Of a stretch of 45,172 bases of DNA, positions 1 through 45,172 are shown piece by piece. The notes beneath the pieces were generated by a model, which saw only the letters and a program-made list of their open reading frames with translations, was not told where the DNA came from and searched no databases. Within the stretch, counting starts at the first letter, position 1. The number at the start of each line of letters is the position of its first letter. Both the position numbers and the translations under genes were made by a program. The DNA is from a virus. Location of the stretch: the IMG/VR virus record IMGVR_UViG_3300009285_000020, positions 1 through 45,172 of that record. One strand, given 5' to 3'.

Positions 1-77
1 GCTATTGTGCAGAGGGACATGCCGGAACAGAAGGTGACGCGCTACGTGCTTTGGCGGAGCGAAGTTGGGTTCATGCC
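1..77. repeat. Terminal direct repeat copy 1 (circular-closure overlap), identical to 45096..45172
   Basis: Read directly: gctattgtgcagagggacatgcc...gaagttgggttcatgcc is present at both window ends. It lies inside an ORF that continues in frame across the junction. Confidence 0.95.
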
Positions 78-246
78 GAAGTGTGACGGAATAGACGAGC
101 AGGTGTGTGTGCTAATTTACTCATTAGGCGGCCCAGAGCCAATCCCCGACGACGTGAGGGGGTTCTTGCACAAAGCATACGCAGAATCTGCAGGGTCAGT
201 GTCCAGCGAAGCACGCCGGCTCTTGGAGTCGAGGGGGCTGGAATGA
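1..246 (+). CDS. 3' part of junction-spanning hypothetical gene (5' part 44931..45172; about 136 aa once the overlap is collapsed)
   Basis: The frame of track ORF 7..246 is continuous with ATG 44931 (45102-44931=171, a multiple of 3). Stop is TGA 244..246. Confidence 0.6.
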   Translation, partial: AIVQRDMPEQKVTRYVLWRSEVGFMPKCDGIDEQVCVLIYSLGGPEPIPDDVRGFLHKAYAESAGSVSSEARRLLESRGLE

Positions 247-449
247 AATACTTTTACAAAGGCATCCGAATAGACGAGATTGTGATTATCAGTCCAAGCA
301 AGAATGATGTGTTTCCAACTACTTACTGGTTGAAAAACGAGCTGATGGCGTCATCAATGGGCACATGGGAATCTAACGTGAAGGCGGTTGAGAAAATCCT
401 GAACGCCAACCGGAAGGAAGCATTGGAGGAGGCCCGCGATGGCAAGTAA
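243..449 (+). CDS. Hypothetical protein, 68 aa
   Basis: Internal ATG of track ORF 105..449 forms an ATGA overlap with the preceding stop. The segment is visibly AT-richer than its neighbours. Confidence 0.55.
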   Translation: MKYFYKGIRIDEIVIISPSKNDVFPTTYWLKNELMASSMGTWESNVKAVEKILNANRKEALEEARDGK

Positions 450-789
450 GCGCACCTGGATATTTGACCTGCCCAACGGCGTGACGCGCGTCGTGAAATA
501 CACCAGCTCGGAGCCTGTACTGATCTGGGTGGAAACCACACCGTATGTATGGAATTGGCTGGGCAAACAAGGGCAATCTGAGTACCCCGCATACGGCTAT
601 GTCGCGCGGCAGGTCGTGCTGTCTCGCAGTCAAGACCGGCTCCACCGCTACCAGAGCCAAACGATTGTAGACGCCGCTAATCCAAGGTCCTACAAGTCTG
701 AGCATGGCGACAACTCACACTTGCTGGGAGTTAAACGCTACGCACGGGTTGAGATCATCAGAGGCGAGGAGGCGACAGGTGGAGCCTGA
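439..789 (+). CDS. Hypothetical protein, 116 aa
   Basis: Track ORF. It overlaps the previous stop and sits in a co-directional packed gene string. Confidence 0.6.
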   Translation: MASKRTWIFDLPNGVTRVVKYTSSEPVLIWVETTPYVWNWLGKQGQSEYPAYGYVARQVVLSRSQDRLHRYQSQTIVDAANPRSYKSEHGDNSHLLGVKRYARVEIIRGEEATGGA

Positions 790-1162
790 CTTTTTGATCG
801 GTCCGGGGCTTACTGTTGGAGCGTTACGCGAGCGGCTGAACAAGAACGGCATCCCGTTCCTTGAGCCGCATACGACGCCGGTCAAGCGCGTTCGACGGGT
901 GCAGATATGCCCCGACGCCATCTTCGGCAAGACGAACGGAAAATGCTGGTTTTGCGGCAAGGCGTTTGGCGTTCAACTGCCAGATCACCCCACGGTGGAT
1001 CACCTAATCCCCCAGTGCAAAGGAGGCAGCAGCAAATCAGAGAATCTGGTGCCTGCCTGCCGCCGCTGCAACGCCGACAAGGGCGATCTAGACATAGAAG
1101 CGTTCAGGCAGCTCGAGTTCGGCGGCAAGCCGTTTTATGGCGAAGCAACGGAGGCCCCATGA
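779..1162 (+). CDS. HNH endonuclease
   Basis: CWFCG...DHLIPQCKGGSSKSENLVPACRRCNADKG is an HNH motif with paired CxxC. GTG 779 lies 7 nt after GAGGAGG (track ORF 704..1162 is probably over-extended). Confidence 0.85.
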   Translation: MEPDFLIGPGLTVGALRERLNKNGIPFLEPHTTPVKRVRRVQICPDAIFGKTNGKCWFCGKAFGVQLPDHPTVDHLIPQCKGGSSKSENLVPACRRCNADKGDLDIEAFRQLEFGGKPFYGEATEAP

Positions 1163-1221
1163 CCACCCGCGCCCTTTTCACCCTCGCCGCCTTCGCCCTG
1201 GGCTTCTGGAGGGGGATGTGA
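1159..1221 (+). CDS. Possible 20-aa hydrophobic micro-peptide (MTTRALFTLAAFALGFWRGM)
   Basis: ATGA overlap with the HNH stop, GTGA overlap with the next start, and GGAGG upstream. Shares 19 nt (cttcgccctgggcttctgg) with the 5' end of 2179..2400. Confidence 0.3.
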   Translation: MTTRALFTLAAFALGFWRGM

Positions 1222-1469
1222 GGGTAACCCGATTTGAAGTGCAGTTTCCATTTCCTGTTGAGTTCACAAGGGAAGAGCAGCGCGCACTGCATGACTTCTT
1301 TGGAGCCATGTGTAAACGCCTGCAAGACCAGCGTCCTGGGGAGGTTGTGTGGCTCTCCGGTATGGGCTCAGCCCCTATTTGGAAAAATGGGGACATTGCA
1401 GGCTTTGACGACGAAGCGTACAGTTTCCACATAACTAGCCGTGAGGCTTATCCAGGAGAACGAGAATGA
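1218..1469 (+). CDS. Hypothetical protein, 83 aa
   Basis: GTG 1218 follows GGAGGGGG. This is the C-terminal part of track ORF 1137..1469. Confidence 0.55.
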   Translation: MRVTRFEVQFPFPVEFTREEQRALHDFFGAMCKRLQDQRPGEVVWLSGMGSAPIWKNGDIAGFDDEAYSFHITSREAYPGERE

Positions 1470-2182
1470 AATACGAACCGCCCAAAAAGCAGATTGACAT
1501 AGCGAAGGTTGAGCGTGAGATGATGCAGGAATCAATCGCCATTATCATGCAGCTTGGATACGGGCTGACCATCACCTACAACGCCAAGCATTACGGATCG
1601 CCTTGGTCGGTCCACATTACCAAGATCGCGGAAAATGAGAACCAGGAACCAATATCTGCGTTCTTCGGCGGCGGGTCACCCGAAACAGCCGTGCAGCTTG
1701 CTTACGAGAACGTCAAATCATGGGAGAACGCTCCTCACGAACCGCCCATCCTGCCATTGGAGCGTGCGTTCGCCGACACGATCAATCGAATGTGCTTAGA
1801 GAACGAATCCAACACGCCAGACTTCATCCTCGGTCAAGCCTGCGCGGATACGTTCGTTGCCATTCAGACGGCAATTAAAGCCCGCGACAAATGGTACGGG
1901 GTCAAGTTGGAGCCCGGTCAGAATAGGTGCTACGACTACGATTCAGTAGAACCAATGACGTTGAGACTTGGAGCCATCATTAAGATCGGCAAGAGGCTAT
2001 GGCGTCTCACGGACTACGAAGGCAGCTTTCAGGGCAATGACTCCTGGAAGTTCGAATACACCGAAAAGGACAACCAATGCGTTGATAACACACGACGGTT
2101 CAGCGCCTCAGAACTCAAGTGGCTAATAGGCCACGGCGCACTCGTCGGACAACCCGCAGAAGGGGAGGGGCGGGTTCTATGA
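1466..2182 (+). CDS. Hypothetical protein, 238 aa
   Basis: Track ORF with an ATGA-type overlap to the previous gene. No motif recognised. Confidence 0.75.
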   Translation: MKYEPPKKQIDIAKVEREMMQESIAIIMQLGYGLTITYNAKHYGSPWSVHITKIAENENQEPISAFFGGGSPETAVQLAYENVKSWENAPHEPPILPLERAFADTINRMCLENESNTPDFILGQACADTFVAIQTAIKARDKWYGVKLEPGQNRCYDYDSVEPMTLRLGAIIKIGKRLWRLTDYEGSFQGNDSWKFEYTEKDNQCVDNTRRFSASELKWLIGHGALVGQPAEGEGRVL

Positions 2183-2400
2183 AGCCCCTCTACCTTCTCC
2201 CCTGCTTCGCCCTGGGCTTCTGGGTCGGCACCCTGCACACAAAGGCCACCTGGAAGCCCCCGGAGCACAAGATCATCATTCGCTGGTTCCAGGGCAAGGA
2301 AGAGCACAAGATGGGCCAGGACGTGCCGGGGGTCTACGGACCCATGACAACGCCGCAGGCAGACCTTGTGGCAAAGACGGAGAAGGCGGTTGGGAAGTGA
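2179..2400 (+). CDS. Small membrane protein, 73 aa (N-terminal TM helix LLPCFALGFWVGTL)
   Basis: Internal ATG of track ORF 2119..2400 forms an ATGA overlap with the 1466..2182 stop. The N-terminus is hydrophobic. Confidence 0.6.
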   Translation: MKPLYLLPCFALGFWVGTLHTKATWKPPEHKIIIRWFQGKEEHKMGQDVPGVYGPMTTPQADLVAKTEKAVGK

Positions 2401-2897
2401 GATACACGACGCTGAATGAAATCTGGAAGCATGACCCCTGCGGGAAGCAGACAGGCTCGAAAAAGGGCTGGGACCTGCTTCTCACAAACCTCGGCAAGAC
2501 CGAGGCCGACGACGAGCCGCTGAGCTTCCTGGCGATCATCGACGGCAACGGCGTAGACGACTGTCTTTGGGCGGCAAGGGCCGATACGGCAGACGACGCC
2601 GACCGCTTCTGGCGGCTCTTGGCCTGCGATTTCGTGGAGCACCTGCAACCGGCGGACGCCGACCCGCGCTCGCTTAACGCTATAGCCGTCGCTCGCAAAT
2701 ACGCTGTAGGCGAGGCCGACGCAGACGAATTAGCGGCGGCTTGGGGGGCGGCTTGGGGGGCGGCTTCGGAGGCTCGGGCGGCGGAAACTGCTTGGCAGGA
2801 AGCACGGCTTAGGGAATTGCTGAGCAAGATGGAGGACGAAGTAAGTCATGACGAACGAAGAACGGGCAGCGCACCTATGGTGCTTGCCAGAAACTAA
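2397..2897 (+). CDS. Hypothetical protein, 166 aa, with an Ala/Trp-rich repeat (AAWGAAWGAASEARAAETAW)
   Basis: Track ORF with a GTGA overlap. The N-terminus HDPCGK...GWDLLL...DDEPLSFLAIIDGNGVDDCLWAAR resembles a widespread uncharacterised family. A 12-nt tandem gcggcttggggg occurs near 2735..2765. Confidence 0.7.
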   Translation: MRYTTLNEIWKHDPCGKQTGSKKGWDLLLTNLGKTEADDEPLSFLAIIDGNGVDDCLWAARADTADDADRFWRLLACDFVEHLQPADADPRSLNAIAVARKYAVGEADADELAAAWGAAWGAASEARAAETAWQEARLRELLSKMEDEVSHDERRTGSAPMVLARN

Positions 2898-3171
2898 ACA
2901 TCTCGTAATGATTCCCCCGCTGGCAACGGCCATCACTCAAGCCCTCGACGAGGCCGAGCAACGGGGGTTTGAGAAATGCCGCCTGATTCGGGAGCGGCTG
3001 GATGTGTTGGAAGAGGCGGTAAGAGTCACGACTGATGCACTCGAGAAGGCGTTCCAACACGACGAAACAAGTGCCGACGCCCTTTTCCAAGAGATCAAAG
3101 AGGGTCGGTGGAACGGTGTGCGAGCGCACATCGAATTGAACCGGCAACTGCTGGAGGACCAAAATGCATGA
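2848..3171 (+). CDS. Hypothetical protein, 107 aa
   Basis: Track ORF with GGAGGA upstream of ATG 2848. It overlaps the previous gene by 50 nt, so the start is uncertain. Confidence 0.55.
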   Translation: MTNEERAAHLWCLPETKHLVMIPPLATAITQALDEAEQRGFEKCRLIRERLDVLEEAVRVTTDALEKAFQHDETSADALFQEIKEGRWNGVRAHIELNRQLLEDQNA

Positions 3172-3189
3172 CTTTACCGCTGAGTTCAG

Positions 3190-3369
3190 GTGACCACCCA
3201 GCAGAGAAACTCTGACGGGTCCTATGCCGTGGCGGAAGCCGTGTGCTTCGTGCCAGGAATCACGATCGTAGACACAGCGGGTCATGGCAATCCTGAGACA
3301 GGAATCGTGGTGGACGAACGCGATTTCGTCTCGATCTACAAGCAGGACGACGAGGCAAAGCACGTATAG
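3190..3369 (+). CDS. Possible 59-aa ORF (below the track cutoff)
   Basis: Hand translation from GTG 3190 to TAG 3367..3369 gives VTTQQRNSDGSYAVAEAVCFVPGITIVDTAGHGNPETGIVVDERDFVSIYKQDDEAKHV. The RBS is weak. Confidence 0.3.
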   Translation: MTTQQRNSDGSYAVAEAVCFVPGITIVDTAGHGNPETGIVVDERDFVSIYKQDDEAKHV

Positions 3370-3417
3370 CAAAACAAAAACGCCCCCTTCCCTGACCTGT
3401 AAGGCCGGAGAAGGGGA
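3366..3417 (-). terminator. Intrinsic terminator closing the - strand late block
   Basis: On the - strand, a CCCCTTC...GAAGGGG stem (3384..3390 / 3410..3416) is followed by GCGTTTTTGTTTTG. It sits between convergent gene blocks. Confidence 0.6.
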
Positions 3418-3448
3418 CTGCGGCGGTTATCGGGCAAGACTCGCTATT

Positions 3449-3817
3449 CTATGGCTCCTCCACGGGTTTTAAGCCCGTCGCCGTCAAAACCCTGTCGAAG
3501 TCGCACGCGGAGTTTGCCGCGAACCCCAGATTGCCGTCCGCTACCCGCCCTTGCGGATCGGATGTCTTGAGGATCGTCCACTTGACAGCCGCAGGAAGCC
3601 CCTGGAGCTTGTCCCTGAGCCTTAGCATCCTCCGGGCTGTCAGAACACCCGAAGCCGCGTAATGCGTCGCAGGAAGGCTCCCAGAGGCCGACAGGCGCGT
3701 TGTGAACGTGTCCCCTGCGTCGTCCTCGTCCCAGTGCCGCGCAGCCGCGTTCGCCGCTGCCTGAACCCCTTTGGGAACGATGATGATGAAGCGTGTGTAT
3801 CTCACGAGGTCCCCCAC
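3449..3817 (-). CDS. Hypothetical protein, 122 aa (last gene of the late block)
   Basis: Track ORF that overlaps the fibre gene end by 16 nt. Confidence 0.6.
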   Translation of the reverse strand: MGDLVRYTRFIIIVPKGVQAAANAAARHWDEDDAGDTFTTRLSASGSLPATHYAASGVLTARRMLRLRDKLQGLPAAVKWTILKTSDPQGRVADGNLGFAANSACDFDRVLTATGLKPVEEP

Positions 3818-5214
3818 TTGGCTCTTAGGTACGCCTCCACCTGCACCATCTCTGCCACACTCAGAAGCCGGTTGTAGATCAGAAGTTCGTGCAGGTAGTT
3901 CGGGTAAGCGTTGGCGGATGCGCCCCTGGCAAAAATCTGGTCGGTGGCGCTTGTCACCGTCGCCGGTGTGACCGCTTGCGTCTCATCCACCCCGTTGTAA
4001 CGGATGATGGCGCTCGAAGACCCCGACTCGTACTGCCAAGTGCCCCTGAACGCGGTGCTCGCGCCTATGATCGTGCTTCCCAGAACGATGGCTGTGGCGG
4101 CAAGGTTGATGAGCAACTTTTCCGAGAACTCGTAGCCAAACATGATAGCGCCCGCCGCCGAGCCTGCGGCAAGCGCCCTTGCTTGCGCACCCGCTGTGAC
4201 TTGGCATACCGCAAATGCGGTGAAAGGTGTCAAGCCGGACCCGGCATTGGCAATCGTGTACACGTCGTCCGTGCCGTCTGGCAACACCCCCGCAAGCCCG
4301 TTCTGCACTGCAACCTTGTAGATCGCCCTCTTGGAAGACGTGGCCTGCGAAAGATGCCGCGCGTTGCCCGACAGATCGTTCCAGGCGTTGACCGGATCGC
4401 CGTCGGATGGGTAGCTCGCAGGGATGCCCGTCGTGCTTGTAGGCACGCCGCCGAGCGTCGAGAAGTCGCTCGTGCCGGGTGTGTCTACCCGCGTTCCGTC
4501 TGCCTCGTTGAGCTTCCAGTAGTTCGTCAGGCTCGCGGTGAGCGCACTTGGCAAATCGGCATACTCGATGCCGCTTCCCCCGTTGTAAAGCTGAGCCACC
4601 TGCGCCGCTGAAAGAACCGCGCTCCAGAACCCCCATTCCGACATTGCCGCGTTGAGGAAGTTCGCTGGCGTCGAGTTCAAATCCGCGCCCATCCGGGTCT
4701 TGGGGCTGACAATCGCCGTGGGAGCCACCTTTGTCAGCGTCGCCGGTGTGCCCGCCGCCCCGTTGATGTATGGCGTAATGACGCCCGTCGCCTGTGCATA
4801 CGTGAACGCCAGGTGTGTCCACTCCCCCGTGGCCGGAGCCGTGACCGTTACTGTCTGTGTGTTCGTGGAATCGCTGGCGTTGACCAGATATTCCAGGTTC
4901 GGCGAGTTGTACCGGAGCCGGTAGTTGTACTGCCCGGCGACGTAAGGCGTCGCCGAAAGAGAACCGTCTGTAAGAAGCGTCGGCGTCCCCGAAAGGGTTG
5001 TGAACTTCACCCAACCGGCAATCGAGAAGTCCACAGCCCAGAGCGTAGAGTTCCCCGTCGCCTCCAAATACTGCGAACTCGCGCTGGCGAACAAACACGC
5101 CGCGTCCGGGGTGAGCGACGCAATGTTGCTCGCGTCCCACCAACCCCAAAGATTAGGTAAATCCTTGGGTTCAAACGGCTTGTTCCAAAGCAAGAGACGC
5201 TTAGATGGTGTCAT
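3802..5214 (-). CDS. Tail fibre / receptor-binding protein with two LamG (concanavalin-like) domains
   Basis: Two LamG-type signatures: FSIAGWVKF...LAFTY...YINGA...WSAVLSAAQVAQLYNGG, and FTAFAVCQV...ELLIYNRLLSVAEMVQVEAYLRAKWG. Confidence 0.8.
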   Translation of the reverse strand: MTPSKRLLLWNKPFEPKDLPNLWGWWDASNIASLTPDAACLFASASSQYLEATGNSTLWAVDFSIAGWVKFTTLSGTPTLLTDGSLSATPYVAGQYNYRLRYNSPNLEYLVNASDSTNTQTVTVTAPATGEWTHLAFTYAQATGVITPYINGAAGTPATLTKVAPTAIVSPKTRMGADLNSTPANFLNAAMSEWGFWSAVLSAAQVAQLYNGGSGIEYADLPSALTASLTNYWKLNEADGTRVDTPGTSDFSTLGGVPTSTTGIPASYPSDGDPVNAWNDLSGNARHLSQATSSKRAIYKVAVQNGLAGVLPDGTDDVYTIANAGSGLTPFTAFAVCQVTAGAQARALAAGSAAGAIMFGYEFSEKLLINLAATAIVLGSTIIGASTAFRGTWQYESGSSSAIIRYNGVDETQAVTPATVTSATDQIFARGASANAYPNYLHELLIYNRLLSVAEMVQVEAYLRAKWGTS

Positions 5215-5227
5215 TTAACGTCTCCTG

Positions 5228-6367
5228 TCAGTCGTTTTCTGAACTCAGCTTGATCGTGAACTGTTGGCCGCTCGCAGGAGTGAAAGCCGCAATGACTTCC
5301 AGTATGCCGTACAGATCGGGGCTTGCCCCAACGTTGTAGGCAAGAGGCAATTTCGAGAGCGCGGAATTGGTCGTAATGTTGTTGTAGGCAGCGGTCGCGC
5401 CAGTGCCTTCCACCACACACGCCCCAAAGTCGATTGTGCCGACATAGCCCGCTGCTTGTGCATACAATGGAGCCGTACATGCCGCATTGTCAGCAATCGC
5501 CGATTGGATCGTGTTGAACAGATGTAGCCTGAACGACGACGTGTTTGTCGTCTGGTCCGTTTGGATCGTCGCCTTCACGATGTAGCCACTGCCACTTGCC
5601 AATCGTGCGAGGTCTTGCCAAACAAGGAGCCTTTCCACAGTTCCGCCTGATGTATAAGCTCCGCCTGCGGCCACAGCAGTCGTGAGAGCGGCATCTGAAT
5701 ACACTGCAAAAGTGGTTGAAGAGCCGCCACCCGTAGCCACTCCCGCAAAGAAGTTTCCGTTCACGCCCGTAGCACCGCCAACCGATGCAATGGTAACAGG
5801 GTCGCCGTCTGTCAATCCATGCGTTCCGCAAGTGACAACAGCCGGGGTCGCGTTCGTTACGCCCGTAACCGTCAATTGGGCAGGCCCAACAACGTCCTTC
5901 GCCGCGTATGCCGTCGCGTTCGCAGGCCTCGTGAACGCAAATGTCTTAGTAGCCTTTGTTCCTACAACCGTAATACTGCGTTGAAGCGAGAACGCAATAG
6001 CGTTCTCGCCGGTGCGGGCCGTGAACGTGGCGCTTGTACCCCCCGCCCGTTTGATGCGCACAGAGCGGAACCCGTACACGTCGCCGACGGTGATGATGTC
6101 CCCTGCCACAAACGTGATGGTCGTTCCGGCATCACGCTTTACAGGCTGTCCCCCTGCTGCCCTTTGCCAAGCGTCCCATTGCCGCCAGGTCCCGCCTGCC
6201 GCAGAAAGAACCTCTACGGTCCCGGTGAGGCCCGATACGGCGGTTACCTCGAATAAAGCGAGACCCGCGCCGTCGAGCCGGATGGTCGCATTCCCAATAT
6301 CGTCGGTTGGCAGGGTTGCCGAAACCGCCAAAGCGGGCATTACGTATTCAGTTGCTCTTTCACTCAT
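5228..6367 (-). CDS. Tail fibre/spike-like structural protein, 379 aa
   Basis: Track ORF with AAGGAAGGTAAAGGAAA upstream. The composition is Gly/Thr/Ala-rich and beta-type, and the gene lies between core and fibre genes. Confidence 0.7.
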   Translation of the reverse strand: MSERATEYVMPALAVSATLPTDDIGNATIRLDGAGLALFEVTAVSGLTGTVEVLSAAGGTWRQWDAWQRAAGGQPVKRDAGTTITFVAGDIITVGDVYGFRSVRIKRAGGTSATFTARTGENAIAFSLQRSITVVGTKATKTFAFTRPANATAYAAKDVVGPAQLTVTGVTNATPAVVTCGTHGLTDGDPVTIASVGGATGVNGNFFAGVATGGGSSTTFAVYSDAALTTAVAAGGAYTSGGTVERLLVWQDLARLASGSGYIVKATIQTDQTTNTSSFRLHLFNTIQSAIADNAACTAPLYAQAAGYVGTIDFGACVVEGTGATAAYNNITTNSALSKLPLAYNVGASPDLYGILEVIAAFTPASGQQFTIKLSSEND

Positions 6368-6402
6368 TTTCCTTTACCTTCCTTTATCGAAGAGTCTGCT
6401 GT

Positions 6403-6642
6403 CTAAGGGATCGAGGTCCCTACGTCCACGTAGCTTACTACGCCTACATTGCTGATCGAAACCGACCAGTAGTGCCCGTTTGGGCTCTTCAGATATTGTA
6501 TCCCTTCTGCGAGAAGATTCTGTTGGGCTTGCACGTTAGCCGCTGCGAGCATCGAGAAACCTGCTGCTGTGCAAGAAAGCGTCTCCGGCTCCGCACGGGA
6601 GCCGGTAGAGTTGCCTACGACTGTGTTTGCGGGAAGGCTCAT
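6403..6642 (-). CDS. Small fibre-associated protein, 79 aa
   Basis: Track ORF whose ATG overlaps the stop of the giant gene. The N-terminus LPANTVVGNSTGSRAEPETL resembles fibre N-terminal motifs. Confidence 0.5.
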   Translation of the reverse strand: MSLPANTVVGNSTGSRAEPETLSCTAAGFSMLAAANVQAQQNLLAEGIQYLKSPNGHYWSVSISNVGVVSYVDVGTSIP

Positions 6643-9600
6643 CTGGACCCTGCCATCTCCCTTGTTTTTTCTTTCGCTTTTTCGATCTTCTGAGGCATTC
6701 CCTGGATCAAGCCTGGGATTTTCTCCTTGGCTTTCTTGACTTTCTTGTCGATGTAGAATTGACGTTCGGCAGGAGAGAGTTTAAGGAAGTTGGAATCGTC
6801 TTGATACGACGTGGCACCACCGCCGAAGAAGACGAACGGCGAAATAAAGGATGCGAGCCGAGCGTCGTCGTTCTCGACTATCTCCATCGCGTCCTGAATC
6901 CAAAGCGGGGCAGACCGTCCGTAAGCCATCGTCTGCCAAGGCACGTCTTTCTCCATACCGTATTCCTTAGTTGGTATCCATAGGAGCCGGTTGGCGGCGG
7001 GAGAGAGCTTGTATGCTGCCTGCTGTGTCAGCACGTTTAGGATTTCACGCTTGTCGCTAAACTTCTCGTCATCGAAGAAGGCATATCCAAACAGCGCGTT
7101 CAATGATCTGAGCCCAATTCGAGCAGGTCCGAGAAATCCACCCCACGGATCGTAGCGGGTGTTCCCAATCTTGATTTTCAGGAAGTTGCCTGAAGCGGGG
7201 TTGCTGTCCACTTCCCATAGACCAGCCGCCTCGCCCGCTTTCATACTCCCGTACACAAACCCGGCAGTCGTCAGAAAGTCCTTCCGCGCCTCTTTGCCGA
7301 TAGCTCCCGTTTTGAGCAGGTACGTCGGGGACTTCCACCGCGACCAGGCGAACTTCGTCGCGTAGATGAACTGTCTTGCGAGCCTCGCGCCAATGGATTT
7401 AGACCCAGGCAAAATCTCGCCCATCTTAGGAAGTCCGCTGATCGTGTTGAGGTATTCGCCGAAGATGGCTTTCGCATCGTCAGGAGCGGACGGAGCATGG
7501 ATCAGGTAGTTTTCAAAATCGTTGCTTCTGAATAGATTGCCCATCCCCACCATCGCGTGTTCGGAGCGGTCGAGCAAAGATTTCGTGGCCTGCCCCAATT
7601 GCCTAATGCCCGGAATCTTGGACTGCGCCATCGCTTGCGTTGCCCTTTTGATGAGTGAGCCGTGGAAGAACTCCGAGCCTCCGCCGAGCATCGGATCGCT
7701 GAGGTTGAGTTTTGCTTTCAGTGCTTCGTCGTAAGACCATCTGCCTTCGATGTGGTTCTGAATCGTTGCCGCAAGCTCGTCTGGGTTCTTCGACCCAAGC
7801 AATTTCAAGGATTGGAGCACCGTGTTCCCCACATCTTTGAACCGCCCCTGCCTAAGAGCCCTCATAAGCAGTACAAGATTCTGCCGTCCAAGCCCCGAAT
7901 CGTCAAGCGATGATTGTACTGGCCGGTCCCAGTTGCCGACCTCAAAGCCCCATTCCCACCAAGGCTTTCCTCCGGCCTCTTCGAGCAAGGCGTTTCGCTT
8001 GGCCTGCAACGTCCGTTCTTTCGCGCGGAGCTTTGTCATTTCCGGGGATTCGGGAGCCTTGGCCTTCGGCGTGCTGAAGTCGCCCGTTCTGATTTCGTAT
8101 TCTAATTGTGCGATACGCTCTCTTGCGTTGATCTGCTTGTTCAGTTCGGCGAGGGACGCCTTCAAATCTGCGATTTCTTTTGGATCGGCGGGACGAACTT
8201 TTTTCGGGTCCTTCGCCGCCCTGCCTTCAAGAATCTCCAACGCCTTCTGCAATTTGCCGCGGAGTCTGATCTGCTGCGGCTCGATGCCTTTTTCGAGCTT
8301 GCCTTGCTTCACGACTTCCTTCAACCGTCTGCGAAGGTCCTTGATGTACGCTTCCTCGCTGGCCTTTGTAACGCCTTCTGGGAACTTGCCGTCCAGCGCA
8401 TCGGCAATGCGTTCGGTAAGGCTCGCTTCGTTCGTCAAAACCTGAAACCGCTTCTGCGCTTCTGTAGCCGTCTTAGAACCGCGAGGATCGTCAAGCCGTC
8501 CCATAATACGCCGGATGCTCTGTGGGTCAAGCCCCCTGCCCGGAATTTCGTCCATAAGTTCCGCGTACAGTTCTTCGAGCGTGATCTTGGGGTTGCGCTC
8601 TACGATTTTGCGGGCCACTCTGCGAACGGCGTGGTTGAACTCGATGTCGGTTTTGGCTTTGCGGGCAGAAGATAGAGCGCCTTCGAGCGTCCCGTCTGCC
8701 TTTGCACCTTTTCGTGCGGCTCGCACTTCGGTTTCGACGGCTGCGTCACCGATCTTGGCTTCCAACCCTTCGCGGTATTTCACCATCGTTTCTAATTCGT
8801 CGCCCAAGTCTTCGGCGCGTTTGCGGAACGTGCTTTTGCCCTTTACGTTGCGATTGCGGATAGCCTGTTCGATGTCGAGGTAAAGCTGTTGGCGCGAACT
8901 GGCGTTACGCTTGAGCAGTCGACGGGAAACACCCATGCGCGACCAGGAAGAGCCTGTGCGATCCAACCCTTCGGCAAGATTGTGGATGCGCTTAGTGATT
9001 GCATCGCTCTTTGCAGACCAGGACGCTTTTTCCTCGTCAGTTGCGGCTTTTGCCAAGCGTCCCGCTATCTCGTCACGCTCTACAAGAAGATTGGCAAACT
9101 GGCGAGCCGCAAGTTCTTGTTCGTACTCATTGAGGTTTCGCGTGCCAGGGATGACTTCGCTTTCGACGGTGCGCTCTACCTGGGCCTGCCCCTTAGTGTC
9201 AGCCTTGGCTTTGGTGCTGATCTTGGAGCGCAATGTGGGATCGCGCTGATAAGCCGGAATGTCGATCTCTTCGCGTAACGCTTCGGTCGCTTCGTGCTTG
9301 ATTTCAACATTTCGTTTGGGCGGCTCGGCAATTCCTTCTTTGGAAAGGATAGATGCAACGCGGACGCGCAAGCGGTTGGCATACTCGGGGATGTGGCTGG
9401 CAAACTCCGCGATGCCTTCCGCAACAGTCTTGTATTCCTTGAGCGAATAGCGGGCTATGCGTTTGGCAAGAAGCTCAAAATCGTCTGAAGACAATTTCGC
9501 GGTTCCGCCAGTCAGCTTCGTCGGCTTCGGGCCTTTCGGCTTCGTTTTGGCTTCGAGAGCGGCAATCTCGGCATCGAGCCTGGATATGGCAGCGTCTACT

Positions 9601-11939
9601 CTTCCTTTCTCTCCAGCCGCCATCGGTGGCTTGGCAGGCTTCGACGCTATTACAATTTTCGGTGTTTTTTGCAATGGCCGGGACGCGGTTTCAGGAACTG
9701 TAACAGGCTTCTTGGCAACCGGGGGTGCCTTGGGGGGAGGGGCGGAAACAGAAACGCCAGCATCGCTATCCGCGAGACCGGCGCCCTGTGTATCAGACCT
9801 CTGAGCGTTCCCGCCCAGTGCGCTTTTTTGTTCGGGAGCGCCTGCCCTAGCCGGTTTCCCGGCAACTTCAGAACCCATTATAGCACGGTTTTCGACGAGA
9901 TCGCGCAAGGATTTCGGATCGATGCTTTCACCCGCCAAAGGCTGCACGTCCAGCAATGTCGGGGTTTTGGGTTCAGGATAGTCGCGCCCAGTCGCCACTT
10001 TGAGCGCATTACGTAGCCTCGACGCTTGCACATCGGGGGCGTAAGTAGATTCCACATATCCCCCGATAACGCCCGTCAGTCCCTCTTTCTTGGCTTCTTT
10101 CATGAGGCTTGCCAAGTCGCGACGCTCTGCCGCACGTTCGACAAGTTCTGGCAAAGCCTCTCCCACCGAGCCTCGCTCCACCATTTTCGTTCGGTTGTAG
10201 AACTTGCTTGTGTGATGCTCGGCGTAGGGCAGGATTTCTTCAATGTCTCTAGCCGTAAGTCCCTTCAAATACGGCGACTCCCTGCCTAATTGCCTAGCCA
10301 TCTCTGTCGGAGTCATGGCTCCACGAGATCGAGCTGCGGCTGCATTCGTGCTCTGGGAGTAGTCTTGGTATCCGCGCCCCCAGTTGGGGCCTTCGTCAAT
10401 GCTTGCAAAGTAGGAGTCATCGAGTGACAGCGCCCGTCGCCACATTGCGACTGTCGTTTCGCGCTCCAGATCGGCAAGTTGGGAACTGCGTTTCCAGTCC
10501 TTCCGCAATGTTGCGTGTTCAGCCGCCTCCTTTGCGCGTTGATTGAACTCTGATATGAGCCTTTCGGCGTTTGCTTCGACCCACTGGCGGTTCGGGTCAC
10601 CTGCAACCGTAGCCCCATCCTCTGCGATGAGGTCAAAATATGGTTTGCCTGCCTTAGTGGTGCGCTCGCGAATCTCCCACCGCTCTTTCCCCGCCGCCGT
10701 CGAACCAACTGGCGCTTTGGGTTCGGGGGTGGGTGAGTCGGAAACAACGTCACGGCGCTTTACCGGAGTCGTGAACCTGGGGCCACGCTCTCGCAATTCG
10801 TCCTTAACCGCATTGACCCGCGCAATCTCTTCGGGTGATCGAGGCGTTTTGCTGGGGCGGTCAAAAGCATCTATCTCAGCTACGATTTCGTCGTAGGACA
10901 TCGCCGAAACAGACTTCGGACCCGCTACCGGGGGGGTCAATTCGTCAGCGGGGCTTGCAGGGGCCTTTGCGGGCGTTCTGCGTTTGGGGGTGGGTTTGGG
11001 CTTTGTGGCCGCTCCCGGCGTCAAATCCCACAGATCATTCAATCCCGCTTTTGTTTCAGCGGGAAGCACCTGCAACAGCTTATTCAACGCTTGCGGGTTT
11101 GCTCCGGCACGGCGGGTTTCAATAAAAGCTCGGCGAATGTTCGCTGTGTTTCTTGAAGCCATTGCCGTCACCAGCGCATCCGTGGCAACGGCAGCCCCTT
11201 TCAACAACGCTTTGCCAGTTTGGACGGGGAATAGCATAAGCGCGAGGTTGCCGATTGCGCGGAGATGTTCTTCACCCGAACTCCTTGGGTCCATCGCTAC
11301 CCCAACGTCCGCGATGATGTTTGACGGGAGCGCAAGAGTGCCGCCGACTAACGTTCCACCGATAGTCGCTCCGATCTTACCGACGATGCCCGGAGGAGCC
11401 GTTATCTGAAAAGCGGTTGTAGCCGCACGAACCAAGTTTTCAGTATCTTCATTTGCCATCCGCGCAACGTCCATCGCGGACATGCGGTTCTTCCCAGACT
11501 TGTATTCGGCTAGGCGTCTTGCCTGTTCTTTAGGACCAGCGTAACCTCGAATGGCTTTCGCTACAGGCGCTTCTGGGATGTACTGCGGAGGCCCTTGCTT
11601 GGGAGCAAGGGGTGGCCCGATAAAGCCTGCGGGCCTTGCAGGGGCTACGGGAGGGCCTTGCTTTAGCGACCTCGTTCCGAGAACCCCCATCTGGGTGCCG
11701 CTACGCCCGCCTGTGCTTGGGGCCGGTGCAAAGCCGCCAAATGGGTTCATCGGGGCTAACGGAGCGCGGTTCGCCGCCGTGTCCTCGTGAGCGATGGAGG
11801 AACGCCTGGAAGCCGCACTGTACTTGGAAATGAAGTCGTTAGCGATCACCCGCATCTCGTCGTCGGACGCGCCTTTGGACTGCATCTCTACAAGGATGGA
11901 GTCAAGCCGCGTTCGGTCTTTCTCGGCGAGTTGAGGCAT
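6639..11939 (-). CDS. Giant internal virion / ejection protein (1766 aa; T7 gp16 position)
   Basis: Track ORF 6639..12167. ATG 11939 forms a TAATG overlap with the upstream stop. The protein has long coiled-coil/low-complexity stretches and a conserved-looking C-terminal ~500 aa. Confidence 0.85.
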   Translation of the reverse strand: MPQLAEKDRTRLDSILVEMQSKGASDDEMRVIANDFISKYSAASRRSSIAHEDTAANRAPLAPMNPFGGFAPAPSTGGRSGTQMGVLGTRSLKQGPPVAPARPAGFIGPPLAPKQGPPQYIPEAPVAKAIRGYAGPKEQARRLAEYKSGKNRMSAMDVARMANEDTENLVRAATTAFQITAPPGIVGKIGATIGGTLVGGTLALPSNIIADVGVAMDPRSSGEEHLRAIGNLALMLFPVQTGKALLKGAAVATDALVTAMASRNTANIRRAFIETRRAGANPQALNKLLQVLPAETKAGLNDLWDLTPGAATKPKPTPKRRTPAKAPASPADELTPPVAGPKSVSAMSYDEIVAEIDAFDRPSKTPRSPEEIARVNAVKDELRERGPRFTTPVKRRDVVSDSPTPEPKAPVGSTAAGKERWEIRERTTKAGKPYFDLIAEDGATVAGDPNRQWVEANAERLISEFNQRAKEAAEHATLRKDWKRSSQLADLERETTVAMWRRALSLDDSYFASIDEGPNWGRGYQDYSQSTNAAAARSRGAMTPTEMARQLGRESPYLKGLTARDIEEILPYAEHHTSKFYNRTKMVERGSVGEALPELVERAAERRDLASLMKEAKKEGLTGVIGGYVESTYAPDVQASRLRNALKVATGRDYPEPKTPTLLDVQPLAGESIDPKSLRDLVENRAIMGSEVAGKPARAGAPEQKSALGGNAQRSDTQGAGLADSDAGVSVSAPPPKAPPVAKKPVTVPETASRPLQKTPKIVIASKPAKPPMAAGEKGRVDAAISRLDAEIAALEAKTKPKGPKPTKLTGGTAKLSSDDFELLAKRIARYSLKEYKTVAEGIAEFASHIPEYANRLRVRVASILSKEGIAEPPKRNVEIKHEATEALREEIDIPAYQRDPTLRSKISTKAKADTKGQAQVERTVESEVIPGTRNLNEYEQELAARQFANLLVERDEIAGRLAKAATDEEKASWSAKSDAITKRIHNLAEGLDRTGSSWSRMGVSRRLLKRNASSRQQLYLDIEQAIRNRNVKGKSTFRKRAEDLGDELETMVKYREGLEAKIGDAAVETEVRAARKGAKADGTLEGALSSARKAKTDIEFNHAVRRVARKIVERNPKITLEELYAELMDEIPGRGLDPQSIRRIMGRLDDPRGSKTATEAQKRFQVLTNEASLTERIADALDGKFPEGVTKASEEAYIKDLRRRLKEVVKQGKLEKGIEPQQIRLRGKLQKALEILEGRAAKDPKKVRPADPKEIADLKASLAELNKQINARERIAQLEYEIRTGDFSTPKAKAPESPEMTKLRAKERTLQAKRNALLEEAGGKPWWEWGFEVGNWDRPVQSSLDDSGLGRQNLVLLMRALRQGRFKDVGNTVLQSLKLLGSKNPDELAATIQNHIEGRWSYDEALKAKLNLSDPMLGGGSEFFHGSLIKRATQAMAQSKIPGIRQLGQATKSLLDRSEHAMVGMGNLFRSNDFENYLIHAPSAPDDAKAIFGEYLNTISGLPKMGEILPGSKSIGARLARQFIYATKFAWSRWKSPTYLLKTGAIGKEARKDFLTTAGFVYGSMKAGEAAGLWEVDSNPASGNFLKIKIGNTRYDPWGGFLGPARIGLRSLNALFGYAFFDDEKFSDKREILNVLTQQAAYKLSPAANRLLWIPTKEYGMEKDVPWQTMAYGRSAPLWIQDAMEIVENDDARLASFISPFVFFGGGATSYQDDSNFLKLSPAERQFYIDKKVKKAKEKIPGLIQGMPQKIEKAKEKTREMAGSR

Positions 11940-13372
11940 TAGTATTTGATTCCCAAACGGTCTTTGATGGCTTGTGCCGACGAATCGGAACCTATAGACT
12001 TGCTCGCTGCGCCAAGCGCGGCATACCCTTCGTTGATGGTCTTGAGAGCGCCTACAAGCTGCTGGTACGCCTCGTATCTGTTGACAGGGCCGCTTCCCAG
12101 GTCGATTACGTCCTTTGATCCTTTCTCGGGAATATCCTGGAACTTGATACCGCTTACGGACATCCACGGAGCGACTTGCTGAATCTGGCGCTTGATCTCG
12201 CCCTCTCTGGCCTGCAACAGCAATCGCTGTTCCTTTTGTTCCTGCAACGATGTTGCCGCTTTAGGAGGAGCGAACCCGCCTGCGTCTGCTTTGACCTTGT
12301 TAAGTCTCGCAGATTCGCGTCGTTGGCCGATGAGGGCGCGGGTGGCCAAAAGGTCTAGTTGCAACTTCTCCGGCAATAGGTTGATCTTTGCGGTGATCTC
12401 TTTGATCTTGAGCGGGTCGATGAGCTTTGCCGTGGCAAGCTGCTGGATCAAAACGTTCGCGCTCGCCGAAAGTTGTCTGGTTTTTGCCAAATCAAGGGTT
12501 TCCCCTGCGGTGCTGCGGGATGCCTGGGCCTCGATGTCTTCATCCGTAAAGTTCTGCCATTTCACAGGGTTCATATCCCTGAGCGCCTGCATAAACTCGG
12601 CCTTCTGAACAGGATCGCCTCGATATTGCCTAATCGCAGTGAGCAACGCCCGTTCAGTCAATCCACCTTCCTTCACGCCGAGCATCTTTTCCATGCTATC
12701 CCGTTCAAGCTGCTTAACAGCAAGAGCGGACTGGTTGCCCATCTGTTCGATCTCACGCTTCAGATCAGCCTCGCGCTCAAACTTGGCGGTGTCTTGCTGT
12801 TGCCCCATCATTGCGCTCGACTGCGACATTAGCAAATCGGCGTCTTGGAAATACTCCTGAGCGTTGATCTTCGCAAGGTCCGCGTTCATGCCGCGCTTCG
12901 CCATCTCTTCTTCGACGGCTTGGTCCTGCGTTTGCTTCCTCGCGCCAAGGAACCCTTTGCCGAACCCCGCAAGTTCGCTGTCGTCAATTCCCAACAACTT
13001 GCCGAGCGCGATCAGGCCCAACCCTCTAACAAGCTCGTTCTTAGAAAGAAGCGGCTTGCGCTGTGGCATAGGCTGGTTGATGGCCTTTCGCATTTCGCCG
13101 TGCCCTGCTTCGCGTTTTGCCTTTGCCGATGTCTCGAACATCCCCGGCAGCTTCTGAAACACCTGGTCGGCAAGGTCCGCCATATCCAGCATCCCACCCA
13201 TGTCAGGGATGCCCATCCCGCCACTGGGAGAAGCCGGGGCAGGCATCCCCGTTGACATACCGGACAAAGCCCCAGGCGCGATCATGCCCCGCATCAACTC
13301 CTCGAAAGGAGGACGAACGCCTATCGGATAACCAGCACCTTGTGTCATGGCTTTCCTGCCAGCGGCGACCAT
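11939..13372 (-). CDS. Internal virion protein, 477 aa (coiled-coil rich; gp15 position)
   Basis: Track ORF. Call based on gene order after the nozzle gene. Confidence 0.75.
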   Translation of the reverse strand: MVAAGRKAMTQGAGYPIGVRPPFEELMRGMIAPGALSGMSTGMPAPASPSGGMGIPDMGGMLDMADLADQVFQKLPGMFETSAKAKREAGHGEMRKAINQPMPQRKPLLSKNELVRGLGLIALGKLLGIDDSELAGFGKGFLGARKQTQDQAVEEEMAKRGMNADLAKINAQEYFQDADLLMSQSSAMMGQQQDTAKFEREADLKREIEQMGNQSALAVKQLERDSMEKMLGVKEGGLTERALLTAIRQYRGDPVQKAEFMQALRDMNPVKWQNFTDEDIEAQASRSTAGETLDLAKTRQLSASANVLIQQLATAKLIDPLKIKEITAKINLLPEKLQLDLLATRALIGQRRESARLNKVKADAGGFAPPKAATSLQEQKEQRLLLQAREGEIKRQIQQVAPWMSVSGIKFQDIPEKGSKDVIDLGSGPVNRYEAYQQLVGALKTINEGYAALGAASKSIGSDSSAQAIKDRLGIKY

Positions 13373-13917
13373 CCAAGCCCAGACGCCATGCCTACGAGTT
13401 CGCCCAAACCGCCGAGTCCTTGCTTCTTAGGCGTCATCCCCTTAATCTGGGCCGCGTGGCCTGTAATGCCCTTGGCGTAATCCGTCATCGGCGTCTCGAA
13501 CGCCATGCCGAGCGCCCTTTGAACCAACTGGGTCAACATATCCTGGCCTTCCGGCCCATACAGATTCGACAAGAACCCTGACTGCGCCTGGTTGCCAATG
13601 TTCGCTGCCTCGATGTCGGCCCCGCCCGCAAACGCGGGGTTCCTTGCAACAAGAGAGCGGGTTCCAAGCCTTGCTTGGCCTGATGCCTGGCGCCCGATCA
13701 TTGGAGCGCGAGCCGCAAAATTACCGGGAGTCGCACCTGCGAGGGTATTGCGAAGGAACCCTTGTCTCTGAGGTGCCATATCCGCCAGAAAGTTTCCCTC
13801 CTGCATGAGTGAAGGGATGAGGCGAACAAACATCTCCCGAAAGAAGTTCTGAGTCGGAGCGTTTTTTGTCGTGAACTTGGCTGGATCAAGCCCCGCGAAT
13901 ATGCCATTAGCCGCCAT
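13345..13917 (-). CDS. Internal virion protein, 190 aa (gp14 position)
   Basis: Track ORF. Call based on gene order. Confidence 0.65.
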   Translation of the reverse strand: MAANGIFAGLDPAKFTTKNAPTQNFFREMFVRLIPSLMQEGNFLADMAPQRQGFLRNTLAGATPGNFAARAPMIGRQASGQARLGTRSLVARNPAFAGGADIEAANIGNQAQSGFLSNLYGPEGQDMLTQLVQRALGMAFETPMTDYAKGITGHAAQIKGMTPKKQGLGGLGELVGMASGLGWSPLAGKP

Positions 13918-14500
13918 TTGGATTCACCCACGTTGCGCCCCCACCCAAAAACTGTGCCCGAAGCTCAATTCGGTCTACGTTGCCGAGACTCATGAAGTCT
14001 ATCACATTCCTCCCTTGCCTAAAGTACCAGTTCTCGTTCCTGTTGGCCGAATACTCGGCAATCACCCCGTTAATTTGAATCTGAATGGCGTTCGCCGTCC
14101 AGTTTTCTCCCACGATCCTAACGGCCACATTGAACGCCAAGGCCGCATCGAACACGAACCGATGCCTAAAAGCTCTCGAACTCGAAGTGTTCCACACGAA
14201 GGACCCGGTAGCCGTCACCAGGTCATACTTGACCCGGTTCGATGCCGTGGAATCGTCAAACTGCCCATTCCAATCGGTCGTGGACGTGTAAGTGCCGCCG
14301 CTCCGCTCTACTCCTTGCCAATACGGGGCCTGGACCGAATAGGTGTTTTGGACATTCTGACGGGTGGTGCGGCGTCCGCCAATCTGCAAAGACAGGTCCG
14401 AAACAAGGCCCTTGAGCCTTCGGACCTCCGTTTGCAGCACATCAATCTCAGGGGACGCTTCCGGCACCGGATTCCCTCCTGTGATCGGATTCGATGTCAA
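13907..14500 (-). CDS. Structural protein, 197 aa (short coiled coil plus a beta-rich domain)
   Basis: Track ORF. It overlaps the nozzle gene end by 53 nt, so the start is uncertain. Confidence 0.6.
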   Translation of the reverse strand: MTSNPITGGNPVPEASPEIDVLQTEVRRLKGLVSDLSLQIGGRRTTRQNVQNTYSVQAPYWQGVERSGGTYTSTTDWNGQFDDSTASNRVKYDLVTATGSFVWNTSSSRAFRHRFVFDAALAFNVAVRIVGENWTANAIQIQINGVIAEYSANRNENWYFRQGRNVIDFMSLGNVDRIELRAQFLGGGATWVNPNGG

Positions 14501-17033
14501 CAGCGAGAATGCGCTTGCCGCCTTTGAGAGTGCCCGTTAAAGACGGCTGGATGGCCCACCCACGCGCCTTGCCAGTCGGGGCCGTCAAGACCTCCATCAC
14601 CCACCCAGAACCACTTGCAGCGTTCAGCGATACCGTTCCAGGCAACGTCCCTCCCGATGGGAAGTGAAGCCGCGATCCTGTGAGGCTCGCGCTGGTCTGC
14701 GCATCCGCAACCACCCGGAACCTTCGCATCGAGAACTCCGTGTAATCCATCTGCATCGTGTAGCCCCAAGTGAGCGCAACACTGATGTCCGTGGACCCAT
14801 CCTGGGTTCTGCCGTAGTCCTCGTATTCGAGCAGCTTCCCAAGATAGGTGAGCACCAAAAGCCGTTCCGTGGACGTCTGAGGACGAACGAACTGGGCCAG
14901 GTTGTAGCCGCTCGGATAGGCTCCGTCATCGAATATCCACTCATCGAGCAAAAGGCTGTACCCAAGGCATCTGTCGTTGATTGTTGCCGAGTTCGTGGAG
15001 TAGCCCACATAGAGAACCTCGTCCACAACCTCGCAGGTGACCGTGTACCTTGCGGCGGCAGGCGTGACGCCCCGGTAGTTGAGCTTGTTGTCCACTCGGA
15101 ACCGCGAAGGTGTATCAATACCGCCGTTCGACAACATCCGAATCTGCATGTCCGTCGTGTCGAAGAAGAACAGCTTGCCCCGGTATTCCACCACTGATCT
15201 TGGCGCTTCCGAACCGTGCGGAGCCACCTTTGAGAAGTTCCCGATGATCGAATAGTAGTCCCTGCCAATCGTGGACCACACCGACTTGTCCGTCACGAGG
15301 AACATCTGCGAAGTCCCAAGCGTGGAAACCGTGGAAGAAAGAATCCGTGTCGGGCCTTCGGACATTACCGGCAAATACACCGGAGCCCGTTCGTCTTGCT
15401 CGTTTGGAAGATTGAACCGACGATATCGCCAGGGGTTGTCAAGCTCGCTGGCGAAAAGCTCATACTTCTTGACTGCGCCCGTGTCGTAAGAGCCGATCAC
15501 CCAGAGCCGTCCATTGGACCACCAGGCGTCCTTAATGGCCGTTGGCAATGGAGAGTGCCCGAATACCGGAAGCCTAATTGCCTTGTCCTTGTCCTCTGGT
15601 TCCGTCGAATCCGTTGCCGATTCAATCGTCAGAGCCGAACCCGAAGCATAGGACCAAGCATACGCTCCACCGGACCCCGCATTAGTCGAAAGCGTGACCG
15701 TCTTTGCGAGAAAATACTCTTCGTCGCCGAGGTCCTTGCGGTAAATCCTGAGCGCGTCCACTCCGTTCGACTGTTCCACGTCCGTCGTGTTTTGGTAGTA
15801 GCAAGTGGCAGAATACAACAGCCTGTAGTCAATCGGAATCCGAACCGTACCGCCCGCGCTTGTGGAAAGCGATCTTCCGCCAATGTCCTCAAGCCGAACC
15901 GACTCCATATTGCCGACAAACAGCCTTTGGCTCTCCGAACGGGTGTACTGTGAGAAGTAAGTGTAGGCGTACTGGGACGCACCAGGAACGGCTGTGCCAC
16001 CGCCGATGGCATAGATGTCGAGCGTTTGCGATGCCGAAGGAGCCGTAGCCGTTCCAAGCGTGAACCTAATTCGGTCTACGACATCCCTGCTCGTTGAAGC
16101 GATGGCATCCAAACTGAAGCTCCATACTTCACGCTTCGATGTGGGGTCAAGCGGAACCCGGACAATCGGCAATTCGCCATTCTGCCCCTCCCAGATGCTT
16201 GAATAAGTCCCTGACGAGTCCCGAATCTCAATCTTGCTGATCCACTCAAGCCACTGCGCCCAAGACGACTCCACCACCATATTCAGGGTATGGCACCCCG
16301 AAAGGTCTATCGTTGCCGTCCATTGAGCCTCTGCCGTCGAGTTCGCCGCCGCCGCCCCGGCAGACCTCGTGAGCCTGATGTTGCAGTCGGGAGCCGCGCC
16401 ATTGAGTGCCAGCGCGAAGTCCGCATCGGAGTTCGTATAAGCGGAAGGAGTCGTCCCGGCACCACCCGCAACATGGTAGGGTGCCCATGTGAACACCACC
16501 TTCTGTTGCTGCGCGTCCGAAGGGGGCGTGACGGCCTTGTGAATCCCCATCACGTCCGCGCCTTCAAATGCTCCGTAAATCCTGGGATTCTCCTCGTTCC
16601 CCCCAACAATCATAAATTCCAGCTTGTTCTGGGGATCGGTCACGAACCCATAGCCGAAGAAGTCCGTCACCGCCGATGCCGCCATTCGGGAGTTCCCGAA
16701 CTCGGAGGTCGTCGCCGTCCTTTCAAACCAGATGGACGTGCCTGGAAACGTGCTGTAAATCCGCGAGGTGGCTCCTCCTACGTCAAACACCGCCCAAAGC
16801 TCAGAACTGCCTGTAACAGACCCGTAGGCGCTGCCCCTGTGAGACGCACTTGCCACCGGAATGTCGGCATCCTGCCTGATCCCGTCCCTGACGGTGAAGA
16901 TGCCGTTAAACCACCGAAGGTTCTGAATCAGAATGTACCTTCCGGTGTCCTCCATCACGAACGGCGAACGCGCCGTCCAAAGCCCCTTGACGGGAGCGTT
17001 TACCGGGTGGAACAAGGGGTGAGGGTTCAGCAT
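14448..17033 (-). CDS. Tail tubular protein B / nozzle-like protein, 861 aa
   Basis: Called from size and position: it follows a ~220-aa adaptor-like gene and precedes core proteins, as T7 gp12 does. No motif verified. Confidence 0.6.
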   Translation of the reverse strand: MLNPHPLFHPVNAPVKGLWTARSPFVMEDTGRYILIQNLRWFNGIFTVRDGIRQDADIPVASASHRGSAYGSVTGSSELWAVFDVGGATSRIYSTFPGTSIWFERTATTSEFGNSRMAASAVTDFFGYGFVTDPQNKLEFMIVGGNEENPRIYGAFEGADVMGIHKAVTPPSDAQQQKVVFTWAPYHVAGGAGTTPSAYTNSDADFALALNGAAPDCNIRLTRSAGAAAANSTAEAQWTATIDLSGCHTLNMVVESSWAQWLEWISKIEIRDSSGTYSSIWEGQNGELPIVRVPLDPTSKREVWSFSLDAIASTSRDVVDRIRFTLGTATAPSASQTLDIYAIGGGTAVPGASQYAYTYFSQYTRSESQRLFVGNMESVRLEDIGGRSLSTSAGGTVRIPIDYRLLYSATCYYQNTTDVEQSNGVDALRIYRKDLGDEEYFLAKTVTLSTNAGSGGAYAWSYASGSALTIESATDSTEPEDKDKAIRLPVFGHSPLPTAIKDAWWSNGRLWVIGSYDTGAVKKYELFASELDNPWRYRRFNLPNEQDERAPVYLPVMSEGPTRILSSTVSTLGTSQMFLVTDKSVWSTIGRDYYSIIGNFSKVAPHGSEAPRSVVEYRGKLFFFDTTDMQIRMLSNGGIDTPSRFRVDNKLNYRGVTPAAARYTVTCEVVDEVLYVGYSTNSATINDRCLGYSLLLDEWIFDDGAYPSGYNLAQFVRPQTSTERLLVLTYLGKLLEYEDYGRTQDGSTDISVALTWGYTMQMDYTEFSMRRFRVVADAQTSASLTGSRLHFPSGGTLPGTVSLNAASGSGWVMEVLTAPTGKARGWAIQPSLTGTLKGGKRILAVDIESDHRRESGAGSVP

Positions 17034-17094
17034 TTCGTTTCTAAGGTAGGGCCGTCCGACTATCCGGGCGGGGGCCGTAGGATGCCTCGCGGCC

Positions 17095-17769
17095 CTATCT
17101 TGGTTGCGCGGTCTGCGCGATCCAAGGCTGGATGTGTGGAACGTTCCCCGCCATGAACGTCTGCATCTTGGCGGTTAGTTTCATCACCGCAGGGTCGTAA
17201 AGCTCTTTCTTGAACGCATCGGCTTCCTCCATCCTCCCCCACATCATCAAGTACCTCCACCAGATTCCATGCAGGTAGGGGTCCATCTCGTCAATAATTG
17301 TTGGGAGATTAGTGGTAAGGGTTTGCTTTCTGGAAACGTAGAGTCTCACTTGAGGGTAAGACCCCGAAGTAGCGGTGTCCGGTGACTTGTAAAATCCAAG
17401 CATCCTCGCGCCCGATGAGTTCACCGTCATGTAGGCGTAAGTAGGTTCCCCGTTTGCTGCCGTTCTCCATCTGCCCCGGTTCAAATCTAGCCATCGTTCC
17501 GTCGTGAACGTGAGCTTTTTGTCGTCCTGGGCCGAAGAGGACCGAATGTAGTACGCCACCCACACCCTCAAAGTGGAATCGTCAATCGCGTAAGTCTTAG
17601 TGCCAACCACGAGTGCCGTAAGGTTCTCTTCGGCCAGAACGATAGGCACTCTCGCAAGAATGTCGTCGTGGACCTCTTGCATCAGTGTAGCCGTGTCCGT
17701 TCCCCCGTCGTCAAGATCGGGGTACCGCTTCTTCGCTCTTGTCTGAACATCTGCTACAATTACCGCCAT
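17095..17769 (-). CDS. Adaptor / tail tubular protein A-like, 224 aa
   Basis: Track ORF. Position and size match T7 gp11. Confidence 0.55.
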   Translation of the reverse strand: MAVIVADVQTRAKKRYPDLDDGGTDTATLMQEVHDDILARVPIVLAEENLTALVVGTKTYAIDDSTLRVWVAYYIRSSSAQDDKKLTFTTERWLDLNRGRWRTAANGEPTYAYMTVNSSGARMLGFYKSPDTATSGSYPQVRLYVSRKQTLTTNLPTIIDEMDPYLHGIWWRYLMMWGRMEEADAFKKELYDPAVMKLTAKMQTFMAGNVPHIQPWIAQTAQPR

Positions 17770-18480
17770 CTACTCTGGCCTCCAACCACGGTCATAGGCA
17801 AAATCGACAATAGGCCCTGCTTCTGTTTGACGAAGCCTCGAACCTGGACACACAAGACCCGTCTCTTGGCATTGAGCGGCGGCCAAGGCGTCGCTTGCGT
17901 CTATCGGAATCCCATAACCCATTTCCCTGCCTCCGGTATGGGCGAAAATTCCTTGTGCATAGTCGATCTGCATGTAAGCCGCAGTCCCTGCAACAATGCA
18001 CTTAGCCGATACCGCGATCCCAAAATTGGAATCGAGGTCCGCACCATCCAAATCAAGCCCGAAGTCCCCAAGCGAGATTTGGTTCCCATATACGTCAAAG
18101 TCGGTTGTGAAACACTCGTACCTCGTTGGGAACATCAGGCCCGCAACGTTGTTCCCAACGATTACGCCAGATTGCACAAGCCTAACGTCGTCAATCTCAA
18201 CTCTCGCGGTGCCCGAACTCTTGCCGAAAACTAACCGAAGGCCAATGCCTGCGATTAAAATAGTCGAAGCGAGCGAAAGCCCAAACGCACTTAGATTGGC
18301 GTAAGGCGTATATTCCCCAACAGCCGAAACCGCAGGGGACGTTGCGTAGTTTGCGTCCTCTGCGGTTTCCCAACTTGCTGGAAACGTCCACGATCCTCCA
18401 ACTGAACCGCCCTTAGCGAGAGTTGCAAAAACCGTTGGCGCAAGGAAGTTAACCATTGCGCTTAGGCGGCAACTCATCAT
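17770..18480 (-). CDS. Structural hypothetical protein, about 230 aa
   Basis: Track ORF. The start is ambiguous (ATG 18480/18477 or ATG 18456). Confidence 0.6.
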   Translation of the reverse strand: MMSCRLSAMVNFLAPTVFATLAKGGSVGGSWTFPASWETAEDANYATSPAVSAVGEYTPYANLSAFGLSLASTILIAGIGLRLVFGKSSGTARVEIDDVRLVQSGVIVGNNVAGLMFPTRYECFTTDFDVYGNQISLGDFGLDLDGADLDSNFGIAVSAKCIVAGTAAYMQIDYAQGIFAHTGGREMGYGIPIDASDALAAAQCQETGLVCPGSRLRQTEAGPIVDFAYDRGWRPE

Positions 18481-18646
18481 ACTCGGCAGAATGCTCTACA
18501 GTCCAACCTGTCGATTGAATCGTAACCTTGTCAAGAGACGCGGCCCCCGTCTTGAGATCAGTAAGCAACTGCATAGTACGTGTATGGAACTCCACGTATT
18601 CCTGCATTTGTTCTGCTTGCCGACCGTACATCTCGTAGATTTTCAT
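18449..18646 (-). CDS. Hypothetical protein, 65 aa
   Basis: Track ORF. Confidence 0.5.
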   Translation of the reverse strand: MKIYEMYGRQAEQMQEYVEFHTRTMQLLTDLKTGAASLDKVTIQSTGWTVEHSAEYDELPPKRNG

Positions 18647-18666
18647 TGTGCCCGCCCAAAGTGTAA

Positions 18667-18683
18667 GCCCCCTGCGAGGGGGC
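18667..18683 (-). terminator. GC hairpin just after the capsid gene pair (attenuator/terminator-like)
   Basis: GCCCCCT-GCG-AGGGGGC is a perfect 7-bp stem, located 8 nt after the stop at 18691. The U-tract is weak (TTACACTTT). Confidence 0.4.
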
Positions 18684-18690
18684 CTACGCC

Positions 18691-19395
18691 TTACGTTGTT
18701 GGATCAGTCGTGACGACCGAAACCGCAGTCGCGGCATCGGTATCGTGGACTAGGTAGTAGGTGGTGCCGTTTGCGCCCTTGAAGGCCCAAAGAACGACCT
18801 CATTGCCCGATCCGTTTACGAACTCAGACCCCGTGGAGTCGATTCCGTAACGGAACCGCTCCGCGCTCGTGGAGTCAATGTCGATTGCGGACGTAACACG
18901 CTTCCCGCCCGTAATATCCTCGTTGACGATTCGGATTCCACAACCACCCGTAATCGTTGCGCCGTCTTCAGTTTGAAGTTTCACCTGAAGGCCAACCATA
19001 TCGGTGACCGTTCCAGTGTACGCCGAGTGCATCTGCGCCTCGATACTCGCCCCAAACAGGTTCGTGATGTTACCCGTCGCCCCGCTATTGGTATATGCGG
19101 TGATGTAAGCGCCTTGGATGGTGCCCACCGCTACCGCAGCAGTCCGTCTCGCTCCGGCTTCAAGAGCCCTGATCGTAGACGTGTTAGCAACAGAGGTATC
19201 TACCTGAAGATAAATACCCTGAAACTGGGTGTTCACAAGCGCCGATGTGTACCTAAGCTCCCACGCCTCTCCGTAAGAGTGGTCGGCAGGAATGGAGATT
19301 GCAGCACCAGCGGGTGTATTGGTAGACACCCGCTTGTTAGTGCTTGCAAAGACTAGATGCGGAGAAGTGATGTGTGACCGTGTTAGGTTCCCCAT
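18691..19395 (-). CDS. Abundant structural protein, 234 aa (capsid-associated?)
   Basis: Track ORF with a strong AAGGAGAAG RBS, immediately downstream of the major capsid gene. Confidence 0.75.
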   Translation of the reverse strand: MGNLTRSHITSPHLVFASTNKRVSTNTPAGAAISIPADHSYGEAWELRYTSALVNTQFQGIYLQVDTSVANTSTIRALEAGARRTAAVAVGTIQGAYITAYTNSGATGNITNLFGASIEAQMHSAYTGTVTDMVGLQVKLQTEDGATITGGCGIRIVNEDITGGKRVTSAIDIDSTSAERFRYGIDSTGSEFVNGSGNEVVLWAFKGANGTTYYLVHDTDAATAVSVVTTDPTT

Positions 19396-19407
19396 TTCGT
19401 CTTCTCC

Positions 19408-20310
19408 TTAGCTGTTGCCGAAGCGGACGCCTTCCCAACGAAGGACGGCGCCCACACCACGCCGATAGACCACGATGCTCTTCTGAAGCGTTCGGTCGGC
19501 AGGAAGATTGACTACCTTCACACCGCCCCAGTCGATCCAGCGAACGCCGTGCTCGTCCTCATCCGCATTTTGAAGCGCCCACATGGTTGTGGAAGTCATG
19601 TATGGGTTTCGACAAGCCGTGACGTATCGGCCCGCGAAGTTCGGATCGTTGTCCGGGCTCTCGGCAAGGCCGGAAGCATCGAGAACCCTCGTCACTTGCG
19701 GAAACAGGGTGTTGCCTATGTGAATCTTGACGTTGCCTTCCTGCTCAAGCGTCTCGCCTCTCGGGTCCAGAAGGTCCCAATGCGCAGCAAGCTCTTCCTC
19801 AAGCGTGATAGAACCAAACGTCTTTAAGGTCGAAGGGCGGTTGGCCCGTGTCGCTACACCCGTAGCGGACGTGTGCGCCGTCGAAGCGAACACCTGCCCG
19901 TCATAGATGGTGTAACCGGAAGTGAACGCTTTGTTCAGAACTTCCGCCACTTCCTTGTTCACGGTCCGCATGGCGGCGATCATCGCATCCTTGGAGATGT
20001 TTCCGATCTCGCCGTACATGTCGTCCTCTTCCGCGTCGATGTCCCAAACGTATGCCTTCGCAAAACGAATGGGCCAATAGTTCGTGTCGTAGAGCTTCAG
20101 CTTCACGTCGGACGGCACGTTAGACCCCGGAGACGTAGCCTCCAAGACTTTGAAGCCCGTCGAGATGACGTTTCGGTAGTAGCCCTCTTTGCTACCCGGC
20201 TTGATCGTGGGAGCGATCTTCGAGTAGTAATCTCGGCCCTTCTTCACCTGAATCTTCAGAACTCCGTCGATTCCGGCTTTGATGAGGCCCAAAGTGTGTT
20301 CAGAAATCAT
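19408..20310 (-). CDS. Major capsid protein, 300 aa
   Basis: Called from size, the AAAGGAG RBS, and position after the scaffold and decoration genes. The fold was not verifiable by eye. Confidence 0.7.
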   Translation of the reverse strand: MISEHTLGLIKAGIDGVLKIQVKKGRDYYSKIAPTIKPGSKEGYYRNVISTGFKVLEATSPGSNVPSDVKLKLYDTNYWPIRFAKAYVWDIDAEEDDMYGEIGNISKDAMIAAMRTVNKEVAEVLNKAFTSGYTIYDGQVFASTAHTSATGVATRANRPSTLKTFGSITLEEELAAHWDLLDPRGETLEQEGNVKIHIGNTLFPQVTRVLDASGLAESPDNDPNFAGRYVTACRNPYMTSTTMWALQNADEDEHGVRWIDWGGVKVVNLPADRTLQKSIVVYRRGVGAVLRWEGVRFGNS

Positions 20311-20338
20311 TTTTTACTCCTTTTGTTCCCCCGTACCC

Positions 20339-20860
20339 TTAACCGACAGTGAAGAGAAGATTGAGCGGAATCCGGCACAGAACCCGGTCCCCCGCAGCCC
20401 AACCGGACTGCTTGGGACGAAGACCCGTGGCGGTGGCTCCGAGCGGCCTTGAATCCGGCCATGTGAAGTTGATGAATCTAAAGAGGCCGTTGGTCGTATT
20501 GCCAAGGTCGATCTTATAGACACTAGAGTCGAGATACCCTCCGTAGAGAGTCGTCTGAGCCACGCCAAGGATCGCAAGCGTCGGAGCGGTCGTATAGGTC
20601 GGAAGCACAAGGGCTACGCCCTCAAGCAAAGCGATCTCTACCGCGTCAAGGTCAGCAGCCGCATCGTGACAAGCCACCCCAATGATCCCTTGGCCATCCG
20701 TGCTCGTGTCCATCGTGGTCCCGCCGTGGGGGTCAACCTTTCCGTCGGACTGCATAATGCAGATGTCGCCTTCAGAGATGGCGGCGCCCGCAGTATAGAT
20801 TTCCTTCCGAACATGGTTGCCAATCCAAGGCTGGACTTCTGTGAAACCATAGAATGCCAA
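20339..20860 (-). CDS. Head decoration protein (DUF2190-like), 173 aa
   Basis: AGAAISEGDICIMQSDGKVDP...GIIGVACHDAAADLDAVEIALLEGVAL matches the decoration/DUF2190 pattern. The start is TTG and uncertain. Confidence 0.55.
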   Translation of the reverse strand: MAFYGFTEVQPWIGNHVRKEIYTAGAAISEGDICIMQSDGKVDPHGGTTMDTSTDGQGIIGVACHDAAADLDAVEIALLEGVALVLPTYTTAPTLAILGVAQTTLYGGYLDSSVYKIDLGNTTNGLFRFINFTWPDSRPLGATATGLRPKQSGWAAGDRVLCRIPLNLLFTVG

Positions 20861-20916
20861 TTTCCTAGTCTGCCTTGCCCCCGTACCCTGTGAGCCGCTC
20901 TAGCTGAAACCTTCCG

Positions 20917-21474
20917 CTAAGGAAGGCTCATAACCAAATCTACGCTTTCCGCAGCCGCTTCCACTGCATTTCTGAGTTTAGAGTCGTCTGCATGAGTGTC
21001 GTAAGCGCCTTCGACGGAGTTCTCCATCGAAACTTGTCCGCCGTCTCGCTCTACGATGTCGCCCCTATCGTCCACATCGAGGCCAGAAATGTCCGAGAGT
21101 GAGAGTGCGCCTTCGTACACCGTGATCCCTTCCCGAATATCCGTTCCAATCGTCATGGTCTGGTTCGGCCTTGGCCGCTCGCTCTTGGCCCGTTGCGGAG
21201 CCGTATCTGCCAAATGCCTATGTTTTGGCTTTCGCATGATAACCTTGAGCTCGTGGCCCGTAACGGCAGGGTCGGTTTCGCAAATCTCCCAACCCTTCGC
21301 CCGCTGTGCGGCCGGCCCATTGGGGTTGTAAGCGCCCTTGAGCGCGGGCTCCTCCGTCTGGACCTCGCGATACTCGTACTCGTCTTCACGCAAGGATTCT
21401 GCTTGCTTGGCTTCCCTGGCTCGCTGGATGTCTCTTGGCATCCTGGTTTGCTCTCTGTAGGCTGAACCTTCCAT
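20917..21474 (-). CDS. Hypothetical head-morphogenesis protein, 185 aa
   Basis: Track ORF with a TAATG overlap to the scaffold gene stop. Confidence 0.6.
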   Translation of the reverse strand: MEGSAYREQTRMPRDIQRAREAKQAESLREDEYEYREVQTEEPALKGAYNPNGPAAQRAKGWEICETDPAVTGHELKVIMRKPKHRHLADTAPQRAKSERPRPNQTMTIGTDIREGITVYEGALSLSDISGLDVDDRGDIVERDGGQVSMENSVEGAYDTHADDSKLRNAVEAAAESVDLVMSLP

Positions 21475-22136
21475 TATTTCTTCTCCACCTTCATGTGCCG
21501 CAAATAGTCGGCTTCGTACTGTTTCGGGTCGGCCCCAATCTGGCTTGCAATCTTCTCGATTCGCACACGTTGTTCAGCGGTGACGGAACTGCCCTCTTTA
21601 GTCTGTTGGTTGATCGGAGCCACCGCAGGAGCGGATTTCGCCTTTGGCTTGACCTTTCCAGAACGCTCCAACTCTCGCATTGCGCCCCCAATCTGGCGAA
21701 TGAACGCACCGGACTTCCTGATCTTCTCCATCTGGTCTGCCGTGTAATTCGAAGACTGAAGCTGGCGTTTTGCCTCTTCCCACAACTCGGCGGGAGCGTC
21801 AGGTTCCTTTGCCCTGGCATCGGCAAGCATCGAATCAATGGCGGACATCCTGCGGGTCACCCGAAGCGCGGCACGATCCTCGAAGTCGAGATCGTCCTCC
21901 GATGTTTCGGGCGCATCCTCTTCGTCCTTGACGAATCCAAGTTGCCTAGCATACTGTTTGACAAGTTCCGGGTTGTCTTTGGCGATTTGGTCAAGCGCCG
22001 CCTCGTAGGTCATCCCCTCTTCGGAAGCAACCCCTTCCTTGACTTCGACAACCTCTTCGGCAACGCCCTCTTCCTCGGTTTCAACAACCTCTTCGGCTAC
22101 CGTTGTGTCTTGGGCGTGCTCGTTCTCTTTAGGCAT
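21474..22136 (-). CDS. Scaffolding-like acidic protein, 220 aa
   Basis: ATG 22136 follows AAGGAGA. The N-terminus is highly acidic (EEVVETEEEGVAEEVVEVKEG), and the gene lies between portal and capsid. Confidence 0.6.
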   Translation of the reverse strand: MPKENEHAQDTTVAEEVVETEEEGVAEEVVEVKEGVASEEGMTYEAALDQIAKDNPELVKQYARQLGFVKDEEDAPETSEDDLDFEDRAALRVTRRMSAIDSMLADARAKEPDAPAELWEEAKRQLQSSNYTADQMEKIRKSGAFIRQIGGAMRELERSGKVKPKAKSAPAVAPINQQTKEGSSVTAEQRVRIEKIASQIGADPKQYEADYLRHMKVEKK

Positions 22137-22293
22137 CTTCTGTCTCCTTGGCGATCTTGGTTGCAGCGGCAATCACTTTTGCAGGATACCCAATCTGGGA
22201 AATCTCCTCTAAAACTCTTGCCGCGCCACGATCTTCTCCGTAAGCGATCTTGTCGAATGGCATGGTGGTTCTGTTAGAACAAGATTTATGCAT
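22129..22293 (-). CDS. Small hypothetical protein, 54 aa
   Basis: Internal ATG of track ORF 22129..22386, placed just after the portal stop. Confidence 0.4.
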   Translation of the reverse strand: MHKSCSNRTTMPFDKIAYGEDRGAARVLEEISQIGYPAKVIAAATKIAKETEDA

Positions 22294-22297
22294 ATCC

Positions 22298-24010
22298 TTA
22301 GCCTTCTTGCCCCACCATGCCGCCATCGCCGCCCAACATGGGGAGAGAAAGAACTTCTCCCATTCCTCCTGCGAGGGCGTTTGCATACATCATCTCCTGT
22401 TGCTGCTGCTTCTCTTCGTCTATTGAAGGAAGCAGGGAATCCTTTTGGTTGAGTGTCAGCGTTTCCGTCGCGGCTCTAAGTAGCCCCGGAATCAAGTCGG
22501 GATACCGCTGAAGGATCGTCGGGTCCATCATCGCCAACGATTGCAAGCTCTGGGCCATCAGCGCCACTTGCTGCATCATCGCTTCTGGCGTGGCATTGAC
22601 GACTTCGCCCTGCGCCTCGTACCAATACGGCATATCGAAGTCTCGCTTCGTCAACCCTTGGGGAAGCGCGTCCGCATACCACGGGTACCAGTCCTCGAAA
22701 TGCTCGTACAGCAGATCGCCCACCACGTATTCCGCCATCTCGGAAAGCCCGAACCCCGCATTGAGCGTATCGGTGTCAACACCTGCGTCCTGGCCAGCCG
22801 CTACCCTATTGACTTCGGTTGCGGACCTTCGCCCCCCTGCAAGAGCTACACCAGAAGCATTGGCCGACATCTTGCCCGCAATGTCGGCGTCGTCCCTTGC
22901 CATCTGAATAAGGGACGGGAACGCGGCTAGATCCACCTGGCCTTGCGGGGTGAATACCTGCCCACCCCTCTCAATCGGATACACCATCGCGGGCTGAGCC
23001 TGGATTACGTCATCCGGCAGGCTCCAATTCTCAGCGAACATCGGCTTCATGGCCGTCCACATGGACAGCCACACCGTCAGGTTCCGCATATCGTTAGCAA
23101 AATACTGAGGGCCTAACAGATTCGCACCTCGGCACTTCTCCCGGTACCAGCGGTTGTACTCTTGATGCAGGAAAAAATCTACACATGGGCTCTTTCGATA
23201 TTTCCAAGGCTTGATAGAAAGAAGCTGCCTGTCATCCCAAGCATAATGGACAAGCCATAACTTCTCCTCCCCGTTGCCGTCAAAATCGAGAGTCGAATAG
23301 AGTTCGTAGTACCGGACCTTCTCAAACTTCCTGTCTGGGGAAGTACCACTTCGATCTTGAGCAATTCGTTCGTCAAGCTCGTCAGGCGTAGCTGAACCAG
23401 ATTCGATCTTGACTGATTCGTAGTATTCGCCAGATTCCTTCTTCTTGCGAATCTGGTCCACCGTCTGATCGGACAAATGCCCGTGCAAAACCGTCTGATC
23501 GAGAGTTGCAACGAACGTCGGGAACACAATGAAGTGAAGCGGATCAGCCGAGTCGATCTTGAGATACGGGTACCTAGTCCTGCCGTTAGGCCAAAACCCC
23601 GAAGGCATGTACGTAGCCCTAAGAACCGAATTGCCCCGCCTTTGCATCACATCGAGGCCCACCTGAATCTGCAAGGGATACTTAGCCTTCGCATAGTGAA
23701 GCTGCAAGGCTCTCTCGATCATGTCCGCTCTTTGCCCCGTAGGACCGCCTGAGCGCACGTTGACATAAGGATCGACCTTGGACAAGGGGCCAGCGATGAA
23801 AGCCGTCCCCATGTCGATCTTGGGGCCAACAACGGGGAAGTGGTACCAAGGAGCAGTCGGCCAAGGCTTTGCAAGGCTCTGGACTGGCCTGTTTGCCGCT
23901 GCATCGTCAATCTGACGCCATCTTTCAACCAACTCGCCTCTCGCATCCCGCGCCGTCTGGATCATGTCGCCAATCTTGGCGTTCCAATCCCTGCGGTCTT
24001 CCTCAGACAA
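22298..24010 (-). CDS. Portal protein, 570 aa
   Basis: Called from size and position downstream of the terminase. The start is TTG without a clear SD, so it is uncertain. Confidence 0.7.
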   Translation of the reverse strand: MSEEDRRDWNAKIGDMIQTARDARGELVERWRQIDDAAANRPVQSLAKPWPTAPWYHFPVVGPKIDMGTAFIAGPLSKVDPYVNVRSGGPTGQRADMIERALQLHYAKAKYPLQIQVGLDVMQRRGNSVLRATYMPSGFWPNGRTRYPYLKIDSADPLHFIVFPTFVATLDQTVLHGHLSDQTVDQIRKKKESGEYYESVKIESGSATPDELDERIAQDRSGTSPDRKFEKVRYYELYSTLDFDGNGEEKLWLVHYAWDDRQLLSIKPWKYRKSPCVDFFLHQEYNRWYREKCRGANLLGPQYFANDMRNLTVWLSMWTAMKPMFAENWSLPDDVIQAQPAMVYPIERGGQVFTPQGQVDLAAFPSLIQMARDDADIAGKMSANASGVALAGGRRSATEVNRVAAGQDAGVDTDTLNAGFGLSEMAEYVVGDLLYEHFEDWYPWYADALPQGLTKRDFDMPYWYEAQGEVVNATPEAMMQQVALMAQSLQSLAMMDPTILQRYPDLIPGLLRAATETLTLNQKDSLLPSIDEEKQQQQEMMYANALAGGMGEVLSLPMLGGDGGMVGQEG

Positions 24011-24051
24011 CTTGAGAAGTGTGGATTCCGGTTCTGTGGCTAAAGCGTAGG

Positions 24052-24810
24052 CTATGTCAGGACTCCGTAAATGCCCCCGATGTCAATGAACGCTAGGCGT
24101 TCCGACCCCTTTTCTTCAATTGGGAGCAAGGCTCTCCTTTCGTAGAGCACCTTGTCTCCTGGAAAAACATCTTCCACATACTCGCCAACCGCAACAACAT
24201 AGGCAGAATCCTCCATCCGTCTCTTCATGGAATCGGGAAGTTCAATCCCACTTTTCGTCTTACCTTCCTTTTCTGGAAGTTCAACCAAAACGTTATCACC
24301 GAGCGGTCTGAATCTGTCCATCTTCGCATCTCTCACAGCTACTACGCTCTCATGCCAAGGTACATCAGTGGGACGGCCCCTCGCTACTCCACTTGCCCTG
24401 TATGGGCACACAATACCATACAGACGAACCTCGCTCCCCTCTTGGGGCTTATACCCGTCAAGCTCGAAACGATCCATGCGCTTGCCGTCGTCGGGATGCA
24501 CGAGCACAATATCTCCCGGCACAAGGAACCCATCCCCGAACGGGATAGGTTTTCCCCGGACTTCAGCGCACTGGTTGCGTTTATGGAGCTTATGGGGAGG
24601 GTAAAGCCGTCCGCAAGCCAAAACAACGCCCACACAGGGGCGCTTCCGCCTGCTTTCGAGGCCCGTGAGAATGATTCCCCCATCCGTTTCCTTCGGCCTT
24701 GGCAGAATCTCGACCGCGACATGCCCATCCAGCATTCTCAGTCGCTTAGACGCGCTTTCGCAATCAATGGACGCGGCTGACTCTAACCCTGTGCAGCGGA
24801 TGGGTCTCAT
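24052..24810 (-). CDS. Tandem GroES/Cpn10-like protein (two co-chaperonin domains)
   Basis: Domain 1: LRMLDGHVAVEILPRPKETDGGIILTG...GVVLACG...VPGDIVLV...ESVVAV. Domain 2: FRPLGDNVLVELPEKEGKTKSGIELPDS...YVVAVGEYV...PGDKVLY. ATG 24810 follows GGAGGA. Confidence 0.7.
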   Translation of the reverse strand: MRPIRCTGLESAASIDCESASKRLRMLDGHVAVEILPRPKETDGGIILTGLESRRKRPCVGVVLACGRLYPPHKLHKRNQCAEVRGKPIPFGDGFLVPGDIVLVHPDDGKRMDRFELDGYKPQEGSEVRLYGIVCPYRASGVARGRPTDVPWHESVVAVRDAKMDRFRPLGDNVLVELPEKEGKTKSGIELPDSMKRRMEDSAYVVAVGEYVEDVFPGDKVLYERRALLPIEEKGSERLAFIDIGGIYGVLT

Positions 24811-25093
24811 ATTTGTCAAGGTCCTCCAAGTCGTCTACTACGTAAGGGCCGCCTGAAAACGATTCGCCTTGGCACTCCCACTTCTTCCCAACCAGTTTGC
24901 ATATGAAGGCGTGCTTGCGGCCAGGGTTCGTTACATACCGGCACATCGTTTGAGTCTTGAGCACTGCTACCGGCACATCTTCTACAACAGGACTGCCTTT
25001 TGGGAGCTTTTCAAGCTCTTTGATAGCCCTGGCCTTCCTCAAACGGTCCCCTGCGGCCTTTCGGGCCTCTTCCGACATTGGCTTTCTTCCCAT
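24764..25093 (-). CDS. Hypothetical protein, 109 aa
   Basis: Track ORF with an AGGAGAAAGAA RBS directly after the terminase stop. Confidence 0.55.
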   Translation of the reverse strand: MGRKPMSEEARKAAGDRLRKARAIKELEKLPKGSPVVEDVPVAVLKTQTMCRYVTNPGRKHAFICKLVGKKWECQGESFSGGPYVVDDLEDLDKYETHPLHRVRVSRVH

Positions 25094-25102
25094 TTCTTTC
25101 TC

Positions 25103-26962
25103 CTACGTTCTGGCGATTCGAGTCGCTTTCCCCTGCCCAAAGTGCATAATGTTCTTCCGAACTTCGACCAAAACACTCTGATGTGCGTCGTTGCAATTGT
25201 GAACGAGTATGCCATTTGCGAAGAACTCATGTTCACCATCAACCGTTAAGTCGTACACGTTCGCGGTCCCATCGGGTGAGACGCCCCGCACAACGTTTAC
25301 CGCAAGTACGGGTGCAACTTGCAGCGGAAGTCTCAAACGAGTTCCCGCAAACCGTACACGTTCTGTTGGCTCCAATCGGCCTTTGGCTGCGTTGGTGCCC
25401 TTGCCGACATCGCATGGAACAGTACCGAGCCGCATTTCCTTTGGCCTCATAGTCAATCCCGCAAAAATCGCAACGCCTGATCCGAGTAGGTTGTTTCCCG
25501 AACTTGCAGCGAAGCGCATGGACACGATGCCATTCAATTCCTTCTGTGGACCCATGCCACGCTTTTGCGGCATCACGAGCGGCAGCAATGCCCTTCTTCC
25601 CATTCGCGGACAATTTCTCAAAATGCCTGCCGCTGAGATGGTCGAACGGCGAAAGGCACTCAAGATTTTCAAGCCGGTTGTCTGCGCAATCTTCGTTTTT
25701 GTGGTGGACGTGGGACCCTTCTGGGATTGGCCCGTTCGATTTCTCCCAAACATAGCGGTGCAGATATTCGCGCCTGCCGTCCACGTAACCTTTGAAGTAG
25801 ATACGATCCGATCTGCGAGGCGAATCTGGATACCGAACGAATCGGCTTTCGCCAACCCATATTTCCTCTGCGCCAATTCTGCTTTTCTTGGGTCTTCCAC
25901 CAGGCATGATAAAAGCATACCAGATTGAATGGCATCAGCGCGACTAAACTCCCCGTCAGCGTGAACCAGGTGGTTTGCGGTAACGCGGACGGTTTTGCCG
26001 TTGGATGCCAATACTTTTAGTACTGGCGCATTGTTCGCTGTCTTGCCAGACCATGAAACGCGCCTTAGCCCCTTGCGAGTCCACACCCTGTCGCCAACGG
26101 CGACACGTTCGATTGGAACATCCCCGCGCTCCGTAGCAACCAGCGACCCCTGGGCGAGACAATGGCTAAACATGTTCTTTACGGGCTTCAAATACACCAT
26201 TCCTGGCCCTGCTTCGTCATGCGCCTTCGACGGTCTAAGGCAATACGCGCCCCTCATGCCTTCCACCAGCACCGGGCACCCTTGCTCGCAGTAGATTACC
26301 CTTTGCTCCCACTTCGCTTCGTGATCGCCCTCCTGAGAAACCCAATCGGATAGCGCCCAAACTACCGCATCCTCTCTTTGTGGCCAATTGTTCGATATCC
26401 GCTTGATCTTGAAACCGCTTTGCTTGGCAATCTCGTAGGCGGACCGGCCTTCCGATCCACTCTTTGTCATAACGGTCTCATCGCCTACGTGGATCAAGTC
26501 CTGCCAAAATGCGGGAAGGCGCTCCTGCAACTTCTGACGCACAATTGGAGCAAACGTGCCCATTGCCATATTGGTCATCGGAGCAAGCTCAAACAGGAAA
26601 TGAATCTGCCCCTTTGGGGTGATCTGCGCTACTACCACCGCTGGCCGCAAGGTCATGCCGCAATCCCAACCGACGTAATATGTAGACTTTGGAATTAAAG
26701 GTATCGGTTTCTTGCGAAATGCAATTGGCGCATGGCGCTCGTACACGAAGTCCCTGAACACCGGATCGCCTTCAGCAATTGTCTCGTCCATCTCCATTTC
26801 CCTCAGCCATTCCGAGAGCGGTACGCCCCGCATGGCCTTTGCTTTCCACGCTGCGCCCTCCGGCGTGGCAGGGTCCTTGGACGGGTCTGCCGAGTAGTGA
26901 AGCCTGACGACCCTGGCCCCTTCCTGGGTCATGTAGGCATCGCATCCGTGCGGGAAGCTCAC
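25103..26962 (-). CDS. terL: Terminase large subunit, nuclease-domain cistron, interrupted by an intein (297 aa after predicted splicing)
   Basis: The N-extein has ARVVRLHYSADPSKD...YYVGWDCGMTLRPAVVVAQI, an RNaseH-like nuclease motif. The extein junction is ...KNMFSH|CNDAHQSVLV. GTG 26962 is GTGA-coupled to the upstream ORF. Confidence 0.85.
   Translation of the reverse strand: MSFPHGCDAYMTQEGARVVRLHYSADPSKDPATPEGAAWKAKAMRGVPLSEWLREMEMDETIAEGDPVFRDFVYERHAPIAFRKKPIPLIPKSTYYVGWDCGMTLRPAVVVAQITPKGQIHFLFELAPMTNMAMGTFAPIVRQKLQERLPAFWQDLIHVGDETVMTKSGSEGRSAYEIAKQSGFKIKRISNNWPQREDAVVWALSDWVSQEGDHEAKWEQRVIYCEQGCPVLVEGMRGAYCLRPSKAHDEAGPGMVYLKPVKNMFSHCLAQGSLVATERGDVPIERVAVGDRVWTRKGLRRVSWSGKTANNAPVLKVLASNGKTVRVTANHLVHADGEFSRADAIQSGMLLSCLVEDPRKAELAQRKYGLAKADSFGIQIRLADRIVSTSKVTWTAGANICTAMFGRNRTGQSQKGPTSTTKTKIAQTTGLKILSAFRRSTISAAGILRNCPRMGRRALLPLVMPQKRGMGPQKELNGIVSMRFAASSGNNLLGSGVAIFAGLTMRPKEMRLGTVPCDVGKGTNAAKGRLEPTERVRFAGTRLRLPLQVAPVLAVNVVRGVSPDGTANVYDLTVDGEHEFFANGILVHNCNDAHQSVLVEVRKNIMHFGQGKATRIART
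25196..26161 (-). mobile_element. Hint-type intein (322 codons) in the terL nuclease domain
   Basis: Block A CLAQGSLVAT, block B VRVTANHLVH, blocks F/G VYDLTVDGEHEFFANGILVHN, then +1 Cys. Boundary codons were checked on the sequence (TGT at 26159..26161, AAT at 25196..25198, TGC at 25193..25195). Confidence 0.85.
25239..25907 (-). CDS. HNH homing-type endonuclease (222 aa), encoded inside the intein in a different frame
   Basis: YLHRYVWEKSNGPIPEGSHVHHKNEDCADNRLENLE is an HNH_3-like motif, followed by two Zn ribbons (CDFCG..YCSMRC; CTVCG..CGKRC). The ORF frame differs from the intein frame (end coordinates 25907 vs 26962 differ mod 3). Confidence 0.8.
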   Translation of the reverse strand: MPGGRPKKSRIGAEEIWVGESRFVRYPDSPRRSDRIYFKGYVDGRREYLHRYVWEKSNGPIPEGSHVHHKNEDCADNRLENLECLSPFDHLSGRHFEKLSANGKKGIAAARDAAKAWHGSTEGIEWHRVHALRCKFGKQPTRIRRCDFCGIDYEAKGNAARYCSMRCRQGHQRSQRPIGANRTCTVCGNSFETSAASCTRTCGKRCAGRLTRWDRERVRLNG

Positions 26963-27219
26963 GCCTGGATCACCTTGCTTCGCTCTATGTCGAGCAGCCC
27001 TTTGAAGCGCCCTGATAGATGTTTGAGGATTATCAAGAGGCCCTGCATTTCATCGAGCGGTTCTTCGACGGGGCTCTCAAGAGGACTCCCGTCAAGTCCG
27101 ATAATCCTTGTCCTCGAAGGAATGATCCCGGAAGTCTGGCTCCCGCCGATGTGATGCTGGACAACAACCACAACCCGGTCTTCAAACTGAACCGGCGTCT
27201 GAATCTGCTGGATAGCCAT
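26959..27219 (-). CDS. Cpn10/GroES-like small protein, 86 aa, wedged between the terL cistrons
   Basis: PVQFEDRVVVVVQHHIGGSQTSGIIPS...PLDEMQGLLIILKHLSG...LLDIERSKVIQA follows the GroES pattern (PLgDRVlV..kT.gGIvlP..PLdVkvGD.V.f.kyaG..lil.e.DIlavi). ATG 27219 follows GGGGGG. Confidence 0.5.
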   Translation of the reverse strand: MAIQQIQTPVQFEDRVVVVVQHHIGGSQTSGIIPSRTRIIGLDGSPLESPVEEPLDEMQGLLIILKHLSGRFKGLLDIERSKVIQA

Positions 27220-27955
27220 AAACCCCCCGCGCCTTTTCCTTGATTGCGATCCACTCCCGGTTTGCGCTCGCATTGGCAATCGCTACCGCGTGTCCTCCCT
27301 TCTCACCAGGAGGACCTTGGCAGACGATATTGGCTTGGCCCCAAACTGCCTTCACCCTCGCGTAAAGCGAAAGCTCCTCGCACTTGGCCCGCTTCGCGCC
27401 GCCGCCCTGAAACGAATCGCGGTCGGAGTTTACTGCAATGAACATGGCTCCGTTCGGGAACACCAACTTGTCTAACCCCTGCTTGGCCGTGTTGCCTTCG
27501 GTAATAGCGTTAGGCAATCCCCAAGCGGGAAACCGCTTCTGGATGTCGTCGTAGATGAACCAGGACCGCCATACGAAGTCCTTTGCGCCACCCTTGCCCT
27601 CGTACTCCCTGCCACCGTCCAAAATGTCTCCGGGCTCAATCCCTACGTCCCATACGTCTAGAGCGCACATGATCCAAGAGATGATGAGACGCCGAGACTT
27701 GAACACGATGAATGGCTCACCGCCCGACTTTGCCATCCACCAGTTCCAAACGAGGAACCTTACGTACTCCTTTTTGGGAATCGGAACGGCTTGCCCAGTC
27801 GTTTCAAGCCTCGTGCGAACGACCTCGGTGAGGAACCGATACGCGGCCTGCCAAGAATCTTCCCCGTAAGGCATCGGCCAAAGTGGGCCGCGACTCTTCT
27901 CGAACATCCGGCCAATGTCGCCCTGCAAAAGCTCAAGCAATGCGGCGGGCTTCAT
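27182..27955 (-). CDS. terL: Terminase large subunit, ATPase-domain cistron (257 aa)
   Basis: Deviant Walker-A-like FIVFKSRRLIISW (lambda gpA KSARVGYS type), Walker-B-like AKCEELSLY, and motif-III-like IVCQGPPG. The ORF ends at TGA 27182..27184 where the lid/linker would begin. Confidence 0.65.
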   Translation of the reverse strand: MKPAALLELLQGDIGRMFEKSRGPLWPMPYGEDSWQAAYRFLTEVVRTRLETTGQAVPIPKKEYVRFLVWNWWMAKSGGEPFIVFKSRRLIISWIMCALDVWDVGIEPGDILDGGREYEGKGGAKDFVWRSWFIYDDIQKRFPAWGLPNAITEGNTAKQGLDKLVFPNGAMFIAVNSDRDSFQGGGAKRAKCEELSLYARVKAVWGQANIVCQGPPGEKGGHAVAIANASANREWIAIKEKARGVYGYPADSDAGSV

Positions 27956-27991
27956 GTCCGTAATCTATCTTTTCTTCCTGAGAATCGTAAA

Positions 27992-28291
27992 TCAATCTCT
28001 GACCCCCAATTGGAACGTGACGAATATCCGGCCCGGCCTGAGCACGCCTGTCATGCCTCGTAAATCACCCTCGTGCGCGTGCGTGCCTAATGTCAACCGA
28101 GCCCAACCATCTGAACCGATCCGCCCTGAGAGCCGAACCCCTGACACATCGCCTTCGACATCCCCGCCCCTGCCGACAACCATCCGGGCAGGCCAATTGC
28201 CCCAACGGCCCTCCCAGGACCCGGCATAAGGATTGACACCGCCGCCGCCGCAACCCGCGAGAACGAACACCAAAAGTAAAAGAACCCTCAT
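27992..28291 (-). CDS. Lipoprotein, 99 aa
   Basis: MRVLLLLVFVLAGC is a signal peptide with an LAGC lipobox. The ATG forms an ATGA overlap with the upstream stop. Confidence 0.7.
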   Translation of the reverse strand: MRVLLLLVFVLAGCGGGGVNPYAGSWEGRWGNWPARMVVGRGGDVEGDVSGVRLSGRIGSDGWARLTLGTHAHEGDLRGMTGVLRPGRIFVTFQLGVRD

Positions 28292-28518
28292 TCTCGCACT
28301 ACCTCTTCCCAATCGTCAGCATTTGTATTGTCGGAACCAAATCCGACAATACATATGCTGACGATTGGGCATGGCGACGTGTCGAACTTCAAAGCCCAAC
28401 CGCCTGCCGAGTCGTTGCGGAAGTCTGGCCGCCCCCAGTGGAAAATCCCGGAAACACCGTTTGGACGCCGTAAAAGAACCCCATCCGGGTATTTCAACAT
28501 GGCTTCGATAAGAGTCAT
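28288..28518 (-). CDS. DUF2829 (MW1434/Tad2-like) small protein, 76 aa
   Basis: The N-terminus MTLIEAMLKYPDGVLLRR and C-terminus TNADDWEEV match the DUF2829 end motifs (F.EAL.alk.Gk.v.R ... adDWeiv). This is the internal ATG of track ORF 28288..28698. Confidence 0.5.
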   Translation of the reverse strand: MTLIEAMLKYPDGVLLRRPNGVSGIFHWGRPDFRNDSAGGWALKFDTSPCPIVSICIVGFGSDNTNADDWEEVVRE

Positions 28519-28543
28519 CCCTGTACCGCCTCTTCCCACTTGC

Positions 28544-29113
28544 TCATTTCGGCAGTGCCCCCGTTTCCTCCCAAACCCTGATTGACTCTTGCCAAATACC
28601 TTGAGAGAAATCCCCCCGGCGCTCCAATATCCGCCGAATCGCGGCAGGAGTCCGATAACGCCTTCGCATCTCTTGATCGTCGTCCTCCGGTACCCCACCC
28701 CGAACGAAACGGTACCCGCGTGCCAAACCGTCGGACATGATGTCCCACTCCGGATGCCCGGACTCCGCGCTCGGACGAACTACCGCCAAACCCGGTAACT
28801 GAGCCACCAAGCTCCCGTTCACATTGTGCGAAGGACCGTTCACATTTTGAGGCCCACCGTTCACATTTTCGTTCACATCTGCCGAAATGTGAACGGGCTC
28901 CTCCGAAATGTGAACAGGGATGTGAACGGTCTTCCCTAAATCTGGAGCCGCACCGTGAACATCCCTGATGACATTTCCCCACGCCGTTAACGATTTCCCG
29001 CCACGGGATACCGCCATTGCCAACGCAGACTTGCTCGCGCCTACGATCTTTGATGCCTGATCGTAACTTAAATTGAACTCAACTAATAGTGACTTGAACT
29101 CATTGCCATCCAT
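28544..29113 (-). CDS. HTH DNA-binding protein, 189 aa (small-terminase or initiator/regulator candidate)
   Basis: N-terminal HTH LSYDQASKIVGASKSALAMAVSRG. The middle is encoded by the GTTCACAT repeat array (TVHIPVHISEEPVHISADVNENVNGGPQNVNGPSHNVNG). The gene lies between an HNH and terL. M70 of track ORF 28544..29320. Confidence 0.7.
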   Translation of the reverse strand: MDGNEFKSLLVEFNLSYDQASKIVGASKSALAMAVSRGGKSLTAWGNVIRDVHGAAPDLGKTVHIPVHISEEPVHISADVNENVNGGPQNVNGPSHNVNGSLVAQLPGLAVVRPSAESGHPEWDIMSDGLARGYRFVRGGVPEDDDQEMRRRYRTPAAIRRILERRGDFSQGIWQESIRVWEETGALPK

Positions 29114-29160
29114 GTGTAACACCCATGTGATACAGTATAACACATGTGACCGTTCACATT
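28815..29160. repeat. Iteron-like array of CCGTTCACAT(T) / AATGTGAACGG (at least 9 sites)
   Basis: Forward copies start at 28815, 28836, 28857 and 28870. Reverse copies start at 28886, 28907 and 28919. A variant CCGTGAACAT is at 28953. The palindrome ATGTGA-CCGT-TCACAT is at 29144..29159. Spacing of 21 nt recurs. Confidence 0.9.
29134..29160 (-). promoter_or_regulatory. Candidate extended -10 promoter (TGT-TATACT) with overlapping operator palindrome, for gene 28544..29113
   Basis: The - strand reads AATGTGAACGGTCACATGTGTTATACT. The -10 is at 29134..29139, 20 nt upstream of ATG 29113. Confidence 0.45.
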
Positions 29161-29360
29161 GGGGATTTTTTGCAAAAAGGCCCGTGTGGTGGGACCCCCC
29201 CGCGCGCACCCCCAGCCGCCCTGGGCGAAGGCACCCGGCCCCCCTCCCTCGCGCGTGCGCGCACACGCTCAATCGAACCCGTTTGAACCTGGCGACGCCG
29301 TGGATGCCCCTGCAAGCCACGTACAGGCACTTTCAGAGCGTTTGAACCTGAGCCATGTCG

Positions 29361-29813
29361 TTAGAACCCTCTTTCGTTCCTTGCCACGAGCCTGCGCTCA
29401 CACGTTGCCCCACAGTAGATACGTCCATCATCCTTAGCAACCTTGCCGCAAGCCGGGCACCGGTGGGGGCCGATGGGAGCACCACGCTCATCTGTGGGAA
29501 CGGGCTCCTCTTCCTCGGGGTTTAGTTGCACAAACTCCAGTAACGACTCCCAGTCAATACATGCAAGCGGAGCTTCTGACAACTTGCACATACTATGGAA
29601 CCCTACGTGACACGATCGACACATGACGAACAGGTCTTCGTGACTCTCACAGGTGATGCGCTCGTAACTGTTATGGTGAACCACGAGGGCGCTCCTTGCA
29701 GCGCATGTCTGGCACCGATAGCCAGCCCGTGACAGCACGGCTTCCCTCAATTCGATAAAGTGAGAAGTCCTCAAATATGCGTCGTAAAGACGAGCCTTTT
29801 GAATGTCATCCAT
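29361..29813 (-). CDS. HNH-family / Zn-finger nuclease, 150 aa
   Basis: RAGYRCQTCAARSALVVHHNSYERI...LFVMCRSCHVGFH is HNH-like, and a C-terminal CPACG...CGATC forms a Zn ribbon. Confidence 0.7.
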   Translation of the reverse strand: MDDIQKARLYDAYLRTSHFIELREAVLSRAGYRCQTCAARSALVVHHNSYERITCESHEDLFVMCRSCHVGFHSMCKLSEAPLACIDWESLLEFVQLNPEEEEPVPTDERGAPIGPHRCPACGKVAKDDGRIYCGATCERRLVARNERGF

Positions 29814-29819
29814 GTACTT

Positions 29820-29844
29820 ATTATACCACCAGGGGGAGGGTCAA
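29820..29844 (-). promoter_or_regulatory. Candidate promoter TTGACC-N13-TGG-TATAAT immediately upstream of the HNH ATG (possible leaderless mRNA)
   Basis: The - strand reads GTTTGACCCTCCCCCTGGTGGTATAATAAGTACATG. The -10 at 29820..29825 ends 6 nt before ATG 29813. Confidence 0.5.
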
Positions 29845-29891
29845 ACGTGCCCGTGCGTGTCACGTAGGGGCTGTGCGAACCTGCGAACGGG

Positions 29892-30413
29892 CTACCCAGG
29901 TTCAGGTTCGAGGGAACCTGTGGACAGGGCGTCCGCTTCCTCGTGCCATCCGCCGGTAGCCGACTCTAGCTGAGCGGCTACCTGCTGGGCCATTGCCTCT
30001 AACCTGGCAGGCAGATCGGGCAGGTCCGAGAATACAAGGCTGGCAACGTGCAGAGCTAACCGTAACGCCATAGGGTCGTCGAGCTGCACCTTGGTGATCT
30101 GCTCTACCTTGCCGTAAAGCCGCTCAAGCAATCGATCGAGGAGCGCAGGATTGTGCCGAGCCCACGCCTCGAAAGCGGACTCCGTGACTTCCTCAACACG
30201 CTCCTTGAGTTTCCGCTCCGTTGCTGCATTGAGAGCGTCAAGAGCGGTCTTAGACTCCTTTTTAGCCTGCCGCATGGCTTTGGTGAATCCGGGTCCTGGT
30301 GTAGGGATGTGGCACCCGTTCGAGTCACCTGTATGGATCCTCCCGACTCCATGCGAGGGCACCCTCATACGTTCCGGGTGTTTTGCGGGTGATTCACTTC
30401 CTAGACTTGCCAT
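29892..30413 (-). CDS. Hypothetical protein, up to 173 aa (first gene of the late block)
   Basis: Track ORF. The SD is weak and alternative internal ATGs exist. The C-terminal two-thirds is helical. Confidence 0.5.
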   Translation of the reverse strand: MASLGSESPAKHPERMRVPSHGVGRIHTGDSNGCHIPTPGPGFTKAMRQAKKESKTALDALNAATERKLKERVEEVTESAFEAWARHNPALLDRLLERLYGKVEQITKVQLDDPMALRLALHVASLVFSDLPDLPARLEAMAQQVAAQLESATGGWHEEADALSTGSLEPEPG

Positions 30414-30485
30414 GAACTCTGTTGTACCCCTTGGTTAGGCTTGTGTTTTCTGACGGTCCTGTTCGGACTTCCTAGGTTGGACGTG

Positions 30486-30501
30486 CTGGTAGATTTACCA
30501 G
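30486..30501. promoter_or_regulatory. Inverted repeat CTGGTA-N4-TACCAG in the divergent intergenic region (operator candidate)
   Basis: Read directly (gctggtagatttaccagt). It lies between the divergent genes 30413(-) and 30595(+). Confidence 0.3.
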
Positions 30502-30533
30502 TTTTGAGGGAATTCGCTTTGATCGTGTGTAGT

Positions 30534-30555
30534 TTGACGATAGTTGTGGTATAGT
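30534..30555 (+). promoter_or_regulatory. Candidate early promoter TTGACG-N10-(TGTGG)TATAGT
   Basis: tttgacgatagttgtggtatagt. The extended -10 (TGG-TATAGT) lies 40 nt upstream of ATG 30595. Confidence 0.5.
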
Positions 30556-30594
30556 ATCAATGTGAGTCTACAAAGGCTCGCAGGAGAACCGACA

Positions 30595-30900
30595 ATGACT
30601 ACAAAAGAGCGAGCACTCTGGACGGCGGCGGTCACTCAGATGGTTTACGACGCCTTTACTGCCGCCCGCGAATCCGAGAAGACGTGGCTCCGATGCGGGG
30701 CCAAAGAGAACCCAGCTTCAGAGCTTGACATGCTCTCGACTGCCATTAAGCATGTCAACAGCCACGCCTGCGAGTTTGCCGGTCTGTTCCCCGAAGACGC
30801 CGCATGGGAAGCGGAAGCGGAAGCACTCGCCGAGTGGTCCGACGCACACTCAAAAGACTTCCCACTCCTGCGAAAGCGAATCCGCACAGTTCCGGCCTAG
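30595..30900 (+). CDS. Hypothetical early protein, 101 aa
   Basis: ATG follows the conserved leader CAGGAGAACCGACA. This is M18 of track ORF 30544..30900. Confidence 0.7.
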   Translation: MTTKERALWTAAVTQMVYDAFTAARESEKTWLRCGAKENPASELDMLSTAIKHVNSHACEFAGLFPEDAAWEAEAEALAEWSDAHSKDFPLLRKRIRTVPA

Positions 30901-30908
30901 CCCCAACT

Positions 30909-30926
30909 CCCCAGGAATCCCTGGGG
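30909..30926 (+). promoter_or_regulatory. Perfect 7-bp hairpin CCCCAGG-AATC-CCTGGGG after the stop of 30595..30900
   Basis: Read directly. There is no U-tract. A second, imperfect GC hairpin follows at about 30931..30965. Confidence 0.35.
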
Positions 30927-30989
30927 AACCTCTCCCCCTGCCCCTCACGAGAGGCAGAGGGAGCGGGAGCCCGCTCAGGAGAACCGACA

Positions 30990-31193
30990 ATGAAACGCAG
31001 CACGACAATGAACTACAAAGCGCGGCCTCGATGGGCCAAGCCGCTCTCACAGCGCCTTTACACAGAGTTGTGTAAAACCCACGGCGGCAGAGCAACCCTA
31101 AAGGAGCTAAAGCACTGCCTCGTGGCCTGCGAGGATAGCCACCTTCGCTGCTGGCCCTGTTACTGGGCTGGCAGAGAACTGGGGCTCGTCTAA
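30990..31193 (+). CDS. Hypothetical Cys-rich early protein, 67 aa
   Basis: ATG follows the same CAGGAGAACCGACA leader. This is the internal start of track ORF 30804..31193. Confidence 0.6.
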   Translation: MKRSTTMNYKARPRWAKPLSQRLYTELCKTHGGRATLKELKHCLVACEDSHLRCWPCYWAGRELGLV

Positions 31194-31199
31194 CGGCGC

Positions 31200-31223
31200 T
31201 CCCCGCCGCGCTAAAGGCGGGGA
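31200..31223 (+). promoter_or_regulatory. Stem-loop TCCCCGCC-N8-GGCGGGGA abutting the RHH gene RBS
   Basis: Read directly. The 3' arm runs into GAAGGAGA. It is a sequence relative of the terminator hairpin at 33138..33159. Confidence 0.4.
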
Positions 31224-31234
31224 AGGAGACACCT

Positions 31235-31384
31235 ATGATCCAGCTAAACTTCAAAATCCCCGAATCCCTGAAGGGCGCGCTTGAGGCGGCCTGCGAGCGG
31301 ACATTCCAATCGCAGGCGGAATTTATCCGCCAGGCCATCCTCGAAAAACTCCGCCGAGAGGCGAAGGAGGCCGAACGTCGATGA
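31235..31384 (+). CDS. Ribbon-helix-helix (CopG/Arc-like) DNA-binding protein, 49 aa
   Basis: Hand translation gives MIQLNFKIPESLKGALEAACERTFQSQAEFIRQAILEKLRREAKEAERR. GGAAGGAGA RBS upstream, and an ATGA overlap with the next gene. Below the track cutoff. Confidence 0.7.
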   Translation: MIQLNFKIPESLKGALEAACERTFQSQAEFIRQAILEKLRREAKEAERR

Positions 31385-31638
31385 CGACGCCCCAACGCAC
31401 CCAGGCCCTCGGGATACTAGAGCAGGTGGCCTACGACCTCCACCTCTTCCTCCTCGAAAACAGCATCAAACCGATGATGCTGGACGAGGCAGGGCTAGTG
31501 GGCCTCAAAAACCTCATGCGCCGCGAGGAGCCGAACCTGTGGCGCGAACTGTGCGAACTCGGCAAGAACGACACAGACGACAGCGAGTTTGTATGGCGCG
31601 CCGCACTCGCTACAGACCTGATCGGCGAGATTGGGTAA
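31381..31638 (+). CDS. Hypothetical protein, 85 aa
   Basis: Track ORF, ATGA-coupled to the RHH gene. Confidence 0.65.
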   Translation: MTTPQRTQALGILEQVAYDLHLFLLENSIKPMMLDEAGLVGLKNLMRREEPNLWRELCELGKNDTDDSEFVWRAALATDLIGEIG

Positions 31639-31691
31639 CCACCACGCCGCTTGCGATAGCGGCCACTAAGCCCCGCCAGGAGATCACTGAC

Positions 31692-32423
31692 ATGACAGAC
31701 AGACAGACAATCACACGCAACCGTTACGGAGCCATCTCGCCTGAGCCGGTCAAATACCGTGCCATCGTGCTCGACGCGCAGGTTCAGGGCCTCATCGAGG
31801 CTGAGGGTTGTGAATTTGACAGCAGGCGCCGCGGGTGGGCGCTAAACTACGACATCTACGACATTGACATCCCCTCGCGGCGGATGATCGTACAGCGCCG
31901 CTATACGGTGGGCGATAAGTACGGCTTGCATCCCACCAAAACCTACCTCCTGATCTCGTGGTTTCGCGGCCGCGCCACCACCGTCGAGGTAGCTCCGGCC
32001 AAGGCGCTGATCGCAAAATTGGCTAAAGTCGCCACGCGTTTAGGCCAGGTGGTCGCCCGCGTATGCGACGGCGACACGTCGGTCAAATTGCCCAGCGCAT
32101 CTATACCTCGCCAGGCCTATAAGCAGCTAGCAGTCGTGGACGGCCAACTGCGGTCGATTTTTTCAGGTCGCCCCTACACCATTGGGGGTACCTACCGCGA
32201 ATCGGTCAGGAGCCACCACGGCGGAGGGTATTACTGGTACGCAGACAAGCACGCAGCATCGGCGGCGAGCGTGCCAAGCGCAAGCAAGCTGCTCGACGCG
32301 CCTCGCGTTGTCGTCCGGCTTCGCGTAGCAGGGGGCGTGCGCAGCTACGGCGGCGGAAAATACGCATCTTCAAGGATGACGATCATGGAGGTCATGGAGG
32401 TCTGTGACACTCCTGGCGTGTGA
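31692..32423 (+). CDS. Hypothetical protein, 243 aa
   Basis: ATG follows CCAGGAGATCACTGAC. The N-terminal 137 codons of track ORF 31281..32423 look spurious (Arg/Pro-rich and overlapping real genes). Confidence 0.7.
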   Translation: MTDRQTITRNRYGAISPEPVKYRAIVLDAQVQGLIEAEGCEFDSRRRGWALNYDIYDIDIPSRRMIVQRRYTVGDKYGLHPTKTYLLISWFRGRATTVEVAPAKALIAKLAKVATRLGQVVARVCDGDTSVKLPSASIPRQAYKQLAVVDGQLRSIFSGRPYTIGGTYRESVRSHHGGGYYWYADKHAASAASVPSASKLLDAPRVVVRLRVAGGVRSYGGGKYASSRMTIMEVMEVCDTPGV

Positions 32424-32478
32424 CCCGTGCGAGGGGAGGGAGGCCTCCCCACCCCGGCCCACCGGGGAGGAGACTGAC

Positions 32479-32712
32479 TTGACCAACGATTACACCACAG
32501 CGTGCCAGATATTGATTGCTCACGCCTCACAGCCGTCCGACCAGCAACTCGCCCACATGGCACTCACGGGCCATGTGGGCTTACGACAGCAACGGTACAA
32601 CCGATCTGCGGAGCGCATCATGGCTTACCCTACGGGAGATCTAACGCAGGAGCAGCGCGATTTAGTGGCGAGTTTTGTGCGTCCTGCCGATGGTGATTGC
32701 CCAGATAGTTAA
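32479..32712 (+). CDS. Hypothetical protein, 77 aa
   Basis: TTG 32479 lies 6 nt after GGAGGAG. This is the internal start of track ORF 32404..32712. Confidence 0.45.
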   Translation: MTNDYTTACQILIAHASQPSDQQLAHMALTGHVGLRQQRYNRSAERIMAYPTGDLTQEQRDLVASFVRPADGDCPDS

Positions 32713-32783
32713 GCAAGCCCGCTGGCGCGTTTTAGGTGCGAAGTGGGCTGCTGATAGTAGGTATCACCGAAGCCGGGGCGCCG

Positions 32784-33024
32784 TTACTCATCCCAGACGC
32801 CAATCCGCAGGAAGGCGTCTTTGCCGAACACGTCTCCAATCCCCTTGGCCGGAGCAAGCCTGCCGAAAAACTCGTTCGCCTTCGGTCATGTCCGCCCATT
32901 CTTTTGCAGGGACACTCTCCGGCTCCAGGTGGCGTATGCGCCCAAACAGGACTTCCGCGAGGGCGTCAACGCACCTATCTCTGGCGTCAGACAGCGCGAT
33001 AGATTGCAGGTTTGTCAAGCACAT
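32784..33024 (-). pseudogene. Small gene with an apparent 1-nt frame break at an A5/T5 run
   Basis: ATG 33024 gives MCLTNLQSIALSDARDRCVDALAEVLFGRIRHLEPESVPAKEWADMTEGERV. After gagtttttcgg, a shifted frame reads the protein-like FGRLAPAKGIGDVFGKDAFLRIGVWDE, ending at TAA 32784..32786. Confidence 0.4.
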
Positions 33025-33137
33025 AATTCCGTGTCAAATGCATAATTCCGGACCTACCCCCACCGTCTGAAACACCCCGCACCCATCAGCCTCGTGGTAC
33101 ACTCCGGTTGCATTCACAGAGGCTGCGGCCCCGCCTA

Positions 33138-33166
33138 AGCCCCGCGCAAAGGCGGGGCTTTTCGTT
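33138..33166 (+). terminator. Intrinsic terminator AGCCCCGC-GCAAAG-GCGGGGCT followed by TTTCGTT
   Basis: Perfect 8-bp GC stem plus a T-tract. An alternative 5' arm GCCCCGCC at 33128..33135 can pair with the same 3' arm. Confidence 0.7.
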
Positions 33167-33521
33167 ACATCCTGAAACCGAACAGAAAGCCAAACCCTAC
33201 GACCTTCGATTGCTCGAACTTCGCGAACGCGCCGATGTCCGCCGTGAGGTTCGACGCCAGACGAAAGGGCATGACGATCCCAAATCCCCCGAAGAGCGAG
33301 CCGTTTTCCTGCCTCGCACCGCCAATTGCGACGATGGGCAGATTGACGTTAAATCCAAACGGACGGTCAATGCTTAGGCCCGTCGGCAAAACGAGCGACG
33401 GACTGGCCTTGTGTGTCTTGAGATCGTACACGTAGGACAGCCCTTGCCCGTGTCCGACATGGCAAAGAACCAGAAACAGCCCCAGCGAGGCAAGGAGACG
33501 GCAAGAAACACGGTTTCTCAT
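33165..33521 (-). CDS. Signal-peptide, beta-rich secreted/outer-membrane-like protein, 118 aa (lysis-cassette end; spanin-equivalent?)
   Basis: MRNRVSCRLLASLGLFLVLCHVGHG is a signal sequence, and the C-terminus is GFGFLFGFRM. This is M77 of track ORF 33165..33749, with a TAATG overlap to the upstream stop. Confidence 0.6.
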   Translation of the reverse strand: MRNRVSCRLLASLGLFLVLCHVGHGQGLSYVYDLKTHKASPSLVLPTGLSIDRPFGFNVNLPIVAIGGARQENGSLFGGFGIVMPFRLASNLTADIGAFAKFEQSKVVGFGFLFGFRM

Positions 33522-33721
33522 TAGAACACCCCCGACATTCCGAACGCGGCTGTAGCGCCAGACACCGCCCCGCCGATATATCGCTTGAAAGCGAGGCCGA
33601 AGTCGAATGACGCATTCGGTTTCCCATCCGGCGTGGATTTGCTCCAAGCGTGCAGGTCGGTCAGAAACGCAGCTGCGAAGCCGCTGATTGCGCCTGCAAT
33701 GATTTTCTTGAGGTCGAACAT
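33521..33721 (-). CDS. Holin-like small membrane protein, 66 aa
   Basis: Two hydrophobic Gly/Ala-rich segments (IIAGAISGFAAAFL and YIGGAVSGATAAFG). The gene is adjacent to the endolysin. Confidence 0.55.
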   Translation of the reverse strand: MFDLKKIIAGAISGFAAAFLTDLHAWSKSTPDGKPNASFDFGLAFKRYIGGAVSGATAAFGMSGVF

Positions 33722-33755
33722 TATTGCCTTTTCTCCTTGAGCCAGTCAAAGCCGT

Positions 33756-34037
33756 TCACCGCCTGGCCCTCTCCAACTCCCTCACGCGCTCGTCAATCCC
33801 GTCCATCCGCTCCTTGCCGTCAAGCAATTGCTGCTGCATGACTGCAATGCGCCGAACCTCGTGATCCATGCCGCTGACCTGGGCCTCAAGGCTCTCCAAC
33901 CGCTTGAGCCCCATCTGAAGCACAAGCCCGTTCCGCCACATGGCGACAATCACGGATAGCATGATGCCGCTCATCGCAATGATCGAACCGAAACTGATTG
34001 TCCAGTCGAAAGTGATCGCCGCTATCATCTCCGTCAT
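33756..34037 (-). CDS. N-terminal TM plus coiled-coil protein, 93 aa (i-spanin-like or holin/antiholin)
   Basis: TM segment FGSIIAMSGIMLSVIVAMW followed by the heptad-like LKRLESLEAQV...RVRELERARR. The start overlaps the amidase stop. Confidence 0.6.
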   Translation of the reverse strand: MTEMIAAITFDWTISFGSIIAMSGIMLSVIVAMWRNGLVLQMGLKRLESLEAQVSGMDHEVRRIAVMQQQLLDGKERMDGIDERVRELERARR

Positions 34038-34501
34038 TTACAACCCCACCTTTTCAACAACCCATTCACCCGCGAACAAGGAAAGCCCTTCGGATCCGTT
34101 TTGCGTTTCGGCGAAACCGCATAGTGAGTTGTCAAATACTGTAGCGAAGAAATTGCATTTTGCAAATCTGCGACAAGCAAACGACAGGCTTCGGTCTGCT
34201 TCTCGGTGTACGGGTCAATGCCATCGTTGCGATTGACGAAGCTGATGCCGATGCTGTAGCCGTTACAGTTCTCGCCCGACGGCCCAAGGCTCTTGCCTGC
34301 ATGGAACGCAACCCGCGTGTAGGGGACGGCCTTCCAAACCACACCATCCTTGTCGATCAAATAGTGGTAGCTAAGGCCCTTGAGCCTGAGCGTGGAAAGA
34401 GCGCCGGAAAGGGAGCCGCCAGCCGTCGCATGAAGAACAATGGTCGTGATCGCCCGGAACCGGGGACGAGATGCAAGCCAGGCTGCAAGGCTCTTTATCA
34501 T
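34034..34501 (-). CDS. N-acetylmuramoyl-L-alanine amidase endolysin (T7 lysozyme / PGRP fold)
   Basis: IVLHATAG...LSYHYLIDKDG...AFHAG...NGYSIGISF...THYAVSPKRKTDPKGFPC matches the Amidase_2 Zn ligands. M24 of track ORF 34034..34570. Confidence 0.85.
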   Translation of the reverse strand: MIKSLAAWLASRPRFRAITTIVLHATAGGSLSGALSTLRLKGLSYHYLIDKDGVVWKAVPYTRVAFHAGKSLGPSGENCNGYSIGISFVNRNDGIDPYTEKQTEACRLLVADLQNAISSLQYLTTHYAVSPKRKTDPKGFPCSRVNGLLKRWGCK

Positions 34502-34616
34502 GACTCTCACAATGGCTCGTTTTGAAGGACCGCCCGCCGGTTGTGAAGCCGACGGGCAGGAGAACGACAATCAACGACTCACGCACCTTGCGTCAGGCAC
34601 GCGCGGCCATCAATTT

Positions 34617-34646
34617 AGGATAGCACAACTTTCGCGGCAGATTCAA
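34617..34646 (-). promoter_or_regulatory. Candidate promoter TTGAAT-N18-(TGTGC)TATCCT upstream of the lysis cassette
   Basis: The - strand reads TTGAATCTGCCGCGAAAGTTGTGCTATCCT. It has the same architecture as the promoter at 42213..42242. Confidence 0.5.
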
Positions 34647-34708
34647 CAATTCATGCAAATGGCCGGATTTGAACCTGAAAATTCCTGTACATTAGCGAGC
34701 CAAATTTT

Positions 34709-35113
34709 TCAGGCCGTCCTCAAAAACTGCCGCAGGGACCGCTCGGAATGAACGGCGACGAACGCGCCGGGATGGTCCGCCCAAAATCCGAGCATCGCTC
34801 GCCAGGGCTTCGCGGAGAACGCCATGTCCGCCGCCATCAGCCACACGCCCTGGGTTTCGGCGTCCACATAGCGCCAAGCCACTGCGCACAGGTCCCGCTT
34901 GAGAGCGTCCCGAACCCTTCGAGACCAGACAGCCTTGTTCAAATCGCGGCCTTCGACGTACAGATGCCGGGCAAGTGCTTGGTGCGCGGCGGAGAGCATC
35001 CCGACTCCGACCTCGATACCAAGCAAATCGGCGCTCATCTCGCCACCAGCCTGCCTTGCCTTGCCCCAACGTTCAAGCAGTTCTTCGGCGGGCGTTTTCT
35101 TTGTACGGGCCAT
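34709..35113 (-). CDS. Hypothetical protein, 134 aa
   Basis: ATG 35113 (M53 of track ORF 34709..35269). The N-terminus is MARTKKTPAEELLERWGKARQ. No secure motif. Confidence 0.6.
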   Translation of the reverse strand: MARTKKTPAEELLERWGKARQAGGEMSADLLGIEVGVGMLSAAHQALARHLYVEGRDLNKAVWSRRVRDALKRDLCAVAWRYVDAETQGVWLMAADMAFSAKPWRAMLGFWADHPGAFVAVHSERSLRQFLRTA

Positions 35114-35123
35114 GTCGGGGATT

Positions 35124-35279
35124 CTACCGTAGCTCGCAAAACAGCCCAACCGCCTGACAAACCGCAAGGCTCCCCGCGAACGGTTCAACCAAGTTCGGCA
35201 CGTCGCCAAGCGCGTTCCAAACCGTTGAGGCGATTTGTGACTTCGCGCCGAAGTAGGGAAACGGCGCAATCAGGCTCAT
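35124..35279 (-). pseudogene. N-terminal remnant (51 codons) of a D12-class (Dam-like) N6-adenine DNA methyltransferase
   Basis: Hand translation gives MSLIAPFPYFGAKSQIASTVWNALGDVPNLVEPFAGSLAVCQAVGLFCELR then TAG. It matches Dam RAFLKWAGGKYPLL...LVEPFVGAGSV. No DPPY region follows. Confidence 0.6.
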
Positions 35280-35539
35280 CGTTTGCACTGCCTCGGCTCC
35301 GAGAACCGCGTAACCGGATGCACATACACAGCCTCGGGATAAACGGGATTGGCCCGCTCCCGCAAGAGGTGGGACGGCAAACCTTTCCGGTTCGGCTCGT
35401 AAGACGGCTCCCTGACAATCAGCGGGTTGGGACTAGGCTTGGGCAGGAGTGGGGGTGGGGGTTCGAGCAGCAAGCCCCTTGCCTTGCACCGCCAGCAAAG
35501 GCCGCTTCGACAGGCGTGGCCGCAATGCACGCAAGGCAC
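35276..35539 (-). CDS. Cys-rich Zn-ribbon protein, 87 aa
   Basis: Track ORF starting at GTG. Motif CVHCGHACRSGLCWRC. See the finding on the upstream in-frame TAG. Confidence 0.5.
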   Translation of the reverse strand: MPCVHCGHACRSGLCWRCKARGLLLEPPPPLLPKPSPNPLIVREPSYEPNRKGLPSHLLRERANPVYPEAVYVHPVTRFSEPRQCKR

Positions 35540-35663
35540 CTTCGTTGCCCGCGTCCGGCGTCTCCGGCACTGGCCGCACTCCTACGAGAACGCCAGCCTG
35601 CCGCACGTTTTGCAGACCTGCTTTTTCCCAGCCTTGCCGCGCGCTACATCGCGGGCTCGCTGC

Positions 35664-35846
35664 TTAGCTACCCGCGCTTGGATAGCTTCGAGCGCCGCGT
35701 TGATCTCGGTTTGCGGTGGCACACTCAGAACTTTGCAGGCATTCTTTCTGCACGTTCTTTAGCGGGGCCTGGGCAGCGATGGCGGCCTGGGCCTGCGCTC
35801 GGCTGATCGCCTTCGCCGCCATGATTGATTTGAGTTTCTTGTTCAT
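35664..35846 (-). CDS. Small ORF, 60 aa, probably frame-disrupted
   Basis: Track ORF with a GAGGAA RBS. Its 3' half looks non-protein-like, whereas an overlapping frame (35585..35758) reads RTCRKNACKVLSVPPQTEINAALEAIQARVAKQRARDVARGKAGKKQVCKTCGRLAFS. Confidence 0.4.
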   Translation of the reverse strand: MNKKLKSIMAAKAISRAQAQAAIAAQAPLKNVQKECLQSSECATANRDQRGARSYPSAGS

Positions 35847-35916
35847 GGGTTCCTCGCATTAAGAGTCTCTACATAGTAAGAGATAATTACTATCTTCTCG
35901 CGCGCACGCGCGCACG

Positions 35917-36096
35917 GCATACTTGGCCGCCGTGGTCAAGTATGGTGGCAGATTCAAAAATAACACTTTCGCGCCATACTTGACCAATTACACTGGATAA
36001 AGGAGAATGGTCAAGTATGCACATTCTGTCTACATGTTTGCCATACTTTGCCATACTTGACTTTTGGCTAAGTATGGTCAAGTATGGCAAAGTATG
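35917..36096. repeat. Iteron array of CCATACTTGACC / GGTCAAGTATGG (9 sites), ori or operator candidate
   Basis: Sites: 35917..35928 (variant), 35934..35945, 35974..35985, 36009..36020, 36041..36050 (variant), 36051..36061, 36067..36077 (partial), 36076..36087 and 36086..36096 (variant). The tandem copies are phased about 10 bp apart. Confidence 0.9.
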
Positions 36097-36107
36097 TAAA
36101 CCCAGGT

Positions 36108-37937
36108 TCAATTTTCCATCCAAATCACGTCGGTACTGGGATCGTAAACCAATTCTCTATCCGCCGGCAAGAACCAGATCGCCTTGCTGTTCTTGCCAAA
36201 ACCGTCTCTGCTTTTCTCCCCATTTATCTCTTTCAGCGCCTTACACAGAACGTTGTACGAGATGCCCTTGCTGTCCCCAACGCGGGTGATGTCCTGAACA
36301 TACTTGGGGCCGTGGGCCAGGTATTCCTTCAGGAATATCTTGGCGACGTTCTTGAGACCCATCCTGGCGTCATAGGTGTCCTTCGCATCGAAAGGATTGT
36401 CGAAGGTGTGAACGTACTCGATCTGTTCTCCCATCCTGCAAAATGCGAAGGGGTCCGCCCTTGGCACAAGCAAGCTGCCCTTTTCGTCGGTGACAATCAC
36501 AAGGCCGCGTTCTGTCGGGTGGTAGCGCATCACCATCTGTCCCCGATGGGAATTGCGGAATTGCACCGAGCCGAATCCAAGCTCCGAGGCCGCTTTGCCG
36601 ACAATGCCTTTCGTCGTATGCCGAATGTTGTTGAACACGGCCTGGGTGTTGTGCCCAACGCGGGCAAGCCCGTGAAGGATCGGTAATACGGCGAGGGGGT
36701 CCTTCCATCCTTCCCGCGCCACGTGTCCACAAAAGTAGTAGAGCGCGTCAAACACGATATTCACAAACCCACCGTCCTTGATCTTGGCTTCCAATTCTTC
36801 GATGCCGTCGTCGTCAAGCATGAAGTCCGGGTCGTCTATGAACTCGATCATCGAAAGGTCGCCGCCGTTCGCCACATAGACCGTGGCGATCTCTTCGGAC
36901 ATATCCTCCCCTTTGTGAAAGTACAAGGTCCTTGTGGGTTCGCAAGCGCCGTCTCCATTGGGGAGTGTTCCGTGTGACAATCCAGCCGCAATCGCCGTCA
37001 GTAGACAAGTTTTAGAGGTGCCCCCGTCAGCGTCCCACAGGATGTTTTTGCCTCTCGCCAGTCTTGGCTCCCACAGGTAGCGAATGATGATTGGCTCAAA
37101 CGTCTCAGCGTTGAACACCTTTCCTTTCAACACCTTCGGGGGCGTCGATAGTGGAATTTCGACAAACTCACTTACGCTATGCCCTGCTTCTAGATGGTCG
37201 TAAGCGTCGTCCTTCTCGGCAGTCGTCGCGCTTTGCACTAACCGCACCGATGCGGCCACTGTCTTGATCTGCTTGGCGACATACCGTCCATAGACCAGCC
37301 CTACCGTATCCCTGTCAGCGATGATGACGGCGTTCGCGCCCTTTAGCGCGTCGGTATACAGAGGAAGCCACTTTGAACTAGGATTTGTGCCGTCGGCTCC
37401 CGCAGGCTGGCACGTTGCGGTAAACCCGACGGCACGCATTCTTTCGACAGCTTTTTCCCCTTCGCAAATATAGATAGGCTCTCCTGATTCGACTGCCTTC
37501 AAAACTTCCGGCAACCGATAAAGAACCTTGGATTTCGCTCCGAGAGCATCGGAAACTTTGCGGTTCGGCACTCCGTCTGGGCCAACGATCTGCTGGTAGA
37601 ACCCCTTTTCGCCATTCTTTTCAAACCGAACTTTCTCGAAAAGGTACTTGCCGTCAGCGTCTTGATATTTATAGACTGTCGGCAGCTTGAACGAACTGCG
37701 TCCATTCTTTTGAATGCGCCGGTCCTCTTGCGTAAGGCCTAGCGCCGCAAGAATGGCGTTCTCAGAACATCCGTTACTGATGCATTTGACATGGAGCCAC
37801 CCATCCGGCCCTTCCCATACTCCGAGCGAAGGTTTGGCGTCTTCGTGTGCTGGGCAAACTCCAATGTAGCCGTCGCAATTGCGGATTGTGTGTTTCTTCG
37901 CTTTGTCAAGCCGAGATGCAAACTCTTGGAGAGTCAT
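36108..37937 (-). CDS. Bifunctional DNA primase-helicase, 609 aa
   Basis: Zn finger GVCPAHEDAKPSL...HVKCISNGCS; Toprim YICEGEKAVERMRAVGFTATC...VIIADRDTVG; RepA/DnaB-like NTPase DADGGTSKTCLL and VFDALYYF. ATG 37937 is M62 of the track ORF. Confidence 0.85.
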   Translation of the reverse strand: MTLQEFASRLDKAKKHTIRNCDGYIGVCPAHEDAKPSLGVWEGPDGWLHVKCISNGCSENAILAALGLTQEDRRIQKNGRSSFKLPTVYKYQDADGKYLFEKVRFEKNGEKGFYQQIVGPDGVPNRKVSDALGAKSKVLYRLPEVLKAVESGEPIYICEGEKAVERMRAVGFTATCQPAGADGTNPSSKWLPLYTDALKGANAVIIADRDTVGLVYGRYVAKQIKTVAASVRLVQSATTAEKDDAYDHLEAGHSVSEFVEIPLSTPPKVLKGKVFNAETFEPIIIRYLWEPRLARGKNILWDADGGTSKTCLLTAIAAGLSHGTLPNGDGACEPTRTLYFHKGEDMSEEIATVYVANGGDLSMIEFIDDPDFMLDDDGIEELEAKIKDGGFVNIVFDALYYFCGHVAREGWKDPLAVLPILHGLARVGHNTQAVFNNIRHTTKGIVGKAASELGFGSVQFRNSHRGQMVMRYHPTERGLVIVTDEKGSLLVPRADPFAFCRMGEQIEYVHTFDNPFDAKDTYDARMGLKNVAKIFLKEYLAHGPKYVQDITRVGDSKGISYNVLCKALKEINGEKSRDGFGKNSKAIWFLPADRELVYDPSTDVIWMEN

Positions 37938-38107
37938 CTGGGCTTGATCCTTTTCGCCGCGTCGAGCGCATTGTCTAAATGGTTGTAGACATCTTCGGCG
38001 TGACCCGCATCTGGCCTGCCGTCTTGTTGGTAGAACTGCCAAGCGACAGCGCGGGCTGAAAGAATAAGCTGAATGAGCACAAGCCGCTCGTCGTGTTCGT
38101 CTGACAT
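37934..38107 (-). CDS. Hypothetical protein, 57 aa
   Basis: Hand translation gives MSDEHDERLVLIQLILSARAVAWQFYQQDGRPDAGHAEDVYNHLDNALDAAKRIKPR. GGAGGA lies 5 nt upstream, and there is an ATGA overlap with the primase start. Confidence 0.55.
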   Translation of the reverse strand: MSDEHDERLVLIQLILSARAVAWQFYQQDGRPDAGHAEDVYNHLDNALDAAKRIKPR

Positions 38108-38223
38108 CCGTATCCTCCACAGATAGAATTGCAGGGCCGTCTTCGCCGTCTGTGGGCGGACGACCTCGCGAAAAGTCTCCCGGCTACGGACGGCCCTCGA
38201 AGCATCCTATTGTACCCCAACCC

Positions 38224-38442
38224 TCACCCCGCATCGCCACTCTTCGACAACCCCGAAGAGTTCATTTCCCACGCATACGCGACCACCGCCAACGCCGAAA
38301 ACATGTGCCCGCTGATACCCCACAAAGGCCCCGGAACAGTCCGCTGACGCATTTTCAGGGGTTGGCCCCTCTTCCCGGTTGGAACGTAGGTTTCCTTGCT
38401 GGAAACGGGACCAAATCGGTCCAACAGGGCAGCGCGTATCAT
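38224..38442 (-). pseudogene. Orphan, diverged copy of a RuvC-like C-terminus (72 codons)
   Basis: IRAALLDRFGP...VPGPLWGISGHMFSALAVVAYAWE aligns with VRASILDRFGG...TPGPLYGVHGHMWSALAVAIYAME of 38971..39429. ATGA overlap with the HNH stop. Confidence 0.65.
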
Positions 38443-38981
38443 AATGCCGCCTTCATGTATCTTGCAATAGCTTCTATCTCAGCAAGCGTGGCGTCTGACT
38501 TGATCCGATTTGCTCTCCATGAGATCACACACACATTGCCTTTCACGTATCCTCGGCCTGGGTCTATTCTGTCAAGCGTCGGCGATCCATCGTGTTGGCG
38601 GCGTGTCGGGTCAGGCTGATACGACATTGGCGTTCCAAAAACCGGGCAAACAGTATGGACAACAATATCACTTTTTTCGAGACTAAATGGCACATTGTTG
38701 CATTTCGCCCTACGCTTCGCCAATCCAAAAATTATTCTTTCGGGGACTGTTCGGCGCTGTGCATTTTCCCTTGCGGTTGTGCGTGCGCGGACGCCTGGCC
38801 TGCGCATGTAGTCTTGTGCGTATTTGGTATAGTAATCTTTGTGGTTTTGGTAATGTGCTCTTGCGCGAGCGCATTCACAATCTTTACATGCTGCTTTGTG
38901 CCCATTTTTGCGGGCGCTTTGCTTGTGGAAGGATTCAAGTGGCTTAACGCGGTGGCATCGGCTACAGGTCTTAGTTGTCAT
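38439..38981 (-). CDS. HNH-family homing-type endonuclease, 180 aa
   Basis: N-terminal CSRC...CKDC Zn motif and C-terminal CPVFG...SPTLDRIDPGRGYVKGNVCVISWRANRIKSD. M132 of track ORF 38439..39374. Confidence 0.7.
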   Translation of the reverse strand: MTTKTCSRCHRVKPLESFHKQSARKNGHKAACKDCECARARAHYQNHKDYYTKYAQDYMRRPGVRARTTARENAQRRTVPERIIFGLAKRRAKCNNVPFSLEKSDIVVHTVCPVFGTPMSYQPDPTRRQHDGSPTLDRIDPGRGYVKGNVCVISWRANRIKSDATLAEIEAIARYMKAAL

Positions 38982-39429
38982 CGGAGTTCTCCATAGCGTA
39001 GATCGCAACAGCAAGCGCACTCCACATGTGTCCATGCACACCATAAAGCGGGCCCGGTGTTGCCTTTTTCCCAACAGCCGTGAGTTTACCCCCAAATCGG
39101 TCCAGAATACTTGCGCGGACATTCCCATCTTTGGCCCTCGAAGAGCCGCAGAAGTGCAGCTTGACCTTGGAGCGGTACACCGGCACGAACCGGTCTCCAA
39201 GAATCTCCATGAGCCGCCCGATGACGAACGCCGTCTCGAAGACCTCCTTCCCAACTGGCATCCCGAACGATTCCAGAAGTTCGACGGCGACGGGGCCGCG
39301 CCGCCATTGGTGCCGCGCTTCGTGCAACATTTCGACGGTCGGAAGCTCCGCCGCCCCAAGCACCGTCTCCCCATTCCAGAGCACGAACGCGGATAGGACT
39401 GGGCCAGGATCGAGGCCCACGAGGATCAT
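38971..39429 (-). CDS. RuvC-like Holliday junction resolvase, 152 aa
   Basis: MILVGLDPG (first catalytic Asp), VAVELLES, and GHMWSALAVAIYA. M8 of track ORF 38971..39450. Confidence 0.65.
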   Translation of the reverse strand: MILVGLDPGPVLSAFVLWNGETVLGAAELPTVEMLHEARHQWRRGPVAVELLESFGMPVGKEVFETAFVIGRLMEILGDRFVPVYRSKVKLHFCGSSRAKDGNVRASILDRFGGKLTAVGKKATPGPLYGVHGHMWSALAVAIYAMENSDDN

Positions 39430-39764
39430 TCCTCGTCCTCCGGCCTGCAAATATCACCCGGCTGCCAGTCTTGCGGCTGGGGCAGGTCTTCGGCGGGCGG
39501 TCCTCCCCACTGCTTTCTCAAATAATCATCTATTGTTTTTGTTTCGTGGCGACTTAAAACCCTTTTGGGTCTTACGGTGTACTGCGCAAGAATCCTGAAG
39601 TACGGTTCAGCGGGGCTAACTTCTTCCCCTGGTTCTGCAACTACCTTCGGCAGGCAGTCCTCGACGTAGATGCCCTCGCGCCAGAGCGCCAGAGTCTCTT
39701 CGTGAGTCACGTATCTTGCTCTCGTCACCTTCATGCCGACGGGCATCCCTTGTGGTTTCTTCAT
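39426..39764 (-). CDS. Hypothetical protein, 112 aa
   Basis: Track ORF with ATGA-type overlaps at both ends. Confidence 0.65.
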   Translation of the reverse strand: MKKPQGMPVGMKVTRARYVTHEETLALWREGIYVEDCLPKVVAEPGEEVSPAEPYFRILAQYTVRPKRVLSRHETKTIDDYLRKQWGGPPAEDLPQPQDWQPGDICRPEDEE

Positions 39765-40714
39765 AGCTTAACTCCTAAAGCCTTGTTTGTCTCGAAAAGG
39801 CTCCCTTTGTTGTAGCGAAAGGCCGTGAGAATCCCTTTGAAGGACGACCAGGCTTTCGGCAGGTCCCGTGCCATTCTCACAGTACACCCTTCTGGCTGGA
39901 CTAGGAGAACGAACGCGCCTAACGCTCTCGGCATCTTTACGCGCACCCCGGAAGCGATCCGGCCTTCGCGCCTGTGCCCGATCTTCTCGGCATAGTAGTA
40001 GGCGGCAAGCTGCTCTGCCATTCCGCCCCTGACGGCGCTGGAAGTCTTGGCGTCCCCTAACAGCCATCCATAGCCGAAGTTCCAGAAGCCATCCATCGTG
40101 CCCGCAACCTTCAACTTGTCGTGAAAGACCGGATGCTCGGCGAACTTGATCTTGGGATTGTGCGTGTGTAGGAAATGGTTTAGCGCAAGCGCATGGCCTA
40201 TCGTTTCGTCTTCGTCGCACAGGTATTCGTGCTCTTGAATCTGATCGGGAATCCAATACTTAATATCCTCTTGGGAAAACCGTTCTCCCACCTCCCAAGA
40301 TGGGAGCAAGAGATGGCAGCAGGAGCCTCGGTGCGCAGCCCTTGTAAGGAACCGCCTTCCCTCGTGCTTGAGCCATTCTTTGTCTTTCAAAAGCACTTCG
40401 GGGAGCACGTCTTTGTAGACTCGCTCCCATGCGCCGGTTTCCATATCTAAAGCCCAGCCGGTGTACTGTCTGTGGTATTCCAAAGGCTCTTTGGATTTGG
40501 CTTCTATCCGAGCCAAGTTCCGAATGAACATCGCCGTTAGCTCCGCAGCCTTTAGCGCCACCATATACGGCGACACTTCCGCGAACCCTGCCGCGAAGTG
40601 CGGCTTGAGAACCGAGGTCACCGAATCGAACTCTTTGACCCGGCCAGATGGGAGGGTCCATCTATATAAACCCTCCCCTGACCGGAGGTCCGTTCCTACG
40701 GACCAGGAACTCAT
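39761..40714 (-). CDS. PD-(D/E)XK exonuclease (YqaJ / lambda Exo-like), 317 aa
   Basis: VAGTMDGFW...WLLGDAKTS...AEQLAAYYYA matches the D...(D/E)xK...QxxxY arrangement. M17 of track ORF 39761..40762. Confidence 0.7.
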   Translation of the reverse strand: MSSWSVGTDLRSGEGLYRWTLPSGRVKEFDSVTSVLKPHFAAGFAEVSPYMVALKAAELTAMFIRNLARIEAKSKEPLEYHRQYTGWALDMETGAWERVYKDVLPEVLLKDKEWLKHEGRRFLTRAAHRGSCCHLLLPSWEVGERFSQEDIKYWIPDQIQEHEYLCDEDETIGHALALNHFLHTHNPKIKFAEHPVFHDKLKVAGTMDGFWNFGYGWLLGDAKTSSAVRGGMAEQLAAYYYAEKIGHRREGRIASGVRVKMPRALGAFVLLVQPEGCTVRMARDLPKAWSSFKGILTAFRYNKGSLFETNKALGVKL

Positions 40715-40941
40715 GCTTTTCCCTTGATCTTGGCGAACTTGACGGCAAGGGCCTTCGCGCACGCTTTGAAGGCGAGCGCCCCTGGGCCTGCCAGGAGCGC
40801 GTCAATCTCTTCTTGCGTGGTCTCAGCCGTGATGAACGAGATGCCTTCGTGTACGTCGGCGGACTCGTAATTTCCGAGGTTCGCCTTGCGCGAAAGGTGG
40901 ATCGAATAAGTCAACACGGGCTTGTCCACACTAACTCTCAT
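40711..40941 (-). CDS. Hypothetical protein, 76 aa
   Basis: Internal ATG (M70) of track ORF 40711..41148, with an ATGA overlap to the exonuclease start. Confidence 0.5.
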   Translation of the reverse strand: MRVSVDKPVLTYSIHLSRKANLGNYESADVHEGISFITAETTQEEIDALLAGPGALAFKACAKALAVKFAKIKGKA

Positions 40942-41509
40942 CGAACGGATCGTATTCCGCTTCTTCCGCGTCTCCTTCGGGAGTGAACATCTCAACGCCG
41001 CTTGTGCCGCCGCCGCCGAAGTGCTCGTCGTGTTTAACGAACTGGATAGACCGCAGGCCGCAACCGACGTTCTTGGCCTTGGTATCGGGGTCCTCGCCGC
41101 CGTAGAAGCACACGATGACCTTGGCCCAATCGCCGGACGCCCACCCATCGCTTTCCGTGACAGGCTGCACCTGCGGGTTTACGACGGCGGGAGCAAAGTC
41201 GCCTTTGGCGTTCATGTACCAGTGGCCGGGATACTTCTCTTCCTTGTCACCGTCGAGAAGCGGGATGCCGTACTTGGCTCCTTTGGGGAACTTGGCTTCC
41301 GCCGCTGCCTTGATGCCGTCGCGTGCCGCAGCCAAGGACTGTTTGGGATCGGAACAGAACTTGTTGGCGGTTTTGGGGAAGAGAAGGACGGCAGAGTATT
41401 GGTCATTGCCGTCGCGGAGGCTTGCCCTGGGCTTGTAAATCCAAGCGTAAGACAGGCGAACTGGACCCACGAGGGTCCGATTGGTTTTCTTAGTTTCTTT
41501 GGTACTCAT
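40931..41509 (-). CDS. ssDNA-binding protein, T7 gp2.5-like (DUF2815-like), 192 aa
   Basis: VRLSYAWIYKPRA...YSAVLLFPK together with an acidic aromatic C-terminal tail EEAEYDPFDES. M22 of track ORF 40931..41572. The leader is CA-rich with no SD. Confidence 0.65.
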   Translation of the reverse strand: MSTKETKKTNRTLVGPVRLSYAWIYKPRASLRDGNDQYSAVLLFPKTANKFCSDPKQSLAAARDGIKAAAEAKFPKGAKYGIPLLDGDKEEKYPGHWYMNAKGDFAPAVVNPQVQPVTESDGWASGDWAKVIVCFYGGEDPDTKAKNVGCGLRSIQFVKHDEHFGGGGTSGVEMFTPEGDAEEAEYDPFDES

Positions 41510-41568
41510 TGTTTTGTGTTGTTTGTGAGGAACTGAGCATCCCCGTCGCTCCGGCTTATAGCCGGTCT

Positions 41569-41667
41569 TCACTCATCTTCCCAAGGGTCATCGTCGGGGA
41601 GGTTCGCAGGCACGTAGCCTTCGGCCTCGCAACTTGTGTCTTCCCAGTCGTCGTTCATCCGATTCAT
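41569..41667 (-). CDS. 32-aa highly acidic peptide
   Basis: Hand translation gives MNRMNDDWEDTSCEAEGYVPANLPDDDPWEDE. AAGGAGA RBS upstream, and an ATGA overlap with the HTH gene stop. Confidence 0.4.
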   Translation of the reverse strand: MNRMNDDWEDTSCEAEGYVPANLPDDDPWEDE

Positions 41668-41819
41668 TCGGTCTCCTTGTGAGCCACGATCCTTGCCACC
41701 GTGGAGACGCTGCACCCGGACTGCTTGGCAATTTGGCCGTAGGTCCATTTGGCATCGCCGGTACCTTCAAGGCACTCCGCCGCGAGCCGTAGAATCTTCG
41801 CCCGTCGCTGTCTGTCCAT
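41664..41819 (-). CDS. Small HTH DNA-binding protein, 51 aa
   Basis: WTYGQIAKQSGCSVSTVARIV forms an HTH. M20 of track ORF 41664..41876, whose TTG start lies inside a promoter-like motif. Confidence 0.55.
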   Translation of the reverse strand: MDRQRRAKILRLAAECLEGTGDAKWTYGQIAKQSGCSVSTVARIVAHKETE

Positions 41820-41864
41820 CGGCCTTCGCCCACGTTTTCGATTCGGTTTTGAACTCACGAAAAG

Positions 41865-41886
41865 AGGATACCACAAGAAAGGTCAA
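41865..41886 (-). promoter_or_regulatory. Candidate promoter TTGACC-N10-(TGTGG)TATCCT for the replication block
   Basis: The - strand reads TTGACCTTTCTTGTGGTATCCT, back-to-back with the + promoter at 41914..41922. Confidence 0.45.
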
Positions 41887-41913
41887 AATCACCTCACATT
41901 TTTCTGAAAGTCG

Positions 41914-41922
41914 TGTCATAAT
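41914..41922 (+). promoter_or_regulatory. Candidate extended -10 promoter (TGT-CATAAT)
   Basis: gtgtcataat lies 27 nt upstream of ATG 41949. Confidence 0.4.
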
Positions 41923-41948
41923 AGGAGCGTTGAACCAGGAGAACCGAC

Positions 41949-42137
41949 ATGAAAACCTATATCGTCATCCATTCCCTCTTCGGGCCGAACGATTTTAACC
42001 TCCGCCAGTGCGCCACGCGGGAGATCGCCGACATTACGGCTCAACTGCTGGCGCTGCGATACGAAACGTCCACCCCGTTCATTGTGGAAATGGACGTACC
42101 CGAAGGCTACGGGACGAAGCAGGATGTGGCGGCATGA
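41949..42137 (+). CDS. Hypothetical protein, 62 aa
   Basis: Track ORF. The ATG follows the conserved leader CAGGAGAACCGACA. Confidence 0.65.
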   Translation: MKTYIVIHSLFGPNDFNLRQCATREIADITAQLLALRYETSTPFIVEMDVPEGYGTKQDVAA

Positions 42138-42212
42138 GCAACCACGCGCTGAGAAGAAGGGGGAGAGGAACAGGGCAACCGGGACTTTAGACCTAGCGGA
42201 TTTGAACCTGAC

Positions 42213-42242
42213 TTGACTTTTCTGTTCCGCATGTGGTATACT
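42213..42242 (+). promoter_or_regulatory. Candidate promoter TTGACT-N18-(TGTGG)TATACT
   Basis: ttgacttttctgttccgcatgtggtatact lies 39 nt upstream of ATG 42281. Confidence 0.55.
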
Positions 42243-42280
42243 CGCAGCGTCTCGTGAGGACGGGACGGGAGAACGACGAA

Positions 42281-43738
42281 ATGACCAACTGGTTTGAGAT
42301 TGACAAGCAAGGACTGGCGCGGTTGCGCGAGGGCGCTCCCAAGTCGTCTTTGATCTTCGAGCTTGTGCAGAACGCTTGGGACACGGATGCCAAGCGGTGC
42401 GCGGTGGAATTGCGGCCCGTGCCCAACACGCGCCACTTTGAGTTGATCGTGGAGGACGACGATCCGGGCGGATTCATCGACCTCTCGCACGCATACACGC
42501 TCTTTGCGGATTCTGCCAAAAAGGACGATTCGACAAAACGGGGCCGGTTTAACCTTGGGGAGAAGCTGGTTCTGGCACTGTGTAAGACAGCCCGGATCGA
42601 ATCCGTTACGGGCACCATCTCGTTTGACGAATCTGGCCGCCACCATAGCCGCAAGGGAACCAAGGACGGCTCACGCTTCACTGGCATCATTCGCATGACT
42701 GCCAGGGAGTTTCAGGAGGCGTGCGTGGCCGTGCGCCAACTGATTCCGCCAAGCGCCTGCGCGACGACGTTCAATGGGGCACCATTACCATCTAGGGTGC
42801 CCGCAGGCAGCGCGGTTGGCGTTACCCTACCCTCTGTACTATCGGACGGGGAAGGCACACTCCGGGCCACGCGCCGCAAGACCAATGTCTTGATCTATGA
42901 ACCACGCACGGGCGAAGCTCCGATGATCTATGAAATGGGTATCCCAGTGGTGGAATCCGGGGACCGTTATCATTATGACGTACAGCAGAAAGTCCCTCTG
43001 ACACTTGACCGAACGAATGTCACCCCTGCATTTCTGAGGGAGATTCGCAAGGCAGTCGCCGAAACAATGGTGGAAACGATTGATTCGCAGGATGCGAACC
43101 ACGAATGGGCACGCAGCGCAGCGGCTCACCCGGAGGCATCCCCGGCTTTAGTCGCCAAGGTCTTCACCGAACGCTTCGGGGACCGAGCCGCGATCTACGA
43201 TCCGTCCGACCGCGAGGCCAATATGAAAGCCGTGTCCGAAGGCTACACGCTAGTGACCGGCAGCCAGCTCTCGCGCGAGGAATGGATCAACGTCAAGGGC
43301 AAGCGGGTTGAGGGCGCAGCGATAGCGTTACCAGCGGGGCAGCTATTTCCAACACATGCGCCGAAGACCGCGCCGACTGACCTTGTGACCGATTGGACTT
43401 CGGGCATGAACCGCGTGGCCGACTTTTGCCGATGGCTCTCGGAGGAACTGTGGGGCGAAAAGGCAGCGGTGCAGTTCATCGACTCCCCGCTCGCATCGAC
43501 GCTTGCAGATTTCGGCTCGAACCGTATCCGGTTCAACGTCGGCAGATTAGGCCGAGCATGGTTTGAAGGCGGCGTACAAACCAAGGTGCTCGACCTCATC
43601 ATCCATGAGTTCGGCCACCACTACGAGAGCAACCATTTGGACAAGCGGTACTACGAGGCGCTGTCAAGCATCGGAGCCCGTGCGGTGGCACTGGCCTTAG
43701 AGCAGCCTGGGCGATTCAAGGAGGTCGTGCGATGCTAA
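42281..43738 (+). CDS. GHKL-type ATPase domain fused to a C-terminal HExxH (Zn-metallopeptidase-like) region, 485 aa
   Basis: N box FELVQNAWDTDA, G1-like EDDDPGGF, and KRGRFNLGEK (GrFGlG-like). The C-terminus has LIIHEFGHHYESNH. M17 of track ORF 42233..43738. Confidence 0.75.
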   Translation: MTNWFEIDKQGLARLREGAPKSSLIFELVQNAWDTDAKRCAVELRPVPNTRHFELIVEDDDPGGFIDLSHAYTLFADSAKKDDSTKRGRFNLGEKLVLALCKTARIESVTGTISFDESGRHHSRKGTKDGSRFTGIIRMTAREFQEACVAVRQLIPPSACATTFNGAPLPSRVPAGSAVGVTLPSVLSDGEGTLRATRRKTNVLIYEPRTGEAPMIYEMGIPVVESGDRYHYDVQQKVPLTLDRTNVTPAFLREIRKAVAETMVETIDSQDANHEWARSAAAHPEASPALVAKVFTERFGDRAAIYDPSDREANMKAVSEGYTLVTGSQLSREEWINVKGKRVEGAAIALPAGQLFPTHAPKTAPTDLVTDWTSGMNRVADFCRWLSEELWGEKAAVQFIDSPLASTLADFGSNRIRFNVGRLGRAWFEGGVQTKVLDLIIHEFGHHYESNHLDKRYYEALSSIGARAVALALEQPGRFKEVVRC

Positions 43739-43914
43739 CTACAGCCCAGGCCGCAGAGCGTCTTGGCGTCTCGCCTCGTAGAGTGCGAGCCATGATCGCA
43801 TCGGGGCAACTGCTTGCGGACAAGCCTGGACGCGATTGGCTCGTCGGGGAATTGGCTTTGGAGGCTGTGCGGAAAAGGGCAACCGAACGGCCAAAAAAGG
43901 ACGTGACGGCATGA
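43732..43914 (+). CDS. Excisionase/MerR-type HTH protein, 60 aa
   Basis: LTTAQAAERLGVSPRRVRAMIASGQLLADKPGRDWLV matches the Xis-family HTH_17 pattern. Confidence 0.7.
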   Translation: MLTTAQAAERLGVSPRRVRAMIASGQLLADKPGRDWLVGELALEAVRKRATERPKKDVTA

Positions 43915-44031
43915 CCGACGCCCCCACCGCCAACGCCAACGCCAGCGCCATCGCCCCCGCCAACGCCTACGCCCCCGCCCTCCGCCGACGCCAGCGGTTT
44001 CCTTAAAAGACTTCTCAGGGAGGAAACGAAG

Positions 44032-44211
44032 ATGACCGACGCCGAACGCCTGGCATTCCTGTACGGCTTCCCGCCGGAACCCTCCTGGTGGGATCGGCAC
44101 GGCGTCAAGGTGGCGGCTTTGGCCGTCGCCCTCGCCATTCTCGTAACGATCTACGGGCAGGAGACAGCTTCCTGGCTCGTGGACATCCTTTGGAGCAAGC
44201 ATAATGTGTAA
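44032..44211 (+). CDS. Small membrane protein, 59 aa
   Basis: Hand translation gives [76 protein letters not shown] upstream. It overlaps the next start. Confidence 0.5.
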   Translation: MTDAERLAFLYGFPPEPSWWDRHGVKVAALAVALAILVTIYGQETASWLVDILWSKHNV

Positions 44212-44938
44212 TTTTTTGTCGGCACTCATATTCGGGCCGAAGCTCGAACTCAAATTCGGCAGGTTCTACTCAGACCCATTAACGACCAATTCGCACACCG
44301 ACCTTGAGGTCAAACTTGGCCTTGTAGACCGTCACGCCGATCCTGAGTGGGCCAAGGTCGAATACACGCCTGGGCCAGAGAAAGGTCTGGCGGATTTCGA
44401 CGGCTATGTATTCAAGATAGACGAGACCATCACCCCCGACTGGCTGTCCGAGGACCTGATCGAGGAGTTTAAGGTCTACGCTAAGGCAAAGCTCGCGGAT
44501 ATCATCATCACGTCAGGCACCCACGACCTGATTGACACACCAAAGAAGGCGATCTGTGGCTCGGCGAGGATCGGCTCCGTCTGCGGCTCGGCGAGGATCG
44601 GCTCCGTCTTGGACTCGGCGAGGATCGGCTCCGTCTTGGACTCGGCGAGGATCGGCTCCGTCTTGGACTCGGCGAACATCGACTCCGTCTACGGCTCGGC
44701 GAACATCGACTCCGTCTGCGGCTCGGCGAGGATCGGCTCCGTCTTGGACTCGGCGAACATCGGCTCCGTCTACGGCTCGGCGATAGTGATTATCACGGAT
44801 GGATCGCCGGCGTTCAAATTGCGGGAGGGTTGTAGCGCCCTGGTGGTTGACCGGCGCACGAACCCGCAAACGATCTACGGCGAGTTTCAAGCGTTCATGA
44901 AACCGAAGCGTGTAAAGAAGGAGGAATCCAATGCCTGA
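44204..44938 (+). CDS. Nonapeptide-repeat (beta-solenoid-like) protein, 244 aa
   Basis: Track ORF. The central region has 8.4 copies of GSA(R/N)I(G/D)SV(C/L/Y). Confidence 0.75.
44558..44784 (+). repeat. 27-bp in-frame tandem repeat, about 8.4 near-identical copies
   Basis: The unit ggctcggcgaggatcggctccgtctgc repeats head-to-tail from 44558. Variants are confined to a few positions. Confidence 0.95.
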
Positions 44939-45172
44939 AATCACAGACGGCAAGTACAATCCCGGCGACCGTCTCGTATCCCCGTCCCGGGAAGTGCTGG
45001 CGGTGTGGGTGGAGCGTGACGGATTAGCTTGGGAACAGCCTGGAGGCGGGCGGTTTGGCCCGACCAGCCTGGCCCAGATGGCGCTCCGTTGCGGTGCTAT
45101 TGTGCAGAGGGACATGCCGGAACAGAAGGTGACGCGCTACGTGCTTTGGCGGAGCGAAGTTGGGTTCATGCC
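44931..45172 (+). CDS. 5' part of the junction-spanning hypothetical gene (continues at 1..246)
   Basis: ATG 44931 follows AAGGAGGA and overlaps the stop of 44204..44938. The ORF is open to the window end. Confidence 0.6.
   Translation, partial: MPEITDGKYNPGDRLVSPSREVLAVWVERDGLAWEQPGGGRFGPTSLAQMALRCGAIVQRDMPEQKVTRYVLWRSEVGFM
45096..45172. repeat. Terminal direct repeat copy 2 (identical to 1..77)
   Basis: Read directly. Confidence 0.95.

Follow-up and report, generated by a model that had tools for sequence, protein, structure and literature searches.

How does a phage terminase gene come to hold an intein whose endonuclease slot, read in the intein's own frame, is an odd but stop-free stretch, when another frame of the same strand encodes a well-formed HNH endonuclease? 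This question is raised by the terL gene of IMG/VR virus record IMGVR_UViG_3300009285_000020, which was analysed over its whole length of 45,172 nucleotides (here, the window). The initial annotation left two readings side by side: the endonuclease is a separate, overprinted cistron within a mini-intein whose linker must stay open, or two compensating single-base indels conceal an ordinary HNH intein. Every test that we ran supports the first of these, and we regard it as likely that the locus is a terL intein with a separately translated, overprinted HNH homing gene in the endonuclease slot.

The intein in the terL gene

The C-terminal, nuclease-domain part of terL is encoded by an ORF of 619 amino acids in the ORF list (25103..26962, minus strand, as are all features below unless stated), in which Pfam recognizes Hint_2 at residues 268-331 (37.4-37.6 bits against a cut-off of 28.4) and Intein_splicing at residues 307-589. 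These matches mark a class 1 intein of 322 amino acids (25196..26161), which runs from Cys1 (Cys268 of the ORF, codon 26159..26161) to a terminal His-Asn (Asn589, codon 25196..25198). It is flanked by an N-extein ending in VKNMFSH (26162..26962) and by a C-extein that begins with the Cys+1 of CNDAHQS and includes the stop codon (25103..25195). The N-terminal splicing domain (intein residues 1-95, 25877..26161, supported by AlphaFold2 and Foldseek) contains block A, CLAQGS, with the Cys1 nucleophile, and block B, T61-A-N-H64; Cys1, T61 and H64 do not vary in either of the alignments A3 and A5. The C-terminal splicing domain (residues 285-322, 25196..25309, supported by pLDDT and by the mini-intein of a relative, P0141) comprises blocks F and G, which read VYDLTVDGEHEFFANGILVHN, with the same letters in P0141; its end, ILVHN, is followed by C at +1, and H321 and N322 are invariant in the alignments. 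Between the two domains lies a stop-free linker (residues 96-284, 25310..25876), which is what the HNH gene yields when read with a shift of +1.

In the AlphaFold2 model of the intein frame, residues 1-80 have a pLDDT above 90 and residues 81-90 one of 83, all as β-strand; at the other end, residues 301-322 are above 90 and residues 281-300 at 76-83. Residues 104-278 lie below 50 and are without secondary structure. Foldseek matches the structured part to NpuDnaB (4o1r, TMt 0.83) and gp41-1 (6qaz, 0.85), with TMt 0.83-0.85 and probability 1.00 over the NpuDnaB, gp41-1 and Mtu RecA mini-inteins. The intein frame is predicted to fold as a mini-intein with an unstructured linker of ~180-190 residues.

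The intein interrupts the TerL nuclease domain at its last catalytic motif (…NMFSH | C-NDA…), where intein-free homologues read KNDFSH|VHDAKQY and KNMYSH|IADAIQY. Excision in silico leaves 297 amino acids that are collinear with residues 264-554 of an intein-free full-length TerL, P0155 (40% identity, E = 3e-78), with zero gap at the junction, so that the host protein is restored. None of Pfam, PHROGs and NCBIfam recognizes the TerL exteins of the window phage, and their identity as TerL rests on homologues. By its motifs, modelled fold and exact removal, the element is predicted to be a splicing-competent class 1 intein. It is not a split intein, the two halves lying on one single ORF in the window and not on separate ones.

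The terL gene of the window phage is in fact broken twice. The ATPase domain is encoded by an ORF of 257 amino acids (27182..27955), in the same frame as the 619-residue ORF but separate from it, and is homologous to residues ~30-256 of full-length TerL proteins of 530-580 amino acids; the ~220 nt between the two halves (26963..27181) contain four in-frame stops. An intron or a structured RNA at this second interruption was considered and rejected, as Rfam gave no match at E ≤ 1 bar one chance snoRNA and the fold z-score is -1.4.

An HNH endonuclease in a second frame

The overprinted ORF (25239..25907) encodes 222 amino acids plus a stop. Relative to the intein it is in frame +2 (= -1), the offset from the terL ORF being (26962-25907) mod 3 = 2. 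It begins 85 codons into the intein and terminates within block F, with 15 codons of the intein still to come. The protein matches Pfam HNH_3 at 56.2 bits (cut-off 24.8, 2.6e-15) and phrog_15471, 'HNH endonuclease', at 3e-26, and its AlphaFold2 model has a mean pLDDT of 91.8; the best PDB match of the model is I-HmuI (1u3e), a weak one (E = 0.018, probability 0.82, TM 0.22-0.27). Apart from weak treble-clef matches, which fall on the first zinc ribbon, HNH_3 is the only family matched, and Endonuclease_7 gives no match to the window HNH even at E ≤ 10. The catalytic core, H68-H69...N77...N81...H90 (HVHHKNEDCADNRLENLECLSPFDH, 25638..25706), is followed by a first zinc ribbon, C146-x2-C149 ... 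C163-x3-C167 (25407..25472), and by a second, C184-x2-C187 ... C202-x3-C206 (25290..25358). In an alignment of 66 HNH sequences (A4), H50 and the five core residues are invariant, as are C146, C149, C163, C167, C184 and C187, with C202 and C206 conserved in at least 90%. A collection of 15 billion proteins contains no exact copy of this sequence. The intein-frame linker, on its side, has no domain match and is predicted to be disordered, with no in-frame endonuclease domain found by Pfam or AlphaFold2.

The description in the initial annotation stands in all these respects. The intein with its blocks A, B, F and G and its Cys+1 proved exact to the base; the 222-residue HNH_3-type ORF with two zinc ribbons, on the same strand and in another frame, was recovered with the same start about 85 codons into the intein and the same end inside block F when recomputed; and the intein frame is indeed motif-free where the endonuclease normally sits.

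The arrangement in relatives

The 1860-nt terL ORF is identical in 11 other assemblies and carries one SNP in a twelfth, these coming from Rifle groundwater and JGI samples and from different assemblers, and more than 20 contigs encode the same protein as the window. As blastn of 24800..28200 against 50,697 phage records gave no match, all comparisons were made at the protein level. First of all, six of six distant intein homologues (27-52% identity over aligned parts), which sit in different TerL families and at different insertion sites, have an HNH-containing open stretch of 167-266 codons in frame +2 of an open intein frame. Second, a +2 HNH lies inside the annotated terL coding sequence of Acinetobacter phage Highwayman, Tetrasphaera phage TJE1, C. 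difficile phage phiCDHM19 and Rhodobacteraceae phage LS06-2018-MD07. Third, a scan of IMG/VR, seeded from the HNH alone so that in-frame or free-standing copies could have come up, returned 390 HNH relatives, and the best 80 of these divide into 69 contiguous inteins with the HNH at +2, 6 partial loci, 5 free-standing genes and none in frame. Finally, five MAG contigs assigned to different bacterial groups have the same +2 layout (from a genome-contig scan with narrow search patterns, which gave at least 15 loci), and a search of the protein collection with an intein profile gave at least 19 matches. The overprinted layout is found in at least 85 phage and prophage loci, homologue retrieval having been seeded with window sequences and short conserved patterns and so possibly favouring look-alikes; the offset is +2 in every relative examined, at GC contents of 0.30-0.70. 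Whether related terL inteins carry their HNH in frame was a check suggested in the initial annotation; in the relatives examined, the HNH is always at +2 and never in frame, with no in-frame Hint-HNH fusion among the 120 matches listed of 172 protein matches below E = 1e-5, nor among the best 80 IMG/VR loci. The 120 listed homologues are, apart from a few, 140-240 amino acids long, and none has a Hint domain. The HNH layout is a real feature and not an indel artefact.

A different role for the HNH was also considered. It could be a packaging accessory nuclease, similar to the HNH proteins that aid the terminases of cos phages, that is nested in terL by chance. Members of the same HNH family are free-standing beside terL or portal genes in other phages, with copies next to terS, terL or portal in Acinetobacter phage BP10, Pseudomonas phage PAE1, Exiguobacterium phage EauM-23 and Brevundimonas phage Poludnitsa, and many phages encode zinc-ribbon HNH endonucleases beside the cos site and terminase genes, according to one report (PMC3592412). 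Against this, the HNH ORF fills precisely the endonuclease slot of the intein, and the intein-plus-HNH unit occurs in unrelated TerL families (Terminase_3, Terminase_6 and unclassified) and at several insertion sites, which speaks for mobility of the unit. Close TerL homologues (P0155 and P0156) have neither intein nor HNH, mini-intein homologues are without the HNH, and both the Pfam family, HNH_3, and the best, if weak, structural match, the homing enzyme I-HmuI, are at odds with a packaging role. We consider such a role improbable and a homing role for the overprinted HNH the better account.

Probable translation of the HNH

A start codon for the HNH is present in 74 of 77 members (69 of them ATG); of the 63 loci outside those used for profile building, 27 have it at precisely the homologous codon and 43 have it no more than two codons from there. 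In the HNH frame, the median distance from the upstream stop to the beginning of the profile match is 10.5 codons. Shine-Dalgarno-like motifs are enriched upstream of the HNH, the proportions being 54% for motifs of at least 4 nt (background 18.5%) and 19% for motifs of at least 5 nt (background 2%). The HNH ATG of the window has no recognizable Shine-Dalgarno motif, and expression from it may therefore be weak or use another route.

The alternative is programmed -1 ribosomal frameshifting out of the intein frame, which would give an N-extein-IntN-HNH fusion. It would account for an HNH that is exactly in the -1 frame of the intein in every member and for the lack of a Shine-Dalgarno motif at the window ATG, but common descent of the composite element explains the constant offset equally well. 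Moreover, no slippery X_XXY_YYZ heptamer is present at the frame junction in the window, and only 3 of 74 members have one in the stretch scanned around the junction, with ~7 matches expected from background. As slippery heptamers are not enriched, and as the start codon is conserved and Shine-Dalgarno motifs are raised about three-fold (≥4 nt) to nine-fold (≥5 nt), we rejected frameshifting, which appears very unlikely. Conserved starts, Shine-Dalgarno enrichment and the lack of enrichment in slippery sites together point to internal initiation, with the HNH made as a separate cistron.

Selection on the two frames

For the window taken by itself, chance would leave the intein frame open with P = 0.02-0.08, a moderate figure. 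When the HNH is recoded with window codon usage, the intein frame is stop-free in just 2.3% of trials; NTA and NTG codons, the sole HNH-frame codons able to create intein-frame stops, make up 3.2% of the HNH ORF and 9.4% of window genes. As this statistic is moderate, it is the family that carries the case. None of the 74 members whose start can be assigned has a stop in the intein frame; under a conservative synonymous shuffle, 2.4 stops would be expected on average, and the probability of zero stops is 1e-4 for Highwayman (HNH ORF GC 0.39) and 2.5e-4 for phiCDHM19 (HNH ORF GC 0.31). The summed log10 P of the stop-free intein frames is -118, which is not a true joint probability since the members are related. 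Natural controls are provided by HNH copies that lie outside a contiguous intein: the corresponding frame has 12 stops in the free-standing gene of BP10, 4 in that of PAE1 and 14 in the split copy of Vibrio phage. Conservation of the layout across relatives is much stronger evidence than the stop statistic of the window.

The warning in the initial annotation that stop-freeness means little in a GC-rich genome is fair for the window alone, where an antisense ORF of 239 amino acids (25209..25928, plus strand) is open as well. We rejected this ORF as spurious, since it has 1-11 stops in 10 relatives and no family match. Elsewhere in the window, the ORF at 3983..5149, nested in 3802..5214, has no family match, and the outer ORF has one.

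Substitution patterns across relatives, proposed earlier as a check on both frames, peak at the third positions of the HNH frame: in the linker region, 10 independent close pairs show 113, 87 and 284 substitutions at HNH codon positions 1, 2 and 3. Pairwise identity in the same region among 11 relatives is 20% in the intein frame versus 32% in the HNH frame, and the linker is S/T-rich in the intein frame. The window population itself is clonal, with that single SNP across 12 other assemblies. Judged from these comparative patterns, purifying selection acts on the HNH frame in the overlap.

These data bear on the possibility that the HNH ORF is a decaying, unexpressed relic, with the intein frame the only one of consequence. 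Decay is visible in some relatives: phiCD119 has a truncated HNH and an intein-frame stop, and another locus (L113) has one stop and a truncated HNH. The window ATG without a Shine-Dalgarno motif would also fit such a state. The third-position periodicity, the invariant catalytic and zinc-binding residues, the full-length ORF with a start codon in nearly all members and the confidently predicted fold all run counter to it, and we judge a relic to be highly improbable. As for compensating indels, arising from sequencing, assembly or recent mutation and masking an ordinary in-frame HNH intein, short homopolymer runs near both frame junctions and the only moderately improbable open linker of the window would allow them, but with the 12 other assemblies in agreement, a universal +2 offset in the relatives examined across that range of GC, zero in-frame fusions and HNH ORFs that have their own conserved start with a stop shortly upstream, this second reading of the initial annotation is rejected as next to impossible.

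Proposed mechanism and origin

We propose that ribosomes reading terL pass straight through the HNH gene, whose shifted reading would supply a stop-free, S/T-rich linker of ~190 residues. The linker would loop out of the Hint fold, and the intein would then excise and restore TerL. Internal initiation at the ATG at 25907 would yield the HNH endonuclease of 25 kDa, which in turn may cut intein-free terL alleles of co-infecting relatives, repair of the cut copies bringing in the intein-plus-HNH unit by homing. With two proteins made from one stretch of DNA, selection would act on the amino acids of the HNH; of the other frame it would require only that no stop arises. The HNH ORF would keep that frame open by avoiding NTA and NTG codons before codons that start with A or G.

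The arrangement likely arose when a free-standing HNH gene became inserted in a mini-intein. Relatives of the mini-intein form, without the HNH, exist (P0141), Vibrio phage 1.238.A and Lactobacillus phage CL2 have the same HNH family between the halves of a split intein, and relatives (L026 and L111) carry the intein halves on separate ORFs. The earlier guess that the locus stands midway between the contiguous intein and the split intein that has a free endonuclease gene fits these split relatives and the free-standing ones.

Comparison with known systems

The overprinted arrangement had been thought undescribed, which does not hold: out-of-frame homing endonucleases in inteins, of other endonuclease families, have been reported by Gorbalenya in 1998 (as cited in preprints) and in two preprints of the Gogarten laboratory (bioRxiv 10.1101/2025.01.02.630785 and bioRxiv 10.64898/2026.09.14.751524). 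What appears to be undescribed before is the HNH_3 family in terL inteins.

One of the closest systems is that of the actinophage endonuclease VII-like inteins in the first of these preprints. There too, the stretch between the splicing blocks contains an endonuclease ORF on the same strand, in frame 3 (= +2); over this stretch the intein frame is open and predicted to be unstructured, and many of the inteins are in terL; an origin from a free-standing HEN invading an intein is proposed. However, those endonucleases belong to IPR004211 (endonuclease VII-like), with core residues 1-67, whereas that of the window is an HNH_3 enzyme with two zinc ribbons. The actinophage set is confined to actinophages and described as rare; the window family, on the other hand, spans phages of Proteobacteria, Firmicutes and Actinobacteria and many uncultured ones. 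Membership in the same family was rejected, given the lack of an Endonuclease_7 match and of any match to the phages named, tblastn with two HNHs of the window family at E ≤ 1e-8 having recovered none of the named SEA-PHAGES phages.

The cyanobacterial dnaX intein of the second preprint (Phillips, DeSimone & Gogarten) similarly has an overlapping +2 endonuclease ORF, with purifying selection on the endonuclease frame, relaxed constraint on the overlapped intein frame and mini-intein relatives. Its authors propose secondary invasion, and they trace the idea of an out-of-frame endonuclease to Gorbalenya 1998. It differs in that the enzyme is LAGLIDADG and not HNH, the host gene is cellular dnaX and not phage terL, and the intein is of another lineage. 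In the mycobacteriophage ShiLan, an HNH is hidden in a DNA methylase, overprinted in a stop-free insertion (Arsenault et al., Genes 2025, PMC11855218). No splicing domains are detectable in that element, whose insertion is therefore retained in the mature protein, whereas the window HNH is flanked by complete Hint blocks.

The fractured genes of Dassa et al. (NAR 2009, PMC2677866) have a free-standing-type endonuclease between intein halves, a layout matched by Vibrio phage 1.238.A and CL2; their endonuclease is VSR-like and not HNH, as described in the 2025 preprint. The window intein, in contrast, is one continuous ORF, and splicing would therefore be in cis. Finally, canonical bifunctional inteins, including rare in-frame HNH inteins (Dalgaard et al. 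1997, as cited in the 2025 preprint), share the Hint blocks and an endonuclease region between B and F. Their endonuclease, however, is a domain of the intein polypeptide, whereas that of the window is a separate predicted polypeptide in another frame.

Implications

We suggest, tentatively and with some doubt, that this is the first recognized large, cross-phylum intein family with an overprinted, separately translated HNH, that its series of forms shows endonuclease gain and loss and that its two products may be coupled. Ribosomes reading terL would pass over the HNH start, and HNH synthesis could thus be throttled by terL translation. For annotation, standard gene callers do not see the HNH gene, and phages in GenBank label the HNH region only as 'terminase large subunit' or as odd fragments (phiCD119). 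For the study of overlapping genes, the family would be a clean natural case, with one frame selected for its protein and the other only for being stop-free, and useful for testing detection methods. The modelled linker of ~190 residues suggests that the Hint fold may accept large unstructured inserts, and the associated HNH enzymes are candidate site-specific nucleases targeting terminase genes. If the proposal is true, the free-standing, split, contiguous overprinted and mini forms capture how inteins acquire and lose endonucleases. These related forms bear directly both on the view that splicing came first, with the endonuclease invading later, and on the origin of split inteins.

An HNH gene within a terL intein

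The nuclease-domain part of terL is encoded by a 619-aa ORF (25103..26962, −; ORF list), in which Pfam places Hint_2 at aa 268–331 and Intein_splicing at aa 307–589. The intein occupies 25196..26161 (−), from Cys268 (26161) to Asn589 (25196), is followed by Cys+1 and contains all of the splicing blocks, with CLAQGS as block A, TANH as block B and VYDLTVDGEHEFFANGILVHN as block F/G. A 222-aa ORF (25239..25907, −) lies within it in the +2 (equivalent to −1) frame relative to the intein, starting 85 codons into the intein and ending 15 codons short of its last residue. This ORF scores 56.2 bits with Pfam HNH_3, where the cut-off is 24.8, and matches phrog_15471, 'HNH endonuclease' (3e-26). The ORF list, the Pfam and PHROG matches and the intein ends thus bear out every detail of the coordinates, blocks and HNH ORF in the initial annotation, and its main reading, a terL intein that houses an overprinted HNH gene, is supported. 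An antisense 239-aa ORF (25209..25928, +) is also open across the HNH region and matches no family; its equivalent frame has 1–11 stops in 10 relatives, and we reject it as a gene and regard it as a by-product of codon usage.

In-silico removal of the 322 intein residues yields a 297-aa sequence that is collinear with aa 264–554 of an intein-free 556-aa TerL (P0155; 40% identity, E = 3e-78); the alignment runs ungapped through the junction (KNMFSH-CNDAHQ vs KNDFSH-VHDAKQ). In the intein-free terL site, the insertion point falls between …AAGAACATGTTTAGCCAT and TGCAACGACGCACAT…. Inteins typically insert at active-site motifs. Family-wide, most insertions lie in a conserved TerL nuclease motif, either between …NH and [C/S]xDAxRY… or between …DA and [C/S]RY…, and a few are at Walker B or elsewhere.

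AlphaFold2 models the HNH ORF with a mean pLDDT of 91.8, and I-HmuI, a phage HNH homing endonuclease, is the top PDB match of this model, albeit a weak one. In the intein-frame model, aa 1–80 and aa 301–322 have pLDDT above 90, and these folded parts superpose on the NpuDnaB, gp41-1 and RecA mini-inteins (TMt 0.83–0.85); residues 104–278 fall below a pLDDT of 50, with no secondary structure predicted.

Conservation of the layout

The 619-aa protein is known from more than 20 contigs; different assemblers built these from a JGI sample and from several samples of Rifle groundwater. Random indel errors are ruled out because the 1860-nt ORF is the same as that of the window in 11 of 12 copies compared and differs by a single SNP in the other.

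The layout is found well beyond these copies. Six distant homologues, 27–52% identical where they align, are TerL proteins from differing Pfam families that carry the intein at differing sites; all of them show Hint domains alone, together with an odd S/T/R-rich middle. At the DNA level, all six have an HNH-containing open stretch of 167–266 codons at +2 of the open intein frame, and their gene GC, where measured, is 0.52 to 0.69. A tblastn search of GenBank phages with the window HNH finds matches within annotated terL coding sequences of four cultured phages, each at an offset of +2, namely Acinetobacter phage Highwayman, Tetrasphaera phage TJE1, C. difficile phage phiCDHM19 (locus GC 0.30) and Rhodobacteraceae phage LS06-2018-MD07. 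An IMG/VR scan from the HNH seed alone returned 390 relatives, the best 80 of which were sorted with separate HMMs for the two Hint blocks (N- and C-terminal) and for the HNH. Of these best 80, 69 are contiguous inteins that carry the HNH at +2, 6 are partial but likewise +2, 5 lack Hint nearby and none has an in-frame HNH. Five MAG contigs also have the layout; their assignments are to Simkania, Rhodobacteraceae, Gemmatimonas, Elusimicrobia and Dehalococcoidia. When 5.8 billion proteins were searched with a profile, 172 HNH homologues emerged; the 120 matches listed are, with few exceptions, 140–240 aa long, and none of these 120 has a Hint domain.

These data bear on the other possibility raised in the initial annotation, that two compensating 1-nt indels mask an ordinary intein with an in-frame HNH. 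That reading is refuted by the assemblies of the same sequence, by the +2 layout in relatives and by the lack of any Hint–HNH fusion among the matches listed. The constant +2 offset points to the composite element of intein and overprinted HNH gene having arisen once.

Selection on the two reading frames

We considered whether the openness of the intein frame and the conservation of the HNH reflect selection. First of all, when the window HNH is recoded with window codon usage, the intein frame is open in 2.3% of trials, and NTA/NTG codons account for 3.2% of the HNH ORF vs 9.4% in window genes; the window considered alone is thus moderate evidence that the open intein frame is selected. Second, none of the 74 non-redundant members whose start can be assigned has a stop in the intein frame, where a conservative within-gene synonymous shuffle gives an expectation of 2.4 stops on average. 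The probability of no stop is 1e-4 for Highwayman and 2.5e-4 for phiCDHM19, and the summed log10 P is −118, which is not a true joint probability as the members are related, though highly diverged. Family-wide, the evidence for selection on the open intein frame is decisive. Third, the same frame in natural controls contains 12 stops in the free-standing BP10 gene, 4 in the free-standing PAE1 gene and 14 in the split Vibrio copy, as expected for unconstrained sequence.

Finally, H50, H68, H69, N77, N81 and H90, together with six zinc-ribbon cysteines, are invariant in the HNH alignment, and the mean pairwise identity of 11 members over the same DNA is 32% in the HNH frame vs 20% in the intein frame. 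Linker-region substitutions in 10 independent close pairs number 113, 87 and 284 at HNH codon positions 1, 2 and 3; such an excess at the third position marks purifying selection on the HNH. HNH position 3 is position 2 of the intein frame, where each change alters the amino acid.

Probable translation of the HNH frame

Of 77 members, 74 have a start codon, which is ATG in 69 of them. Among 63 loci outside profile building, the start is the exact homologous codon in 27 and at most two codons off in 43, and an upstream stop closes the HNH frame at a median of 10.5 codons before the profile match. Properly spaced Shine-Dalgarno-like motifs of at least 4 nt occur in 54% of cases vs 18.5% in the background, and those of at least 5 nt in 19% vs 2%; phiCDHM19, LS06-2018-MD07 and Vibrio phage 1.238.A are clear cases, and the window's own HNH ATG has no such motif. 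Canonical −1 slippery heptamers show no enrichment (3 of 74 members vs about 7 hits expected). From the start codons, the enriched Shine-Dalgarno motifs and the unenriched heptamers, internal initiation is the best-supported route to the HNH.

Other features of the window and of a related contig

terL is interrupted twice. An ATPase ORF (27182..27955, −) and the 619-aa ORF share a frame and are collinear with full-length TerL homologues of 530–580 aa, and the gap between the halves (26963..27181, about 220 nt) has four in-frame stops. Small ORFs of 86 aa (−) and 74 aa (27019..27243, +) bridge this gap, in which no intron-like signal was detected (no Rfam match; RNA structure not significant). 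Nearly half of the ATPase ORF homologues, themselves about 240–280 aa long, end at the gap point, suggesting that splits or insertions have recurred at the ATPase/nuclease linker of terL.

Elsewhere, in the example of same-strand nesting given by the initial annotation, an inner 388-aa ORF (3983..5149, −) lies within an outer ORF (3802..5214, −) that has a PHROG match to a virion structural protein (5e-11). Unlike the outer ORF, the inner one matches no family; it is probably spurious, and this pair is not another overprint. A 255-aa protein (24052..24819, −) is encoded two genes downstream of terL and directly upstream of the portal gene, and it ends in a GroES/Cpn10 co-chaperonin domain of ~90 residues (PHROG 9e-17; Pfam Cpn10 in precomputed annotation). 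The contig of the homologue P0007 (L019, 1..1417) also has a LAGLIDADG_3-domain gene, suggesting that homing elements abound in its genome; its terL lies between a GTP cyclohydrolase I gene upstream and a DpdA gene downstream, a pair that suggests 7-deazaguanine DNA-modification genes.

Relation to known systems and origin

The initial annotation was unaware of any description of the overprinted arrangement, which is in fact already described. A 2025 preprint (bioRxiv 10.1101/2025.01.02.630785) terms out-of-frame HEN inteins rare, and a 2026 preprint (bioRxiv 10.64898/2026.09.14.751524) describes a cyanobacterial dnaX intein with a +2-frame LAGLIDADG ORF and credits Gorbalenya 1998 with first proposing alternative-frame HENs. 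Arsenault et al. 2025 (PMC11855218) report an out-of-frame HNH in a methylase insertion without a splicing domain. The window endonuclease, an HNH_3 protein with two zinc ribbons, belongs to another family than the endonuclease VII-like one of the 2025 preprint; it has no Endonuclease_7 match and no match to the phages named there, and its intein family is far wider than the actinophages of that system. A limited literature search found no paper describing the HNH_3 terL-intein family.

Related forms make up a series. Closely related mini-inteins without the HNH and the linker (P0141–P0148) include one in P0141, which shares the window's terL nuclease site and has an identical block F/G, one at a nearby terL site (P0147) and one in a Mu-F-like head protein (P0148). 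In split inteins, a 'fractured terL' arrangement, the same HNH family lies between the halves, as in Lactobacillus phage CL2 (L111, NC_028835.1) and Vibrio phage 1.238.A (L026, NC_055735.1); in the latter, 14 stops separate the halves, which share a frame and carry the annotations TerL and, for the C-terminal half, 'hedgehog/hint domain protein'. The Vibrio TerL also has an apparent separate in-frame LAGLIDADG-type intein further upstream, seen by eye in translation. L113 is a decaying copy, as is Clostridium phage phiCD119 (L110, NC_007917.1, locus 715..2592), in which 'ter2' and 'ORF3 hypothetical protein' are one broken copy of the intein: a stop separates the N- and C-terminal Hint blocks, which share a frame, and a truncated HNH occupies +2. 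ORF3 comprises the linker of the intein together with block F/G and the C-extein. Free-standing HNH genes adjoin terS, terL or portal genes in BP10, PAE1, EauM-23 and Poludnitsa.

The overprinted HNH gene inside the terL intein is real and selected, with splicing, internal initiation, cleavage and homing being inferred. The intein–HNH unit is found in Terminase_3, Terminase_6 and unclassified TerL families, and the window block F/G is the same as in a mini-intein of an unrelated Terminase_3-type TerL, and both points argue for horizontal mobility of the unit. The series of mini, split, decaying and free-standing forms fits a model, also put forward in the 2025 preprint, in which a mini-intein would have been invaded by a free-standing HNH gene, and it equally fits the initial proposal that the overprinted form may be an intermediate toward split inteins.

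Follow-up and report, generated by a model that had tools for sequence, protein, structure and literature searches.

The window, a stretch of 45,172 nucleotides, comes from an uncultured groundwater phage whose large terminase (TerL) is encoded by two genes flanking a third, small and unrelated one. On the minus strand lie the ORF of TerL chain 1, the ATPase core (27182..27955, 257 aa), a wedge ORF of 86 aa (26959..27219), and the ORF of TerL chain 2, the nuclease (25103..26962, 619 aa including an intein). The ATPase and nuclease ORFs share one frame, their start codons standing 993 nt or 331 codons apart, and the wedge ORF runs in a third frame from ATG at 27219 to TGA at 26959. Its first 38 nt lie within the end of the ATPase ORF, its TGA shares the letters GTGA (26962-26959) with the nuclease GTG start at 26962, and a six-G run (27228-27223) lies 3 nt ahead of its ATG; AAGGTGA lies 7 nt upstream of the nuclease start. 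An initial annotation had described this geometry, including the SD-like GGGGGG, and its coordinates were found to be as described. The two in-frame stops that it listed between the halves are also present, but the list was incomplete, as the TerL frame holds four stops in this interval, all TGA (27184-27182, 27094-27092, 27079-27077 and 27052-27050). About 10 other contigs, taken from ENA, JGI and Logan and representing separate assemblies and samples, match the 3-kb region at 99.8-100% identity, so that mis-assembly does not account for the split layout. The wedge protein is recorded on 21 contigs, and the large ORFs yielded no second TerL.

Pfam and PHROGs profile searches of the ATPase ORF gave no match, and profile searches of PDB sequences found nothing. 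An exhaustive HMM search recovered 187 ATPase homologues, and 42 of the best 80 were fused to a nuclease domain. An AF2 model of chain 1 built with 24 homologues (pLDDT 88.5, pTM 0.86) had the T4 gp17 ATPase as its best Foldseek match in the PDB (E 1e-7, TMq 0.56-0.58), followed by the TerL of T7, HK97 and P74-26 and also by D6E and Sf6, and its BFVD matches were nearly all TerL, the top ones included. Judged from the fused homologues and the modelled structure, ORF 27182..27955 is a large-terminase ATPase, so that the identity first proposed for it is borne out by these two lines and not by profile search. Its Walker A motif is deviant (K86-SRRLII-S93, 27677-27700), the family having an invariant K86-S-R88-R89-L-x-x-S93-W94 without the G-K of the GK[ST] P-loop, a form that presumably recalls the lambda gpA type (KSARVGYS). 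The Walker B/catalytic pair E193-E194 (27374-27385) is invariant in the family, and the conserved catalytic residues K86, R88, R89, E193 and E194 are all intact in chain 1. The probable motif III is N228-A-S230 in AIANAS (27266-27277), where N228 is nearly invariant across 24 sequences, S230 is invariant in the three closest, and both sit at the end of strand 222-227; it is a more likely coupling motif than IVCQGPPG, which had been listed as an ATPase-type motif and is a conserved loop. The last helix of the chain comprises residues 233-242 (27230-27259).

For chain 2, the intein was cut out in silico before homology searches. The intein-less protein matched the annotated TerL of Pasteurella phage Pmp11 (tblastn 2e-9, BLASTP 6e-16), with the BLASTP match covering residues 51-277 of the spliced chain and crossing the splice junction, as well as the annotated TerL of Burkholderia BcepC6B, and phmmer comparison with the C-terminal tails of fused homologues gave E-values down to 1e-80. 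The N-extein (aa 1-267, 26162..26962) includes the RNase H-like nuclease, two of whose catalytic residues are D100 (GWDCG) and D161 (VGDET), and the C-extein, C590-N-D592-AHQ (30 aa plus stop, 25103..25195), supplies the third catalytic Asp, D592, aligned to D531 of the fused homologue P0005; all three acidic residues align with invariant Asp residues. By these matches and residues, ORF 25103..26962 is the TerL nuclease, in agreement with its initial designation as the nuclease cistron.

The intein and an endonuclease gene nested in it had both been overlooked. The intein is of class-1 type, 322 aa long (C268..N589, 25196..26161, minus strand; Pfam Hint_2 4e-9, Intein_splicing 4.8e-8), ends in H588-N589 followed by C590 (SH/C...HN/CND, slashes marking its borders), and is inserted two residues ahead of the third catalytic Asp. 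Its blocks A (CLAQGSLV), B (TANHLV) and F/G (VYDLTVDGEHEFFANGILVHN) could be read from the sequence, and an intein-free relative, L001, has FFSH/VNDAHQ at the equivalent site. A complete HNH_3 homing-endonuclease gene of 222 aa (25239..25907, minus strand; Pfam HNH_3 2.6e-15, phrog_15471 3e-26) occupies the -1 frame within the endonuclease-insertion region of the intein, whose own frame stays open throughout; the chance of an open frame across the HNH_3 region is 0.02-0.12. Each of the 41 homologues (41/41) of the nested gene is a protein of 131-234 aa with no domain besides HNH_3, those nearest to it measuring about 200-230 aa, and L036 (42% identity) has the same out-of-frame nesting, again with the intein frame open. 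On sequence grounds the element is an intein with an out-of-frame homing endonuclease, and its splicing is predicted. A likewise out-of-frame endonuclease ORF at the usual insertion site was described by Gosselin, Arsenault & Gogarten (bioRxiv 10.1101/2025.01.02.630785) and for a cyanobacterial dnaX intein (bioRxiv 10.64898/2026.09.14.751524), TerL is the host protein of several inteins with out-of-frame or antisense endonuclease genes reported in these two studies, and the open intein frame is also shared with such inteins. Unlike the actinobacteriophage cases, in which the endonuclease is endonuclease VII-like, the gene found here is an HNH_3-family gene of free-standing type, 222 aa long.

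The position of the break was mapped by motif order and spacing against T4 gp17 only, a profile-sequence alignment of the chain 1 family to T4 having been unsuccessful. On this basis the ATPase/nuclease boundary appears to be some 55-65 residues further downstream, and the break, equivalent to T4 residues ~304-307, probably follows the motif-III helix within the C-terminal portion of the ATPase domain. The crystallised ATPase domain of T4 gp17 extends to residue 360, and Pfam Terminase_6N has about 85 residues past motif III where chain 1 has only 27. If the break is inside the ATPase domain, the final strand of the core should belong to chain 2 together with lid and hinge, and the two conserved N-terminal segments of this chain, strand ARVVRLHY (aa 16-23) and EWLREMEMDE (aa 51-60), probably represent these elements. 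Nothing is missing from TerL, as had been suggested before, because in the alignment of the halves to the one-piece homologues P0005 and P0007 there are 32 residues between EWIAIK and GARV, compared with 25 in P0005.

The same break recurs widely among relatives. In a set of 80 diverged homologues (cluster representatives, E<1e-30), the 42 single proteins are 460-580 aa long, some of them N-terminally truncated, and the tails of most match chain 2; 12 fused loci were read at the DNA level. The other 38 of the 80 are stand-alone ATPases, mostly of 235-285 aa, with the same end loop and a stop 0-42 aa past the profile end; some of these database entries could be gene-calling artefacts, the DNA-level check covering and confirming the split at 15 distinct loci. 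Junctions across the confirmed split loci range from a 4-nt overlap (L043) to 1.8 kb of inserted genes, by way of 1-2 nt or stop/start overlap (L040, L018, L014), one small ORF (the window, L002, L013, L021, L042), an HNH gene (L019), an inverted gene (L041 and L001, in the latter between the wedge ORF and the nuclease) and 1.3-1.8 kb of genes (L012, L017, L020). Split forms alternate with fused ones on an NJ tree, which implies at least 23 changes of state, an event count that the crude tree gives as an order of magnitude only, and the window clade and the L002 clade are separate. The split is kept across lineages diverged to 20-55% identity, and since both the split and the wedge ORF are common to L001, whose ATPase is only 55% identical, the event must be old. 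It had been proposed that an insertion fractured the gene at a domain boundary. The gene is indeed in two cistrons, but insertion as the cause is not established, since same-loop splits with nothing inserted exist (L014, L018, L040, L043), and the break probably falls inside the ATPase domain. In the near-identical pair L013/L014, the small ORF entered a junction that was already split.

Codon usage and the homologue in L001 indicate that the wedge ORF is a genuine gene that evolves fast. Over 73 codons, codon-usage likelihood is higher in its frame than in that of TerL, the difference being about 0.25-0.28 nats per codon, and the L001 homologue (30% identity, pairwise E 2e-12) sits at the same position with the same frame relationship and the same overlap with the ATPase stop. 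The gene diverges far more quickly than the genes beside it (30% vs 55% identity in L001), and the variant contig L023 carries in it an in-frame 30-nt indel (10 aa) together with mostly conservative changes (V to L, V to I, V to I, H to Q). Only 4 clusters of the wedge protein occur among 5.8 billion proteins, and Pfam and PHROGs searches gave no match and no endonuclease motif. The label Cpn10-like, given to it earlier, is dropped: there was no Pfam Cpn10 match at E<=0.1, and an hhalign comparison with the tandem Cpn10 protein that the phage itself encodes returned a probability of 0.2%.

Our favoured reading, with a probability of roughly 0.75, is that TerL is made as two separate polypeptides that assemble non-covalently. 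TerL is most likely two-chain because no rejoining signal was detected and the region is the same in about 10 independent contigs, and the motor is probably a two-chain enzyme given that about half of the relatives are split likewise. Two-polypeptide assembly was one of three options named in the initial annotation, and the recurrent split in the sequences speaks for it. The ATPase, wedge and nuclease cistrons, on one strand with overlapping stop/start signals, probably belong to one late transcript and may be coupled by termination-reinitiation. Chain 1 (257 aa) would form a RecA-like ATPase core ending after the helix past motif III. Chain 2, 297 aa once the 322-aa intein is spliced out, would begin with the last core beta-strand, followed by the lid/transmission subdomain, the hinge and the RNase H-like nuclease, so that it could complete the ATPase fold in trans and keep the lid, hinge and nuclease covalently continuous.

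Within this two-chain terminase the wedge protein might be a functional third component, serving as an adaptor or clamp for the two chains or as a regulator of the nuclease. Its tight coupling to both flanking cistrons, the retention of its position, frame relation and ATPase-stop overlap in L001, and the presence of small ORFs at the junction in five lineages would fit such a role. The junction ORFs of different lineages are, however, unrelated in sequence and character (Lys-rich of 31 aa, hydrophobic of 52 aa, and others), four split lineages are without any wedge, and the wedge evolves faster than its neighbours and tolerates the 10-aa indel. A third component is thus unlikely, and the wedge is most likely a lineage-specific passenger in an insertion-tolerant junction and not a piece of TerL.

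The interval could alternatively be a small self-splicing intron, group-I-like or other and perhaps carrying the 86-aa ORF, whose removal would restore one terL mRNA. Group I introns interrupt terL in Jug phages, where they are ~206 nt, and in crAss-like phages (PMC12880540), and these genes resemble the window in their two or three annotated fragments and similar ~200-nt interval. The 219-nt interval here is near that size, the two ORFs are in one frame with nothing missing from TerL, and the relevant group I subtype models may be absent from Rfam. Nevertheless, an Rfam 15 covariance search of 24000..29000 at E<=1 found no intron or ribozyme and only three weak unrelated matches, the folding energy of the interval does not differ from shuffles (z = -1.27, no excess structure), and, unlike in the Jug and crAss-like genes, codon usage marks the wedge frame of the interval as coding. 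L001 conserves it as protein and not as RNA, the L023 indel is in-frame, 0-92 nt separate the ORFs in relatives whose split is at the same loop (L002, L014, L018, L040, L043), and an opposite-strand gene stands at the junction in L001 and L041. An intron is therefore highly improbable, and the unrecognised self-splicing element considered in the initial annotation is disfavoured.

Recoding into a single chain, by reading TGA as sense, by a +1 shift at GUU-UGA into the frame of the wedge and a later -1 shift back, or by ribosome bypassing, has a slimmer chance still. It would draw on the TerL-frame stops being TGA in 4/4 cases, on the pairwise overlap of the ATPase, wedge and nuclease frames, and on a bypassing precedent proposed for a Streptomyces phage terminase. 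Yet TGA is the commonest terminator of this phage (25/45 ORFs) and makes up 54-61% of off-frame stops, so that four of four is unremarkable, and the contig has no tRNA genes (0). In L001 this frame of the interval contains TAA and TAG, ATPases of other split loci terminate at TAA or TAG, and there is neither a canonical slippery heptamer nor a Shine-Dalgarno sequence paired with an RF2-like CUU-UGA; at the corresponding position L001 reads GAU-UGA. Fusion is moreover impossible in L001, where the inverted gene separates wedge and nuclease.

Little credence is left for a broken, non-functional gene, whether in a decaying or defective phage or in one whose terminase is supplied by a helper. Although an essential gene is interrupted twice here, by the split and by the intein, and the variant contig L023 has a premature stop in the ATPase, the catalytic residues of both halves are all conserved, both halves show the normal coding signature of the phage, and the same sequence occurs in many samples and projects. 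The split is retained across the diverged lineages, and a complete structural module adjoins the TerL genes on the contig; the inactive gene that had been envisaged is accordingly disfavoured.

Rejoining of the chains by protein trans-splicing of a split intein is effectively refuted by the sequence, despite a fractured terminase with a split intein on record and the intein of this phage, because one-piece homology reaches to ~15 residues from the end of chain 1 and begins at residue 3 of chain 2, which leaves no room for intein halves, no Hint/intein motif occurs at either of these ends (Pfam), and a Cys/Ser/Thr at +1 after an HN is likewise absent. The fractured genes described by Dassa et al. 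(2009, PMC2677866), which carry split inteins together with a free-standing endonuclease gene and include one gp17-like terminase, resemble the window in having a packaging gene in pieces, a mobile-type ORF between them and overlapping coding ends. Unlike in those genes, no split-intein halves lie at the window junction, so no protein ligation is expected, and the intein of the window is contiguous and lies elsewhere, in the nuclease active site.

A parallel to two-chain assembly may be the nrdA gene of Aeromonas phage Aeh1, a case of genes in pieces split by the free-standing endonuclease gene mobE, for which the description in PMC2677866 (original work PMC3045599) gives no rejoining of RNA or protein, and non-covalent assembly is thought to occur. 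In both systems an essential gene is carried by two operon cistrons, and the ORF between them runs into the downstream fragment. The intervening ORF of Aeh1 is an endonuclease, whereas the window wedge has no endonuclease motif (the L019 junction does hold an HNH gene), and, unlike nrdA of Aeh1, the TerL of the window is split family-wide, recurrently, and also in insert-free form.

Canonical TerL proteins follow the order P-loop, Walker B, motif III, lid, hinge and RNase H-like nuclease with three acidic residues. The window TerL has its fold and motif order in common with T4 gp17, lambda gpA, HK97, P74-26 and Sf6 gp2. These are of one piece, as is about half of this family, whereas the window TerL is broken after the motif-III helix and has its own stop and start there. 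A 2026 review of packaging motors presents TerL as two domains and a linker that transmits nucleotide-dependent movement, with split forms unmentioned. When T4 gp17 is cut at the linker, its ATPase and nuclease activities survive but DNA is no longer translocated (Rao & Black 2010, PMC3012670), and a two-chain motor is for this reason not a given. The engineered T4 protein likewise has ATPase and nuclease on separate polypeptides, but its cut is at the hinge (~residue 360), whereas the window break is placed ~55 residues earlier and would leave lid, hinge and nuclease on one chain. A two-chain packaging motor in this phage, if true, would depart from textbook terminases.

Two large minus-strand ORFs make up the terminase locus, and a small one is wedged between them. 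The ATPase ORF at 27182..27955 encodes 257 aa (chain 1), the nuclease ORF at 25103..26962 encodes 619 aa from a GTG start (chain 2), and both share one frame, their starts being 993 nt or 331 codons apart. The wedge ORF runs in a third frame from an ATG at 27219 to a TGA at 26959 (86 aa); it overlaps the ATPase ORF by 38 nt and is coupled to the nuclease ORF, its stop and the nuclease GTG sharing GTGA. A Shine-Dalgarno-like run of six G (27228-27223) lies 3 nt 5′ of the wedge ATG, and AAGGTGA sits 7 nt 5′ of the nuclease GTG. This layout is as the initial annotation had described it; of the in-frame stops between the large ORFs, given there as at least two, there are four, all TGA (27184, 27094, 27079 and 27052). 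A search for promoters and terminators inside the interval gave nothing above chance.

Pfam and PHROGs scans returned no terminase match for either half and recognised only the intein region; the ATPase and wedge ORFs had no Pfam or PHROG match, and tblastn of the ATPase ORF against 50,697 deposited phage records found none. Word-indexed searching recovered only three ATPase relatives, all of 257-261 aa, and exhaustive HMM searching 187. Profile searches against PDB sequences, using alignments of 3, 24 and 33 sequences, gave nothing meaningful. A first AF2 model from the 3-sequence alignment (pLDDT 38) was of no use; with 24 homologues aligned, the AlphaFold model reached pLDDT 88.5 and pTM 0.86, its best PDB matches being the TerL ATPase domains of T4 gp17 (E 1e-7), T7, HK97, P74-26, D6E and Sf6 and its BFVD matches nearly all terminases. 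The proposal that 27182..27955 is a terminase ATPase is thus borne out by the predicted fold and by one-piece homologues, with profile searches silent. The family-invariant residues K86, R88, R89, S93 and W94 (in KSRRLIISW), E193-E194, N228 and S230 are compatible with a TerL ATPase having a deviant P-loop. The stretch IVCQGPPG, which had been read as an ATPase motif, forms a conserved loop that follows the Walker B helix and precedes the motif III strand, and is not motif III itself. For the nuclease ORF, which carries a Hint/intein signature at aa 268-589, in silico removal of the intein gave matches to the annotated large terminase of Pasteurella phage Pmp11 (tblastn 2e-9, BLASTP 6e-16) and to that of Burkholderia BcepC6B, and these matches run across the splice junction. 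The first two catalytic aspartates are kept throughout the split nuclease chains and the third in most, and the large ORFs of the 45-kb contig include no second terminase candidate. Among the BFVD matches of the ATPase model are "terminase large subunit" entries of 217-261 aa (A0A1L2CV01, A0A0N7CAA0, A0A249XZN8) from cultured phages (Pectobacterium phage CBB, Salmonella phage 35), which may represent further TerL in pieces.

The position of the break was mapped on T4 gp17 (residues 285-567, checked against the PDB) by motif order and spacing, because hhalign of the family profile against this region gave a nonsense alignment. Motif III of T4 gp17 (TTT, 285) corresponds to NAS at 228-230 of chain 1, and the helix that follows it, present in T4 gp17, to chain 1 233-242. 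The window chain is interrupted between this helix and the next beta-strand, at the equivalent of about T4 residues 304-307, where T4 gp17 itself has no break; that strand, FEPYTAIW (308) in T4 gp17, appears as ARVVRLHY at chain 2 16-23, followed by the lid motif (FRQEH, 348, against EWLREME, chain 2 51-57) and the first catalytic-Asp strand (LDCSEG, 400, against GWDCG, chain 2 98-102). Chain 1 extends just 27 residues past motif III and chain 2 has about 95 residues ahead of its first catalytic strand (GWD100CG), whereas in T4 gp17 Pfam Terminase_6N spans 285-370, some 85 residues past motif III (TTT, 285-287), and Terminase_6C begins at residue 399, the first catalytic-Asp strand. The crystallised ATPase domain of T4 gp17 (2o0h) ends at residue 360, and the separately crystallised homologous nuclease domain (3c6a) starts at the equivalent of approximately residue 356. 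From this motif order and spacing we infer that chain 2 holds the final ATPase-core strand along with the lid ('transmission') subdomain and hinge. The position matters because T4 gp17 cut at the hinge/linker keeps both enzymatic activities but loses DNA translocation (PMC3012670). A break upstream of the lid would keep the lid-hinge-nuclease unit whole, and strand complementation could be the glue between the two chains. On this model the chain 2 strand at 16-23 (ARVVRLHY) would sit at the edge of the ATPase sheet beside the Walker-A strand, and residues 24-65 would make up the lid.

Comparison with relatives indicates that one-piece and two-piece forms coexist in this family. Among 80 cluster representatives (E<1e-30, each including the end of the ATPase profile), 42 have a long form of 460-580 aa, most with tails homologous to the window nuclease chain (phmmer E down to 1e-80), and 38 a short form, mostly of 235-285 aa, ending 0-42 residues past the profile end. 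The nearest one-piece proteins (P0005 and P0007) have '...NTSPNTEWQEIKSRAKDQPENNWLEAPVGCAAWISNSGARVLDIHY...' across the region of the break, where chain 1 of the window ends with '...NASANREWIAIKEKARGVYGYPADSDAGSV' at its stop codon and chain 2 begins with 'VSFPHGCDAYMTQEGARVVRLHY...'. Their alignment with the window is complete and the break falls within a variable loop, in agreement with the earlier view that nothing is missing from TerL. The junction could be read at the DNA level in 27 distinct loci, 12 fused and 15 split; one of the fused loci came from a search for related loci on metagenome contigs. The split junctions range from a 4-nt overlap (L043), or a 1-2 nt gap or stop/start overlap (L040, L018 and L014), to a single small ORF with overlapping ends (86 aa in the window, 31 aa in L002, 67 aa in L013, 55 aa in L021 and 52 aa in L042), a small ORF together with a lipoprotein-like gene in inverted orientation (L001), an HNH endonuclease gene (L019), several genes over 1.3-1.8 kb (L012, L017 and L020), and a terminator-like hairpin followed by an opposite-strand gene (L041). 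Split and fused forms are scattered among one another in a rough neighbour-joining tree built on the ATPase domain, which shows at least 23 state changes; in it, fused proteins separate the clade of the window and L001 from that of L002; fission has therefore recurred many times at the same loop, and re-fusion there possibly occurred as well. In one-piece protein P0011 the family's ATPase is joined to a different nuclease domain (Pfam Terminase_6C), and the tails of five other one-piece proteins (P0059, P0061, P0068, P0081 and P0085) have no match to the window nuclease, which suggests that nuclease modules were exchanged at the same junction in some one-piece relatives.

Judged from its sequence, the wedge ORF is a real gene. 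Codon-usage likelihood favours its frame, and a homologue occupies the same place in L001 (30% identity, pairwise E 2e-12) with the same +1 frame relation, a similar G-rich leader and an equivalent placement of the ATPase stop with respect to a conserved 'ED'; in the near-identical variant contig L023 the changes to the ORF are an in-frame 30-nt indel together with substitutions that are mostly conservative. Otherwise the protein, recorded on 21 contigs, is an orphan: a search of 5.8 billion proteins found four clusters. Its initial description as Cpn10-like could not be upheld, since neither Pfam nor comparison with the phage's own Cpn10-like protein detected any relation; the label probably came from a tandem double Cpn10/GroES-like domain protein at 24052..24819 (minus strand), between the terminase and an SU10-type portal gene, which is conserved in the phage group (L001 6174..6956, L042 5763..6443, L043 1709..2278). 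Because the junction ORFs of other lineages are unrelated to it, the window and L001 being the only related pair among junction small ORFs, and because some lineages have none, the most likely reading of the wedge ORF is as a passenger gene occupying a permissive site. Of the near-identical phages L013 and L014, both from one sample, only L013 has the 67-aa ORF, so that in this case a small gene was added to an existing split junction. The main alternative, that the wedge protein assists the split enzyme as an adaptor or accessory factor, appears unlikely on the same comparison.

Apart from its listed changes, the 1412-bp contig L023 (aligned to window 27150..27180 and 27342) is identical to the window; the 30-nt in-frame insertion and substitution cluster form a localised hypervariable patch inside the wedge ORF, and a G-to-A change makes W205 of the ATPase a stop codon; L023 is possibly a defective variant. 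Upstream of the ATPase gene, a lipoprotein-like ORF (signal peptide, then Cys) lies at 27992..28312 (minus strand); its homologue in L001 (4497..4811, minus strand; 33% identity, E 3e-8) is inverted within the ATPase/nuclease junction and shares CATG with the nuclease start codon. A near-perfect 27-bp inverted repeat (28310..28367; hairpin -54.5 kcal/mol, z = -10 versus shuffles) lies directly upstream of the lipoprotein-like ORF of the window and some 350 nt ahead of the ATPase gene. It may be a terminator, operator or packaging signal; Rfam gave only spurious miRNA-like matches to it, on both strands.

Several routes by which the halves could be rejoined were weighed. Reassignment of TGA has an apparent case, as all four in-frame stops are TGA and the large ORFs share a frame, but TGA terminates 25 of 45 ORFs and accounts for 54-61% of off-frame stops, the contig has no tRNA genes, the same interval of L001 contains TAA and TAG, and other split ATPases terminate with TAA or TAG. 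A self-splicing intron, which the initial annotation had proposed as one explanation, matched no Rfam family at E<=1 in a covariance-model check; the interval is no more stably folded than its shuffled versions (z -1.27) and carries a coding signature in the wedge frame, and several relatives have 0-92 nt at the junction. The GUU-UGA site for an RF2-like +1 frameshift is not conserved in L001 and lacks a Shine-Dalgarno sequence at the right distance, and frameshifting via the wedge ORF has no conserved slippery sites and is impossible in L001 with its inverted gene in between. An inactive gene, also suggested initially, is unlikely given the conserved catalytic residues, the normal codon usage of both halves for the phage, and the wide occurrence of the phage, whose contig is carried by groundwater samples. 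A split intein has no room for its halves at the junction, and assembly error is ruled out by about ten more contigs (separate ENA, JGI and Logan assemblies) in which the 3-kb region is 99.8-100% identical. Thus the two halves probably remain separate polypeptides throughout and function together as a two-chain enzyme.

Chain 2 is itself interrupted, two residues ahead of the third catalytic Asp, by a 322-aa intein (C268...HN589, then C590; 25196..26161, minus strand). A complete HNH_3 gene of 222 aa (25239..25907, minus strand), flanked by the N- and C-terminal splicing blocks, is nested within the intein in the -1 frame, and the intein frame is open over all 222 codons, the chance of such an open overlapping frame, given the HNH protein sequence, being 0.02-0.12. 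All 41 HNH homologues are HNH_3-only proteins of 131-234 aa, the closest of about 200-230 aa, and the best one (L036, 96..875; 42% identity) is likewise nested out of frame in another TerL intein whose frame is open. Inteins with out-of-frame endonuclease genes, several in TerL, have been described in 2025-2026 preprints (bioRxiv 10.1101/2025.01.02.630785; 10.64898/2026.09.14.751524), so the window intein is a further case of this recently recognised architecture, differing in that its endonuclease is an HNH_3 of free-standing type. Relatives of the nested gene also occur near packaging genes, as two tandem copies upstream of a P22-type portal (L035 258..1859) and directly after a Terminase_6C TerL (L037 1351..3705). 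The contig has a second His-Me-finger nuclease gene, a 311-aa ORF at 38439..39374 (minus strand) with an endonuclease VII/HNH match (phrog_3322 2e-32, phrog_1035 8e-30).

In its logic the arrangement comes nearest to the Aeh1 nrdA gene, which mobE splits (PMC3045599) and whose fragments, as summarised in PMC2677866, stay unrejoined; in subject it comes nearest to terL genes interrupted by introns (PMC12880540) or split inteins (PMC2677866), the defining features of which were tested here and not found at this junction. Our literature search, incomplete and giving absence of evidence only, found no described TerL family with ATPase and nuclease as separate, unrejoined chains. Our results raise the possibility, to which we assign a probability of roughly 0.5, that a TerL family so far seen only in metagenomes repeatedly toggles between one chain and two, with the break inside the ATPase domain past the motif-III helix, the ATPase fold of the motor completed in trans by the lid-hinge-nuclease chain, and the open junction having become an entry site for small genes and for homing endonucleases.

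In current models of viral DNA packaging TerL is a single chain, and nucleotide-driven movements of the ATPase reach the nuclease/translocation domain through the lid and linker. The one split made experimentally, in T4 gp17 at the linker, abolishes translocation. If two-chain TerLs are natural, widespread and repeatedly evolved, they would mark a cut site tolerated without loss of function, offer structural biologists ready-made separable subunits, and allow a direct test of the covalent links on which the motor depends. Such split terminases will be overlooked or truncated by annotation pipelines and in phage phylogenies built on TerL; outside the intein, neither half matches Pfam or PHROG terminase models. 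More speculatively, immune receptors that sense TerL, such as Avs, could recognise the split form differently. The junction behaves as an insertion hot spot and provides a small case study of mobile genes colonising essential phage genes, and the two-chain enzyme, if real, would show from nature that packaging does not require the ATPase core to be covalently continuous with the rest of TerL.

Follow-up and report, generated by a model that had tools for sequence, protein, structure and literature searches.

A short-motif array within the gene of a previously undescribed phage HTH protein family in the packaging module

Results

An HTH protein gene near the large terminase gene

The whole stretch of DNA that was analysed (45,172 nt; hereafter, the window) was assembled as a circle with an overlap of 77 bp; the genome is 45,095 bp, and the same phage is present in JGI samples 3300025087, 3300025154 and 3300025012. 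Its minus strand encodes at 28544..29113 a 189-aa protein (hereafter, X) with a predicted Xre-type HTH at residues 1–53, a disordered linker at residues ~56–100 and a conserved C-terminal domain at residues ~100–189, and the start codon is backed by alignment to P0002. In the AF2 model the pLDDT was ~95 for residues 1–53, below 50 for residues 56–88 and 60–83 (~75) for the C-terminal domain, which was modelled with moderate confidence only as a small beta-plus-helix fold. The top Foldseek matches of the N-terminal domain were SinR, HipB, C-proteins, P22 c2 and phage Cro/C1 (TM ~0.5–0.75 on target, probability up to 1.0), with E-values of only 0.04–1 that are modest because the domain is short; as modelled, this domain is an HTH of the Xre/Cro type. 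Searches of X against Pfam and PHROGs (E ≤ 0.1) gave no match, including to Pfam HTH_3, and tblastn against 50,697 GenBank phage records gave none either. The C-terminal domain had no match in Pfam, PHROGs or the PDB, and both a profile search against PDB sequences and a Foldseek search of its model returned only noise. The family defines a conserved C-terminal domain without known relatives.

Upstream of X on the same strand are an HNH endonuclease gene (29361..29813) and a gene for a 173-aa protein (29892..30413), a conserved upstream partner of X that is homologous to positions 2135–2623 of the related locus L001, where the inserted HNH gene is absent. The 173-aa gene occupies the position held by the small terminase gene (terS) in the relatives L012, L013, L016 and L018; identification of its product as TerS found no support in a Pfam search at E ≤ 10, in a search for homologues or in hhalign comparisons with the L013 and L016 TerS. 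Downstream, the large terminase (TerL; 25103..27955, minus strand) is encoded in two parts, an ATPase part (ORF 27182–27955) and a nuclease part with an intein (ORF 25103–26962), which are colinear with the single TerL ORF of L016. The first-pass annotation gave the order as HNH, X and terL; terL does lie downstream of X, not directly but beyond the small ORFs 28288–28518 and 27992–28312. The scanned ORFs of the complete genome, many small ones of which have no assigned function, had no integrase, ParA or immunity-module matches, and a lysogeny repressor or partition role for X is unlikely.

A motif array in the linker-coding part of X

The linker-coding part of X holds 7 or 8 copies of a short motif, all within codons 52–100 of the ORF. 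Four forward copies (28815..28878, plus strand) comprise CCGTTCACAT at 28815, 28836 and 28857 and the one-mismatch form TCGTTCACAT at 28869–28878; in gene sense they read ATGTGAACGG and code for NVNG. They face three reverse copies (28887..28929, minus strand), with CCGTTCACAT at 28887–28896 and 28920–28929 and the one-mismatch form CTGTTCACAT at 28908–28917, and the motif in this other orientation codes for (P)VHI. A degenerate eighth copy, CCGTGAACAT (28951..28960, plus strand), shares 8 of 10 positions with the forward motif. A sequence check found every copy of the array claimed in the first-pass annotation, and the peptide quoted there, TVHIPVHISEEPVHISADVNENVNGGPQNVNGPSHNVNG, is encoded by the in-gene copies. 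The centre-to-centre spacings are 33, 12, 21, 18, 12, 21 and 21 bp, three of the seven being the 21 bp that had been said to recur.

The 8-mer GTTCACAT occurs nine times on both strands of the window, eight of them within 28817–29159, leaving a single other copy in the genome. In 20 dinucleotide-preserving shuffles, the top 8-mer count per 400-bp segment was 3–4, compared with 8 observed. Since GTTCACAT is essentially limited to one locus, it marks a unique site and not a regulon.

Motif copies upstream of X

A putative operator, ATGTGA-CCGT-TCACAT (29144..29159), is made up of a full exact copy of the motif (29150–29159) and an inverted half-site, and lies just upstream of an extended -10-like element, TGTTATACT (TGnTATACT; 29142..29134, minus strand). 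It had been described as a perfect palindrome, which is true of its 6-bp arms (ATGTGA/TCACAT) but not of the 4-bp spacer (CCGT). An extra half-site, ATGTGA (29125–29130), is found between the -10-like element and the start codon. The element stands 20 nt before the X ATG at 29113 and 7 nt from an out-of-frame ATG. Both the element and its distance agree with the TGT-TATACT promoter that had been proposed for X; the promoter itself is a consensus match only, and was missed by a two-hexamer promoter scan of the window because its -35 is poor. The upstream copies look like an operator.

Each relative of X carries its own motif

An HMM search yielded ~19 relatives of X (30–50% identity), each with an Xre-type HTH, a disordered linker and the conserved C-terminal domain GHPEWDIMSDGxARG...YRTPxAxRRI; together they form a previously undescribed family of phage HTH proteins. 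Pattern-based scans of IMG/VR and GTDB genomes revealed no X relatives and that of metagenomes revealed one truncated locus (L006), indicating that the family is rare and so far known only from metagenomes.

In all 12 independent relatives whose DNA was read, the X gene contains 4–13 repeats of its own 7–10-bp motif, in several reading frames or both orientations, and motif copies also adjoin the X ATG in most loci having upstream DNA. The motif is TGCAAACG in L001, GTAACCGA in L006, CCGGTGTCA in L007, AAGGGTACAA in L009 and L011, GCGTGACAAA in L012 and L018, CCGGTCACA in L013, TTGTACAA in L014, CGGATGCAA in L016, CGGTAACAA in L017 and CCGACACC in L019, and motifs are alike where the X proteins are alike. 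Across the relatives, in-gene copies make use of two reading frames or of all three (the latter in, e.g., L009/L011, L012 and L006). Such repeats in several frames and orientations, along with the noncoding copies, indicate that selection acts on the DNA, and the motif co-varies with the X protein. The comparison for covariation proposed in the first-pass annotation was thus positive, with the architecture kept and the motif differing, and it supports the earlier view that the array is tied to the HTH protein as a DNA-level feature. The same covariation and the operator-like promoter copies are consistent with the further suggestion that the HTH protein binds the motif and autoregulates, and it is from them that we infer binding and repression.

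Turnover of the array is fast, as L009 and L011 encode flanking proteins that are 100% identical, whereas identity between the two X genes is 88% and one of them has a repeat unit more than the other. Spacings within the same locus peak at 11–12 bp (14 cases), 21–22 bp (16 cases) and 30–33 bp (10 cases); helical phasing is imperfect, however, as spacings of 15–18 bp are common too (13 cases). Most of the relatives' arrays are direct, not convergent.

A -10-like hexamer ends 5–7 nt before an ATG of X in L001, L009, L011, L012, L013, L014, L016 and L019, and likewise in L007 when counted from the third ATG. In the window, L001, L007, L009, L011, L014 and L016, inverted-repeat copies occur between -6 and -49 relative to the ATG, and L019 has one direct copy at -25; these promoter-proximal copies overlap the -10-like element at each of these eight loci, and being mostly inverted repeats they are as expected for HTH dimers. 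L012 and L013, which keep large in-gene arrays, lack copies upstream of the ATG. Upstream of X there are recurrent G/C-rich runs with T-runs after them, but when assessed as intrinsic terminators these had folding energies no better than those of shuffles (z -0.8 to +0.6).

The X genes are located in the packaging module

Immediately upstream of X, four relatives encode a recognisable and seemingly complete TerS, and these belong to three unrelated families, i.e., PF20901 (L012), PF03592 (L013 and L018) and phrog_4102 (L016). TerL is encoded downstream of X in the window, L009, L014, L016 (with the order terS-X-terL) and L018, and in these loci the array lies between terS, or the gene at its position, and terL. 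X is at the head of the terL-containing transcription unit in the window and L016. No TerL was detected within the 1.8–1.9 kb downstream of X in L007 and L012. Two independent assemblies (L019 and L020, from ERR3094280 and ERZ27247774) stop at an identical position 98 bp upstream of X, and the ends of several other contigs lie 14–305 bp upstream of it. The shared end is a weak hint with regard to packaging, and the coincidence could reflect assembly breaks at G-rich runs.

Discussion

Our tentative reading is that X is an architectural protein, autoregulated and self-specifying, with an array that marks the start of packaging, a model of which we infer each functional step. Given the covariation, X very probably binds the motif (ATGTGAACGG in the window phage), and the inverted copies over the -10-like element would probably act as an operator by which X represses its own promoter and sets its level. 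More cautiously, the eight in-gene copies, mostly about one, two or three helical turns apart, might load many X subunits that are joined via their C-terminal domains into a bent nucleoprotein complex, the sites being placed where the encoded peptide would be a tolerant disordered linker. As X and its array are always in the packaging module, whichever TerS family is present, this complex would most likely be the landmark where terminase starts packaging. X would then be a third packaging component and not TerS, a self-specifying, phage-encoded counterpart of the accessory architecture found at lambda cosB/IHF, at P1 pac or at SPP1 pacL/pacR. It is possible, if doubtful, that X and its array constitute a portable packaging-specificity cassette that guides terminases of unrelated TerS families, i.e., a lineage-specific landing pad written into the disordered-linker codons of its own gene.

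The consistent embedding of X in the terS-terL module is what makes a packaging role our best guess. Counting against it, to our knowledge the known terminases need no third sequence-specific subunit, and the TerS proteins beside X seem complete. The reading is also weakened because the Xre fold is typical of transcription factors, and because X has its own sigma-70-like promoter, often of leaderless type and present even directly after terS, as would suit a regulator better than a late packaging protein; the imperfect helical phasing and the lack of a detected TerL in the 1.8–1.9 kb downstream of X in L007 and L012 likewise speak against it. The main rival explanation is a purely regulatory device, with X an autorepressor that has no direct packaging role and the in-gene copies serving as auxiliary operators for looping, as an RNA polymerase roadblock or as decoys; these would set the X level and gate transcription from the terS or X promoter into terL and the structural genes. 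The Xre/Cro/SinR/C-protein fold of the N-terminal domain, the overlap of sites with the -10-like element at the eight loci above, the terL transcription unit headed by X in the window and L016 and the limitation of the motif to the X locus all agree with this, as does the closeness of the -10-like hexamer to the ATG in most loci, a leaderless layout like that of lambda cI transcribed from PRM. We consider it somewhat less likely than the packaging reading, however, as the number of sites (6–13) is far above that of known autoregulators, L012 and L013 retain their large in-gene arrays when upstream copies are absent, the expected place for a late-operon regulator is upstream of terS and not between terS and terL, and the window shows no lysogeny module for which a maintenance repressor would be required. 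The first-pass annotation favoured X as the small terminase and the array as its pac site, which is now highly improbable. X shares no match with TerS families (Pfam Terminase_2, Sf6_terminase, Nu1 and others; PHROG terS), no TerS structure was among its Foldseek matches in the PDB and BFVD, and its modelled fold, with a 45-residue disordered linker, differs from the DNA-binding domain, helical oligomerisation core and C-terminal beta-barrel of TerS. If X were TerS, L012, L013, L016 and L018 would have two small terminases, given the bona fide one immediately upstream, and two ORFs come between X and terL in the window. These observations outweigh the N-terminal HTH, linker and C-terminal domain of X, the position of its gene upstream of terL, the lack of a recognisable TerS in the window (where the 173-aa neighbour has no TerS signature) and the similarity of the number of sites (6–13) to the number of subunits in TerS rings.

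A replication origin within an initiator gene, of the lambda O/ori-lambda or SPP1 gp38/oriL type, had been judged equally possible. X would bind the linker-coding iterons, melt the adjacent DNA and recruit the phage primase/helicase, and the inverted repeat at the promoter would autoregulate the gene. Iteron-like copies do lie inside X's own gene, a promoter bearing an inverted repeat of the iteron is a classic trait of iteron Rep genes, and the most AT-rich 60-mer of the window (29046–29105, 67% A+T) is between the operator and the array. SPP1 oriR provides a precedent for an origin among late genes (PMC6316719). However, X is found in the packaging module at every locus and never beside replication genes, and the T7-like replication genes of the window (36–41.6 kb), including those for a primase/helicase (36108–38120), endonuclease VII, an exonuclease and a gp2.5-like SSB, are 7–12 kb from X. 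A separate cluster of 10 GGTCAAGTATG copies and an AT-rich stretch adjoin the primase/helicase gene, and this iteron cluster is a better origin candidate than the X array. The AT-richness beside the array is not conserved in relatives, and GC skew has no switch at the X locus, its profile tracking transcription direction only. The distant replication genes, the separate iterons and the absence of a conserved AT-rich element weaken the earlier judgement and leave an origin at X improbable. It is hardly credible that the DNA repeats arose only through selection for a repetitive peptide or through neutral tandem duplication within the linker. A 21-bp tandem-repeat character is seen in part of the array, short peptide repeats (e.g., SVTK, VAK and DAK) occur in the linkers of relatives and the copy number differs between L009 and L011, but opposite orientations code for unrelated peptides, copies occupy all three frames in L009, L011, L012 and L006, noncoding promoter copies are present in eight loci (window included), and the conserved unit is an 8–10-bp DNA word, not a 21-bp period. 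The frame and orientation data effectively refute the peptide-repeat explanation.

Several known systems resemble the X locus in part. In iteron-plasmid Rep (pPS10, F, P1 and R6K) and ParR/parC systems, direct repeats spaced ~11 or 22 bp apart are bound by many copies of one protein, and autoregulation comes from an inverted repeat of that word at the promoter. Their arrays are intergenic, however, the proteins are winged-helix Rep or RHH ParR, and the replication or partition genes that form their context are absent around X. At lambda cosB, oriented gpNu1 sites lie beside the terminase genes and IHF-aided DNA bending positions the terminase. The X array similarly offers several oriented, putative protein-binding sites adjoining terminase genes, whereas in lambda the accessory factor is the host IHF and the sites are intergenic and bound by TerS (gpNu1) itself.

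The pac site of P1 is inside pacA and spans ~160 bp, with seven hexamers arranged 4+3 on the two sides of the cut site (PMC10028697). The likeness is in a site within the DNA-recognition gene of a packaging module, and in the window four copies face three or four. The P1 hexamers, in contrast, are methylation-regulated Dam sites and PacA is the terminase recognition subunit, while X has no sequence relationship to it and occurs alongside a distinct canonical TerS, and the direct arrays of most relatives depart from the P1 layout. The SPP1 pac site (pacL-pacC-pacR) overlaps the promoters and 5′ end of gene 1, and the terminase represses its own synthesis (PMC6316719). Here the likeness is in a site over the gene's own promoters and 5′ coding region, and in a binder (G1P) that both initiates packaging and autorepresses (PMC6316719). 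The SPP1 binder is TerS itself (Terminase_2), with sites in the part encoding the DNA-binding domain, whereas the X family has a Terminase_2 TerS beside X (L013 and L018) and an array mostly in the linker-coding part. Lambda O/ori-lambda and SPP1 gp38/oriL also have an array of own sites mid-gene, between the regions coding for the DNA-binding and C-terminal domains, and the iteron number varies between relatives (4 versus 6; PMC7466680). In lambda, an AT-rich tract that is required comes after the iterons and O is in the replication module beside P, unlike X, which has an Xre-type HTH, lies between terS and terL and has no conserved AT-rich neighbour.

For most phages, the route by which terminases find the viral genome is still unclear, and the DNA binding of several TerS proteins shows little sequence specificity (PMC4737164). 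A phage factor that builds a specific bent landmark beside terS would be a testable answer for one phage group, and would give a compact specificity module (protein plus sites, ~600 bp) with which packaging could be directed or blocked. If X and its array do form a portable specificity cassette, this would be a third, sequence-specific terminase component, so far undescribed. Irrespective of its role, the X family is a clean natural example of cis-sites hidden in disordered-linker codons, and of HTH-site co-evolution and rapid change in array copy number.

Motif array within the coding sequence of an HTH protein

The array that the first-pass annotation described at 28815–29160 is present in the sequence as reported. 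Sequence matching placed exact copies of CCGTTCACAT at 28815, 28836 and 28857 on the plus strand and at 28887–28896 and 28920–28929 on the minus strand, one-mismatch copies at 28869–28878 (+) and 28908–28917 (−), a degenerate copy (CCGTGAACAT) at 28951–28960, and a further exact copy at 29150–29159. The core GTTCACAT occurs nine times in the whole window, eight of them within 28817–29159, and no 8-mer exceeded four copies per 400-bp window in 20 dinucleotide-preserving shuffles. The in-gene copies cover codons 52–100 of the ORF at 28544..29113 (−), which encodes a 189-aa HTH protein (hereafter, X). In the gene sense, the first four in-gene copies read (C)CGTTCACAT and encode VHI (VHG for the first, degenerate copy), whereas the final four, reading ATGTGAACGG, specify NVNG or VNE.

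X had no match in Pfam or PHROG and no tblastn match among GenBank phages, and a word-indexed search across 5.8 billion proteins returned only X and P0002, a relative with 49% identity. When 1.84 billion cluster representatives were searched in full with HMMER, a profile built from these two sequences retrieved 19 proteins; family members are 124–243 aa long, and a 1,460-aa protein matching only over the HTH was left out. They share an HTH at the N-terminus, a linker that is highly variable and packed with short peptide repeats (e.g., SVTK, VAK, VTT, DAK, GVQ), and a conserved C-domain with the pattern AE-GHPE(W/F)DIM-DG-ARG(F/Y)PGD...MR..YRT..A.RRI.E. AlphaFold2, run on the family alignment, predicted a four-helix N-domain (residues 1–53, pLDDT about 95), disorder at X residues 56–88, and a moderately confident C-domain. 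Foldseek groups the X N-domain with Xre/Cro/SinR/C-protein HTHs, and the C-domain has no PDB relative by sequence profile or by fold.

Covariation of the motif with the X protein

Covariation of motif and HTH among relatives, which the first-pass annotation had proposed as a check, was borne out. In all 12 independent relatives whose DNA was compared, a different 7–10-bp word is repeated 4–13 times within the X gene, i.e., TGCAAACG in L001, GTAACCGA in L006, CCGGTGTCA in L007, AAGGGTACAA in L009 and L011, GCGTGACAAA in L012 and L018, CCGGTCACA in L013, TTGTACAA in L014, CGGATGCAA in L016, CGGTAACAA in L017, and CCGACACC in L019 (contigs carrying X or its relatives). The array occupies the stretch coding for the linker (approximately +120 to +340 relative to the X ATG), except in L019, where it is in an N-terminal extension. 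Among the relatives, copies are spread over two reading frames or over all three (all three in L009, L011, L012 and L006), and the window, L006, L007, L012, L013 and L017 carry copies in both orientations. Non-coding copies, mostly inverted repeats, stand 5–49 bp before the ATG in the window, L001, L007, L009, L011, L014, L016 and L019. What is conserved is therefore a DNA word and not a peptide, and the idea that the repeats are a by-product of a repetitive peptide is effectively refuted by the same three features.

Related X proteins have related words, as in the window (TGTGAACG) and L001 (TGCAAACG), and the L012–L018 and L009–L011 pairs each have one word in common. The proteins neighboring X are 100% identical between L009 and L011, but the two X genes share 88% identity and are one repeat unit apart (10 in-gene copies at L009 476–630, 11 at L011 691–866), indicating that the arrays turn over quickly, on short time scales. 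Spacing between neighboring copies peaks at 11–12, 21–22 and 30–33 bp, with a sizeable 15–18-bp class as well.

The region upstream of X

The inverted repeat ATGTGA-CCGT-TCACAT (29144–29159) adjoins TGTTATACT at 29142..29134 (−), a −10-like element by consensus match only, and an extra ATGTGA lies at 29125–29130. Similar hexamers (TATAAT, TATACT, TACAAT, TACACT, TAAAGT and TATGAT, all consensus matches only) end 5–7 nt before the X ATG in L001, L009, L011, L012, L013, L014, L016 and L019, and also in L007 provided that translation really begins at its third ATG; L018 is the exception, having a GGAG Shine-Dalgarno sequence instead. This placement suggests that X has a dedicated promoter and that its mRNA is leaderless or nearly so. 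The window −10-like site received no score in a simple promoter scan, and hairpins upstream of X were no better than in shuffles.

The window also has TATACT-N7-ATG, in which the ATG (29126–29124, −) occupies the spot used by X in relatives but is out of frame with X, whose start is 13 nt further on. It opens an 8-codon ORF (MGVTHGWQ*) overlapping the X start, and since its sequence is identical in three other samples holding this phage (L003–L005), it is not a sequencing error. The intergenic DNA between X and the upstream HNH gene holds CGTTTGAACCTG twice in direct orientation (29280–29291 and 29339–29350, 59 bp apart) and the block GCCTGTACGTGGC (gene sense, 29316–29328), which is kept upstream of X in L001, L009 and L011 although the proteins are only 28–50% identical. 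The block may be another cis-acting site (a cos/pac cut site, a TerS site or an RNA element).

X as a third gene of the packaging module

The first and last 77 nt of the window (1–77 and 45096–45172) are identical, so it represents a complete 45,095-bp phage genome, assembled as a circle; for the same reason the genome termini cannot be read from it. The minus-strand order from about 30.4 kb down is a 173-aa gene (29892–30413), an HNH endonuclease (29361–29813), X, two small ORFs (one lipoprotein-like), TerL, a Cpn10-like gene, an SU10-type portal (22298–24010), capsid (19408–20310) and tail genes. TerL is also downstream of X in L016 (directly), L018 (followed by an SU10-type portal), L009 (phrog_5989, E = 6e-24) and L014.

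Four loci have a recognizable TerS gene immediately before X, and these genes belong to unrelated families, i.e., PF20901 Sf6_terminase in L012 (E = 7e-16), PF03592 Terminase_2 in L013 (E = 8e-39; one 90-aa ORF intervenes) and in L018, and phrog_4102 in L016 (E = 5e-9). X is thus not the canonical TerS, contrary to the reading that the first-pass annotation had favored, but a conserved third member of the packaging module; that X itself is the TerS is now very improbable. At the TerS position, the window and L001 encode homologous proteins of 173 and 162 aa, for which a search for TerS identity gave no support.

Several features of the surrounding genome were also recorded. The window TerL (25103–27955, −) is split into a 257-aa ATPase ORF (27182–27955) and a 619-aa nuclease ORF (25103–26962) with a Hint/intein insertion just before its C-terminal CNDA motif; the halves are ~220 nt apart, and the gap holds a 106-aa ORF in another frame. 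The L014 TerL is likewise split, in overlapping frames, and that of L016 is a continuous ORF colinear with both window ORFs. The split could be a frameshift, an intron or genuine. Three HNH/endonuclease VII-type genes (29361–29813 (−), 704–1162 (+) and 38439–39374 (−)) accompany the intein in this 45-kb genome, and the HNH beside X, being missing from the same place in L001, has the look of a mobile insertion, not of a fixed part of the packaging machinery. The ORF at 27992–28312 (−), with a lipoprotein-type signal (MRVLLLLVFVLAGC...), has a homologue downstream of X in L001 (4519–4860) and a weak Rz-like spanin match (E = 0.037); the order X, lipoprotein-like ORF, TerL recalls gene 18, spanin genes, gene 19 of T7. 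A 27-bp tandem repeat (44558–44783; 8.4 copies, 89% matches), inside the overlapping ORFs 44204–44938 (+) and 44513–45115 (−), is probably a 9-residue protein repeat.

Possible function of X and its array

By far the likeliest binder of the motif is X, given that the array always travels with X, that the TerS families are unrelated, and that no other DNA-binding protein of the locus is conserved. X bound to the inverted promoter copies would regulate its own gene, and the in-gene array would load many X subunits into a higher-order complex that could be the recognition landmark for packaging initiation. We tentatively favor this landmark role, as the cassette is fixed in the terS–terL module whatever the TerS family and the motif is unique to the locus (8 of 9 cores). 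The contigs of two independent assemblies, L019 (Logan ERR3094280, 24.8 kb) and L020 (ENA ERZ27247774, 9.5 kb), share a G-rich stop 98 bp upstream of X (their positions 1–20), and several others stop 14–305 bp upstream; the shared end is a weak hint of a packaging landmark, and may be either a true terminus or a G-run at which assemblies reproducibly break. The main rival, somewhat less likely given the large number of sites and the placement of X after terS, is that X and its array only regulate, through looping, roadblock or decoy; this would fit the Xre fold, the putative dedicated promoter and the sites resembling operators.

The first-pass annotation considered a replication origin equally possible; we rate it below the packaging landmark, and as unlikely. 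An origin within its initiator gene would share the architecture of lambda O/ori-lambda (PMC7466680, PMC6022878), and the window has a local AT-rich 60-mer, but the gene context is wrong and the AT-richness is not kept in relatives. A T7-like replication set lies at 36–41.6 kb, comprising a primase/helicase (36108–38120, −), an endonuclease VII-like gene (38439–39374, −), an exonuclease (39761–40762) and a gp2.5-like SSB (40931–41572), and no integrase or partition genes were matched among the window ORFs scanned. In the intergenic region adjoining the 3′ end of the primase/helicase gene, beside AT-rich DNA (35836–35900), GGTCAAGTATG is present about ten times at 35915–36096, some copies in each orientation. 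This second cluster, unrelated to the X array, is a more natural origin candidate, and is plausibly an origin or the landing pad of another protein.

Each element of the proposed packaging mechanism has a precedent. The P1 pac site is located within pacA and comprises 4+3 hexamers plus an IHF site (PMC10028697), and SPP1 pac overlaps promoters as well as the 5′ end of gene 1, the SPP1 terminase repressing its own synthesis (PMC6316719). A TerS ring that binds DNA independently of sequence (PMC4737164) leaves room for an accessory specificity factor. Sites embedded in the gene of their own binder are already known for lambda O, SPP1 gp38, P1 PacA and SPP1 G1P. New here are the X protein family, whose C-domain resembles nothing annotated, and its constant position between terS and terL as a third gene. 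Equally new are the systematic placement of the array in codons for a disordered linker and the clear covariation of motif and protein throughout the family.

Follow-up and report, generated by a model that had tools for sequence, protein, structure and literature searches.

A phased iteron array directly downstream of a primase-helicase gene: a candidate replication origin in an uncultivated groundwater phage

Which function is served by the short repeats that follow the primase-helicase gene of an uncultivated groundwater phage? In the window, i.e. the whole stretch of 45,172 nucleotides analysed here, nine copies of the 12-mer CCATACTTGACC are found at 35917-36097, directly 3′ of the stop codon of this gene (36108-36110). 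On the minus strand, the next start codon (ATG) follows at 35846, and the 261-nt gap between the two is devoid of any gene in the public gene calls. We consider it probable that the gap (35858-36107) is a self-contained replication origin bound by the primase-helicase of the adjacent gene. Judged from sequence and strengthened by comparative evidence, this appears to be the best-supported reading. It draws on the linkage of array and gene in nine relatives, on a motif that changes with the enzyme, on the enzyme's own winged helix and on the weakest duplex of the genome.

Organization of the array and its flanking DNA

The locus contains the following features (positions in the window).

35664-35846, minus strand: 60-aa gene without a family match, the first one downstream of the array; opens a block of small genes
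35858-35898: AT-rich tract; candidate unwinding element and/or promoter/operator of the downstream operon
35899-35916: alternating GC (CG/CA) tract, (CGCGCGCA)x2.2; potential GC hairpin with a 5-bp stem and a 4-nt loop
35917-35945: convergent pair, copies 1 (+) and 2 (-), 5-nt spacer; array end farthest from the primase-helicase gene
35917-35928, plus strand: iteron copy 1, GCATACTTGGCC in motif orientation
35934-35945, minus strand: iteron copy 2, perfect match to the motif
35974-36020: spaced pair, copies 3 (+) and 4 (-), with an AT-rich 23-nt spacer between them
35974-35985, plus strand: iteron copy 3, perfect match to the motif
36009-36020, minus strand: iteron copy 4, GCATACTTGACC in motif orientation
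36041-36097: proximal cluster of five iterons in 10-bp phase, copies 5-6 (+) facing copies 7-9 (-)
36041-36052, plus strand: iteron copy 5, CCATACTTTGCC in motif orientation
36051-36062, plus strand: iteron copy 6, CCATACTTGACT in motif orientation
36066-36077, minus strand: iteron copy 7, CCATACTTAGCC in motif orientation
36076-36087, minus strand: iteron copy 8, perfect match to the motif
36086-36097, minus strand: iteron copy 9, ACATACTTTGCC in motif orientation, 3 mismatches
36103-36111, plus strand: CAGGTTCAA (TTGAACCTG on the gene strand), overlapping the primase-helicase stop codon
36108-37937, minus strand: primase-helicase gene, 609 aa; DnaG-type Zn ribbon, TOPRIM, RepA-like SF4 helicase (AAA_25), C-terminal winged helix
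36168-36374, minus strand: winged-helix coding region (residues 522-590), the most divergent part of the protein and proposed iteron-binding domain
36299-36305, plus strand: lone tenth CATACTT core, at about 200 nt from the array and within the sequence coding for the winged helix

The core CATACTT is invariant in all nine copies. It occurs 13 times in the window, nine times within the 181 bp of the array, at an expectation of 0.015 per 200 bp. With up to two mismatches, the 12-mer has 11 matches in the 45-kb window, eight of which fall in the array; 2.2 are expected per whole window, and 11 were reached in none of 100 shuffles. Both tandem sets are spaced with a period of 10, and copies 5-6 together with copies 8-9 constitute a perfect inverted repeat of 20 nt (36042-36061 with 36077-36096). 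Seen from the gene, the nearest copy begins 11 nt past the stop codon, and three copies facing two are followed by two further opposed pairs.

On the far side of the array, the AT-rich tract encloses the palindrome AGATA-ATTAC-TATCT (35881-35895), which is located about 35 nt upstream of the next ATG and is kept in L006, the closest relative. In the complete 45-kb genome, a circle of 45,095 bp, no 30-mer is less stable than the one mapping to 35867-35898, with a nearest-neighbour ΔG of −30.9 compared to a mean of −43.4 (sd 3.1). For duplex instability, the gap as a whole reaches at least the 98.6th percentile, and in five of the nine relatives the locus has its least stable 30-mer no more than 200 nt past the stop. 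Intergenic regions tend to be AT-rich in any case, which makes a weak duplex poor evidence when taken alone. Moreover, palindrome and GC tract might just as well represent transcription signals: a terminator hairpin and, for the downstream operon, a promoter or operator. Thus, the unwinding element may reside in the AT-rich spacers within the array. GC tracts resembling 35899-35916 also flank the arrays of L006 and L017, and another one is present at 29251-29268 of the window.

The sequence-only reading of this DNA had described nine copies of the 12-mer after the stop codon, tandem copies about 10 bp apart, the CG/CA tract and the AT-rich segment with its palindrome, all of which are present. 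Its convergent pair at 35917-35945 and spaced pair at 35974-36020 stand as well, and only the limits of the tandem sets need small corrections, to 36062 for the end of the forward pair and to 36066-36097 for the three reverse copies. Taken together, the gap displays what is generically found in iteron origins, namely a short non-coding motif clustered far above chance, phasing close to a helical turn and an adjoining AT-rich element. DnaA boxes are present in many, not all, origins of the iteron type. TTATCCACA at up to one mismatch was absent within 4 kb of the array, a result of little weight. A tRNA search was negative. GC skew tracks the direction of transcription and gene orientation, and is uninformative on the position of an origin.

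The primase-helicase and its relatives

The DnaG-type primase is recognizable from a conserved CPxH...C...C motif, EGE, DxD and a weak dnaG match in TIGR01391. The helicase domain belongs to PF13481 (AAA_25), and its best sequence match by family profile is RSF1010 RepA (1g8y, E = 2.3e-9). When the whole AF2 model (pLDDT 87) was compared with the PDB by Foldseek, T7 gp4 5ikn (5ikn_D, E = 5.5e-13) was among the best matches, as were 1q57 and 8e2l. The last approx. 90 residues are predicted to adopt an H-H-H-beta-beta fold (pLDDT 88). All top matches in a fold search with this tail were winged-helix DNA binders (PadR, MarR, HxlR), with E-values from 5.6e-3 and TM about 0.4-0.6. The top 50 consisted of generic winged-helix regulators and contained no known origin-binding domain, that of P4 included. 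The winged helix is followed by a short acidic DPF tail and is the least conserved part of the protein, residues 541-570 being 40% identical in P0002 compared to 71% overall. Its putative recognition helix comprises residues 561-570. The same tail occurs on AAA_25 helicases with other N-terminal modules (Prim-Pol, DnaB_N or none), and by sequence it appears to be a portable helicase-tail unit. The iterons would most likely be bound by this C-terminal winged helix and not by the RHH or HTH proteins proposed in the sequence-only reading.

A protein search provided nine related loci, in which the primase-helicase is 44-71% identical. A repeat array begins 4-80 nt past the primase-helicase stop in all nine. 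The motif is a different one in each phage, with 3-9 copies in the array and 0-1 elsewhere in loci of 3-14 kb, and an 8-mer array detector placed the strongest array of the locus at the primase-helicase stop in seven of the nine. The genes upstream and downstream of primase-helicase and array vary; in L023, for instance, the next confident gene is convergent. Conservation of the motif in relatives, which the sequence-only reading had suggested as a check, holds for the position of the array beside the gene (9/9) and fails for the motif sequence itself. In addition, TTGAACC is retained regardless of reading frame: L006, L022 and L024 have it at the stop or just beyond, L023 close to its array.

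Between the window and L006 (71%), copy number, order, orientation and spacing were called the same; the offsets listed are nine for the window (12> 22> 32> 50< 60< 89> 127< 164> 184<) and eight for L006 (14> 24> 34> 47< 81> 113< 145> 158<). When both are aligned, iteron columns are 61% and spacers 39% identical (Fisher p = 0.005). Indels fall almost entirely into spacers: 20 spacer positions are gapped in L006 compared to one iteron position. The L006 array occupies L006:7810-7980. The arrays of L020 and L023 are composed of purely direct tandem copies.

Scans of viral and genome contigs by protein yielded only relatives of 35-44% identity (L001-L005) without an array after the gene; L001 and L005 (42-44%) retain the winged helix and have no clear array 3′ of the gene, which counts against the origin reading. 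In ten strain-variant contigs encoding the identical protein, the gap is 100% identical and thus gives no conservation signal. Megablast of 35000-38200 against a cultured-phage collection produced no match. A tblastn search of cultured phages with the primase-helicase found only actinophage proteins below 40% identity, and no annotated relative that could be used. When viral contigs were scanned for the pattern CATACTTNNNCATACTT, more than 120 isolated chance matches came up; a few were from unrelated AT-rich phages that have tandem arrays of their own (GCATACTT) and lack primase-helicase homology.

Proposed mechanism and alternative readings

We infer binding, melting, loading and bidirectionality at this array along the following lines. 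The product of the adjacent gene is a single polypeptide that unites a DnaG-type primase (Zn ribbon and TOPRIM), a hexameric SF4 helicase of the RepA/gp4-like type and, at its C-terminus, a winged helix. Its winged helices would bind the nine CCATACTTGACC iterons, with the 10-bp phasing putting neighbouring copies on one face of the DNA. The opposed sets beside the stop codon, three facing two, might nucleate two helicase rings in opposite orientation. The weak duplex, either in the AT-rich spacers or at 35867-35898, would melt, the helicase would load itself and the primase domain would make the first primers for a host polymerase.

An unlikely alternative is that the array constitutes an operator set at the boundary of the early (replication) and the next (small genes and lysis) transcription units. 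The promoter of the operon starting at 35846 would then be switched, or read-through blocked, by a regulator or by the primase-helicase through its winged helix. The array does sit between two co-directional gene blocks, the downstream one running from 35846 to the endolysin at 34034-34570, and it is followed by the GC hairpin and then the conserved AT-rich palindrome approx. 35 nt upstream of the next ATG. A similar GC hairpin with a promoter-like stretch precedes the HTH gene at 29113 (29113-29268). Furthermore, the iteron contains TTGACC and CATACT and so creates promoter-like hexamer pairs within the array. A promoter scan gave only 9/12 matches, which are produced by the iteron sequence itself and decide nothing. 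However, nine 10-bp-phased sites over 180 bp far exceed what an operator usually needs, and the five-copy cluster occupies the end of the gap opposite the putative promoter. Moreover, the downstream genes vary in every relative, up to the convergent gene in L023, whereas the array stays at the primase-helicase stop.

The origin might also be sought elsewhere in the genome. We regard it as quite improbable that the true origin is the array at 28814-28932 (CCGTTCACAT), bound in a lambda O/ori-like manner by the HTH protein whose gene contains it, with the array at 36 kb acting as an auxiliary element (helicase delivery site or cis-acting enhancer like P4 crr). This array comprises about eight copies of CCGTTCACAT in direct and inverted orientation, within a 189-aa ORF whose N-terminal segment is HTH-like; they fall where the linker is encoded, and one more copy precedes the start of the ORF. 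It is this lambda-O-like layout within an HTH gene that makes the array eligible as the true origin. In a homologue of 49% identity (P0070), an intragenic array of a different motif, TGCAAACG, occupies the same place and is likewise accompanied by an upstream copy. On the other hand, the ORF has an HNH endonuclease (29361-29813) on one side and the large terminase (25103-26962) on the other, the position of an HK97-like small terminase and its recognition site. No homology of its product to any replication initiator or terminase family was found; searches of Pfam, PHROGs and NCBIfam gave no match, and only one homologue turned up among 5.8 billion proteins. An origin at 28814-28932 leaves unexplained why the primase-helicase possesses a variable winged helix beside a co-varying array. 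The origin interpretation already put forward from the sequence alone is reinforced by array-gene linkage, the changing motif, the winged helix and the weak duplex, with a small probability left to an origin at this other array.

Very unlikely is a role of the inverted repeats as RNA, be it as a small structured RNA or as a 3′ stem-loop by which the primase-helicase transcript is terminated or stabilized. For the proximal cluster, RNA folding gives −36.9 kcal/mol (z = −6.6 compared to shuffles), the cluster begins about 10 nt past the stop codon, and L006 and L024 have a similar hairpin potential. Such a potential, however, is an automatic result of head-to-head iterons. It accounts for four to five copies and not for the four dispersed ones, and L020 and L023 are unable to form such a hairpin because their copies are purely direct tandem. 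A U tract is absent, a terminator scan of the gap found none, and Rfam matches were generic hairpins on both strands with at most 29 bits compared to gathering scores of 45-90. Least probable of all is a centromere-like partition site or a packaging recognition site: phased short repeats are typical of parC/parS-type centromeres and cosB/pac sites, yet the ORFs scanned include no match to a ParA, ParB or ParR family, the terminase genes lie 9 kb away with a repeat array of their own nearby, and the array at 36 kb is linked to the primase-helicase in all nine relatives.

Comparison with known replicons and implications

If the gap is the origin, its closest parallels are found on satellite elements and plasmids. 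SaPI Reps bind 6-12 iterons directly downstream of rep via a C-terminal winged helix, around an AT-rich centre (PMC9371898). They are self-loading, and in SaPI5 a primase is fused to the helicase (PMC9371898). As in the SaPI Rep/PriRep ori, the candidate origin lies directly 3′ of the helicase ORF and consists of opposed short iterons of element-specific sequence with AT-rich DNA; the C-terminal winged helix on the helicase, here a predicted one, is also shared. In contrast, SaPI Rep is an AAA+ protein of the SF3/MCM-like type, whereas the phage helicase has a RecA-fold SF4 motor (AAA_25, similar to RSF1010 RepA and T7 gp4), and the iterons are 12-mers instead of penta- or hexamers. Searches linked the primase-helicase to SaPI Rep neither by sequence nor by any specific structural similarity. 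In P4 alpha, a DnaG-type primase is followed by a helicase and, at the C-terminus, by an origin-binding winged helix (PMC4889955). This domain order is the one of the phage protein, the difference being an SF3 (D5-like) helicase in P4 and an SF4 helicase here. P4 alpha binds short iterons in both orientations. Unlike P4, which has two separated sites, ori and crr, the phage has a single array at this gene and a lone core copy within the gene. By analogy, the phage module may be placed beside SaPI Rep/ori and P4 alpha/ori, as a member of neither family.

A RepA-type helicase (1g8y; PF13481) is shared with the IncQ plasmid RSF1010. In RSF1010 oriV, iterons are followed by a GC-rich and then an AT-rich stretch, the same order as in the gap. 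Replication of the plasmid requires element-encoded helicase, primase and iteron-binding functions (PMC8567376). There, these are separate proteins (RepA helicase, RepB′ primase and RepC initiator), in contrast to the one polypeptide of the phage. The primase is AEP-like in RepB′ and DnaG/TOPRIM here, and the RepC fold is unrelated to the phage protein as far as tested. The RepB′ and RepC families had no match among the ORFs scanned. T7 gp4 and mitochondrial Twinkle, like the phage protein, carry Zn ribbon, TOPRIM and SF4 helicase in one chain, but lack the winged helix of approx. 90 residues that is added here before the acidic tail. T7 gp4 is not known to have a domain for sequence-specific dsDNA binding. 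At T7 origins, activation comes from RNA polymerase promoters and is not known to involve iterons.

At the lambda ori and in iteron plasmids, phased initiator repeats lie beside an easily melted AT-rich segment, and the gap likewise has repeated phased sites next to an AT-rich weak duplex. Lambda differs in that its iterons are inside the O gene and that O is no helicase but recruits host DnaB through P; its layout is nearer to the array at 28814-28932 than to the one at 36 kb. The archaeal plasmid pRN1 has its origin just 3′ of its own primase-helicase gene, ORF904 (PMC4234260). ORF904 also resembles the phage protein in combining primase, helicase and winged helix, but differs in its AEP primase, its SF3 helicase and an origin formed by a 100-nt stem-loop without iterons.

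The layout is familiar, and it is built here on an unusual type of helicase. Fusions of a replicative helicase to an origin-binding domain have been documented mainly for SF3/AAA+ helicases (PMC4889955). If our reading is correct, one SF4-type polypeptide would recognize an origin located just after its own gene, unwind it and provide the priming. Such an SF4 counterpart would mean that the same solution has arisen on the other major hexameric motor. We tentatively propose, with somewhat less confidence than for the origin itself, that RepA/gp4-like SF4 helicases with this winged helix could form a so far undescribed class of self-loading, origin-recognizing replicative helicases, in which a RecA-fold motor takes the part played by AAA+ motors in P4 alpha, SaPI Rep, viral E1 and large T antigen. 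Each gene would have a private iteron origin directly 3′ and a swappable N-terminal primase module (DnaG-type here; Prim-Pol, DnaB_N or none elsewhere), making up a portable replicon of one gene plus 200 bp that would be common in uncultivated phages. For such phages, a rule for finding origins would follow: to look directly 3′ of AAA_25 helicases ending in this winged helix. The locus described here would offer a compact candidate replicon of one gene and about 250 bp, and the phage-specific iterons together with the variable winged helix would provide a natural series for the evolution of initiator specificity.

The iteron array and its genomic setting

Nine copies of a 12-mer with the consensus CCATACTTGACC lie within 35917-36097, as the sequence-only reading had reported and as direct inspection and mismatch counts bore out: three copies are perfect, two carry one mismatch, three carry two and one carries three. 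The CATACTT core is invariant in all nine, and 9 of its 13 occurrences in the window fall inside this 181-bp array, compared with 0.015 expected per 200 bp from base composition. Allowing up to two mismatches, CCATACTTGACC matches the window at 11 sites, eight of which belong to the array; 2.2 were expected, and a count of 11 was not reached in any of 100 shuffles. The array is real and non-random. Its tandem copies have a period of 10 bp, and copies 5-6 form a perfect 20-nt inverted repeat with copies 8-9.

The first iteron is located 11 nt beyond the primase-helicase stop codon (36108-36110), in a 261-nt gap without any public gene call. On the distal side, the array is followed by an alternating GC tract (35899-35916, 18 nt), beyond which lies an AT-rich tract containing the palindrome AGATA-ATTAC-TATCT. 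The AT-rich segment, already remarked on from the sequence, holds the least stable 30-mer of the genome (35867-35898; −30.9 kcal/mol versus a mean of −43.4, sd 3.1, in nearest-neighbour energies), and the whole gap ranks at or above the 98.6th percentile on the same scale.

The window originates from groundwater metagenomes. An exact direct overlap of 77 nt between its ends (1-77 and 45096-45172) marks it as a circular assembly, so that the genome is complete at about 45.1 kb (45,095 bp). DNA and primase-helicase protein searches of a cultured-phage collection revealed no close cultured relative. The array gap lies between the primase-helicase gene and a group of small genes:

40931-41572, minus strand, gp2.5/Enc34-like ssDNA-binding protein
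39761-40762, minus strand, exonuclease
38439-39374, minus strand, endonuclease VII
36108-37937, minus strand, primase-helicase
35847-36107, array gap
34709-35846, minus strand, small genes
34034-34570, minus strand, endolysin
29361-29813, minus strand, HNH endonuclease
28544-29113, minus strand, 189-aa HTH-like ORF
25103-26962, minus strand, large terminase
22298-24010 and below, minus strand, portal, then structural genes

The ORFs scanned included no recognisable DNA polymerase gene. A plus-strand block adjoining the replication module encodes, at 42233-43738, a protein of 501 aa that carries a GHKL-type ATPase domain (HATPase_c_3; in NCBIfam, sacsin-like P-loop domain). Tandem repeats in the right-hand region (27-nt unit x 8.4 at 44526-44822; 18-nt unit x 3.8 at 43924-43992) are probably coding repeats in the ORFs 44204-44938 (+) and 43735-44253 (−). 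The longest inverted repeat of the genome (28308-28369; 28 nt, 96% complementary, 6-nt loop) lies just upstream of, and extends into the start of, a lipoprotein-like ORF (27992-28312).

Arrays in relatives

A protein search returned relatives 44-71% identical to the window protein on metagenomic contigs, and nine of these loci were fetched. Conservation of the motif in relatives had been suggested as a check. What is conserved is the position, with a short-repeat cluster starting 4-80 nt past the primase-helicase stop in all nine; the motif itself differs in each.

Repeat motifs past the primase-helicase stop in the nine relatives (locus, identity to the window protein, motif)
L006, 71%, CCATAC[TA]TTGCA
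L021, 58%, CATGGATGCC / GGAATACATG
L017, 55%, TTGTCA[CT]TAT
L018, 54%, CCATACTCGCC
L022, 54%, ACACGAAGGCG
L019, 51%, TTCTGACTCTTG
L020, 48%, TTGGCA[CT]AC
L023, 44%, TTGCACA[CG]T
L024, 44%, CAACTCCGCAAA

Each motif occurs 3-9 times within 400 nt past the stop and at most once elsewhere in its 3-14-kb locus. A gene-blind array detector ranked the repeats at this stop as the strongest of their locus in seven of nine relatives; the arrays of L019 and L021 are weak, and those of L018 and L022 lie within a called small ORF. In L006, copy number, order, orientation and offsets match the window nearly one-for-one, identity is 61% in iteron columns versus 39% in spacer columns (p = 0.005), indels are almost all in spacers, and both palindrome and GC tract are kept. 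In five of nine relatives, the 30-mer with the lowest stability in the locus lies at most 200 nt past the stop. Among more distant homologues, L001 and L005 (42-44%, winged helix kept) have no clear array past the gene, and L003 (35%) has neither winged helix nor array.

Downstream neighbours vary among the nine (187-aa ORF, HNH gene, methyltransferase, tiny ORFs), as do upstream modules (Gam/RusA, methylases, repressors), leaving the primase-helicase as the only constant partner of the array. The proposal that the repeats are operators for a downstream promoter, possible for the distal iteron pair, explains neither this strict linkage nor nine phased copies nor the layout of L023, where the next confident gene past the array is convergent; we regard it as unlikely.

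Several relatives carry a G-rich motif ending in TATTG, GGGGGAG[AG]TATTGCC, once per locus on the side of the post-helicase gap away from the helicase, just ahead of the next gene (L019:5640-5660, L020:6025-6045, L023:4990-5010, L024:5120-5140, L006:7998-8012). Candidate roles are promoter, leader element or origin component. Unrelated AT-rich viral contigs contain 10-bp-phased tandem arrays of GCATACTT-like units (L113:8420-8490, L064:12340-12400, L084:3520-3565); these three contigs showed no primase-helicase homology, and the arrays reflect either chance motif convergence or another iteron system.

Probable origin function and competing explanations

The most probable role of the array is that of replication origin for the adjacent primase-helicase, or at least of its specific DNA target. 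This protein of 609 aa has a conserved zinc motif (CPxH...C...C), TOPRIM signatures (EGE, 159-161; DxD, 208-210) and a helicase part with the Walker A lysine K309 (Pfam AAA_25). Among PDB structures, the best matches to an AlphaFold2 model built from 30 homologues (mean pLDDT 87) were T7 gp4 primase-helicase (5ikn, E = 5.5e-13; also 1q57), along with Twinkle. A sequence-profile comparison ranked RSF1010 RepA nearest among helicases of known structure (1g8y, E = 2e-9). Beyond the helicase, three helices and a beta hairpin are predicted (H522-540, H547-556, H561-570, E574-578, E585-589). Modelled separately (pLDDT 88), this segment found only winged-helix DNA-binding proteins as top fold matches (PadR, MarR, HxlR; E from 5.6e-3, TM about 0.4-0.6). 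Conservation across the protein is lowest here: in the homologue P0002, residues 541-570 are 40% identical versus 71% overall. In nearly all homologues (alignment A1) the chain then ends in a short acidic stretch (36111-36140) that includes a conserved D-P-F, with D599 conserved to at least 90%; SSB and T7 gp4 have similar C-terminal tips, which recruit partner proteins.

We propose that the winged helices would bind the iterons and that the opposed iteron sets beside the stop codon would seed two oppositely oriented rings. The weak duplex would then open and the helicase load itself. For the last steps, we infer priming by the TOPRIM domain and primer extension by a host polymerase; the acidic DPF tail may recruit host factors. 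No DnaA box (at most one mismatch) was found within 4 kb of the array, which may fit a self-contained initiator.

Confidence in this proposed origin at 36 kb is not higher mainly because of a second array, at 28814-28932, with about eight direct and inverted copies of CCGTTCACAT and single copies near 29148-29159. It lies in the linker-coding part of the 189-aa ORF, whose N-terminus is HTH-like, an arrangement recalling lambda O and its ori. In the sole homologue found (P0070, 49%, L145:2869-3459), repeats of another motif, TGCAAACG, occupy the same place, and a single further copy lies upstream. The position between HNH and terminase genes, however, would suit a small terminase and its recognition site, so that the layout is either lambda-O-like or that of a small terminase with pac/cosB sites. 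That the real origin lies here seems rather improbable.

The proximal cluster of the 36-kb array folds strongly as RNA (−36.9 kcal/mol, z = −6.6), but a hairpin or terminator is very unlikely to be the array's function: a U tract is lacking, Rfam returned only generic, sub-threshold hairpins, and relatives with purely direct repeats cannot fold such a structure. A partition or packaging site, for which neither supporting genes nor position were found, is hardly to be expected.

GC tracts of the GCGCGTGCGCGC type, which can form 5-7-bp GC hairpins with 4-nt loops, adjoin both window arrays (35899-35916, 29251-29268) and the arrays of two relatives (L006:7978-7995; L017:5853-5875, 5993-6015). 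Candidate functions are a U-tract-less terminator, a Z-DNA-prone tract or a protein-binding site. Because a promoter-like stretch follows the hairpin at 29251-29268, ahead of the HTH gene, the palindrome and GC tract at 36 kb may be the promoter/operator of the next operon and a terminator-like hairpin, which is compatible with a role in origin melting. A further element, CAGGTTCAA, occurs five times (29283, 29342, 34669, 36103, 42202; expected 0.46; 0/100 shuffles reached five), each time inside an intergenic gap or at its border. In two cases the sequence extends as GGTTCAAATCCG, resembling a tRNA T-arm; ARAGORN found no tRNA. TTGAACC is also present at or just past the stop codon of the primase-helicase gene in three relatives (L006, L022, L024); in L023 it lies near the array.

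Relation to known replication systems

The layout works like that of SaPI Rep/ori, where 6-12 iterons with an AT-rich centre lie directly downstream of rep and Rep is a self-loading helicase with a C-terminal winged helix (PMC9371898). The domain order resembles P4 alpha, composed of a DnaG-type primase, helicase and winged helix (PMC4889955), and the 3′ location resembles pRN1 ORF904, whose origin lies 3′ of its own gene (PMC4234260). The window system nevertheless stands outside these three families because their helicases are AAA+/SF3; the motor here belongs to the RecA-fold SF4 type, with T7 gp4 and RSF1010 RepA as its nearest relatives. A survey of viral replication proteins reports that origin-binding domains occur mostly on SF3 helicases (PMC4889955). 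In our non-exhaustive literature search, no paper described a system combining an SF4 primase-helicase, a winged helix and an iteron origin 3′ of the gene. The window enzyme differs from T7 gp4 by the added, predicted winged helix, and it fuses into one chain the functions that IncQ plasmid RSF1010 splits into RepA, RepB′ and RepC (PMC8567376). Homologues of the winged-helix segment also end other AAA_25 helicases whose N-termini are Prim-Pol/PriCT (PriCT_1), DnaB_N or none (P0017, P0071, P0080, P0085, P0076, P0088). Since the segment recurs behind different N-termini, helicase and winged helix appear, from these sequence comparisons, to be one conserved unit joined to different, exchangeable primases.
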